This document shows, piece after piece, positions 1-32,000 of a stretch of DNA of 32,000 nucleotides. The position numbers and the translations under genes were made by a program. The notes under the pieces are model-generated. The model was given only the letters and a program-made list of their open reading frames with translations. It was not told where the DNA came from and ran no database searches. Each line of letters opens with the position of its first letter. Within the stretch, counting starts at the first letter, position 1. The DNA comes from Corynebacterium amycolatum. Its GTDB lineage: Bacteria; Actinomycetota; Actinomycetes; Mycobacteriales; Mycobacteriaceae. Location: the NCBI RefSeq assembly GCF_049243625.1, contig NZ_CP046975.1; one strand, given 5' to 3'.

Positions 1-1
1 C

Positions 2-373
2 TACCCGACCTTCAAGCAGCTGCGCGATGAGATCACTAATGAGACCCTGACCAGCGGCTACCGTACCGGCTGGTCAGCGGACTACCCATCGGTTGCCAAC
101 TACATGATTCCGCAATTCGCCACCGGTGGTTCCGCGAATGACAACCACTACTCGAATCCGAAGTTCGACAAGCTCATTCAGGAAGCGTCCTCGGCAAAGA
201 GCGCAGAGGAGGCCAAGCCGATTTACGTCAAGGCTCAGTCTGTGCTGATGGAAGACCTGCCTGCAATCCCTCTGTGGTACCCGAATGCTTCGGTGGCGTG
301 GAACCCGAAGCTGCGTAATGCCGTGGTGATGTGGGATGGCATTTTGGACTACCCAATGATTGAAAAGGACTAG
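2..373 (+). CDS. ABC transporter substrate-binding protein, family 5 (peptide/nickel, OppA/DppA-like); C-terminal fragment, 5' end outside window
   Basis: Frame starting at nt 2 is open to TAG 371-373. Translation (..GYRTGWSADYPSVANYMIPQF..NPKFDKLI..DLPAIPLWYPN..) looks like the C-terminus of family-5 solute-binding proteins. Cognate permease genes follow directly. Confidence 0.8.
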   Translation, partial: YPTFKQLRDEITNETLTSGYRTGWSADYPSVANYMIPQFATGGSANDNHYSNPKFDKLIQEASSAKSAEEAKPIYVKAQSVLMEDLPAIPLWYPNASVAWNPKLRNAVVMWDGILDYPMIEKD

Positions 374-377
374 CGCC

Positions 378-1304
378 ATGGGTTGGTATATCGGAAAGAG
401 ACTCCTGCAGATGGTGCCGGTCTTCTTCGGTGCCACGCTGCTGATTTATGCGATGGTCTTCGCCATGCCCGGTGACCCCATCGCCGCATTGGCCGGCGAC
501 AAGCAGTTGCCGCCGGAGCAGGTCGCTGCGCTGCGCGCGCACTACCACCTGGATGAACCCTTCTTCGTCCAGTACTGGGAATACTTAAAGGGCCTGTTCA
601 CACTGGATATGGGCGAGACTTTCTCCGGCCGCTCAGTCGGCGAGGAAATTGCTCTGGCCTTCCCCATTACTATTCGCCTGGCACTGATGGCCGTTGCCAT
701 TGAGGCAATCTTCGGCATCGGCCTTGGCGTCATCGCAGGCATGCGCAAGGGCGGCTTCTTCGACTCCACCGTCCTGGTTCTGTCCCTGCTAGTCATTGCA
801 ACTCCGACCTTCGTGCTCGGCTTCGTTGCCCGCTACCTCTTCGGTGTGCGCTGGCACATTGTCTCCCCCACTGTCGGTAGCGATGCGTCCTTTACTTCCC
901 TGCTACTTCCGGCATTCGTGCTGGGTCTCGTCTCGGTTGCTTATGTTCTGCGACTGACGCGCTCGGAGGTTTCGTCGGCACGCCATGCTGACTTCGTGCG
1001 CACCGCCCGCGCCAAGGGCTTGCCAACCTCTGAAGTCACCCGCCGCCACATCTTGCGTAACTCGCTGATTCCCGTTGTGACCTTCATCGGCGCTGATCTC
1101 GCCGCTCTGATGGGTGGCGCAATCGTCACCGAGGGCATCTTCAACGTGCCCGGTATCGGTGGCCTGATCTTCCACGCCGTCCAGATTGGTGAAGCTCCCA
1201 CCGTGGTCAGCATCGTGACCATCCTGGTGGTTATTTACATGTTCGCCAACTTGCTCATCGACTTGCTCTACGCAGTCCTGGATCCGAGGATTCGTTATGC
1301 CTAA
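378..1304 (+). CDS. ABC transporter permease (DppB/OppB-like)
   Basis: Long ORF. ATG 378 is preferred over TTG 360, which lies inside the upstream gene. Several hydrophobic segments and an EAA-type loop (RTARAKGLPTSEVTRRHILRNSLIPV) typical of peptide ABC permeases. Confidence 0.9.
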   Translation: MGWYIGKRLLQMVPVFFGATLLIYAMVFAMPGDPIAALAGDKQLPPEQVAALRAHYHLDEPFFVQYWEYLKGLFTLDMGETFSGRSVGEEIALAFPITIRLALMAVAIEAIFGIGLGVIAGMRKGGFFDSTVLVLSLLVIATPTFVLGFVARYLFGVRWHIVSPTVGSDASFTSLLLPAFVLGLVSVAYVLRLTRSEVSSARHADFVRTARAKGLPTSEVTRRHILRNSLIPVVTFIGADLAALMGGAIVTEGIFNVPGIGGLIFHAVQIGEAPTVVSIVTILVVIYMFANLLIDLLYAVLDPRIRYA

Positions 1305-2277
1305 GCCAGATTCGACGCAGTTAGATTCGACTCAGCCAGAAAAGCAGGCCAACACCGCACAGGCCAACACCGCGCAGGCACCAAATCCGGCGACGAACCC
1401 CGACCACAAGCAGCTGCCCGACAACCCACCACTTGGTCTGTGGGGTTCAGCCTGGCAGAACCTGCGTTACCGCCCACTGTTCTGGGTTTCCGCATTCATC
1501 ATTTTGCTCTCCATCGCAGTGGCCGCGTTCCCGTCGCTGTTTACCTCGGTGGATCCGTCGGCAGCTAACCTGCGCGACTCCCTGGCACCGGCCCGCGACG
1601 GCCACCCCATGGGCTTCACGCAGCAGGGCTACGACGTCTACGCCCGCGTCATCTACGGTGCCCGCGCCTCGGTCATCGTCGGTATCGGCGTCACCCTGGC
1701 CGTGACCATCGTCGGCATCATCCTCGGCGCCATCGCTGGCTATCTGGGAGGATGGGTCGATGCGGTGCTCTCTCGCATCACGGACATGTTCTTTGCCATT
1801 CCACTGATTCTGGCCGGCATCGTGCTGATGCAACTGTTTACCGAACGCACCATCTGGTCCGTGGTCTTCGTGCTCGCTGCTTTCGGCTGGCCGCAGATGG
1901 CGCGCGTAGTGCGCTCCTCGGTGATTTCGGTGAAGAACGAGGAATACGTCACCGCTTCCAAGGCGCTCGGTCTGTCCAACACTGGCATTCTCTTCCGCCA
2001 TGTGCTGCCGAACTGCCTCGCCCCTGTCATCGTTATGGCCACGACCTCACTGGGTATTTACATCGTCGCCGAAGCCACGCTGTCCTACCTGGGCATTGGC
2101 TTGCCGACGACCACCGTTTCCTGGGGCAACGACATCTCTGTCGCACAGCAGGTGCTCCGCCAGGCCCCGTCCAACCTGTTCTGGCCAGCACTCGCCCTGG
2201 CGATTACCGTTCTCGGCTTCATCCTCATGGGTGACGCTTTGAAGGATTCTCTCGACCCGAAGGAGCGTCGTCGATGA
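1297..2277 (+). CDS. ABC transporter permease (DppC/OppC-like) with low-complexity N-terminal extension
   Basis: ATG 1297 preceded by AGGA (1287-1290); 8-nt overlap with the upstream permease. EAA loop YVTASKALGLSNTGILFRHVLPNCLAPV. Polytopic. Confidence 0.9.
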   Translation: MPKPDSTQLDSTQPEKQANTAQANTAQAPNPATNPDHKQLPDNPPLGLWGSAWQNLRYRPLFWVSAFIILLSIAVAAFPSLFTSVDPSAANLRDSLAPARDGHPMGFTQQGYDVYARVIYGARASVIVGIGVTLAVTIVGIILGAIAGYLGGWVDAVLSRITDMFFAIPLILAGIVLMQLFTERTIWSVVFVLAAFGWPQMARVVRSSVISVKNEEYVTASKALGLSNTGILFRHVLPNCLAPVIVMATTSLGIYIVAEATLSYLGIGLPTTTVSWGNDISVAQQVLRQAPSNLFWPALALAITVLGFILMGDALKDSLDPKERRR

Positions 2278-3956
2278 GCACCGACACCAATACTTCCTCA
2301 GCGCCCATTCTCACCTTGAAGAATGTCTGCATTGGCTTTCCGACGACCACAGCGTCCGGCCGCCGCAGTAAATCGTTGACCGATGTGGTGCACAACGTCG
2401 ACCTGGAGGTTTTCCCCGGTGAGACAGTCGCCATTGTCGGCGAGTCCGGCTCGGGTAAGTCCACCACTGTCCACGCCGCACTGGGGCTGTTGCCCGGTGA
2501 TGGTGAAGTCACCGGTGGCACCATCACCTTCGATGGCCGTGACATCACACACTTGACGGACCGCGAGTTTGTTAGCATCCGCGGCAACGGTATTGGCCTG
2601 GTCCCCCAGGATCCGATGACCAACCTCAATCCGGTGTGGACTATCGGTTCCCAGATTAAGGAGGCGCTGCGCGCCAATAACATCGCCACTGGCTCTGAAG
2701 CCCACAAAAAGGCGATTGAGCTGCTGGAACAGGCCGGCCTGCCGAATGCTAAAAAGCGCATCGACCAATACCCGCACGAGTTCTCCGGTGGTATGCGCCA
2801 GCGCGCACTTATCGCGATGGGCTTGGCCGCGCACCCAAAGCTACTGATTGCCGATGAGCCCACTTCCGCGCTCGACGTGACCGTGGCGAAGAAGATCCTT
2901 GACCACCTCGACAAGCTCACTAGCGAACTCGGCACGTCCGTGGTGCTTATTACTCATGACCTCGGTTTGGCTGCCGAGCGCGCTGACCGACTCGTCGTTA
3001 TGCAAGCAGGACGTGTCGTGGAGACCGGCCCTGCCCTGGAAGTCCTCACTCGCCCGCAGCATCCATACACCAAGCAGCTGATCGCGGCGGCTCCGTCGCT
3101 GGCTGCCCGCCGCGGTGATCGCGTGGTGGCGGCGCCGACGACATCGGATGCGGATCAGAAGGAGATTCTGGTCGCGAAGAACTTGGTGCGCGACTTTGCC
3201 ATCCCCGGCGACCGTCCGTGGCGCAAGGATTCCTTTCGCGCCGTCGATGACATCAGCTTTACGCTGCGCCGCGGTCGCACCATCGGAATCGTGGGCGAGT
3301 CCGGTTCGGGTAAGTCCACTGTCGCAAATATGGCGCTGGGGCTGCTCGATCCGACAGAGGGCGAAGTGCTTTTCGACGGTAACCGCGTCCAGGGCCGGAA
3401 TCGTAAAGAGGAGCTCGAGCTGCGGCGTCGCATTCAGCCGATTTTCCAGAACCCGTATGCGACGCTGGACCCGATGCGCACGGTGCATTCCTCCATCGAG
3501 GAGCCGCTGCGGATTCACAAGATTGGCACCAAGCAGGAGCGTGAGCAGCGCGTATTCGCGCTTCTCGACCGCGTCGCGCTGCCCGCGGAGATGGGTCGCC
3601 GCTTCCCCGGTGAGCTGTCGGGTGGCCAGCGTCAACGTGTTGCGATTGCGCGTGCACTGGCCCTGAACCCTGAGGTTGTGGTCTGTGACGAGGCGGTGTC
3701 AGCCCTCGACGTGGTGGTTCAGGCTCAGGTGCTCGAACTGCTTGCTGAGCTGCAGGAAGAGATGGATTTGGCCTACCTCTTTATTACGCATGACCTCGCT
3801 GTGGTGCGGCAGGTGGCTGATGAGGTCATCGTGATGGAGCACGGCAAGATGGTTGAACACCGTCCTACCGACGATCTCTTCGACCACCCGGAGAAGGAAT
3901 ACACCCAGCGGCTGCTGGACGCTATTCCGGGCGCTTCGCTGGATTTGGATCTGTAG
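2274..3956 (+). CDS. ABC transporter ATP-binding protein, fused double ATPase (DppD/DppF-type)
   Basis: Two Walker A motifs (GESGSGKST twice), two signature motifs (FSGGMRQR, LSGGQRQR), two Walker B motifs (LLIADEPTSALD, VVVCDEAVSALD). GAAGGAG RBS upstream; 4-nt overlap with the upstream gene. Confidence 0.93.
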   Translation: MSTDTNTSSAPILTLKNVCIGFPTTTASGRRSKSLTDVVHNVDLEVFPGETVAIVGESGSGKSTTVHAALGLLPGDGEVTGGTITFDGRDITHLTDREFVSIRGNGIGLVPQDPMTNLNPVWTIGSQIKEALRANNIATGSEAHKKAIELLEQAGLPNAKKRIDQYPHEFSGGMRQRALIAMGLAAHPKLLIADEPTSALDVTVAKKILDHLDKLTSELGTSVVLITHDLGLAAERADRLVVMQAGRVVETGPALEVLTRPQHPYTKQLIAAAPSLAARRGDRVVAAPTTSDADQKEILVAKNLVRDFAIPGDRPWRKDSFRAVDDISFTLRRGRTIGIVGESGSGKSTVANMALGLLDPTEGEVLFDGNRVQGRNRKEELELRRRIQPIFQNPYATLDPMRTVHSSIEEPLRIHKIGTKQEREQRVFALLDRVALPAEMGRRFPGELSGGQRQRVAIARALALNPEVVVCDEAVSALDVVVQAQVLELLAELQEEMDLAYLFITHDLAVVRQVADEVIVMEHGKMVEHRPTDDLFDHPEKEYTQRLLDAIPGASLDLDL

Positions 3957-4017
3957 CTAGGCGGTGCCGCCCCCCCCCACAGCACTTCACTCCACCCTCT
4001 GGGCTGGGGCAGATCGC

Positions 4018-4087
4018 ACTTCACGACACCTATGTCACCTCGTGCCAGCTGTGGAGGTGGCATGAGGTGACATAGGTGTCGTGAAGT
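4018..4087. terminator. Long hairpin between convergent operons (24 perfect bp, extendable to about 30 bp); putative bidirectional terminator or extragenic palindromic element
   Basis: 4018-4041 (ACTTCACGACACCTATGTCACCTC) is the exact reverse complement of 4064-4087. Six further pairs (GTGCCA/TGGCAT, one G-U) leave a 10-nt loop. No flanking U-tract on either strand. Confidence 0.5.
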
Positions 4088-4165
4088 CGCGAGGAGAGGC
4101 AGGCAGGCGAGCGGGAAGGCGGGAACGTGCAGGCGGGCAAGCAAGAACGGGCAAGCAGCCGGCTG

Positions 4166-4909
4166 CTACTCCTCGTCCAGCACCATGCGATAACCGACCC
4201 CCACCTCAGTGCGCAAGTACTTGTTGTGAGCCTGCTGAGGCTCAATCTTGTGGCGCAGCTGGGAGATGTAAACGCGCAGGTAGTTGGTCTCTTTTTCGTA
4301 CTGGTCACCCCAGACGGCCTTGAGAAGCTCCAGTTTGGTCACCAGTTCGCCACGATGCTGCACCAGGTAGACCAGGATGTCCCACTCGCGCGGGGTCAGA
4401 TGCACGAGCTCGTCCGCCACGAGAACTTGCCGTTTGGCCAGGTCAACCATTAGATGACCATCTGCGGAGGTCACCTTCGGCACCTCTTCGACCACTACTT
4501 TGCTAGCACGCCGCATGGTTGAACGCAGCCGAGCCAACAACTCCCCCATCGAGAAAGGCTTGGTGACGTAGTCATCGGCCCCTTCATTGAGGGCGTTGAC
4601 TTTCCCCGCCTCGTCGTGACGTGCGGAGACAATCAGCACTGGAATATCGCTCCACCTGCGCAAAGAACGCAGAACTTCCAGGCCACTGACATCGGGCAAG
4701 CCCAGATCCAGGAGAACGGCGTCGGGCTTCCACTCGCTGTCCGCGGCTAACGCCCGCGTGGCCGTTTGCGCGACACGTGGCTCGTAACCGCGGGCTTTTA
4801 AACTGACAAGCACAGTGCGGGCCATGGCGACATCATCCTCGACGATGAGTATCTTTCGCCCGGGTTTGTTGCCAGCCTGACCAGCGGGTTGTCCTGAACT
4901 GAGATTCAT
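4166..4909 (-). CDS. kdpE: Two-component response regulator KdpE (OmpR/PhoB family)
   Basis: Receiver domain (KILIVEDD.., LLDLGLPD) plus C-terminal winged helix (LTPREWDILVYLVQHRGELVT, YLRVYISQLRHKIE, GVGYRM). Lies 6 nt downstream of kdpD. Confidence 0.9.
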   Translation of the reverse strand: MNLSSGQPAGQAGNKPGRKILIVEDDVAMARTVLVSLKARGYEPRVAQTATRALAADSEWKPDAVLLDLGLPDVSGLEVLRSLRRWSDIPVLIVSARHDEAGKVNALNEGADDYVTKPFSMGELLARLRSTMRRASKVVVEEVPKVTSADGHLMVDLAKRQVLVADELVHLTPREWDILVYLVQHRGELVTKLELLKAVWGDQYEKETNYLRVYISQLRHKIEPQQAHNKYLRTEVGVGYRMVLDEE

Positions 4910-4915
4910 GGAATC

Positions 4916-7519
4916 CTACTTTCTCTCGCCCATTGCACGCGGCAACGTCAGCACGAAGGTAGCACCGCCGCCGGGTGTCTGTTCGGCGCGGATGGCGCCT
5001 CCCATGGCGTCGGCAAAACGCGAGGCGGCGGCAAGTCCCAGACCAAGGCCCTGAGATTGTGCCGAGTAGTCGCCAAGGCGTTGGAACGGTTGAAAAATCT
5101 CCTCCAACTTATCCTCCGGGATGCCCTTACCGTGGTCAATGATCAAAATGTCTATGCATGCGCTCGCAGCGATAGCACCCAGCGAGCCCATAACCGGCAT
5201 GTCGGCGGGACCGCGCACACCGCGCTCGCTGGGCCGCGTACGAATGGTCAGGCTCGACTCCGGTGCGTACTGACGGCCGTTGATGACGATGTTGGAAACA
5301 ATGCGCTGGATCAGCCCAGGATCGCCTTCCACCATGCAGGCGTCATGGTCAATATCGCGGTCAATGTGACCTGCGGCTTCCGGCAGCTCCGCACATACCG
5401 CGTCCACAACATCGGAGACGCTAACCGGCACACTTTCCACCCGCTTGGTGCTGGAGTCGATGCGGCTGGCATCGAGTAGGTTGCCAATGACCACCTCTAG
5501 GCGGTCAGCGGAACTCTCGATTGTCTCCATGAGGATGAGACGCGTTTCGTCGTCAAGCTCGACGTCCTCCATGTTCATGCTGGAGATCGCAGCCTTGATG
5601 CTGGCCAGCGGTGTGCGCAGGTCATGTGAAACGGCGGTCAGCACCGCGCTGCCCACGCGGTTGCCCGCCTCGAGGGCAGCGGTGGCGCGGCGCATCGCGG
5701 CGATTTCCTCCATGTCCATGAGCGCCCGGATGCGGGAACCGTGAGCCGCAATCATGGCAGTCTCAGCGGCGGTGAGTTCACGGCCACTGAGCACAAAGCG
5801 CAGGTCATCGCCGGAGCTGACCTTAGTCATCGGCAGCTCTGTCGGCCACGGTTCGGACAAGCCGTGTTCGGCGGTGGTGACAATGGTCAACCACTTCTTG
5901 CGCTCTGAGGAGTAACGCTGCACGTCCACGCGCTCCATCGAGAACGTATCCGCCAAGCTGTGGACCAGGTTGGACATGTTGTCGCCATCGTGGACGACAC
6001 CGTGTGCCAACTCGGACATTACGACTGCCTGATGCAGACTCCTGTCCGCCATCTCGCGGCGGCGCTCGGAACGCTCCACCACCGTCGCCACAGCCGCCGC
6101 AATCACACCGAAGAGCAGGATTTGAGCCAAGCTGGCCGGCTCGGTGATAGTCAGGGTGTTCACCGGAGCGGTGAAGTACCAGTTTGCCAGAATTGAGGAG
6201 ACCACCACTGCCGCCAGCGCTGGCACCAACCCTGCCGCCATAGCGGCGAAGACTATCGGCATCAGATAGGTCAGCAGCAGTACGCCCAGGAACTCCGGGC
6301 CGGTGTCCAGCTGGTAGAGCAGCAACGTCAGTAGCACTGGCCCCACCAGTGCCAGCAGCCAACCGGTGATACGTCGCTCCTTGGAAAAGCGAGAGCGCAG
6401 TTTCTTGCGCCGCTTGGCTTTCTTCTCTGAGCTTGAGGAGATGATGTGCACATCGATGGGCCCAGCCTGGTCGATGATGCGCTGCGAGGTACTTAAGCCC
6501 ACGTAGCGCCGCAGTCCTCGCTCCGAGCCAATGACCAGCTGCGATGCATTGACCGTGCGGGAGAACTCCAGCAGAATTCCCGGCACATCATCGCCCACGA
6601 TGGTGCGCCACTGCCCACCCAGCGACTCGGTGAGATCCTGCAGCTTGCGCAGCCGACGCAGATACCCGCGGTCAAGGCCGTCGTCCTCGCCGGTAATGTG
6701 CACGACAATCATCTCGCGGCCGGCCACGCGACCGGTCATACGAGCACCGCGGCGAATCATGGACTCCGCGTTCTCATCATCGCGCACGGCCACCACGACG
6801 CGCTCACGCGTGGTCCAGTGGTCGTCGATCTCCTCGTCTTCGCGGTAGGCATCGAGCACCTCCTCGACCTTGTCAGCCAGCCACAAAAGTGCCAGCTCAC
6901 GCAGGGCGCTGAGGTTGCCCGGGCGGAAGTACTTGCGCAGCGCTAGTTCCGCTTGCTCCTTGCGGTAGATTTCGCCGCGAGACAGGCGGATGCGCAGGGC
7001 GTCCGGGCTCAAGTCGATGAGCTCAATCTCGTCCGCATCGCGGAGGACACGGTCGGGTACCGTCTCCATCTGGCGCACGCCGGTGACGGCCGCAACGACG
7101 TCGTTAAGCGATTCCAAGTGCTGGATGTTCATCGTCGAGATGACGTCGATGCCTGCGTCGAGAAGCTGGTAGACATCGTGCCAGCGCTTGCGTTGCTGAA
7201 CGAACTCGTTGTCCGGCTCATCGGTAACGACGGTGTGCGCGAGCTCATCGACGAGGGCGACCTCGGGACGCATCTCGATAATCGCATCAACATCCAGCTC
7301 ACGATAGGTGTTGCCGCGGTAGGACACCTTTCGACAATCCAACACTGGCAGGCCTTCGATGAGCTTCTTCGTCCGCTCGCGACCGTGGTGTTCCACCAGA
7401 CCAATGACTACCTCGTGCCCACGGGAGTACAGATCGTGCCCCTCGCTCAACATGGCGCACGTCTTACCCACGCCCGGGGCGAACCCCAGGTAGACCTTCA
7501 GTTTTCCTCGCTTGGCCAT
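4916..7519 (-). CDS. kdpD: Sensor histidine kinase KdpD
   Basis: 867 aa. N-terminal KdpD domain with P-loop-like GFAPGVGKT, a Usp-like segment, a central cluster of TM helices, H-box SHDLRTPLASI and a C-terminal ATPase domain (GLGLGLAA). Located in the kdp locus. Confidence 0.93.
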   Translation of the reverse strand: MAKRGKLKVYLGFAPGVGKTCAMLSEGHDLYSRGHEVVIGLVEHHGRERTKKLIEGLPVLDCRKVSYRGNTYRELDVDAIIEMRPEVALVDELAHTVVTDEPDNEFVQQRKRWHDVYQLLDAGIDVISTMNIQHLESLNDVVAAVTGVRQMETVPDRVLRDADEIELIDLSPDALRIRLSRGEIYRKEQAELALRKYFRPGNLSALRELALLWLADKVEEVLDAYREDEEIDDHWTTRERVVVAVRDDENAESMIRRGARMTGRVAGREMIVVHITGEDDGLDRGYLRRLRKLQDLTESLGGQWRTIVGDDVPGILLEFSRTVNASQLVIGSERGLRRYVGLSTSQRIIDQAGPIDVHIISSSSEKKAKRRKKLRSRFSKERRITGWLLALVGPVLLTLLLYQLDTGPEFLGVLLLTYLMPIVFAAMAAGLVPALAAVVVSSILANWYFTAPVNTLTITEPASLAQILLFGVIAAAVATVVERSERRREMADRSLHQAVVMSELAHGVVHDGDNMSNLVHSLADTFSMERVDVQRYSSERKKWLTIVTTAEHGLSEPWPTELPMTKVSSGDDLRFVLSGRELTAAETAMIAAHGSRIRALMDMEEIAAMRRATAALEAGNRVGSAVLTAVSHDLRTPLASIKAAISSMNMEDVELDDETRLILMETIESSADRLEVVIGNLLDASRIDSSTKRVESVPVSVSDVVDAVCAELPEAAGHIDRDIDHDACMVEGDPGLIQRIVSNIVINGRQYAPESSLTIRTRPSERGVRGPADMPVMGSLGAIAASACIDILIIDHGKGIPEDKLEEIFQPFQRLGDYSAQSQGLGLGLAAASRFADAMGGAIRAEQTPGGGATFVLTLPRAMGERK

Positions 7520-7565
7520 TTCTTACAGACCTTTACTTGCCATACCTTGCCCAATCGCAGGATGC

Positions 7566-8156
7566 TTACTGTCCGCCTGTCAGAGCGGCGTTCAGCTTTA
7601 CGACGTTGACCAGTCGCCCACCATCCTGCGAGCCCTGTTCCGTAATTGCTTTTTCACTATTTTCCGAGATCAACCGCTCAACCTCTGCCTGTGGCAGGTT
7701 GCGCTCCTTGGCCACGCGCGGTGCTTGCAGCTGTGCGTACTTCTCGGAGATATGCGGATCCAGACCGGAACCGGAGGCGGTGACTGCCTCCACCGGTACC
7801 TGAGCCGGGTCGATGCCCTCGCGGGCAGCGACATCGGTGCGGCGCTGTTCGATTTCAGCCTGGAACTCCTTGCTATACGGCGACACGTTCGATGCCGAAG
7901 ACGACATCGCGTCGTAGCCATTATCCCCCGCAGCAGACGGGCGCGGGTAGAAAAATCCCGGCTTTGTCACTTCTTGGGCAATGAGCTCCGAGCCCTGGGC
8001 CTTGCCTGCGGAGTCATACATCATCGAGCCATCAGCGTTATCGGACCAGATTCGCCCCGCTACCCAGATTGCGGCTGGGTACAGCAGGCCGATAACCACG
8101 GTGAGCAGCAAATATGCCTTGATTGTGGTGGATACCAACCGAAAGTTCTTGTTCAT
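7566..8156 (-). CDS. kdpC: Potassium-transporting ATPase subunit KdpC
   Basis: Start at ATG 8156 (MNKNFRLVSTTIKAYLLLTVVIGLLYP..) gives a typical ~196-aa KdpC with an N-terminal TM anchor and the conserved ASGSGLDPHIS motif. The ORF stays open upstream to 8237, so that start is an alternative. Confidence 0.88.
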   Translation of the reverse strand: MNKNFRLVSTTIKAYLLLTVVIGLLYPAAIWVAGRIWSDNADGSMMYDSAGKAQGSELIAQEVTKPGFFYPRPSAAGDNGYDAMSSSASNVSPYSKEFQAEIEQRRTDVAAREGIDPAQVPVEAVTASGSGLDPHISEKYAQLQAPRVAKERNLPQAEVERLISENSEKAITEQGSQDGGRLVNVVKLNAALTGGQ

Positions 8157-8237
8157 GTCCTTCTCGATTCTTTTCACATGTTGCGAGATGCCAAGTGCTG
8201 TGCGCTGGCTGCGCCGTTTGGCGCGAGGCCAAGGCAC

Positions 8238-10346
8238 TTACATCCCGAACACTCCGGAGAGCAGGAGGTCAATAATTTTGATGCCGACAAACGGTGCGAT
8301 GATGCCACCGACACCGAAGATGAGCAGGTTGCGGCTCAGCAGTGAGGCAGCCGACCCGGCGCGGTACTTCACGCCCTTGAGAGCCAGCGGAATCAAGGCG
8401 ACAATCACGAGCGCGTTGAAGATCACCGCAGACAGGATGGCGCTTTCCGGTGAGTGCAGGTTCATGATGTTGAGCTTGTCCAGGCCAGGCAGCGCCGTGA
8501 CGAACATGGCTGGAATGATGGCGAAGTACTTCGCCACGTCATTGGCAATGGAGAAGGTGGTCAGCGCACCGCGGGTAATCAGCAACTGCTTGCCGATTCC
8601 CACCACGTCAATGAGCTTGGTCGGGTCCGAATCCAGGTCCACCATATTGGCCGCTTCCTTCGCCGCCGACGTACCAGTGTTCATTGCCACGCCCACATCT
8701 GCCTGCGCCAATGCCGGTGCATCGTTGGTGCCGTCACCGGTCATGGCGACCAGGCGTCCCTTCGACTGCTCCTTGCGGATCAACTCTAGCTTCTGCTCCG
8801 GGGTGGCCTCAGCGAGCACATCGTCGACGCCGGCCTCCTTCGCAATCGCATGCGCCGTCACCGCATTGTCGCCCGTGATCATGACGGTACGAATGCCCAT
8901 TTCACGCAGCTGATCGAAACGCTCGCGCATGCCAGGCTTAACGACGTCCTTGAGATAAATAACACCCAGCACTCGTCCGGACTCACCGCTGGTTACTTCG
9001 TCGCCGCCAAATACCTCGGCGACCACCAGCGCGGTACCGCCCGCTTCCGAAATGCGCTGGACAATGCCATCGACCTCGGGCGGCACGGTGGCACCGATGC
9101 ACTTCATCAGCTTCACAATCTCCATTGCGGCACCCTTGACTACCTTGCGTTTCTTCTCGCCGCCGGTAGCGGGGAACTCGATACCACTCATACGAGTCTG
9201 AGCGGTAAAGGGAATGAAGGTCGCATTGGCATAGACGGATTCGTCGATGCGTTCATTCGATTCGGTTTCCGCGAGCTCGACAATGGAGCGGCCCTCGGGG
9301 GTTTCGTCGGCAAGCGAAGAAAGCTGGCAGGCGTGTACCAATTCAGCGTGCGTGGTGTCGCCGACCTCGGAGAACTCCGCAGCCTGACGGTTACCGAAGG
9401 TGATGGTGCCGGTCTTGTCTAGCAGCAGCGTGGCGACGTCACCAGCGGCCTCAACCGCACGGCCCGACATGGCCAACACGTTGTGCTGAACCAGGCGGTC
9501 CATACCGGCGATACCAATAGCGGACAGCAGCGCGCCGATAGTGGTCGGGATCAGGCAGATCAGCAGTGCGACCAGTACCAATGGGTCCTGCTCAGCGCCG
9601 TTGAAGACAGCCATTGGTGCCAAGGCGATGACGACCATGAGGAAGATCAGGGTCAACACGTGCAGCAGGGAACCAAGTGCCAGCTCGTTCGGAGTCTTCT
9701 TGCGCTGTGCGCCTTCGACCAGACCAATCATGCGATCCATGAAGCTCTCACCGGGCATGGTGGTGACCTCGATGGCGATGGCGTCGGAAAGCACGCGTGT
9801 ACCACCGGTGACCGCGCAGCGATCACCGCCGGCCTCGCGGATGACCGGCGCGGACTCACCGGTAATGGCGGACTCATCGACACTGGCAGCGCCGACGATC
9901 ACGTCGCCATCGGCGGGAATCGGCTCGCCGGCGGAGACGATGACGATGTCACCCGGAACCAGGTCCGTGGCCGCGACCTTGGTGGTCTGCGCGGCTGGGT
10001 TCTCCAGTGCTGCAGCGGCGTTGGCGCTGTTGTTGAGCTTGAAGGCATCAGAGGTGGTGCGCGAAGCGCGCAGCGATTCCGCCTGTGCCTTGCCGCGGCC
10101 CTCAGCGACGGCTTCCGCCAGCGTTGCAAAAAGTACCGTCAACCACAGCCACACCGTGATGGAAATACTGAACAGCGACGGGTGCGCAATGGCCAGGACC
10201 AGCGTAAATGCGGCACCGACTTCGACCAGGAACATCACCGGGGTGGCGATGAGCTGGCGCGGGTTCATCTTGCTCAGCGCCAGCGGCAGAGCCGCTTTCA
10301 GTGCGCTGGGAGAAAATGCGGAAGATGCGTTGGAATTCTTGCTCAT
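8238..10346 (-). CDS. kdpB: Potassium-transporting ATPase subunit KdpB (P-type ATPase)
   Basis: P-type motifs TGES, DKTGTIT (phosphorylation site) and [22 protein letters not shown] overlap with kdpA. Confidence 0.97.
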
Positions 10347-11995
10347 GACAGGGCCTCCGTCAGCGGACCTAGGACGAGGGTTGGTAGGAAGGTCAGGGCG
10401 CTGACGATGATTGCGATGGCAACGGTCAGGCCGACAAACTGCGGTCGGTGAGTTGGCAGGGTGCCAGCGGTCTCGGCGGCTGGTCGCTGCTTGGCGAAGT
10501 CACCAGCCAGACCCAGCACCATGGCAATTGGAAGAAAGCGACCAAACAGCATGGCGAAACCGAGGCTCATGTTGAACCACGGGGTATCGGCACCGAAGCC
10601 CGCGAATGCCGAACCATTGTTGTTGGACGCACTGGTGAAGGCGTAGATCAGGTCGGAGAAACCGTGCGGTCCGTCAGCGGACACGGAGTCCAGCGTCGAC
10701 GGCAGCATGGTGGAGATACCGACACCTGCCAGCACCAGCACTGGCATGACCAGGACGTAAAGGCAAACCTTGGTGATTTCCGAAACACCAATGCGCTTGC
10801 CCAGGTATTCCGGGGTACGGCCGACCATCAGGCCGGCGATGAATACGGTCAGGATGGCGATGATGAGCATGCCGTAGAGACCGGAGCCCACACCACCAGG
10901 GCTGATCTCGCCCAGCAGCATGTTCAGCATGAGCATGCCGCCTGCCAGTGGTGAGTAGCTGGAGTGGAAGCTGTCCACCGCGCCTGTCGACGTCATGGTG
11001 GTGGTCACCGCAAAGAAGGAACTCGGCAGCACGCCAAAGCGCATTTCCTTGCCCTCCATGCCGCCACCTTGGAAGGTCTGCAGCGCAGTCTCGCTGGACA
11101 TAACGACAGCCAGAGAGATGAAGTAGAGCACCGCCATGGTGGACAGAATTGCCCAGCCCTGGCGCTTGTCACCGATGATGACACCGAATGCCCTGGTCAA
11201 CGAGACCGGAATCAACAGGATAAGGAAGATTTCCAGCATGTTGGTCCACGCATTCGGGTTTTCAAATGGATGCGCGGAGTTGGCGTTGAAGTAGCCACCG
11301 CCGTTGGTGCCCAATTCCTTGATGACCTCCTGCGATGCCACGGCACCGCTCGGGATAGTCTGGCTGCCGCCGGTGACAGTCTGGATAGTCTGTGGGGCCG
11401 AGAAATTCTGGATGGCACCCTGCGAAATCAGCAGAATTGCACCAATAGCGGCGATGGGCAGCAGCACTCGCAGGACGGTACGAGTCAGATCTACCCAGAA
11501 GTTGCCGATGTTGCCGTCACCGTGACGGTTGGCCAGGCCTCGGACCAGCGCCACCGCCACTGCAATACCGACTGCGGCGGAGACGAAGTTCTGAACTGCC
11601 AGGCCAGCCATCTGGGTTAGCACTGTCATGGCTTCTTCACCGGAGTAGGACTGCCAGTTGGTGTTGGTGGTAAACGACACCGCGGTGTTCCACGCCTGGT
11701 CCGGAGAAACTGGGCCCTTGCCGTGGTTGAGCGGTAGCCACTGCTGCACTCGCTGCAGCAGGTAGACGAAGATGACGCTGACAGCGGAGAAGCTCAACAC
11801 ACTGGCGGTGTACTTTGTCCAGTGCTGGTTGGCCTCTGGGCGCACACCGATGGCGCGGTAGAAACCGCGCTCAACACCCAAGTGTTTATCAGTGGTGAAT
11901 ACCCGCCCCATGTAATTGCCGAGCGGGATGTAAAGGATGGCCAGTGCGGCCATCACGATGATTACCGGGACAAATCCCATAATGACGTTGCTCAC
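10343..11995 (-). CDS. kdpA: Potassium-transporting ATPase subunit KdpA
   Basis: 550-aa polytopic protein with KdpA-typical regions ([28 protein letters not shown]). GTG start overlaps the kdpF stop (GTGA). Confidence 0.96.
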
Positions 11996-12084
11996 GAGAA
12001 TCGCTCCGGATCAATCAGGGCGACCAGGACATAGCCCAATGCCGCCAAACCTAAAATGGCGCCGACGATCAATTCCCACGTCAT
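11992..12084 (-). CDS. kdpF: Potassium-transporting ATPase subunit KdpF (30-aa single-TM peptide)
   Basis: [30 protein letters not shown]. Size, hydrophobic helix and the coupled position directly upstream of kdpA fit KdpF. Purine-rich AAGGCGGTGAAG lies upstream of ATG 12084. Confidence 0.8.
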   Translation of the reverse strand: MTWELIVGAILGLAALGYVLVALIDPERFS

Positions 12085-12167
12085 AGTTTCTTCACCGCCT
12101 TTGCGCAGCCCTGCAGTAGCAGGAAGGCCGCAATGGTGAGTAGAAGAAGCAAAATGTCTACGAACAT
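12081..12167 (-). CDS. Candidate 28-aa hydrophobic micropeptide ORF, stop overlapping the kdpF start (ATGA)
   Basis: ATG 12167 .. TGA 12081 encodes MFVDILLLLLTIAAFLLLQGCAKAVKKL, one predicted TM helix plus a basic tail. No convincing SD. A TATAAC hexamer ends 4 nt before the ATG, so a leaderless start is possible. Speculative. Confidence 0.3.
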   Translation of the reverse strand: MFVDILLLLLTIAAFLLLQGCAKAVKKL

Positions 12168-12360
12168 GACAGTTATAAAACACCCATACCTACTGCGGCG
12201 GGCACCTATTAACGCTTTTTTAACACCCGACTGAACTGGGGTTATGCGCTTAGAGATGCGCGAATGCACTTCTGATTAAGAAAGTGCCAATGCAGGTACG
12301 CGGCGAATTAATACCAGCTTCGGGGCTGAGTGGACTGAGCAGGCGCACTGGTGTTGCCGA

Positions 12361-12526
12361 CTTATCGATGGTTTTCCGTGACCTGTCGATGACTTCCCTT
12401 GTCTTATCGATGGTTTTCCGCCACTTATGCGCACGTTGTGGGGTCTACCTGAGCACTTGTCGATGCGTTATTCACTGATGGCCACGCTATAGCGCATCGA
12501 CAGGTGAATAGCTCATCGACAAGTGG
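12361..12526. repeat. Phased array of CYTRTCGATG 10-mers (5 direct incl. one degenerate, 2 inverted), including an 18-nt perfect direct repeat
   Basis: Direct copies at 12361 CTTATCGATG, 12382 CCTGTCGATG, 12403 CTTATCGATG, 12424 CTTATGCGCA (degenerate) and 12456 CTTGTCGATG. Inverted copies at 12495 CATCGACAGG and 12514 CATCGACAAG. CTTATCGATGGTTTTCCG is identical at 12361-12378 and 12403-12420. Spacings are 21, 21, 21 and 32 bp. Confidence 0.85.
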
Positions 12527-12527
12527 C

Positions 12528-12592
12528 CGACCGCCCCTGCCCCTCGCCGCCCCTGCCCTCGCCGGCCCCGTCCCCGCCGTCTCCGCCCCAGC
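12528..12592. repeat. Low-complexity C-run tract (G-runs on the - strand), imperfect CCCCTGCCC(C)TCGCCG repeats
   Basis: CGACCGCCCCTGCCCCTCGCCGCCCCTGCCCTCGCCGGCCCCGTCCCCGCCGTCTCCGCCCCAG. At least six runs of three or more C within about 65 nt. Confidence 0.8.
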
Positions 12593-12645
12593 CGGACCAC
12601 GCGCTACCCGAAGGTTTTTGGACACGGAGCATAGGCGCGAAGCAT

Positions 12646-12688
12646 AAAAAAAACCGGGCACCACACTTCCTGCGTGATACCCGGTTTT
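12646..12688 (-). terminator. Rho-independent terminator downstream of the DUF1541 lipoprotein gene
   Basis: On the - strand: AACCGGGTA..(loop)..TGCCCGGTT (9 bp, one G-U) followed by T8. On the + strand it reads A8-hairpin-TTTT, so it is formally bidirectional. Confidence 0.8.
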
Positions 12689-12760
12689 AATGGATTGAGT
12701 TAGGCCGAAGCAACCGGCCCGAAGCAACCAACCTAGAAGTGGCTGACTAAGCCTGACTAG

Positions 12761-13438
12761 TTAGTCCTCCGGTGCGAGCTCGCTTTCGGTAACCCACTTG
12801 TGGTTCTTCATGGTCATGCCGTCTTCGTCGATATCAACCATGTAGACCGGCTCCTGGGTGGAGTAATCAACAGTGCCCTTGGCGCCCTTCATGCCCGCCA
12901 TGTGCTCGGCATTGATGGTGATCTCGGAGCCGTCGGCAAGCGGAGCCTCACCTGGGTTCTCCAGCTCCTCATGAACAACCCAACGGTGATCCTTCACCGG
13001 TTCACTGCCATCGGTCGGAGTGTAGGACACGGAGTACGTGGTGGTGTTGAAAACACCAACAACCTTGCCTTCTGCACCCTTCATGCCCGGCATATGATCA
13101 GCCAGAACCTTCACTTCACTGCCGACCGGAAACTTCGCGTTGTCAGCCGGAGCCATTCCCTCGGGAGCCGGACCGCCATCGGCCGGGTGATCATGGCCAG
13201 CCATTGCATCGTCATCATGGTCGCCGTGCTCACCGTGGCCATCGGCATCGTCCATGTCATCCATGTCGCCCGTGTCCTCAGAGCTGGTTGCCGTTGCCGA
13301 CGAGCTGGTCTCGCTAACAGTGCTGCTTGCTTCGGTATTAGTCGAATCGTCGGAGGAGCAACCGGCCAGCGCAAGCACGCTGGCGGCACCTGCGGCTACA
13401 AGCGCATTAAGTGGTCGGATATTCTTTGCCATGGTCAA
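12761..13438 (-). CDS. CopL/YdhK-family lipoprotein with tandem DUF1541 domains and a His/Asp/Met-rich linker (putative extracytoplasmic copper/metal-binding protein)
   Basis: Signal peptide with lipobox LALAGC (Cys27). Ser/Thr-rich tether. Acidic/His segment DMDDMDDADGHGEHGDHDDDAMAGHDHPADG. Two internal repeats carrying the HM.GMKGA..G motif and ..HRWV/HKWV..EL (aa ~103-158 and ~170-222). Strong RBS AAAGGAG 7 nt before the ATG. Confidence 0.75.
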   Translation of the reverse strand: MTMAKNIRPLNALVAAGAASVLALAGCSSDDSTNTEASSTVSETSSSATATSSEDTGDMDDMDDADGHGEHGDHDDDAMAGHDHPADGGPAPEGMAPADNAKFPVGSEVKVLADHMPGMKGAEGKVVGVFNTTTYSVSYTPTDGSEPVKDHRWVVHEELENPGEAPLADGSEITINAEHMAGMKGAKGTVDYSTQEPVYMVDIDEDGMTMKNHKWVTESELAPED

Positions 13439-13508
13439 GCTCCTTTGTTGTTGATGTCAATCAATCTATGCCCTCACCCTACCGACGCTTCTCTAACGCC
13501 ACCAGGAC

Positions 13509-14993
13509 TTATCGCCCTCGGCGGACGGAAATCGTCCAACCAGCCTCGCCGGTCTGCTCGAAGTTGGTGACCTCGTGGCCATCCTTCGCAGCCCAGCGCG
13601 GAATCGCATCCGTGGCCTGGGTGCAGTCGAATGGAATCACCAGCTCCTCGCCGACCTCAATCTTGTTGATTGCATCCTTGGCCTCGATCAACGGGAATGG
13701 GCACACCGCGCCGACGGTGTCGAGCTCGTATCGCCCATCGCCCAGCGGCTTTAGCTTGCCGTCTTCCTGCTTGACGACGCTCCGGTCGAGCAACGCCACC
13801 GGAGCGACAGCAAAGGCACCCGCCAGCGGGGAGGCCTCGGCGCCAGCGGCACCGACACCGTCGCTGCTCGGCAGGGACACAGGAGAAGTAGCAGCCGAAG
13901 CGACCGGAGCCGCTGCCGATACCGCCGTGTCGTTGGTGGTGGAAGAGGTGCTCGGGACGTCGTTAAGCGAAGGTGCGGACGGCTTCAGCCAAAGCTTGGC
14001 GGCGATAGCGACACCTGCGGCGATGGACGCCAGCGCAAGCCAACCCTGGTAGCTGAACAGCGAGGTCTGAACCATGCCGTTGCCGACGGTGCAGCCGCCG
14101 GCCCACGCAGCGCCAACACCCATGAAGATGCCGCCGACGACGGAGCGAGCGCCCTGCGTAGCGTCCGGGACGCGGAGACGGAATTCGCCGGATGCCTTGG
14201 CGGCGATGAAGGAACCGACGAGGATGCCGAGGACGAGGAGGACGCCCCAGTCGAAACGCTCGGTGTCACCAGTGACAACGTAGTTAGCGAGGTTGGAGGA
14301 CGGAGTGGTGATGCCGAGGCCATCGTTGCGGCCGGTGGCGGCGGACAGCGGCCATGCAATCACGCCCAGTACACCGACGATGGCGGCGGTGGCGTACACG
14401 TGCCAGGGCTTCTCAGCCAGGATGTGCGCGAGACCGGACTTACGCGGTGCCAGAGTTACCGGGCGCGGGCCGGAGAATTCTTCGCGCAGGAAGCGGACGG
14501 CGAAGTATGCCGTGACGGCGCTCAGCGCGATGACCAGTGGCCAAATGCTAATGCCGAGAGAGGCATGAATGCTGGTCAGGCCGACGGTGCGGTCCTTCAG
14601 GGAATTCTGCAGGCCATTGAGGAAGCCAGTCTTCATAGCAGCAGCGGATAGGGCGTAAAAGACCAGTGCGATCCAAGAGCCGATCAGGCCCTCACCCGAG
14701 CGGTACCAGGTACCCGAGGCACAGCCACCGGCCAGGACGATACCCAGCCCGAAGATAACACCACCGACGATAACGGCCACCGGTGCCAGTTCGTTGTATT
14801 CGGGAGTAATCACGCCGGCGCTGGTCAGTGCGGCCAGGCCGATGGCGTGGAAGGAAATAACAATCAGTAGCGCGACGAAGCCGCGCCAGCTGCGCTGAGT
14901 AAAGATATCGCGCAGGAAGCCGGTGACGCAGAAGCGTCCTCGCTGCATAACAAAGCCGAGCACGGCGCCCAGCGCTAGTCCTGAGATGAGCAT
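13509..14993 (-). CDS. YeeE/YedE family sulfur-compound (thiosulfate, TsuA-like) transporter fused to a C-terminal TusA/YeeD (SirA-like) sulfurtransferase domain
   Basis: Conserved Cys motifs FVMQRGRFCVTG, AGGCASGTWYR and AGGCTVGNGM. Ala/Ser/Thr/Pro-rich linker, then a TusA fold signature (GAVCPFPLIEAKDAI..). ATG 14993 (AGGAG upstream; aligns with the N-terminus of E. coli YeeE as I recall it) is preferred. The ORF is open to ATG 15032 as an alternative start. Confidence 0.85.
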   Translation of the reverse strand: MLISGLALGAVLGFVMQRGRFCVTGFLRDIFTQRSWRGFVALLIVISFHAIGLAALTSAGVITPEYNELAPVAVIVGGVIFGLGIVLAGGCASGTWYRSGEGLIGSWIALVFYALSAAAMKTGFLNGLQNSLKDRTVGLTSIHASLGISIWPLVIALSAVTAYFAVRFLREEFSGPRPVTLAPRKSGLAHILAEKPWHVYATAAIVGVLGVIAWPLSAATGRNDGLGITTPSSNLANYVVTGDTERFDWGVLLVLGILVGSFIAAKASGEFRLRVPDATQGARSVVGGIFMGVGAAWAGGCTVGNGMVQTSLFSYQGWLALASIAAGVAIAAKLWLKPSAPSLNDVPSTSSTTNDTAVSAAAPVASAATSPVSLPSSDGVGAAGAEASPLAGAFAVAPVALLDRSVVKQEDGKLKPLGDGRYELDTVGAVCPFPLIEAKDAINKIEVGEELVIPFDCTQATDAIPRWAAKDGHEVTNFEQTGEAGWTISVRRGR

Positions 14994-15197
14994 GAAAGTA
15001 GTTCTCCTAAGTTTTGTGGACAAGCCCGCCATTTAAACCTTTATGAACAGACCTGTCTATTCGTGGGTTAGAAACTACTTCAATCACCGAAGAAAGTCCA
15101 ACTTAACGGCGTTTTCGCAGAGCAGAGCACTTATCAATAGACAGACCGAACCGTATAGTTGCTGGTGATAAACGCAAGTTGTGGCAAGCTAAACACT

Positions 15198-16208
15198 ATG
15201 AGCGCACAGAATTCAGCCCTGGCTGGGCACCAGCGGCTCCTTGCGATGCGCTCGATACTCGACCTGCCCTTTGCACACGCTTTCACCCTTGCCCCACAAC
15301 TGGTCATTGACATCTCCGGCGTCGCCCGTCTCAGCGAGCTCAACGCCAAAAATGTCGCAATAGTCGACAGCTTGCGTTCACTCGCCCACACCAACGTGCA
15401 GGACTTTTATGCCATCGATGACGCGGCAGAAGCTCTAGGTACCGCCTTGCGAATGGCGATTTCCTCCCGACAGCTACTCTGGTTAAGCTCACTGTCCCAC
15501 AGCGACGTGGAGAGGGTACGAAACATCCTCGGCGGCGACATCGTTCATGTGGTGGGCGAGGCACTGGCCGTCGATAAGCTCGATGACGATGTCCTGGAGC
15601 TTCCCGATGCCATGAAGCAACGCGGAGAACCACTGGTGCCCATCGCCATTTCGCCGACCGAGCTGGTGCAGACCTGGGCCCACGGTACGCGCGAGCAGCA
15701 AAAACTGCTGACGTACCTGATGGAGGGTACGAATACGCTGGTCATGCAGCACAAGAACCTGCATGCACTACGCAAAGTCGGAACCAAACTCATAGAGCGC
15801 AACCCCGTGTGGCGCCTGCTCTATAACCCGAAAGTGCTCGCGTATCTGGTGGTGATGGTTTACTCTTCGCTCCGCGCGCTACCTGTGGTTTTTGTCCCCG
15901 GATTCCACGGCAATGTCTGGGTGCTGTGGAGCATCGACATCATTACCGCTATCCCCTACACCTGGGGAATTGTCGAGATGATCACCGGCCGCTCATTCGG
16001 CCGAAGAATGCTGGGGCTCCTGATCACTCTAGTGACTTTCGTCTCGCCCTACGTCTACTTCTGGGCCAACGGGCGCGATTATCCGGTGTGGGTCACCATC
16101 TTTGTCATCGCGCTGATTGTCGCGGCGTGCGCCGTTGAATACGTTCGCTGGCTGCGCGACCGAGTCATCTATGAAATCCTGCGAAAACCACCCACCAGCG
16201 GCGGCTAG
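15198..16208 (+). CDS. Hypothetical membrane protein (soluble N-terminal ~210 aa, then 3-4 TM helices)
   Basis: ORF with GC-rich third codon positions like its neighbours. ATG 15198 preferred over TTG 15159. C-terminal hydrophobic segments (VLAYLVVMVYSSL.., VWVLWSIDIITAIPYTWGIV, MLGLLITLVTFVSPYVYFW, VWVTIFVIALIVAACAV). I recognise no family. Confidence 0.6.
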   Translation: MSAQNSALAGHQRLLAMRSILDLPFAHAFTLAPQLVIDISGVARLSELNAKNVAIVDSLRSLAHTNVQDFYAIDDAAEALGTALRMAISSRQLLWLSSLSHSDVERVRNILGGDIVHVVGEALAVDKLDDDVLELPDAMKQRGEPLVPIAISPTELVQTWAHGTREQQKLLTYLMEGTNTLVMQHKNLHALRKVGTKLIERNPVWRLLYNPKVLAYLVVMVYSSLRALPVVFVPGFHGNVWVLWSIDIITAIPYTWGIVEMITGRSFGRRMLGLLITLVTFVSPYVYFWANGRDYPVWVTIFVIALIVAACAVEYVRWLRDRVIYEILRKPPTSGG

Positions 16209-17032
16209 CGACCGCTGAGCGAGCGCCGCACTCCCCCAATAATCAGCCAGGCACCGGCGGCAACGTTCACAGCCACAAGCCCGTGAACTGCTGTACTGCT
16301 TAACGACGCTGCCGTCGTCTCACCTGCGATGAGAGTACCGGTCGAGATAATCCAGATGAACGTTGCGGCAATGTTGGCAATCCTGCCGCGTTCCACGCGG
16401 AATGGATGCGTGTAGTGCAGCGGCACCAGCGTCATTGCGCTGAAGATAAAGATTGCAGCGATGCACACCGCCATGGGCGCGTTCCATACCCACAGCAAAA
16501 CCGCCACGATGTTCCACGCGGCGGGGAAACCAACGAAGTAGTAGTCGCCGGACTTGGCGGCTTCGTTGGCATAGCAGAACATCGATGACACCAGCACCAG
16601 GATTATCAGGGAAATTGCCAATGGACGTGGCCCCAGCGGCAGGTACATGACCATGAAAGCTGCGGGAATGGCGGTCCAGGTGAGATAGTCGACGATGTTG
16701 TCCACCACTGCGCCGTTAAACCACGGGACGACTTCCTTGATGTGATGTTTACGCGCCATATTGCCGTCGACACCATCGACGACAAGGGCAATGCCCAACC
16801 AGAGCCACATCCAATGTGGGCGACTCTCCAGCAGTGCGACCACAGCCAGCGTCGCCCACACCAAACCTGTCAGTGTGAAGGCATGCACCGCCCAAGCGAT
16901 GACATGCTGACGCCGGGTGAAGCGGGTGAAGGTCGCAGCGGTGATGGCAGCATCGGTGTTGGCAGTCGAGACAGCAGCGGAATTATCGGCAACAGCGGAA
17001 CTGGCATTGTCGGAGCGGATAGTAGCGTTCAC
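16205..17032 (-). CDS. pcs: CDP-alcohol phosphatidyltransferase, phosphatidylcholine synthase-like (Pcs)
   Basis: Motif DGNMAR-x12-G-AVV-D-NIV-D, i.e. DGxxAR(x12)GxxxDxxxD. The 12-residue spacing is the Pcs variant of the usual x8 motif. Polytopic, ~275 aa. Further regions resemble rhizobial Pcs as I recall it (YYFVGFPAAWN, LVPLHYTHPFRV). GTG start with AAAGGA RBS. Confidence 0.7.
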   Translation of the reverse strand: MNATIRSDNASSAVADNSAAVSTANTDAAITAATFTRFTRRQHVIAWAVHAFTLTGLVWATLAVVALLESRPHWMWLWLGIALVVDGVDGNMARKHHIKEVVPWFNGAVVDNIVDYLTWTAIPAAFMVMYLPLGPRPLAISLIILVLVSSMFCYANEAAKSGDYYFVGFPAAWNIVAVLLWVWNAPMAVCIAAIFIFSAMTLVPLHYTHPFRVERGRIANIAATFIWIISTGTLIAGETTAASLSSTAVHGLVAVNVAAGAWLIIGGVRRSLSGR

Positions 17033-17049
17033 GGCAGATGTCCTTTAGA

Positions 17050-17094
17050 GAACAAAATGCGCACAACTGCAAACCTTTATCGCAGTTGTGCGCA
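17050..17094 (-). terminator. Rho-independent terminator after betB, immediately upstream of the pcs RBS
   Basis: 13-bp perfect stem TGCGCACAACTGC (17058-17070) / GCAGTTGTGCGCA (17082-17094) with an 11-nt loop. Followed on the - strand by TTTTGTT. Confidence 0.75.
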
Positions 17095-17174
17095 GAGTCG
17101 ATTTTTTCAATCGGTGAGTATAACGGCCGATGGGTCGTTTTCCCGTATTTTTGCTCGGGCTTGTGCCGAGTTAT

Positions 17175-18743
17175 TTAACGACGATCCTCGAACCAACCGG
17201 TAACAGCCGGCGCTGTGTTCTCGTAGACCAGCTTGGCTTCGGTGTACTCTTCCAGGCCGGTCGGGCCCAGCTCGCGGCCAATACCGGACTGGCCGAAGCC
17301 ACCCCATTCGGCCTGTGGCAGGTAGGGACCAAAGTCGTTAATCCAGACGGTGCCGTGGCGCAGCCCGCGGGAGACGCGCTCAGACACCTCACGGTTGGAT
17401 GTCCACACCGCACCGGCCAGGCCGTATTCGGTGTCGTTGCCAATCTCGATGGCCTCATCAACCGTGGTGAAGGTCTCCACCGTCACCACCGGGCCAAAGG
17501 CTTCGTCGTGAACGCAGTCCATCTCGCGAGTGACCTGGTCAATCACGGTTGGGAGGTAGAAGTAGCCGTCGGCAAGCGAGGCGGAACCGTCAGCGGTGGC
17601 GCCGGTGGCAATCTCGCCGCCCACGCGCACGCGAGCGCCCTGCTCACGCGCCCGATCAACGTATGCCGCGACCTTATCCAGATGCTGCTTCGAAATCAGC
17701 GCACCGGTCTCGGCCTTCTCGTCGAGCGGACCACCGAGCTGGATGTGTCCGGCGCGCTCGACCAAATCGTCGACAAACTTCTCGGCGATGGACTCCTCCA
17801 CAATCAAGCGAGCGCCCGCCGAGCAGACCTGACCGGAGTGCAGGAACGCAGCATTGAGGGCATTGTCCAAAGCAGCTTCGTAGTCAGCGTCGGCGAAGAT
17901 GATGTTCGGGTTCTTGCCGCCGAGCTCAAGTGCAACCTTCTTCACGGACTTGGCTGCTTCACCAGCAATAATCTTGCCAGTGACAAGACCGCCAGTGAAG
18001 GAGACCATGTCCACCTTCGGATGCGAGGACAACGGTGCGCCCGCTTCGGCGCCAGCGCCGGTAATGAGGTTGGCAACACCTGCCGGAACACCCAGATCAT
18101 CGATGACGTGCATGAGCAGAATTGCTGTGTGCGGAGTCAGCTCCGCCGGCTTGAGCACAAAGGTATTGCCCGTGGCCAGGCACGGTGCGACCTTCCATGC
18201 GGTCTGCAGCAGTGGGTAGTTCCACGGCGTGATCAGGCCACAGACACCGACAGGTTCACGCACAATACGCGCGACGACGGACGGGTCATCCGCATCCACG
18301 AGACGACCGGCATCATTGCCCGCGAGCTTACCGAAGTACTCGAAGCAGGCGATGATGTCATCCATATCGGCTGCCGCCTCAGGCAGGCGCTTGCCGGTAT
18401 CCATAGCCTCTGCCCAGGCAAATTCATCCTTACGCTGCCTGATGGCAGCACCGATGTCGAGTACCAACCTGCTGCGCTCAGCTGTGCTCCAGGATGCCCA
18501 GGAACCTTCTCCGGTACGTCGGAAAGCAGCGTCGGCGGCGGCGATGGCGCGCTCGGTGTCGGTCGCGTCTGCTTCCGCAACTTCGGCGATGAAAGAGCCA
18601 TCGGCCGGGCACTCGATAGTGCGAGTGTTGCCAGCGGCTGCAGCGGACCAGGCGCCGTTGATGAACAGCGTGGCCGCGCCTTCGTGGGATTTGGCGGTCT
18701 CGGGTGCGAGGGCCTTATCAGTAGTGGAAGGCTCAAAGGTCAT
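17175..18743 (-). CDS. betB: Betaine-aldehyde dehydrogenase (NAD-dependent aldehyde dehydrogenase family)
   Basis: ALDH motifs VALELGGKNP and FLHSGQVCSAGARL (catalytic Cys), plus PWNYPLL. Its start abuts the stop of the upstream BCCT gene (TAAATG). Sits in a betT/betA context. Confidence 0.85.
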   Translation of the reverse strand: MTFEPSTTDKALAPETAKSHEGAATLFINGAWSAAAAGNTRTIECPADGSFIAEVAEADATDTERAIAAADAAFRRTGEGSWASWSTAERSRLVLDIGAAIRQRKDEFAWAEAMDTGKRLPEAAADMDDIIACFEYFGKLAGNDAGRLVDADDPSVVARIVREPVGVCGLITPWNYPLLQTAWKVAPCLATGNTFVLKPAELTPHTAILLMHVIDDLGVPAGVANLITGAGAEAGAPLSSHPKVDMVSFTGGLVTGKIIAGEAAKSVKKVALELGGKNPNIIFADADYEAALDNALNAAFLHSGQVCSAGARLIVEESIAEKFVDDLVERAGHIQLGGPLDEKAETGALISKQHLDKVAAYVDRAREQGARVRVGGEIATGATADGSASLADGYFYLPTVIDQVTREMDCVHDEAFGPVVTVETFTTVDEAIEIGNDTEYGLAGAVWTSNREVSERVSRGLRHGTVWINDFGPYLPQAEWGGFGQSGIGRELGPTGLEEYTEAKLVYENTAPAVTGWFEDRR

Positions 18744-20924
18744 TTAGGAATCCTCCTTGGCGTAGTCGTCAGACCATTCGCGGACAGGTTCGGCATTATC
18801 GGACAGATCTGAGGTGCCCGGGAGATCAGCCTGCATATGCAGGAACTCCAGGTGCCGTTCGTAGAGATCGAGGACATCGGAAATCAGCTGCTCTTGGGTG
18901 TAGCCGTAAACGTCGTAGCCAAGAGAGCCGGTCAGTGTGAATACCTCGAGGCGGTAGTAGTAAATGTCGGCATCACTGTCCAGGTGTACCAGGCCGGCAA
19001 AGGACGGCGTCAAGTGTTCAACCGGATAGACCTGGTATCGGAAGCTCATCTCCTCGCCGAATCCGACCTGCAGGTCAATCTGGTCGATGCCGACTTCTTC
19101 TGCTGGTTCACGGTGCAGCGTCACTTCACCGCCACGTTCCCTGATAGCATCTGCCACCTGTTCAAGTGCGGGCTGCACCACTCGGTCGAGGTAGCGCATG
19201 ACTGGCTTCTTGCCCGGGAAGGACATGGAGCGGGCAAGTCGATTGCGCCAGTCGCCCTGTCGGCCATCTACGGCGCGGCCCGACATCGCCCCGTGGAGGG
19301 CTCGACGTGTCGAATCCTGTTGCAACAGCTCCAGTCGCAGCGACTTAAACAGGCCATACATCACCAGATAGATGACAAAGGCAAACGGCAGACCCATCAC
19401 AATCGTTGCCGACTGCAGCGTCGGAATACCACCGACATAGAGCATGGAGATGGTCAGCACACCGACCACGACAGCCCAGAAAATACGGGTCCACTTCTTA
19501 CCGTCCTGCTGTGTGTCGGTGATCTTCGAAGTGAAGTTACTCATCACCAGTGCCGCCGAGTCCGCCGAGGTGATGTAGAGCAACAGGCCAATCAGAGATG
19601 CGACTGCAGCCACCATCATCGGCGCCGGGTACTGCTCCAGCAGCAGGTAGAAGGCACGCTCCGGGTAATCCAGTGCAGTCTGGCCAAACTCCGAATCGCC
19701 ATTGATGACCAGGTCCAGCGCCGAGTTACCGAATACCGACACCCACATCAGGACGAAGAGGAATGGAATGGTCAGCGTGCCGACGACAAACTGGCGCAGG
19801 CTACGGCCACGGGAAATACGGGCCAGGAACAAACCGACGAACGGTGCCCAGGCCACCCACCAAGCCCAGAAGAACAGGGTCCAGGAGTTCAACCATTCCT
19901 GTGCACCGGAGAACGCGTAAGTATCCATAGTCATGGACGGGAACTTCGAGACGTACTCACCGACGTTCATCACCAGTGCGTCAAACAGGAACGCAGTGCG
20001 GCCGGTAATCAGGATGTAGAGCATCAAGCAGATGGCCAGGCCAACGTTGAGCTCCGAGAGACGACGAATTCCCTTATCAACACCGGAAACTGCGGAGGCG
20101 ATAGCCACCGATACAGCCACGACGATCAGAGCGATCTGCCAGGACGTACTCTCATCCACCCCGAACAGCACGCGCAGGCCGTAATTCAGCTGGACGACGC
20201 CGATACCGAGCGAGGTTGCGACACCGAAAATGGTACCCAGCATCGCCGCGATTTCGACTGCTTCACCAGCGGGGCCATGGATGCGCTTGCCGATAATCGG
20301 ATAGAGCGCCGAACGAATGGTCAGCGGCATATTGAGGCGATAGGCGAAGTAGCCGAATGCCATACCCATCAGGGCGTAGAGTGCCCAACCGGTCACGCCA
20401 TAGTGGAAAAGCGTGAACACCACTGCCTGACGTGCAGCTTCGATGGTCTCTGCGTCTCCAGTCGGCGGGCCATAGTACTGTGCCACCGGCTCTGCTACCG
20501 AGAAGAAGAGCAGGTCAATGCCGATACCCGCGGCAAAGAGCATGGAAGCCCAGGAAAACAGACCAAACTGAGGCTTGGCGTGATCGGGGCCGAGCTTAAT
20601 CTGCCCTGTTCGCGAGATAGCGACGTAGAGCATGAAGAGCACTGCCACCGTCGCGGTCACAATATAGAACCAGCCGAAGTTCTTCGATACCCAGGCGACA
20701 ATGCCCGCTAGGGTGCCCGCTGCATTGTCCGGAGCAAAAATAGCCCACAGGGCAATGGCGAGAATACCAACGCCTGAAATAATAAATACAGGCCAGTTGA
20801 CCTCAGGCTCAGAGGTCGCACTCGCTTGCGCTTGTTGTGGAGGGACCGACTGCGATCGCTGCATTTCTTGCGACGATTCAGATTTTTCCTCCGTTACCTT
20901 CTCAGTTGGCGGAGTATCAGACAT
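18744..20924 (-). CDS. betT: BCCT family transporter, BetT-like (choline/betaine) with a long cytoplasmic C-terminal extension
   Basis: BCCT signature WTLFFWAWWVAWAPFVGLFLARISRGR. 12-TM-like core followed by a ~180-aa hydrophilic tail, as in choline transporter BetT. Substrate is inferred from context. Confidence 0.85.
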   Translation of the reverse strand: MSDTPPTEKVTEEKSESSQEMQRSQSVPPQQAQASATSEPEVNWPVFIISGVGILAIALWAIFAPDNAAGTLAGIVAWVSKNFGWFYIVTATVAVLFMLYVAISRTGQIKLGPDHAKPQFGLFSWASMLFAAGIGIDLLFFSVAEPVAQYYGPPTGDAETIEAARQAVVFTLFHYGVTGWALYALMGMAFGYFAYRLNMPLTIRSALYPIIGKRIHGPAGEAVEIAAMLGTIFGVATSLGIGVVQLNYGLRVLFGVDESTSWQIALIVVAVSVAIASAVSGVDKGIRRLSELNVGLAICLMLYILITGRTAFLFDALVMNVGEYVSKFPSMTMDTYAFSGAQEWLNSWTLFFWAWWVAWAPFVGLFLARISRGRSLRQFVVGTLTIPFLFVLMWVSVFGNSALDLVINGDSEFGQTALDYPERAFYLLLEQYPAPMMVAAVASLIGLLLYITSADSAALVMSNFTSKITDTQQDGKKWTRIFWAVVVGVLTISMLYVGGIPTLQSATIVMGLPFAFVIYLVMYGLFKSLRLELLQQDSTRRALHGAMSGRAVDGRQGDWRNRLARSMSFPGKKPVMRYLDRVVQPALEQVADAIRERGGEVTLHREPAEEVGIDQIDLQVGFGEEMSFRYQVYPVEHLTPSFAGLVHLDSDADIYYYRLEVFTLTGSLGYDVYGYTQEQLISDVLDLYERHLEFLHMQADLPGTSDLSDNAEPVREWSDDYAKEDS

Positions 20925-21262
20925 AGGAAAATCCTTCAGATTCGGGAACTAACCCAGCATACCTAGTTTGAATAATCCCTCAAGTCTGAGAATCGATTCA
21001 GAAGAATTCTCCAATTCCAACATCAACACCTTCACCTGCATATTTACCCAGTTTTCAAGGCGTCTAAAATCATCCGAACTGGAATTGAATACCAATTGTG
21101 TGCCATTCTATATAGGTGAAGGGGATTTGAGATACGTCTCCGGCCACTTATTCCAATATCAATATATAGGGCCCGCCTTTAAATATTACTTGAGGCTTAT
21201 CGCACTCCTTGAAACCCATTCCGATATACATCGGCAAACAACCTACGGAGGTACACCAGAAC
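20925..21262. promoter_or_regulatory. AT-rich divergent betT / betA control region with palindromes
   Basis: 338-bp non-coding interval, visibly far more AT-rich than the flanks. Inverted repeat AATTG-N5-CAATT at 21083-21097. Perfect 10-bp palindrome GAATCGATTC near 20991. GGAGG RBS at 21247-21251 ahead of betA. Confidence 0.6.
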
Positions 21263-23002
21263 ATGGGAGCTTTCCCGGCTGTCTTCAACTTCGGTAAAAA
21301 GAATGGCAACACCACAGTCGAACACCGCGACGTCGTCATCGTTGGCGCGGGCTCTGCCGGCTCTGTGCTGGCCAACCGGCTGTCCGCAGACCACACTCAG
21401 CACGTGCTCGTACTCGAGGCCGGCCGTATGGACTCCCTCTGGGACCTCTACATTCACATGCCTTCGGCATTCTCCTTCCCAATCGGCAACAAGTACTACG
21501 ACTGGAAGTACGAATCCGAGCCGGAACCGGAGATGAACGGTCGCCGCATCTACCATGCCCGCGGCAAGGTCGTCGGCGGCTCCTCCTCCATCAACGGCCA
21601 GATCTACCAGCGCGGTAACCCGATGGACTACGACAAGTGGGGCGACACCAAGGGGCTGGAGAACTGGGGTTGGAACCATGTTCTGCCGTACTTCAAGCGC
21701 ATGGAAAATGCGCTGGGCTCCGACAAGGACGACCCACGCCGCGGCCACGACGGCCCGCTGCGTATGAAGCGCGGTCCGGCCGATTCTCCGCTGTTCAAGG
21801 CCTTCTTTAAGTCGGTCCAGCAGGCTGGTTACAACTACACTCCGGACGTCAACGGCTACCGCCAGGAGGGCTTCGGTCCCTTCGACGCAAACATCGACAA
21901 GGGCCGCCGTCTCTCCGCAGCTCGTGCATACCTGCACCCGGCCCTGCAGCGTCCGAATCTGGAACTCCGCACCCGCGCAGAAGCCACCCGCGTCCTCTTC
22001 GAGGGCACCAAGGCCGTCGGCATTGAGTACACCTGGAAGGGTCGCACTCACCAGGTGCGAGCAGACAAGGTCATCCTCTGTGGTGGCGCTTTCAACTCTC
22101 CGCAGCTGCTCGAGGTCTCCGGCGTTGGCGATGAGAAGATTCTGAATGCCGCCGGAGTGAACGTCGTCAAGCACCTGCCTGGTGTCGGCGAGAACCTGCA
22201 GGACCACCTGGAGGTCTACATTCAGTACAACGCCACCCAGCCTGTGTCTTCACAGCCGTACCTGGAGAAGTGGCGTTGGCCGTTCATCGGCCTGTGGTGG
22301 CTGCTCACCCACAAGGGTCCAGTGGCAACGTCGCACTTCGAAGGCGGCGGTTTCGCACGCTCCAACGACAACGAGCCCTACCCGAACCTGATGTTCCACT
22401 TCCTGCCGCTGGCCATGCGTTACGACGGCACGAAGATCGATAGCCCGCACGGTTTCCAGTTCCACGTTGGTCCGATGTACTCGGACGCCCGTGGCCATGT
22501 CCACATCACGTCCTCTGACATCAAGGTCAAGCCGTCGATTCTGTTCAACTACCTGTCCACTGATCAGGACCGCCGTGAATGGGTCGAGGCTGTCAAGGTC
22601 TCCCGTAAGCTGCTGGACACCCCGGCAATGAAGGAGTACACCGACGGCGAGATTTCCCCGGGTGCAGATGTGCAGACCGACGAGGAAATTCTCGAGTGGG
22701 TCCGCAAGGATGCCGAGACCGCACTGCACCCATCCTGCACCTGCAAGATGGGTCCGGCCTCCGACGAGATGGCCGTGGTCGATCCGGAAACCATGCAGGT
22801 TCACGGCACCGAGGGCCTCTACGTGGTTGACGCTTCGGTCATGCCGGGCATCACCAACGGCAATATCTACGCACCGACCATGATGATTGCCGAAAAGGCC
22901 GCTGACCTCATCGCCGGCAAGACTCCGCTGGCACCGCAGGACATTCCGTTCTACCGCGCCGGCCAGGGTATGCCGCTGGATCCGCCGGAGAACAATAAGT
23001 AG
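21263..23002 (+). CDS. betA: Choline dehydrogenase (GMC oxidoreductase)
   Basis: N-terminal FAD fold [22 protein letters not shown] signatures ([18 protein letters not shown]). C-terminal active-site region [20 protein letters not shown] 21263 with a GGAGG RBS is preferred over the ORF-maximal start 21209. Confidence 0.9.
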
Positions 23003-23111
23003 TTCTTGAGGCGGTAGCGGGTAGCGCGGAGTCTATTGCGCAACGCCGTTCGTCGGCATTGGTCGGGTTCTCCCACATGGGGGAATCCGGCCTTAGTGTT
23101 ACTCTCGCCCT

Positions 23112-24218
23112 ATGAGCAGCACAACCTCGCAATCACCCGAAAACCTACGACGCTCATCAATCATCTTGGCACCGATGGCCGGTGGTCCATCCACGCCCGA
23201 ACTCGTCGCTGCAGTTTCCAATGCTGGTGGGGTCGGCACGCTTGCCGCTGGATATCTCACTGTTGAAAAGCTCACTGAGCAGGCACGGCAGACGTGCGCG
23301 CTGCTTGACGAGGGCAAAGGTTTCGGCATCAACCTCTTCTGCCTCAACACGGCTGACGCCGGTGGCGGAACCTCCGAGGAGGAGCTTGCGCAGTGGACCA
23401 CGTTTCGCGACCGCTTAGTGTCGGCGGCAGACCACTTCGACATCGACTTGCCTGACACTCCGACCTGGTCAGATGACTACTTCTCGGCGAAAATCGAGGC
23501 AATTCTCGCTGATGATTTTCTGCCCAACCCCGATGCGCTGGAGTTCGTCTCCTTCACCTTTGGCTATCCAGATAAAGAAGTCGTTGCTCGGGTAAAGGAA
23601 TCTGGCCGCAAAGTGGTGCTGAATGCGACCTCGATCGAGGGGGTGCGGGCGGCGGCTGTAGCTGGCGCTGATCGCATTGTTCTGCAAGGACTAGCCGCGG
23701 GTGGCCATCGTGCATTCGTGAGGGGTAAAGACTCGTCCGACAACATTGGGGCCTCTGTAGAAGAGCTCGCCCAAGCGGTCACCGAGGCGAGTGCAGTTAC
23801 CGATGCACCCATCATCGCCGCTGGTGGGGTGGGCCACCGAGAGGACGTCGTCAAGCTTTTGGATGCTGGTGCGACGGCTGTACAAGTTGGCACACGGTTC
23901 CTCACCACCGCAGAGGCGGGTACGAAGGAGACGCACCTACGGGCATTGCGTGAGCTCACGGAGCGCGACACCGTTTTGACCCACGCCTTTTCCGGCAAGC
24001 CCGCGCGGGCAATTGAGAACACGTTTACCCGGGAGTTTTCTAGGGTCGCGCCGGAGCTTTACCCGCAATTGCACTACTTGACCACGCCGATTCGCGGCGC
24101 AGCGAATAAGACCAGCGATCCTGAATATCTCAACTTATGGGCGGGTATTGCTTTTTCTCAGTGCGAGGATCAATATGCGGGCGATGTCGTTGCGGAGCTT
24201 TCCGGCTCCGCCGAGTAA
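23112..24218 (+). CDS. Nitronate monooxygenase / NAD(P)H-dependent flavin oxidoreductase (2-nitropropane dioxygenase family)
   Basis: N-terminal IILAPMAGGPSTPELVAAVSNAGGVGTLA, later ..LQGLAAGGH.. and IIAAGGVG, typical of the NMO TIM-barrel FMN family. Confidence 0.85.
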   Translation: MSSTTSQSPENLRRSSIILAPMAGGPSTPELVAAVSNAGGVGTLAAGYLTVEKLTEQARQTCALLDEGKGFGINLFCLNTADAGGGTSEEELAQWTTFRDRLVSAADHFDIDLPDTPTWSDDYFSAKIEAILADDFLPNPDALEFVSFTFGYPDKEVVARVKESGRKVVLNATSIEGVRAAAVAGADRIVLQGLAAGGHRAFVRGKDSSDNIGASVEELAQAVTEASAVTDAPIIAAGGVGHREDVVKLLDAGATAVQVGTRFLTTAEAGTKETHLRALRELTERDTVLTHAFSGKPARAIENTFTREFSRVAPELYPQLHYLTTPIRGAANKTSDPEYLNLWAGIAFSQCEDQYAGDVVAELSGSAE

Positions 24219-24242
24219 TACGAAACCACCGAAGCTATAAAC

Positions 24243-24296
24243 AGCACAATGACCAGCCACGGGCATACATCGCGGCTGGTCATTGTGCTTTATTTG
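24243..24296. terminator. Bidirectional terminator hairpin between the convergent NMO and hmp genes
   Basis: 16-bp perfect stem AGCACAATGACCAGCC (24243-24258) / GGCTGGTCATTGTGCT (24274-24289). Followed by TTATTTG on the + strand and preceded by an A-rich run (ATAAAC). Confidence 0.7.
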
Positions 24297-24333
24297 TGAC
24301 GATGGCTTTTATGCCGACGGCGCAGTTGTGACG

Positions 24334-25530
24334 CTAAGCGTCTAGCAGCCAATCGTTCGGGCTGAACAGCTCGAAGTGAACGTTTTCGCGAGCAACGCCG
24401 CGATCGGCGAGCTGCTGGCGAATGGCCTGCAGGAAACCATTGCCACCACAGAGGTAGAACTGAGCGCCCTCCGGCAGCTCCGTATCAGCCAGATTCATCA
24501 AATCCGGCTCGTACCACACCTGCTGGTGGGCATTGGCCAGTGCAGAGACTGCGTTATTGCGTTCTGCGCGCAGGGCATCTGCGGCTTCTGCGCGGTCCGC
24601 GTGGAGGACGACGACATCACGCTTGGAGTCGGCTGCCACCAGGGCATCCAGCATGCCAATCATGGGGGTGGCGCCAATACCTGCGGAAATGAGCACTACC
24701 GGGTCATCGGACTTTGTATCCAACACCAGGTCACCTGCAGGCAGAGAAATTTCGATCGCATCGCCCGGCTGCACCTTTTCCCACAGCTGTGTGGAAACTT
24801 CGCCAGCCGGTAGGTCCTCGGAGGCATCGACACGACGAACCGCGAAGGTCAGAACACCTTCCTCGCCGCCGACCAGAGAGTATTGCCGTAGCTGGCCGGC
24901 GCCGTCCGGCATGGTCTGACGTACAGAGATGTACTGTCCCGGGAGGTAGGAAACGGGGGATTCGTCGTCAAGCTTGACGGAGAACACTGCGACGTCATCA
25001 CCGCGCTCTTCACGAGAGACGACATGAGCGGCGCGGAAGACATCGCCTGCTTCGACACCGAGGTCGTCATAGAGCCCCTTCTCGAAGTTGATGAGAACAC
25101 GCTCCATCTCCAGGTAGACGGCATCCCACGCGTCGCGGACAGCTCCCTGAAAGACCTCTGGGGTGAGGATTTCCTCGATGGCATCGAAGAGGTGCTTGTG
25201 TACGATTGGGTACTGCTCCGGCTTGATGCCAACGGAGATGTGCTTGTGGCCGATGCGGGAAAGCAGTTCTTCCGGGGCGGGAGCATCTGGGTCGACCAGG
25301 GTAGCTGCGAAGGTAGCGACGGATGCCGCCAGCGCCTTCTGCTGAGCACCCTGCTTCTGGTTGCCGCGGTTGAAGGTATCGGCAATGAGCTCCGGGTGAG
25401 CAGCGAACATCCGGTTATAGAAGTTCGGCGTGATTTTCTCGATGTTGGCACCGACAACGGGCAGGGTTTGAGTGACGATTTCAGCCTGCTCTGGAGTCAG
25501 GCCGTTCTTGTTGACATTCAGGTTTGGCAT
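24334..25530 (-). CDS. hmp: Flavohemoprotein (nitric oxide dioxygenase)
   Basis: N-terminal globin domain (FYNRMFAAHPEL.., IGHKHISVGIKPEQYPIV), FAD-binding RQYSL, NAD(P)H-binding VLISAGIGATPM. 398 aa, collinear with E. coli Hmp as I recall it. Confidence 0.93.
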   Translation of the reverse strand: MPNLNVNKNGLTPEQAEIVTQTLPVVGANIEKITPNFYNRMFAAHPELIADTFNRGNQKQGAQQKALAASVATFAATLVDPDAPAPEELLSRIGHKHISVGIKPEQYPIVHKHLFDAIEEILTPEVFQGAVRDAWDAVYLEMERVLINFEKGLYDDLGVEAGDVFRAAHVVSREERGDDVAVFSVKLDDESPVSYLPGQYISVRQTMPDGAGQLRQYSLVGGEEGVLTFAVRRVDASEDLPAGEVSTQLWEKVQPGDAIEISLPAGDLVLDTKSDDPVVLISAGIGATPMIGMLDALVAADSKRDVVVLHADRAEAADALRAERNNAVSALANAHQQVWYEPDLMNLADTELPEGAQFYLCGGNGFLQAIRQQLADRGVARENVHFELFSPNDWLLDA

Positions 25531-25537
25531 GACTTCA

Positions 25538-25576
25538 CAATAACACTATATTGCGTATTCCGTTTGCGTATTATTG
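25538..25576 (-). promoter_or_regulatory. Candidate operator/promoter of hmp: tandem AATACGCAA repeats next to a TATAGT -10-like hexamer
   Basis: - strand reads CAATAATACGCAAACGGAATACGCAATATAGTGTTATTG. AATACGCAA occurs twice with a 13-bp period (+ strand 25551-25559 and 25564-25572). Outer arms CAATAA/TTATTG are inverted. The region ends 8 nt before the hmp ATG. Confidence 0.4.
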
Positions 25577-25721
25577 CCCAATGATGTCCCTAACTACTCT
25601 TTGCGGTTGAGTTTTACCCGCCTTGAACTGCACAAATGGCGATGCCGAAAATTTCACCAGAAAACTTCGACAGCACCGTTTTTAGCTTTTTCAACCTGCG
25701 GTTAGACCTTCAGCTCTGCAC

Positions 25722-26195
25722 CTAAACCGGACGAATATTGAGCTGGGTACTCCCCTGCGAACCGCCTCCCTCGGGGCGATTGGCATCCACACCATTAGCC
25801 GATTTGTGCGGAATGAGATCAGCAATCAACACTGGATCCAGTGCGGCGAAGAACGCCTCCTGCGCAGCCGCTAACTTGCCACGCAACAGGCACGTCGGCA
25901 GTAATGGGCAGTCAGTGCCGACACAATCGACGACCTCATTGTTTTCCAGAGTGCGCAGCAGCTTGCCGACGGATTTTTCCGTAGCCGACTCGCGCAGATA
26001 GATGCCACCATTGCGCCCCTTGACCGCCTCCAAGAAGCCGAGCTCCACAAGTCGCGAGACAACCTTGGAAACATGCGCGCGAGACGCATTGAGAGACTCC
26101 GCCACCTCGGCAGCGGTGTATTTGCGCCCCGGCTCCCCCATCGCCATCAAAGTGATGACACGCAGGCTCAAATCAGAGAAAAGCGTTAATTGCAT
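25722..26195 (-). CDS. Rrf2 family transcriptional regulator (NsrR-like, probable Fe-S NO sensor)
   Basis: N-terminal wHTH (MQLTLFSDLSLRVITLMA.., AAEVAESLNASRAHVSKVVSRLVELGFL). Three clustered Cys (CVGTDCPLLPTC) as in Fe-S-binding Rrf2 proteins. Lies directly upstream of hmp. Confidence 0.85.
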   Translation of the reverse strand: MQLTLFSDLSLRVITLMAMGEPGRKYTAAEVAESLNASRAHVSKVVSRLVELGFLEAVKGRNGGIYLRESATEKSVGKLLRTLENNEVVDCVGTDCPLLPTCLLRGKLAAAQEAFFAALDPVLIADLIPHKSANGVDANRPEGGGSQGSTQLNIRPV

Positions 26196-26226
26196 TGCGT
26201 GTCACCCTTCATCGTTGTACTGCACA

Positions 26227-26269
26227 AACCACCCCCTTGCCAGCCGCTTCGGGCAACAAGGGGGTGGTT
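26227..26269 (-). terminator. Hairpin downstream of pck (putative terminator), 31 nt upstream of the Rrf2 start codon
   Basis: 13-bp perfect stem AACCACCCCCTTG (26227-26239) / CAAGGGGGTGGTT (26257-26269). Followed on the - strand by TTTGTG. Confidence 0.55.
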
Positions 26270-26307
26270 CTATGTTCTAGCTTTTCGCAAGGCTAGCTAG
26301 CAAGATC

Positions 26308-28143
26308 TTAGTCCTGCAGACTCTTCTCGATACGAGCCTTCAGAGCCTCGAACTCGTCCCAGACTTCCTGCGGAACGCGGTCGCCGAGGAACTTCAGCCA
26401 CTCCTCGTTGTCCGGCAGGTCACCCTGCCACTTAGCAGCCGGTGCCTTCAGGGCTTCCTTGACATCGGCGAAGTCGATGTCCAGGCCAGTCAGGTCCAGG
26501 TCCTCTGCCTTAGCGGTGTGACCAACAACGGTCTCCTTGGCGCCAACACGGCCCTCAATGCGGTCGATGATCCACTTGAGAACGCGAGAGTTGTCACCGA
26601 AGCCCGGCCACAGGAAGCGGCCGTCTTCGCCACGGCGGAACCAGTTAACCAGGAAGACCTCTGGCATCTTGTCGCCGCCCTTGGCGCCCATGTCGATCCA
26701 GTGCTGCAGGTAGTCACCGACGTTGTAGCCAATGAACGGCAGCATTGCCATCGGGTCGTGGCGCAGGGAGCCGACCTTAGCCTCAGCGGAAGCAGCGGTC
26801 TGGCCGGAAGCCAGGGTTGCACCGATGAAGGTTGCGTGGTTCCAGGACAGTGCCTGGGTCACCAGCGGCACAGTGTCCGGGCGGAGGCCACCGAACAGGA
26901 TGGCGTCGATCGGGACACCCTGCGGGTCGTCGTACTCCGGTGCGGCGACCGGGCACTGCGAAATCGGGGTGCAGTAACGGGAGTTCGGGTGCGAGGACAG
27001 CTCGTCGGAATCCGGAGTCCAGTCATTGCCCTTCCAGTCAATGAGGTGATCCGGCTTGCCTTCCATGCCTTCCCACCAGACGTCACCATCGTCGGTCAGT
27101 GCGACGTTGGTGAACAGGGTGTTACCGGCCTCCATGGTCTTCATGGCGTTCGGGTTGGAGGAGTAGTTGGTGCCCGGCGCAACACCGAAGAAGCCGTTCT
27201 CCGGGTTAACAGCGTACAGGCGACCGTCCTCACCAAACTTCAGCCATGCAATGTCGTCGCCGACGACCTCGGCCTTCCAGCCCTCGATGGTCGGAGTCAG
27301 CATAGCCAGGTTGGTCTTACCACATGCAGACGGGAATGCAGCGGCGATGTGGTAGGCCTTGCCCTCCGGATTGGTGAGCTTCAGGATGAGCATGTGCTCA
27401 GCCATCCAGCCCTCTTCCTTGGCCATGACCGAAGCGATACGCAGTGCGTAGCACTTCTTGGCCAGGATGGCGTTTCCGCCGTAGCCGGAACCGTAGGACC
27501 AAATCTCCTTGGTCTCCGGGAACTGGGTGATGTACTTCTCATCGTTGCACGGCCATGCAACGTCCTCCTGGCCCTCCTCCAGCGGAGCGCCAACGGAGTG
27601 CAGAGCGTGGACGAAGTCTCCGTCCGGGCCAATCTTGTCCAGGGCATCCTGACCCATGCGGGTCATGATTCGCATAGAGAGAACCACGTACTCCGAGTCG
27701 GTCAGCTGAACACCCAGCTTCGGCTCCGGGTCGGTGATCGGACCCATGCAGAACGGAACGACGAACATGGTGCGGCCCTTCATGGAACCGCGGTAGTGCT
27801 CGGTCATTTCCTTCTTCAGCTCGACCGGATCCGCCCAGTTGTTGGTCGGGCCAGCGTCCTCTTCCTTTTCAGAAGCGATGAACGTGCGGGACTCCACACG
27901 AGCAACGTCCTTCGGGTTAGAGCGGGCAAGGAAAGAGTTCGGGCGCTTTTCCTCATTCAGCTTGATAAGAGTTCCCTTATCAACCAGATCCTGGGTAAGG
28001 CGGTTCCACTCTTCTTCCGAGCCATCAGCAAAGACAACCTTGTCTGGCTGGGTCAGTTCTACGACCTCAGCAATCCAGCGCAGCAGTTCGGCGTTCTCGG
28101 TCGGGGCCTGGCCCTCGAGACCAGGAATAGAAGGTGCGGACAT
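26308..28143 (-). CDS. pckG: Phosphoenolpyruvate carboxykinase (GTP)
   Basis: 611 aa. GTP-PEPCK motifs [12 protein letters not shown] (P-loop), [11 protein letters not shown] and WMAEHMLI. Full-length collinear ORF. Confidence 0.96.
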
Positions 28144-28441
28144 CAGTTCTCCTGACTCATTGATTCGCGTCTTAATTTAAGGCTACCGGGGGATACCGAA
28201 AGTTGCCGGGCCCCACATCGACAATCTGCTCGTTCCCGCATTTGCAAGCCGTTACATCACAGCTTTACAACAATTAATTTTCCTCGCCCCATTCTTGCGA
28301 CCTGTTCATTTACGGCCATAACCAGTGAATAAGGCCAGCCTCACCACATAAATTGACAACCATTAACCCCTTGGGGGCAGTTACCCCCATTTGTAAGCAA
28401 CCGAGACACGGGTACCCCCGCGCGCAGTGGTTCCAAAGTCG

Positions 28442-28867
28442 TTAGTCCCAGCTGCCCCGAGCGGATTGCTCCCATGAGTACGCATCCCACTTCCCCGCGA
28501 CTGATGCCGGTTCCACCGCTGCTCCGCCCATCGCGTCAGCAGCCCTCACATCATCACTGCTCCAAGACTCCCAAGTGCCGTCAAAACGGACCGTCGTAAC
28601 GTGATCCACCGTGCCGTCACCGTCCAGATCTGAATAGATTGACAACCCGGAATCGTCGGCAAGCGTGATTGACCCCTCGTCGTCGCCGAGGTCGTAGAGC
28701 TGCCCATCGACCTCCACAACCAGCCCGGCGCCACCAACGTCCGCCGACTGCCCATCAATCGGTGTCGCCGCCTCCAAACCACACGGAGTAGCGAGCGAAC
28801 GCGCCTCCACCCCGCCATCGGACGCGGGTTGATCGGAAAAGTACTGCAGTAAAGAAAACTCATCCAT
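28442..28867 (-). CDS. Hypothetical acidic protein with a DxDxDG calcium-binding-like loop
   Basis: 141 aa. RBS GGGGGA 7 nt before ATG 28867. Very Asp/Gly-rich. DLDGDGTVD is encoded at 28604-28630. No signal peptide or TM segment seen. Confidence 0.6.
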   Translation of the reverse strand: MDEFSLLQYFSDQPASDGGVEARSLATPCGLEAATPIDGQSADVGGAGLVVEVDGQLYDLGDDEGSITLADDSGLSIYSDLDGDGTVDHVTTVRFDGTWESWSSDDVRAADAMGGAAVEPASVAGKWDAYSWEQSARGSWD

Positions 28868-28901
28868 CGTGATATCCCCCTATTTCTCTTCGCTGTCACA
28901 G

Positions 28902-29930
28902 CTATCGTGCAGGCGTTCCGGTGTACTCCGCCAGCTGCTCTATTCGCCATCCCGGACCCCGCGCACCAAGGGCCTCACGCACCGTCATCTCCACGGACTG
29001 TGTCCATCTTCGTCGCAGATGGGCAAGGTAATTTGCCCGCCACTGCGCGGTGCGTTGGCGTGCGTTACGACGAATCGTTGCGCCCACCGCCACCACCGCA
29101 ACACCGAGGCCTATTGCAAGTGCGACCAGCTGCGCCGCAAGCGTCGGCACCCCAATCCACATCAGCAATCCGTGGACGATCCGCACTGCACCGACCGCCA
29201 CGCCAAGCGATGCCACCGCCACCAGAGCGTCCATGGCATAACTGGGGCGAGCCGGGCTTGCTGGAGCGGGCACTGAGACTTCCACACGAAGGCCCAATTC
29301 GTCGCCACACCGCTGTTGCAGCCGCGTCGCTGCGACCTCGGCACGACCCTGAAGTTCCGCCTGATCACCTGCGGGGCCGTCAGCCACCTCCTGGAGTGCA
29401 TCCCGCACTGCACTCTCAGCTGCCAACTGCATCTTCCGCTGCAATCGCGCCGCCGCCCCGGCTCCGCGCGATCGCTCCTGTGCCAGCTGAGCTCGCACAT
29501 TTCGAGCCCGGCGCGCACTCAGTGTTTCCCCCGGGTTTCTGGGCGGGCCTTCTGCCAGCAGAACCAGGGTTCTGGCCATCCTCCCGTCCAGCGCTCCCAT
29601 CGGGATTGTGCTGTCGATTTCCTGACGCCAGGCCTCGGCATACTCACCATTGCCAATCAGGCCAACTGCAACACGGCCGGTGGCTTGGCTAATGGCTGCA
29701 ACCGTGCTGACGCACTCCCGCGTGGGCTGCACCTCGCTGTCTGCAATATAGAGCACCACGGCGCTGCGTTTATCCACAAACTCCAGGCGACGTGGCGGAG
29801 TCGCAGTATCAACAATCTGCGAGAAGTCCGCGCGGTCCGCTGCGTCCCCGGCTTTGGTGACAAGTAGCGGTGGCTGCTCCGGCCCCTCGGCTGAGACCGG
29901 GCGTGGCTCAACTACGTCCGGTGCTGCCAT
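28902..29930 (-). CDS. Hypothetical membrane protein (soluble N-terminal domain, Arg/Ala/Gln-rich helical segment, two TM helices, basic C-terminal tail)
   Basis: 342 aa. Strong RBS GGAGGAG 5 nt before ATG 29930. Hydrophobic hairpin ALVAVASLGVAVGAVRIVHGLLMWIGVPTLAAQLVALAIGLGVAVVAVGATI. I recognise no family. Confidence 0.65.
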   Translation of the reverse strand: MAAPDVVEPRPVSAEGPEQPPLLVTKAGDAADRADFSQIVDTATPPRRLEFVDKRSAVVLYIADSEVQPTRECVSTVAAISQATGRVAVGLIGNGEYAEAWRQEIDSTIPMGALDGRMARTLVLLAEGPPRNPGETLSARRARNVRAQLAQERSRGAGAAARLQRKMQLAAESAVRDALQEVADGPAGDQAELQGRAEVAATRLQQRCGDELGLRVEVSVPAPASPARPSYAMDALVAVASLGVAVGAVRIVHGLLMWIGVPTLAAQLVALAIGLGVAVVAVGATIRRNARQRTAQWRANYLAHLRRRWTQSVEMTVREALGARGPGWRIEQLAEYTGTPAR

Positions 29931-30454
29931 AACAGCTCCTCCAGGCTGTCTCTAGCAGCGGGAAAGGCCGCCGCAATCTCAGTCAACTGCACTGCGAGTA
30001 GCCCGTCATCATTGCGTGATCCGCCTTTCACACCGCGGCGTTCAGCAATCTTCCGCAACGCGGAGCTGAACAAAAAGGTGTGTTCAGCTGTCTCGTTTGT
30101 GGCGATGTCGCAATACTCGTCGGCAAGCGAATGGCGAATCGGTTGTTGCTCGATGACCAGCGCGACAGGGGCGGACAGCTTGTCGGCCAGCTCCTCGTGA
30201 CATTGCGAAAACGCCTCGCGCACAGCGGTTTCGCGCACGCCCCTGCGCAATCGCGCGCAGATTATCGATGGCCGTTTCTCGCGCTCAAGCGCCTTGGCGA
30301 CGCACACCTCCGCACCGCTCGTGTGTGTGGTGTCCGAGTGCGCGACCTGCCGTGCTGACAGCCAGTCCACCACAGCGGCGCGCAACGACGACGATGTAGA
30401 TCCTGTTGACGGCTGTGTTGTTTCCGTGACGTCACTTGCGGAAATAAGGTCCAT
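29912..30454 (-). CDS. Hypothetical protein (180 aa), first gene of the three-gene operon
   Basis: ATG 30454 with GGGAGGGG upstream. The 3' end overlaps the next gene by 19 nt. No recognisable motifs and no TM segment. Confidence 0.55.
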   Translation of the reverse strand: MDLISASDVTETTQPSTGSTSSSLRAAVVDWLSARQVAHSDTTHTSGAEVCVAKALEREKRPSIICARLRRGVRETAVREAFSQCHEELADKLSAPVALVIEQQPIRHSLADEYCDIATNETAEHTFLFSSALRKIAERRGVKGGSRNDDGLLAVQLTEIAAAFPAARDSLEELLWQHRT

Positions 30455-30759
30455 TCGGCCTAGTCCCCTCCCATAAATCCCCTGCGTGGTTTAGTTAAAA
30501 AACCTGCGTAACCCCCATACGGCCTGTGGGCCAGAATCCGCGCCCTGAAACACTGCGTTAGGCAGACCCCAAGCACCGCTTCAACCAACGAATAAGCGCG
30601 GCTTCGCGTTCAGCCTACAGCGGACCGCGGATTCGGCAAGTCGACAAAACAACTTGCCTCGCCGTGCCGCCAGTTCGGGACGACGCGGCATCGTCAACCG
30701 AAGTGAAACCGCCAGGACAACAACAAAAATCCTAGGGGCAATGATTGGATAGTTGGCCG

Positions 30760-31629
30760 ATGTCGTGGACAATAGGGAACGTGACTACTTCTGATTTTTC
30801 TGAAAATATCGAACAGCCTGCGGTTTCGCAGGAATCTGAACCATTGCCAACTCACGGAGACGAGCAGGCGGAACAGCCGCATGAGCGCCAGCCGAAGAAG
30901 GGCGAATTGCCTGCAGGTCGTCCGGAAAAGACCCAATTCGACGACGGTCTTGACTACCCGCGCATCGGCAATCTGTCCTTCCGCCGCGGCACTTTGACCC
31001 CCAACCAGGAAAGAATCTGGGAAGACAACTGGGACACTTACGGCAAGGTCCTCTCCGACGAAGTCATTGACGTGGAGGAATGGTTTGGCCGCAAGGGCCC
31101 GACCATCGTCGAGATTGGCTGCGGCACCGGCACGTCCACCGTGGCTATGGCTCCGCAAGAACCGGACCACAACATCATCGCAGTTGAGCTTTACCGCCCT
31201 GGCCTGGCGAAACTGCTCTCTGCCACCGTGCGCAATGAGGTGTCGAACATCCGCATGGTCCGCGGCGACGGCGTCGAGGTTTTGCAGCGCATGATCGAGC
31301 CGGAGTCGCTGGCCGGCGTGCGCCTGTTCTTCCCGGACCCGTGGCCGAAGGCACGCCATCACAAGCGCCGCATTGTGCAGTCCGGCACGTTGCGCCTGAT
31401 TTCTTCGCGTCTGAAGCCTGGCGGCATATTCCACGCCGCCACTGACCATGCGGACTACGCCGAGTGGATCGAAGAACTTCGCGATGTCGAGCCGACGCTG
31501 GAGCCCATCGCCTGGCCATGGCCGGAATCTCCCATGCTTCTCGACCGACCGACGACCAAGTTCGAAGCCCGCGGCCTGAACCTCGACCACGACATCCACG
31601 AGTTCATCTGGCGCAAGAAAGAGGCATAG
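30760..31629 (+). CDS. trmB: tRNA (guanine(46)-N7)-methyltransferase
   Basis: SAM-binding [10 protein letters not shown] and the TrmB hallmark [17 protein letters not shown]. The N-terminal ~60 aa is a low-complexity extension. ATG 30760 chosen; TTG 30745 is also possible. Confidence 0.9.
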
Positions 31630-31634
31630 GAACC

Positions 31635-32000
31635 ATGAGCACCACACAGAACACCTCTGCCAGCTACAACACTGCTGAAACGCATCCCACCGCACTGCTT
31701 GTGTGGGATGCCCCGAACTTGGACATGGGGCTCGGCGCCATCCTGGGTTCCCGCCCGACCGCCGCGCACCGCCCGCGCTTCGACGCCGTGGGTAAATGGC
31801 TTATCGACGAAGCCGAACGCGTATCCAAGAAAATCGGTTCCGATGTCCTCCCCGAGGCCACGGTATTCACCAACGTTAACCCGGGCTCTGCGGAGATTGT
31901 CCGCCCCTGGGTCGAGGCGCTGCGCAATGTCGGTTTCGCGGTCTTCGCAAAGCCGAAGATTGAAGAGGACACCGACGTTGACCCGGACATGATTGCGCAC
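31635..32000 (+). CDS. NYN domain-containing protein (Rv0207c-like); N-terminal fragment, continues beyond the window
   Basis: My own translation from ATG 31635 (not in the ORF track because there is no stop in the window): MSTTQNTSASYNTAETHPTALLVWDAPNLDMGLGAILG..FAVFAKPKIEEDTDVDPDMIAH. Open to the window end, 5 nt after the trmB stop. The family call rests on recalled similarity and synteny. Confidence 0.65.
   Translation, partial: MSTTQNTSASYNTAETHPTALLVWDAPNLDMGLGAILGSRPTAAHRPRFDAVGKWLIDEAERVSKKIGSDVLPEATVFTNVNPGSAEIVRPWVEALRNVGFAVFAKPKIEEDTDVDPDMIAH

Follow-up and report, generated by a model that had tools for sequence, protein, structure and literature searches.

Can Corynebacterium amycolatum, a bacterium of skin and mucosa known both as a frequent skin commensal and as an opportunistic pathogen, make phosphatidylcholine (PC), a “eukaryote-like” lipid? 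In Brucella, Legionella, Agrobacterium, and rhizobia, PC is tied to interaction with the host, and we know of no report of PC as a Corynebacterium lipid. The question is raised by a gene within a 32,000-nucleotide stretch of C. amycolatum DNA (the window) that lies beside genes for choline uptake and oxidation. The reading that we favor, with a probability of roughly three in four, is that this gene, pcs, encodes a true member of the PC synthase (Pcs) family, of an Actinomycetota lineage, forms its own transcription unit, and has a stable partner gene. If so, C. amycolatum probably builds PC from scavenged choline via Pcs. What is new here is one more member of a known enzyme family, under a database name that already exists: UniRef labels this protein “phosphatidylcholine synthase,” as do several NCBI records for the protein or its 90–94% relatives. 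The exact protein sequence is that of C. amycolatum.

The pcs gene and its catalytic motif

The gene and the elements that define its product are as follows.

16205..17032, − strand: pcs, phosphatidylcholine-synthase-family CDP-alcohol phosphatidyltransferase, 275 aa, GTG start
16688..16777, − strand: codons of the catalytic motif (residues 86–115), D86-x2-D89-G90-x2-A93-R94-x12-G107-x3-D111-x3-D115
17040..17045, − strand: Shine-Dalgarno-like AAGGAC, 7 nt upstream of the pcs GTG, read from the sequence with hand-counted coordinates

The GTG start is backed by conservation of CCGTG, by an AAGGA ribosome-binding site, and by the fact that indels of the N-terminal tail stay in frame across six Corynebacterium loci, and AAGGAC is kept among the amycolatum-group loci. 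This tail (residues 1–35) is rich in Ala, Ser, and Thr, disordered, and variable. Comparison with five other Corynebacterium loci gives the gene a dN/dS of 0.09–0.25, which indicates purifying selection. The protein has eight predicted transmembrane helices, and its AlphaFold (AF2) model contains eight long helices (pLDDT 80.9), in keeping with the polytopic topology given in a preliminary description of this DNA.

That description had also read a CDP-alcohol motif with a 12-residue spacer in the open reading frame, and the protein carries exactly that: residues 86–115 are DGVDGNMAR-KHHIKEVVPWFN-G-AVV-D-NIV-D, matching D-x2-D-G-x2-A-R-x12-G-x3-D-x3-D. The modified x12 motif has been reviewed as the signature of Pcs, while the R-to-G spacing of Pss is shorter (x5-S/T-x2, 8 residues; PMC3972451). 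A regular-expression search recovers the 12-residue spacer from 147 of 151 Pcs-family sequences, the Pcs of Sinorhizobium meliloti, Pseudomonas aeruginosa, and Legionella among them, and a spacer of 8 residues from Escherichia coli PgsA. Every motif residue is invariant between the C. amycolatum protein and these three verified enzymes in the multiple alignment, as are many positions beyond the motif. In the AF2 model the motif falls at the end of helix 72–95 and in helix 108–130; the protein is thus predicted to be an eight-helix integral membrane protein with its motif on helices 2 and 3 and the connection between them.

Family assignment

Profile searches point the same way. The five top NCBIfam matches of the protein are all Pcs equivalog models: the Pseudomonas type (NF045887, 203 bits, E = 4e-60), Agrobacterium (143), Bradyrhizobium (125), Legionella (124), and Borrelia (110 bits). 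Non-Pcs models (archaetidylinositol-P, PssA, archaetidylserine) score no more than 27 bits, those for PssA giving 19–26 bits, and E. coli PgsA has no match to any NCBIfam Pcs model. The curated equivalog cutoffs are missed in every NCBIfam Pcs model (at best 203.3 bits vs a cutoff of 300), and these models are lineage-specific, with none for Actinomycetota. It is this shortfall that explains the current NCBI name, “CDP-alcohol phosphatidyltransferase family protein.” Verified enzymes behave similarly outside their own lineage: S. meliloti Pcs reaches 177 bits on the Pseudomonas-type model, below its cutoff, and passes its own model only, P. aeruginosa Pcs reaches 182 bits on the Agrobacterium model, and Legionella Pcs reaches 119 bits on the Pseudomonas-type model. 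Given these cross-scores of 119–182 bits, the C. amycolatum protein is as near to one verified subtype as those subtypes are to each other. Its identity in the multiple alignment is 42% to P. aeruginosa Pcs, 32% to S. meliloti Pcs, and 26% to Legionella Pcs, and a local tblastn match to Pseudomonas Pcs shows 47%. The Pfam model PF01066 is barely passed (23.4 vs 22 bits).

Structure comparison places the protein in the same superfamily. The best PDB fold match of the AF2 model is the phosphatidylserine synthase (PSS) of Methanocaldococcus jannaschii (7POW; Foldseek probability 1.0, TM 0.64), followed by PIP synthases, all of them CDP-alcohol phosphotransferases. Sequence searches of the PDB, run both with the protein alone and with a profile, found no significant match and no Pcs structure; because the PDB holds no Pcs entry, the match to PSS reflects merely the shared superfamily. 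Profile HMMs, motif, tree (below), and fold agree that this is a genuine member of the Pcs family, apart from PgsA, PssA, and PIP synthase, as the preliminary description had supposed.

Phylogeny and distribution

We built a neighbor-joining (NJ) tree of 151 sequences with 200 bootstraps, rooted on E. coli PgsA as the single outgroup, in which non-actinobacterial tips are mostly 50%-identity representatives. The Corynebacterium sequences form a clade with a support of 1.0, inside an Actinomycetota clade (0.97) that spans several orders and includes Corynebacterium, Actinomyces, Schaalia, Arcanobacterium, Rothia, and Tessaracoccus. The sister of this clade is P. aeruginosa Pcs (0.70), the nearest non-actinobacterial relative of the C. 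amycolatum protein being of the Pseudomonas type; the Pcs of S. meliloti and that of Legionella split off at deeper nodes, with E. coli PgsA farther away than any other sequence in the set. The C. amycolatum protein appears to branch within the clade spanned by verified Pcs, in an NJ tree with one outgroup whose deep nodes are without support. Of the checks that the preliminary description had proposed, those by profile HMM (110–203 bits for Pcs models) and by phylogeny (a branch inside the Pcs family by NJ) came out in favor of its assignment.

The best 80 species-level genome matches are all from Actinomycetota, and database entries already carry the Pcs name, so the earlier view of Pcs as an essentially proteobacterial enzyme is outdated. 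Within Corynebacterium the distribution is patchy, with about seven species recovered (the amycolatum group, C. lactis, C. uropygiale, and C. poyangense). We interpret pcs as an old, Actinomycetota-specific lineage of chiefly animal-associated genera, in which transfer, if any, would have been ancient or within the phylum.

Choline genes and transcription of pcs

Upstream of pcs lie a short spacer and the bet genes.

17048..17094, − strand: terminator-like hairpin with a 15-bp stem and a 7-nt loop, then a UUUUGUUCUC U-run, directly upstream of the pcs ribosome-binding site
17117..17122, − strand: −10-like box TATACT within the invariant TTATACTC, a putative pcs promoter by conservation only
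17175..18743, − strand: betB-like betaine-aldehyde dehydrogenase gene (PF00171, 532 bits; TIGR01804 the top match at 546 bits, short of its cutoff of 668.6)
18744..20924, − strand: betT, BCCT-family choline transporter gene abutting the betB start codon (NF007399, 952 bits, cutoff 695)
21209..23002, + strand: betA, choline dehydrogenase gene, divergent from betT (TIGR01810, 799 bits, cutoff 732)

Open reading frames at 17130–18812 (+ strand) and 21197–22207 (− strand) are antisense shadows of betB and betA, lack family matches, and are not genes. No betI-like regulator was found among the annotated open reading frames around the bet cluster.

The preliminary description had pcs “attached” to the choline genes. 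It does lie beside betT-betB and opposite betA; however, this adjacency is lineage-specific, and co-transcription is doubtful. Among 80 loci, pcs adjoins bet genes in just 4, and solely within the C. amycolatum/C. lactis group; the adjacency is missing from C. uropygiale and all 74 other Actinomycetota loci. In loci outside Corynebacterium, we looked for a conserved choline transporter or other choline gene beside pcs and found none; the conserved neighbors there are PurL, SCP_3, DUF4921, and methyltransferases.

The 142-nt gap between betB and pcs contains the hairpin, first picked up by a scan, with a folding energy of −34.8 kcal/mol (z = −5.6). Its pairing stays intact in two other loci (L006 and L007) despite altered stem bases, and it is missing in C. 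lactis; Rfam gave no known RNA family in this spacer. Upstream of the hairpin, TTATACTC with its TATACT is unchanged in six Corynebacterium loci including C. lactis and strain SK46 (alignment A4), and a conserved TACGGG lies about 20 nt upstream of the box. In C. amycolatum SK46, a 7.8-kb insertion directly after the betB stop parts pcs from betB and spares the whole pcs upstream block. The hairpin with its U-run, the invariant TATACT, and the SK46 insertion with an intact upstream block together make co-transcription of pcs with betB doubtful. Judging from conservation and folding, pcs is most likely transcribed as a separate unit, from its own −10 box and through a terminator-like leader hairpin, rather than as the distal gene of a betTB operon; both the promoter and an attenuator at this site are putative.

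A conserved partner gene

On its other side, pcs meets a gene that is far more constant in its company.

15198..16208, + strand: partner gene, uncharacterised membrane protein of 336 aa, convergent with pcs, the 3′ ends overlapping by 4 nt

Of 80 Actinomycetota pcs loci, 69 carry a homologue of this partner, and just five loci with adequate flanks are without it; it is absent from proteobacterial pcs loci. The evolutionarily stable companion of pcs is therefore this convergent gene and not the bet genes. Its product combines an N-terminal alpha/beta domain of about 200 aa, presumably cytoplasmic, with four transmembrane helices (AF2 pLDDT 86.7). It has a dN/dS of 0.16–0.25 and carries invariant aromatic and charged motifs in its helices (YSSLRALPV, IDxxTAIPYTWG, SPYVYFW, RWLRDR). 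The name is “hypothetical protein” in every source, and searches of Pfam, NCBIfam, Pfam member by member, 5.8 billion proteins by profile, and the PDB by Foldseek returned nothing significant. Sub-threshold signals comprised a holin-like resemblance of the transmembrane part and a weak local match of the GNAT/AHL-synthase kind.

A tentative extension, which we consider rather unlikely to hold in full, is that Pcs and the partner form a two-gene module in Actinomycetota, in which the partner would supply or gate choline or control PC synthesis, and to which C. amycolatum would have added a leader attenuator. If such a module exists, the partner would be a new protein family for host-choline-dependent membrane remodeling in skin, oral, and urogenital actinomycetes. 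The partner gene is a cheap, concrete genetic target toward a new factor in bacterial PC metabolism.

Proposed function and lipid evidence

That Pcs is active, that it uses choline, where this choline comes from, and what part the partner may play are all inferred from the sequence. Choline would be imported from outside, presumably through the adjacent BetT, into a common pool. At its cytoplasm-facing D-x2-DG-x2-AR-x12-G-x3-D-x3-D site, Pcs would convert CDP-diacylglycerol and choline to PC and CMP, and BetA and BetB would oxidize choline from the same pool to glycine betaine. A host-choline-dependent modification of the membrane by Pcs is plausible.

Lipid data are available from other Actinomycetota. 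Actinomyces viscosus, whose Pcs homologue (L060) is 52% identical, contained PC 34:1 at 9.69 relative units, nearly as much as the 10.14 of Candida albicans (PMC11052126, Table 5); this PC could derive from the growth medium. Thin-layer chromatography revealed no PC in Devriesea agamarum, an actinobacterium whose annotation includes a pcs (PMC6090031). Our literature search (Corynebacterium, Actinomyces, Arcanobacterium, Actinomycetaceae, hosts of Saccharibacteria) turned up no experimental work on any actinobacterial Pcs, and titles and abstracts on C. amycolatum contained no report of PC as its lipid.

If the enzyme is active, C. amycolatum would make PC using host choline, as would many oral and urogenital actinomycetes (Actinomyces, Schaalia, Arcanobacterium, Rothia), and the standard picture of the corynebacterial membrane would need revision. 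Activity would also explain PC signals in the lipidomics of these bacteria and possibly their reactivity with phosphorylcholine antibodies, and imported choline would be contested between synthesis of an osmoprotectant and of a membrane lipid.

Alternative explanations

Several other readings of the locus deserve weight in proportion to the evidence. On one hand, the protein might be a housekeeping CDP-alcohol phosphatidyltransferase (PgsA, type II PssA, PIP synthase, or a eukaryote-like cardiolipin synthase) that merely resembles Pcs, as its bare pass of the generic PF01066, its generic NCBI name, and a nearest solved fold of PSS might suggest. This we regard as extremely improbable: five Pcs models score 110–203 bits against at most 27 for non-Pcs models, the spacer is 12 residues and not 8, no other sequence compared is as distant as PgsA, and the PSS match reflects superfamily membership with no Pcs in the PDB. 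On the other hand, a member of the Pcs family in Actinomycetota may use an alcohol that is not choline, or not only choline, such as another quaternary or tertiary amino alcohol, and make a different phospholipid, perhaps with specificity added by the partner. The clade is distinct, falls below every curated Pcs cutoff, and is without an assay in the literature that we searched; its pcs almost always comes with the gene for the uncharacterised membrane protein, which is absent from proteobacterial pcs loci; most actinomycete loci have no choline transporter nearby; and D. agamarum showed no PC despite its annotated pcs. We nevertheless think another substrate unlikely, as the catalytic residues and many more positions are invariant with verified choline-using enzymes, the clade, with P. 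aeruginosa Pcs as its sister, falls within the spread of verified enzymes, C. amycolatum pcs sits beside a choline transporter, and PC is abundant in A. viscosus cells.

Two further alternatives concern the history and expression of pcs. The preliminary description had suggested horizontal acquisition, which in its recent form would have brought pcs to Corynebacterium from host-associated proteobacteria, with or into the bet locus. The patchy distribution across about seven species and a nearest outside relative of the Pseudomonas type fit such an event; however, identity to Pseudomonas Pcs is just 42% (alignment) or 47% (local tblastn), the gene is nested in an Actinomycetota clade supported at 0.97, its GC3 of 0.70 is inside the range of neighboring genes and its overall GC is likewise native, the partner co-occurs phylum-wide, and only one sublineage shows linkage to bet. 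Recent proteobacterial transfer is largely refuted, and we consider it highly improbable. A less remote reading is that pcs is the third gene of a betT-betB-pcs operon, reached by read-through past a hairpin acting as a leaky internal terminator. The three genes share one strand, the gap is short, four species-level loci (L004, L005, L007, and L008) have them in the same order, and a sigma-70 consensus scan, which missed TATACT, found no − strand promoter in the gap. We see this as possible though doubtful, since a strong hairpin with a U-run precedes pcs, the invariant TTATACTC upstream of it persists even where the hairpin is absent, in C. lactis, and SK46 keeps the full upstream block despite its insertion. 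By sequence, then, a terminator-like structure and a putative promoter separate pcs from betT-betB, and linkage among them is not universal.

Comparison with known systems

The closest verified counterpart is P. aeruginosa Pcs, the tree sister, which resembles the C. amycolatum protein in its x12 motif and in length apart from the tail: the extra 35-residue disordered N-terminal tail belongs to C. amycolatum. The P. aeruginosa gene is flanked by genes for an amino-acid ABC binding protein and an NTF2-family protein and is without a partner homologue, and activity is verified in Pseudomonas and predicted in C. amycolatum. With choline supplied, E. coli expressing the P. aeruginosa or the S. meliloti enzyme makes PC. 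S. meliloti Pcs, the founding member, shares the motif and eight predicted helices at 32–37% identity and on a deeper branch; mutagenesis of its motif is credited to Solis-Oviedo et al. 2012 in a review (PMC3972451). Choline uptake in rhizobia is through ChoXWV (PMC3972451), in contrast to the adjacent BetT here. The nearest solved structure, type II PSS of M. jannaschii (7POW, 7B1K), has the same eight-helix CDP-alcohol phosphotransferase fold; however, its sequence similarity is marginal (E about 0.5, profile) and its substrate is serine. Genes for BetT, BetB, and BetA are clustered, with betA divergent from betT-betB, both in enterobacterial-type betTIBA loci and in C. amycolatum. An adjacent pcs is foreign to the classical betTIBA locus, and only one Corynebacterium sublineage has pcs next to the bet genes.

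Assignment to the phosphatidylcholine synthase family

The phosphatidylcholine synthase (Pcs)-family gene, pcs, and its immediate neighbors are arranged as follows:

15198–16208, plus strand: partner gene, convergent with pcs, ATG start, 336 aa (TTG 15159 is its start in the mechanical ORF list)
16205–17032, minus strand: pcs, GTG start, 275 aa
17175–18743, minus strand: betaine-aldehyde-dehydrogenase-like gene (betB), top match TIGR01804, 546 bits, below cutoff
18744–20924, minus strand: betT, choline transporter, NF007399, 952 bits, above cutoff
21209–23002, plus strand: betA, choline dehydrogenase, divergent, TIGR01810, 799 bits, above cutoff

The preliminary description had proposed a Pcs-type enzyme from a 12-residue motif spacer and a polytopic topology; the reading frame is real and both features were borne out. 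At residues 86–115 the motif reads DGVDGNMAR-KHHIKEVVPWFN-G-AVV-D-NIV-D, that is, D-x2-D-G-x2-A-R-x12-G-x3-D-x3-D. By regular expression, 147 of 151 family sequences share the 12-residue spacer, Pcs of S. meliloti, P. aeruginosa, and Legionella adelaidensis among them, and E. coli PgsA has the canonical 8 residues. According to a review of Agrobacterium lipids, Pcs is marked by this modified x12 motif, which lies in the TM2–TM3 loop of an 8-TM protein and proved essential in mutagenesis (PMC3972451). The AlphaFold model of our query protein (pLDDT 80.9) shows eight long helices, and its N-terminal tail, 29 residues in length, is disordered. Its closest PDB folds are CDP-alcohol phosphotransferases: first the M. 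jannaschii phosphatidylserine synthase, which also has 8 helices (probability 1.0, TM 0.64), then PIP synthases; the PDB holds no solved Pcs.

Pfam assigns the query only the generic CDP-alcohol phosphatidyltransferase domain (23.4 bits, cutoff 22). Its top five NCBIfam matches are the five lineage-specific Pcs equivalog models (Pseudomonas-type, 203 bits, E = 4e-60; Agrobacterium, 143; Bradyrhizobium, 125; Legionella, 124; Borrelia, 110), against 27 bits for the best non-Pcs model, and all five scores fall below the curated cutoffs of 300–440 bits. For calibration, Pcs from S. meliloti, P. aeruginosa, and L. adelaidensis, taken from chromosome-sized PLSDB records filed as plasmids, were scored exactly as the query was. 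The S. meliloti and Legionella proteins reached 177 and 119 bits with the Pseudomonas-type model and the P. aeruginosa protein 182 bits with the Agrobacterium model, while E. coli PgsA matched no Pcs model. Since verified subtypes cross-score at 119–182 bits, the query is as close to one subtype as these are to each other, and it misses the equivalog cutoffs because its own lineage has no model.

In the multiple alignment, the query is 42, 32, and 26% identical to Pcs of P. aeruginosa, S. meliloti, and Legionella, respectively; conservation across these proteins is complete at all motif residues and at other positions, among them H50, K160, an FxGFP block, W173, N174, P210, and R212. The gene evolves under purifying selection (dN/dS 0.09–0.25 versus five Corynebacterium loci). 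Membership in the Pcs family is thus well supported, with catalysis predicted from sequence. The bioinformatic identification of this further, putative member of a known family is itself already known, because UniRef ("Phosphatidylcholine synthase, Corynebacterium amycolatum") and several older NCBI records of 90–94% relatives already carry the name; the current PGAP name is generic, and an identical protein is filed as a MULTISPECIES Corynebacterium record. The interest lies rather in the partner gene and in what would be the first demonstration of phosphatidylcholine (PC) synthesis in Corynebacterium.

Phylogeny, distribution, and origin

A neighbor-joining tree (151 sequences, 234 columns, 200 bootstraps, PgsA root) places the query inside the Pcs family, in agreement with the preliminary description; with a single outgroup and unsupported deep nodes, this placement is adequate, short of definitive. 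Corynebacterium sequences form one clade (support 1.0) nested in a clade of all 28 labeled Actinomycetota plus one metagenomic representative (0.97), whose sister is P. aeruginosa Pcs (0.70), with S. meliloti and Legionella Pcs deeper. Scanning a single genome for each GTDB species turned up 466 loci with relatives, and the best 80, which we examined, are Actinomycetota throughout. Many belong to Actinomyces, Schaalia, Pauljensenia, Arcanobacterium, Tessaracoccus, and Rothia, and Gleimia, Boudabousia, Bowdeniella, and Dermabacteraceae also occur; these genera are overwhelmingly animal-associated. Among the same best 80, Corynebacterium contributes six species-level genomes (the amycolatum group, C. 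lactis, and C. uropygiale); a C. poyangense homolog was found separately by protein search.

The preliminary description had suggested horizontal acquisition, and a recent import from proteobacteria is made unlikely by the well-supported phylum-level clade, by the distance to the nearest proteobacterial type (42–47% identity), and by native base composition (pcs GC 0.586 and GC3 0.70, within the 0.63–0.79 GC3 range of surrounding genes). On this sequence evidence, pcs appears to be an old Actinomycetota lineage, and its patchy presence across Corynebacterium fits either loss or within-phylum transfer.

Some database labels look wrong. 'Corynebacterium vitaeruminis 1285_CVIT' (L004) has a C. 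amycolatum-like locus with a 94–95% identical Pcs, 'Sanguibacter keddieii 250_SKED' (L026) and 'Xylanimonas cellulosilytica 352_XCEL' (L042) have Actinomyces- or Schaalia-like pcs loci, and a 3.7-Mb S. meliloti replicon with pcs (L001, CP090106.1) is labeled plasmid pSymB in PLSDB.

A conserved partner gene

The phylum-wide companion of pcs is an uncharacterized membrane protein, not the bet genes. Its family, almost always present, emerged when the ORFs lying up to 5 kb from pcs at all 80 loci were clustered; in the window, its stop codon overlaps that of pcs by 4 nt. Homologs occur in 69 of the 80 Actinomycetota loci (tblastn), nearly all directly downstream and convergent; in four loci, the homolog is upstream on the same strand, in two of these ~7 kb away. 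Of the remaining loci, six have too little flank, so that just five with adequate flanks lack the gene. No homolog was found in the fetched proteobacterial pcs loci.

The partner matches nothing in Pfam or NCBIfam, and its family is small (about 150–180 members among 5.8 billion proteins; a profile search retrieved 143, all alike), with every named entry a "hypothetical protein". The AlphaFold model (pLDDT 86.7, pTM 0.81) combines an N-terminal alpha/beta domain of ~200 residues with four long TM helices. Foldseek gave no PDB match under E = 0.1; the soluble domain resembles GNAT/AHL-synthase folds only weakly and locally. The dN/dS ratio is 0.16–0.25, and conservation is focused in the membrane part (YSSLRALPV, IDxxTAIPYTWG, SPYVYFW, RWLRDR), with D247, E314, and several Arg, Tyr, and Trp residues invariant. 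By the positive-inside rule, the soluble domain and C-terminus should be cytoplasmic, on the side of the Pcs active site, and we speculate that the aromatic-rich membrane motifs might bind a quaternary amine or the PC headgroup.

Choline genes and transcription of pcs

The neighbor genes were described correctly beforehand, with betT-betB next to pcs and betA opposite. However, tblastn with the window BetT, BetB, and BetA against the 80 loci (8-kb flanks where available) found this adjacency in four loci alone (L004, L005, L007, and L008), all of the C. amycolatum/C. lactis group; it was not found in the C. uropygiale locus or in any Actinomyces, Schaalia, Arcanobacterium, Rothia, or Tessaracoccus locus. 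The adjacency is thus local to a single Corynebacterium sublineage, and there pcs shows signs of being transcribed separately. These signs lie in the 142-nt betB-pcs spacer, which contains, in minus-strand order:

conserved TACGGG
17122–17117, minus strand: -10-like TATACT within an invariant TTATACTC box
small hairpin
17094–17058, minus strand: 15-bp hairpin, followed by UUUUGUUCUC (U-run)
AAGGAC ribosome-binding site, 7 nt 5' of the GTG

All six Corynebacterium loci, those of C. lactis and C. amycolatum SK46 (L006) included, share the TTATACTC box unchanged. The 15-bp hairpin (-34.8 kcal/mol, z = -5.6 versus shuffled sequences) is retained in L007 and SK46, with changed stem bases that still pair across three lineages including the window, and is missing from C. 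lactis; Rfam matched no family in the spacer. In SK46, a 7.8-kb insertion (265–7850) directly after the betB stop parts betB from pcs, and the entire upstream block remains with pcs (7851–7945; 17048–17122, minus strand, in the window; about 7920–8010 in L007). We infer that pcs is probably transcribed from a promoter of its own, carries a terminator-like leader, and is insulated from betTB transcription; the hairpin may act as an attenuator or may just terminate betB. A simpler alternative is that betTB transcripts run through a leaky terminator into pcs; set against the conserved box and the block kept with pcs in SK46, we consider it less likely. Under either transcription reading, a choline pool shared through BetT in C. 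amycolatum is reasonable functional logic; it is no general trait of the actinobacterial Pcs lineage.

Encoded in the SK46 insertion are an MFS-like protein and a stand-alone NRPS-like adenylation/carrier/thioesterase protein of 890 aa; an AT-rich stretch of ~500 bp comes next, and no obvious terminal repeats were found. In the window, betT including its stop ends at 18744 and betB starts at 18743; the absence of any base between them suggests that translation of the transporter and the dehydrogenase is coupled. For potassium uptake there is a complete kdp cluster (kdpA, kdpB, kdpC, kdpD, kdpE; 4166–11995, minus strand) at a distance of ~4 kb from the choline/betaine genes, and with them it concentrates osmoadaptation functions in this region.

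Phosphatidylcholine in actinomycetes

PC is a recognized diagnostic lipid in several actinomycete genera (Lechevalier phospholipid type PIII), so the earlier premise that PC is alien to Actinobacteria was too strong; we know of no PC report for Corynebacterium. Our literature search found no published study of an actinobacterial Pcs, and a phosphorylcholine-pathway survey reported no actinobacterial homolog, while noting phosphorylcholine epitopes of unknown structure in Actinomyces viscosus, A. gerencseriae, and C. jeikeium (PMC10434233). Devriesea agamarum has a pcs gene noted in its genome paper, yet PC was undetected by TLC (PMC6090031). In a lipidomics survey of oral microbes, PC 34:1 of A. 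viscosus reached 9.69 relative units, nearly the 10.14 of Candida albicans and more than tenfold the level of most tabulated bacteria having a PC 34:1 value (PMC11052126, Table 5). The A. viscosus genome (L060) encodes a 52%-identical Pcs homolog; carry-over from growth medium is a possible source of its PC. Nanosynbacter lyticus lives as an epibiont and is cultured on an Actinomyces/Schaalia host. Its PC 30:0 is high, at 9.10 relative units (PMC11052126, Table 5), and for an epibiont of such a host the Pcs pathway of the host might be the origin.

A fused sulfur-transport protein

Near the partner gene, an ORF at 13509–15032 (minus strand, 507 aa) joins a YeeE/TsuA-type thiosulfate (sulfur) transporter (residues 31–343) to a TusA/YeeD-like sulfurtransferase (436–505). 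TsuA/YeeE and TsuB/YeeD are usually encoded as separate genes; here the halves match the two separate NCBIfam models, and the fusion is kept in related Corynebacterium loci.

What the first reader, a model, noticed from the sequence alone, without database searches (positions are those of the whole stretch)
28442..30454. Three-gene operon of uncharacterised proteins between pck and trmB
Three co-directional ORFs (180, 342 and 141 aa), each with its own good Shine-Dalgarno sequence. The first two overlap by 19 nt and the last follows after 34 nt. I can assign none of them to a known family. The middle protein has a soluble N-terminal domain, a long Arg/Ala/Gln-rich helical stretch, a two-helix membrane hairpin and a very basic tail. 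The last protein is extremely acidic with a canonical DxDxDGxxD calcium-binding-type loop (DLDGDGTVD, 28604-28630) and no export signal. The locus occupies the slot between GTP-PEPCK and trmB/NYN. In M. tuberculosis, as I recall, that slot also holds uncharacterised genes (Rv0210, Rv0209) close to mmpL3. A conserved position combined with unknown function makes this the best candidate here for an undescribed membrane-associated system.
Basis: partly seen in the sequence, partly recalled or inferred. Interest (0 to 1): 0.65.

Follow-up and report, generated by a model that had tools for sequence, protein, structure and literature searches.

The report
Shrunken dynamin-like GTPase trio without GTP sites
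The three unknown genes are real and are a cut-down Corynebacterium version of an unstudied gene trio (two GTPase-like proteins, one anchored in the membrane and related to the dynamin-like protein IniA, plus an acidic calcium-loop protein) that sits just upstream of the PEPCK gene across mycolic-acid bacteria, but here both GTPase-like proteins have lost their nucleotide-binding motifs.

Summary
Three co-directional minus-strand ORFs (180, 342 and 141 aa) have the stated 19-nt overlap, 34-nt gap, SD sites and DLDGDGTVD loop. They lie between GTP-PEPCK and trmB. All three are under purifying selection (dN/dS 0.14-0.33).

They are not orphans:
- **ORF3** is a Pfam DUF6802 protein.
- **ORF2** is a shortened homologue (hhalign 98.4 %, E 8e-15) of a ~500-aa membrane-hairpin protein, here called geneB. 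GeneB is found in 33 of 34 genera of the GTDB family. In all 50 genomes compared it lies 0.16-3.4 kb upstream of pck. Its best solved relative is the mycobacterial dynamin-like protein IniA (E 1.6e-9).
- **ORF1** is probably the remnant of geneB's soluble GTPase-like paralogue, geneA. This homology is weak but co-linear.

The order geneA-geneB-DUF6802-pck also occurs in other families of the order. It matches the M. tuberculosis Rv0209/Rv0210 slot by position and size, from memory.

In this genome the P-loop and NKxD motifs are gone from both proteins, so the trio most likely acts as a nucleotide-independent, membrane-anchored cytoplasmic scaffold. Function is inferred, not shown. No Pfam or NCBIfam model and no paper was found for geneA or geneB.

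The parts
29912..30454 (-). ORF1, 180 aa, soluble, pI 5.7. Probable remnant of the soluble GTPase-like partner (geneA, the Rv0209 position). The P-loop strand is degenerate (PSIICARLRRGVRETAV). The C-terminal motif is A-RDSLEELLW.
   Evidence: ORF. Twelve homologues, all in close relatives. dN/dS 0.25-0.33. The geneA HMM hits ORF1-like proteins of L027 (8e-8) and L026 (2e-5). hhalign of the ORF1 family against geneA gives P 2.6e-4 at the P-loop strand. Weak co-linear hits at residues 47-87 and 152-177.
29936..29942 (-). GGAGGAG Shine-Dalgarno site for ORF2, encoded by the Glu-Glu codons of ORF1's conserved C-terminal LEELLW motif. The ORF2 ATG is formed across the Leu-Trp codons.
   Evidence: Read directly from the sequence. 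Overlapping geneA/geneB pairs recur in relatives: 22 nt in L055, and 4 nt in L060, L066 and L069 by ORF coordinates.
28902..29930 (-). ORF2, 342 aa. Shortened homologue of the membrane-hairpin, IniA-like GTPase family (geneB, the Rv0210 position).
   Evidence: hhalign of the ORF2 family against the geneB family gives 98.4 %, E 8.1e-15. AF2 model mean pLDDT 85. Only 14 cluster representatives among 1.84 billion proteins. Every member that carries a name is a Corynebacterium 'hypothetical protein'. dN/dS 0.14-0.20.
29550..29867 (-). ORF2 residues 22-127: compact alpha/beta remnant of a G domain. The P-loop position reads VTKAGDAADRA (no GK[ST]). The G4 position reads GLIGNGE (no NKxD). The dynamin-type W-R after G4 is kept (EAWRQ).
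   Evidence: AF2 secondary structure. The extended hhalign alignment places LLVTKAGD on the geneB P-loop strand and GLIGNGEYAEAWR on KIDxxxDWR. Foldseek hits are non-significant but are mostly G domains (Era, IF2, EngA, YsxC, AAGAB) plus IniA.
29295..29522 (-). ORF2 residues 137-212: two long Arg/Ala/Gln-rich helices, a stalk-like helical hairpin.
   Evidence: AF2 helices 137-183 and 190-212. They align to the geneB stalk, which in turn aligns to the IniA neck/trunk.
29076..29240 (-). ORF2 residues 231-285: two-helix membrane hairpin.
   Evidence: Hydropathy windows above 1.6 at 231-270. AF2 helices 231-258 and 263-322. Aligns to the conserved GASAGxGLGR...hairpin of geneB.
28905..29075 (-). 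ORF2 residues 286-342: very basic juxtamembrane helix (RRNARQRTAQWRANYLAHLRRRW) and C-terminal WRIEQL motif. W297, R306, W309, W328 and R329 are invariant in the family.
   Evidence: Composition. Invariant columns. Aligns to the post-hairpin helix of geneB.
28442..28867 (-). ORF3, 141 aa, pI 4.05, DUF6802 family, no signal peptide.
   Evidence: Pfam PF20615 at 32.1 bits, cut-off 27. 44 homologues, most precomputed as PF20615. DUF6802 genes occupy the same position before pck in 16 of 20 other genera. dN/dS 0.14-0.22.
28604..28630 (-). DLDGDGTVD, a DxDxDGxxD calcium-type loop between beta strands. It is the most conserved feature of DUF6802.
   Evidence: D80, D82, D84 and D88 are invariant in 23 sequences from several genera. 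The AF2 core (residues 45-105, pLDDT about 85-90) is a beta meander.
28144..28441 (-). ORF3-pck spacer, 298 nt. No conserved terminator. Very strongly conserved, so probably the pck control region and not part of the trio.
   Evidence: 92 % mean column identity across three species-level relatives. No terminator-like site on this strand. The local hairpin is not conserved and folding z is -0.46. No Rfam match.

Best explanation
**Shown.** The three genes are the Corynebacterium amycolatum-group version of a conserved trio that lies divergent from trmB and directly upstream of pck throughout the mycolic-acid bacteria.
- The ancestral trio is geneA, geneB and geneC.
- GeneA is a soluble protein of about 250-380 aa with a TRAFAC-type G domain.
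- GeneB is its paralogue of about 480-530 aa. It has a G domain, a helical stalk, a two-helix membrane hairpin and a C-terminal coiled coil, and its closest solved relative is the dynamin-like protein IniA.
- GeneC is a very acidic DUF6802 protein of about 100-150 aa with an invariant DxDxDG loop.
- ORF2 is a geneB homologue that kept a compact G-domain remnant, a short stalk, the hairpin and the basic juxtamembrane helix. It lost the P-loop GK[ST] and the NKxD motif.
- ORF3 is geneC.

**Probable.** ORF1 is the remnant of geneA, also without a P-loop.

**Inferred mechanism.**
- ORF1 and ORF2 are made in fixed ratio by translational coupling. ORF2's SD and ATG lie inside ORF1's conserved C-terminal codons.
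- They pair through their G-domain remnants, as bacterial dynamin-like pairs do.
- The hairpin holds the complex on the cytoplasmic face of the membrane, with both termini inside.
- The acidic ORF3 docks on the basic stalk or tail of ORF2, with its DxDxDG loop holding a divalent cation.
- Because the nucleotide motifs are gone, the complex here would act as a GTP-independent membrane scaffold or membrane-shaping and stabilising assembly, not as a mechanochemical GTPase.
For: **Reality of the genes.** ORFs, overlap and SD sites. Purifying selection. Independent gene calls on related contigs.

**ORF3.** It is DUF6802 above the Pfam cut-off. Full-length DUF6802 genes occupy the same position in other genera, at up to 117 bits.

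**ORF2 is geneB.**
- hhalign gives 98.4 %, E 8.1e-15 over 259-324 columns. These run from the G3/G4 remnant through the stalk, hairpin and post-hairpin helix.
- The geneB profile's best PDB match is M. smegmatis IniA 6j72, E 1.6e-9. That alignment covers the KxD-x3-WR segment and about 200 residues of stalk.
- The next matches are EngA/Der, Era and TrmE.
- GeneA and geneB have paralogous G domains (97.6 %, 4.7e-12).
- Some members carry an intact P-loop and NKxD. L074 and L068 do so in geneA, and L075, L068 and L064 in geneB.

**Distribution.**
- GeneB is found in 139 of 151 genomes and 33 of 34 genera.
- In all 50 genomes where both coordinates were listed, the best geneB match lies 0.16-3.4 kb upstream of pck on the same strand.
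- A-B-C is seen in 14 of 20 genera, and geneC in 16 of 20.
- The same gA-gB-DUF6802-pck order occurs in other families of the order.

**Structure.** The AF2 model of ORF2 (pLDDT 85) shows an alpha/beta domain, long helices, a hairpin and a long basic helix.

**ORF1 is geneA.** Same position, same coupling, and weak co-linear matches.
Against: - The ORF1-geneA homology is weak: hhalign probability is 28-42 %, and HMM E-values are only 1e-2 to 1e-4 in a tiny database.
- ORF2 itself finds nothing in PDB, Pfam or NCBIfam. Its Foldseek hits are all above E 1e-3. The dynamin link therefore rests on a two-step profile chain.
- No Pfam Dynamin_N or MMR_HSR1 hit reaches threshold even for full-length geneA or geneB.
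- The ORF3 fold has no significant structural match.
- Complex formation, topology, cation binding and any membrane activity are inferred. Nothing was measured.
- Expression could not be checked.
- Seven of 20 Corynebacterium genomes have an empty slot, so the module is dispensable in the genus.
- The equivalence with Rv0209/Rv0210 rests on position and remembered sizes, not on an alignment to the M. tuberculosis proteins.
Confidence: 0.7

Rival explanations
1. Decaying relic. The trio is on its way to loss in Corynebacterium. The proteins have lost their catalytic motifs and about a third of their length, and they no longer do anything specific.
For: - The P-loop and NKxD are lost.
- The slot is empty in seven of 20 Corynebacterium genomes, and C. 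glutamicum has no DUF6802.
- dN/dS is 2-4 times that of pck and trmB.
- The ORF2 family is tiny.
Against: - dN/dS is 0.14-0.33, well below 1, for all three genes in three pairwise comparisons.
- All three frames are intact in every relative that has them.
- New invariant motifs exist in the ORF2 family: TGPAA, EPTR, ATGR, and the W/R residues of the tail.
- The coupling overlap is conserved.
Confidence: 0.1
2. PEPCK-linked regulator. The module senses or buffers guanine nucleotides, or tethers or regulates GTP-dependent PEPCK at the membrane. This would explain why it has stayed glued to pck across a whole order.
For: - GeneB lies 0.16-3.4 kb upstream of pck on the same strand in 50 of 50 genomes compared.
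- The same order is seen in other families.
- No conserved terminator lies between ORF3 and pck.
- PEPCK here is the GTP-dependent type.
Against: - In this genome the G-domain remnants lack nucleotide-binding motifs.
- The 298-nt spacer is highly conserved and looks like pck's own control region.
- Corynebacteria with an empty slot keep pck.
- Conserved gene order alone does not show a functional link.
Confidence: 0.1
3. Lineage-specific invention unrelated to GTPases or dynamins. The profile matches would be driven by low-complexity Ala/Arg-rich helices and a generic membrane hairpin.
For: - ORF2 alone has no hit in Pfam, NCBIfam or PDB.
- Foldseek hits are non-significant and include other flavodoxin-like folds such as TIR, response regulator and nucleoside deoxyribosyltransferase.
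- High-GC, Ala/Arg-rich sequences inflate profile scores.
Against: - The hhalign match is co-linear over more than 250 columns. It includes specific motifs: VVLxVxD after the G3 position, the WR after G4, GxGLGR at the start of the hairpin, and R-x3-W after it.
- The genomic position is identical and the downstream partner, DUF6802, is the same.
- The intermediate L027 protein is hit by both profiles.
Confidence: 0.05
4. Envelope-facing calcium system. ORF3 is exported by a non-classical route and binds Ca2+ outside the cell, with ORF2 as its membrane receptor.
For: - The invariant DxDxDGxxD loop is of the kind common in extracellular Ca2+-binding modules.
- Weak sub-threshold hits to FG-GAP, Excalibur and EF-hand were seen in relatives.
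Against: - Neither ORF3 nor its homologues have a signal peptide.
- The ORF2 hairpin with its basic flanks predicts that both soluble parts are cytoplasmic.
- The G-domain ancestry also implies a cytoplasmic location.
Confidence: 0.05

Closest known systems
Mycobacterial dynamin-like proteins IniA/IniC (IniA structure 6J72; membrane fission, vesicle release)
   Same: - IniA is the best solved-structure match of the full-length geneB profile, at E 1.6e-9. The alignment covers the G4-WR segment and the helical neck/trunk.
- Both are encoded as an adjacent pair of paralogous GTPase-like genes.
- Both have a helical stalk plus a membrane-inserting element.
- Both occur in the same group of bacteria.
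   Different: - ORF1 and ORF2 lack the P-loop and NKxD motifs, and ORF2 is about half the size of IniA.
- The membrane element is a true two-helix hairpin followed by a basic helix.
- No Dynamin_N hit reaches threshold even for the full-length relatives.
- A third, acidic DUF6802 partner is present.
- The locus is fixed next to pck and not in an iniBAC-type stress operon.
Paired bacterial dynamin-like proteins in general (Streptomyces DynA/DynB, E. coli LeoB/LeoC, Campylobacter DLP1/DLP2): from my own knowledge
   Same: - One soluble and one membrane-anchored paralogue are encoded side by side and expected to heterodimerise.
- PADLOC's LeoBC model gave a weak sub-threshold hit on the ORF2 hairpin region (E 0.037).
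   Different: - Those proteins are active GTPases of 500-800 aa.
- No sequence match to them was obtained here beyond the weak LeoBC hit.
Era/EngA(Der)/TrmE group of TRAFAC GTPases
   Same: - They are the next-best sequence matches of the geneA and geneB profiles (TrmE 2.6e-5, EngA 9.9e-9).
- They are also the most frequent Foldseek hits of the ORF2 N-domain.
   Different: - Those are soluble ribosome- or tRNA-associated enzymes with complete G1-G5 motifs.
- They have no stalk, hairpin or DUF6802 partner.
Pfam DUF6802 (PF20615)
   Same: ORF3 matches above the gathering score. Its Asp loop is the invariant core of the family.
   Different: - The Corynebacterium members have a 25-45-aa N-terminal extension.
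- They also have a variable acidic linker before the last strand, which ends in the W-x5-G motif.
- The family has no known function.
M. tuberculosis Rv0209/Rv0210 (hypothetical proteins between trmB Rv0208c and pckA Rv0211)
   Same: - Same slot and orientation.
- Mycolicibacterium houstonense has 367-aa and 496-aa geneA and geneB there, matching the remembered 361 aa and 492 aa.
- Papers confirm that Rv0208c and Rv0209 are neighbours and that Rv0210 is a 'hypothetical protein'.
   Different: - Not aligned directly here.
- The Mycolicibacterium loci examined lack the DUF6802 gene.
- The mycobacterial proteins are full length.

Membership tests
Bacterial dynamin-like proteins (DLP/BDLP) | G1 P-loop GxxxxGK[S/T] | tested here: not met
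   ORF2 has VTKAGDAADRA at the aligned position. ORF1 has ICARLRRGVRETAV. No GxxxxGK[ST] occurs in either protein. Some full-length relatives do have it.
Bacterial dynamin-like proteins (DLP/BDLP) | G4 [N/T]KxD guanine-specificity motif | tested here: not met
   ORF2 has GLIGNGE where geneB has NKID, TKID or SKID. Only the following W-R is kept.
Bacterial dynamin-like proteins (DLP/BDLP) | Helical stalk (neck/trunk) after the G domain | tested here: met
   AF2 helices 137-183 and 190-212 align to the geneB stalk, which aligns to IniA residues 260-409.
Bacterial dynamin-like proteins (DLP/BDLP) | Membrane-binding paddle or hairpin | tested here: met
   Two hydrophobic helices at 231-285, conserved in geneB.
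Bacterial dynamin-like proteins (DLP/BDLP) | Significant sequence or profile match to a recognised dynamin family member | tested here: inconclusive
   Direct searches gave none. Foldseek placed IniA only at E 0.18. The indirect chain is ORF2 family to geneB at 8e-15, then geneB to IniA at 1.6e-9. Pfam Dynamin_N is not reached by any member tested.
Bacterial dynamin-like proteins (DLP/BDLP) | GTP hydrolysis coupled to membrane remodelling | not testable with these tools
   Needs biochemistry. The sequence predicts no canonical GTP binding.
Pfam DUF6802 (PF20615) | Score at or above the gathering threshold (27 bits) | tested here: met
   32.1 bits, E 1.2e-7, for ORF3 residues 45-103. A whole-genome scan gave the same single hit.
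trmB-pck slot trio (geneA-geneB-DUF6802; unnamed, Rv0209/Rv0210 type) | Position: divergent from trmB, same strand as pck and directly upstream of it | tested here: met
   Window layout. The same layout is seen in 20 other genera.
trmB-pck slot trio (geneA-geneB-DUF6802; unnamed, Rv0209/Rv0210 type) | Second gene homologous to the hairpin-bearing geneB | tested here: met
   hhalign 98.4 %, E 8.1e-15.
trmB-pck slot trio (geneA-geneB-DUF6802; unnamed, Rv0209/Rv0210 type) | First gene homologous to the soluble geneA | tested here: inconclusive
   hhalign probability 28-42 %. The geneA HMM reaches ORF1-like proteins of L027 and L026 at 8e-8 and 2e-5, but ORF1 itself only at about 1e-2 to 1e-4.
trmB-pck slot trio (geneA-geneB-DUF6802; unnamed, Rv0209/Rv0210 type) | Third gene is DUF6802 | tested here: met
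EF-hand calcium-binding proteins | Helix-loop-helix around a 12-residue DxDxDG loop | tested here: not met
   The loop is flanked by beta strands in the AF2 model. ORF3 has no EF-hand Pfam hit. Relatives gave only sub-threshold EF-hand and FG-GAP hits.

The most novel reading that the evidence does not exclude
The Corynebacterium trio is a natural 'catalytically dead' version of a third, unrecognised dynamin-like system of mycolic-acid bacteria (the Rv0209/Rv0210 type). On this reading the system's core job needs neither GTP binding nor hydrolysis. The hairpin-anchored stalk protein, its soluble partner and the cation-loaded DUF6802 subunit would form a static membrane scaffold. That scaffold's conserved coupling to pck would reflect a real functional link, for example placing or gating GTP-dependent PEPCK at the membrane or sensing the guanine-nucleotide pool in the full-length forms. 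The repeated Lys-to-Arg P-loops in other genera would be steps along the same path to a nucleotide-locked or nucleotide-free scaffold.
Probability: 0.12. Interest if true: 0.8.

Novelty: new variant of a known kind. Interest (0 to 1): 0.6.

Why it matters
- **An unstudied, widespread module.** Nearly every genus of the mycolic-acid bacteria examined carries the geneA-geneB(-DUF6802) module in one fixed place, next to pck and near the trmB/NYN/mmpL region. It has no Pfam or NCBIfam model for its two large proteins. No paper was found in the searched library.
- **Link to tuberculosis biology.** If the M. tuberculosis equivalents are Rv0209/Rv0210, the pathogen has a third dynamin-like pair besides IniA/IniC. 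IniA/IniC are tied to drug tolerance and vesicle release.
- **A natural experiment.** The C. amycolatum version keeps the stalk, hairpin, basic tail and DUF6802 partner under purifying selection, but both nucleotide sites are gone. That points to which parts carry the conserved function. It also offers a small, tractable system (180 + 342 + 141 aa) for structure and interaction work.
- **For annotation.** ORF3 should be called a DUF6802 protein. ORF2 should be called a 'membrane-anchored dynamin-like (IniA-related) pseudo-GTPase, Rv0210-type', not a plain hypothetical protein.

Tried and rejected
**Searches that found nothing useful.**
- Pfam, NCBIfam and PADLOC scans of the three proteins gave only DUF6802.
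- PDB sequence search with each protein gave nothing meaningful. The dockerin hit for ORF3 is just the Asp loop.
- The word-based homologue search and the exhaustive HMM search for ORF2 found only a tiny family, whose members that carry a name are all from Corynebacterium.
- Foldseek against PDB gave no match below E 1e-3 for either the ORF2 or the ORF3 model.
- Rfam gave no hit in 28000-30900.
- Literature searches for DUF6802 and MSMEG_0253/0254 gave nothing. Rv0209/Rv0210 appear only in SNP and GWAS lists.

**Ideas dropped.**
- I first read the single 330-413-aa proteins in the slot of other Corynebacterium species (L036, L037, L040, L043) as ORF1+ORF2 fusions. hhalign does not support this (probability 10 % or less), so I claim only the same position, a C-terminal hairpin plus basic tail, and a DUF6802 neighbour.
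- A terminator between ORF3 and pck: the local GGGGG/CCCCC hairpin is not conserved in relatives, and folding is no better than shuffles.
- A frameshifted single gene for ORF1+ORF2: rejected because geneA and geneB are separate, overlapping genes across the family.

- The search for related loci with the geneB alignment failed because no conserved stretch was available. The single-protein scan returned mostly Mycolicibacterium and Mycobacterium spp. with a few Rhodococcus and Skermania loci, but no M. tuberculosis record, so there is no direct M. tuberculosis alignment.


Full report
**1. What is in the window**

The minus strand carries three ORFs exactly as described.
- ORF1 is 29912-30454, 180 aa.
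- ORF2 is 28902-29930, 342 aa.
- ORF3 is 28442-28867, 141 aa.
- ORF1 and ORF2 overlap by 19 nt. A 34-nt gap lies before ORF3.
- Each ORF has a purine-rich SD-like site.

The flanks are a GTP-dependent PEPCK (26308-28143, minus strand; PEPCK_GTP 548 bits) and a divergent TrmB-type methyltransferase (30745-31629, plus strand; Methyltransf_4 176 bits). The genome is a 2.47-Mb single-contig Corynebacterium. Close homologues are named C. amycolatum.

- ORF2 has an acidic N-domain and Arg/Ala/Gln-rich helices.
- It has two hydrophobic helices at 231-285 and a tail of pI 11.9.
- ORF3 has pI 4.05, no signal peptide, and DLDGDGTVD at residues 80-88 (28604-28630).

**2. They are real genes**

- Against two related species (L024, L025), dN/dS is 0.25-0.33 for ORF1, 0.14-0.20 for ORF2 and 0.14-0.22 for ORF3. 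For comparison, pck is 0.06-0.09 and trmB is 0.06-0.12.
- Gene callers on related metagenome contigs independently call genes of 174, 358 and 154 aa in the same order between trmB and pck. The first two overlap by 22 nt.
- The ORF2 SD (GGAGGAG) and ATG are written inside the codons of ORF1's conserved C-terminal LEELLW motif. This is a classic translational-coupling layout.

**3. First searches**

- Only ORF3 matches a curated family: Pfam DUF6802, 32.1 bits against a cut-off of 27.
- NCBIfam, PADLOC and PDB sequence searches gave nothing above threshold.
- ORF2 has only 8 word-based homologues. It has 14 cluster representatives among 1.84 billion proteins. Every member that carries a name is a 'hypothetical protein' of Corynebacterium.
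- ORF1 has 12 homologues, all close.

**4. The slot in other genomes**

I located trmB in 60 other Corynebacterium genomes and read the trmB-pck slot in 20 of them.
- Five have all three genes.
- Three have a 509-aa protein plus DUF6802.
- Five have one 325-413-aa hairpin protein plus DUF6802.
- Seven have an empty slot.

I then read the region upstream of pck in 20 other genera of the same GTDB family. Most carry the same pattern, divergent from trmB.
- GeneA is 250-380 aa.
- GeneB is about 475-530 aa, with two hydrophobic helices near residue 340-400.
- GeneC is a very acidic 100-155-aa protein directly before pck.
- GeneC is DUF6802, at up to 117 bits.
- With local HMMs, 14 of 20 loci have A, B and C, and 16 of 20 have C. 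The two Mycolicibacterium loci have A+B only.
- One Mycolicibacterium locus is M. houstonense. Its genes are 367 and 496 aa, the sizes I remember for Rv0209 and Rv0210.
- Papers confirm that Rv0208c and Rv0209 are neighbours and that Rv0210 is annotated as a hypothetical protein.

A geneB profile finds a match in 139 of 151 genomes and 33 of 34 genera. In all 50 genomes for which I have both coordinates, the best match lies 0.16-3.4 kb upstream of pck on the same strand. In three other families of the order, DUF6802 genes again follow geneA/geneB homologues and precede pck (L046, L049-L051).

**5. What geneA and geneB are**

- Their sequences show G-domain motifs.
- Intact GxxxxGK[ST] occurs in 2 of 17 geneA and 3 of 19 geneB.
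- Most of the rest carry Arg or another residue in place of the P-loop Lys (GVGRS, GTGRD).
- [N/T]KxD is kept in about 40 %.
- A conserved KID-x3-W-R follows in geneB.
- GeneA and geneB G domains are paralogous (hhalign 97.6 %, E 4.7e-12).
- The geneB profile's best solved relative is M. smegmatis IniA (6j72), E 1.6e-9. That alignment runs from the strand after G3 through KxD-WR and about 200 residues of helical stalk. EngA/Der, Era and TrmE follow.
- GeneA's best matches are TrmE (2.6e-5) and EngA.
- No Pfam or NCBIfam model reaches its cut-off for either protein.

**6. ORF2 and ORF1 belong to these families**

- The ORF2 family profile aligns to the geneB profile at 98.4 % probability, E 8.1e-15.
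- The extended alignment is co-linear over 324 columns.
  - LLVTKAGD--AADRA lies on the P-loop strand.
  - AVVLYIADS lies on the VxVlDA strand.
  - GLIGNGEYAEAWR lies on KIDxxxDWR.
  - The stalk helices, the G-x-G-L-G-R hairpin and the R-x3-W post-hairpin helix follow.
- ORF2 is therefore a geneB homologue about 150 residues shorter, with the G1 and G4 motifs destroyed.
- The AF2 model (pLDDT 85) shows a compact alpha/beta domain at 22-127. It has long helices at 137-212, a hairpin at 231-285 and a long basic helix to 322.
- Foldseek gives only weak hits (best E 4e-3). Apart from the top-ranked dolichyl-phosphate mannose synthase, these are mostly G domains, with IniA at rank 10.
- ORF1's link to geneA is weaker.
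  - The geneA HMM hits the ORF1-like proteins of L027 (8e-8) and L026 (2e-5). The ORF1 family HMM also finds these.
  - ORF1 itself gives only co-linear weak matches, at the P-loop strand (residues 47-87) and the C-terminal RDxLEELL motif (152-177).
  - Together with position and coupling, I rate ORF1 = geneA remnant at about 70 %.

**7. ORF3**

- Across 23 DUF6802 proteins the invariant columns are D80, D82, D84, D88, G97, W132 and G138. So the Asp loop is the core of the family.
- The AF2 model (core pLDDT 85-90) is a beta meander with the loop between strands.
- No significant structural neighbour was found. The weak hits are beta-propeller blades and OspA.
- It is not an EF-hand.

**8. How it most likely works**

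- **Shown:** ancestry, architecture, loss of motifs, selection, and co-conservation of the three genes.
- **Inferred:**
  - The ORF1-ORF2 pair assembles through the G-domain remnants, as dynamin-like pairs do.
  - It sits on the cytoplasmic face of the membrane through the hairpin. The basic flanks and the lack of a signal peptide put both ends inside.
  - It binds the acidic ORF3 through the basic stalk or tail.
  - Without GK[ST] and NKxD, canonical GTP binding is not expected. The complex here would be a static or cation-modulated membrane scaffold, not a mechanochemical enzyme.
  - New invariant motifs in the short family (TGPAA, EPTR, ATGR) suggest the remnant domain has been kept as an interaction surface.

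**9. Rivals**

- **Decaying relic.** Motif loss and seven empty slots support it. dN/dS and intact frames argue against it.
- **PEPCK-linked role.** The very strong linkage supports it. The conserved 298-nt spacer argues against it, because it looks like pck's own control region (92 % identity). Corynebacteria without the trio also keep pck.
- **Unrelated lineage-specific invention.** The co-linear profile match and the shared position and partner argue against it.
- **Exported calcium system.** No signal peptide and the predicted inside topology argue against it.

**10. Relation to earlier notes**

It described the same trio in a Tsukamurella genome as paired switch-less GTPase-like proteins between trmB and pckA, probably Rv0209/Rv0210. 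It agrees with my independent result. I add three things:
- the IniA (dynamin-like) affinity of geneB;
- the presence of the module in other families of the order;
- the reduced, motif-less Corynebacterium form.

**11. Verdict**

The locus is a new, degenerate variant of a known kind (paired bacterial dynamin-like/TRAFAC GTPase proteins) plus a DUF6802 partner. It belongs to an order-wide module that appears unstudied. Function remains inferred.

Noticed in passing
window 28144-28441: The 298-nt spacer between ORF3 and pck is 92 % identical across three species-level relatives. The flanking ORFs have dS of 0.33-0.74, so the spacer is far better conserved than they are. It has no Rfam match and no conserved terminator. 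It is probably a long, tightly constrained pck promoter or leader region.
   Followed up: partly
window 29928-29942: ORF1's conserved C-terminal motif LEELLW is dual-coded. Its Glu-Glu codons are the GGAGGAG Shine-Dalgarno site of ORF2, and the Leu-Trp codons contain ORF2's ATG.
   Followed up: yes
own genome outside the window, G000:C1:1110186-1110263 and 1113450-1113767: Two neighbouring long frames (664 and 542 aa) give weak Dynamin_N hits in their P-loop regions. C. amycolatum may therefore also carry a canonical dynamin-like pair elsewhere.
   Followed up: no
L057-L076 (geneA and geneB of 20 genera): The P-loop lysine is replaced by arginine (GVGRS/T, GTGRD) in most geneA copies, while NKAD is often kept. 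Intact GK[ST] is seen in only 2 of 17 geneA and 3 of 19 geneB. Motif decay is therefore widespread and uneven across genera, not special to Corynebacterium.
   Followed up: partly
L031, L034, L035, L038, L039, L041, L042 (Corynebacterium): In seven of 20 Corynebacterium genomes trmB and pck are only 150-610 nt apart, so the whole module has been deleted. The control scan also found no DUF6802 in C. glutamicum.
   Followed up: yes
L036, L037, L040, L043 (Corynebacterium): The slot holds one 330-413-aa protein with a C-terminal membrane hairpin and basic tail, followed by DUF6802. By eye it has two 'xIAVIGPD / DAVLAVAP' alpha/beta units. Profile comparison does not support homology to ORF1, ORF2, geneA or geneB (probability 10 % or less).
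   Followed up: partly
L070 (reverse-complemented) 4795-6219: In one genus a 474-aa ORF that looks by eye like a glucose-6-phosphate dehydrogenase sits between geneB and the DUF6802 gene. This is another carbon-metabolism gene in the neighbourhood.
   Followed up: no
L046, L048, L053 and table: In other families of the order, DUF6802 occurs as two to four tandem repeats inside 250-600-aa frames, and as two adjacent DUF6802 genes (L046:5743-6711 and 6724-8022). The single-domain form is not the only architecture.
   Followed up: no
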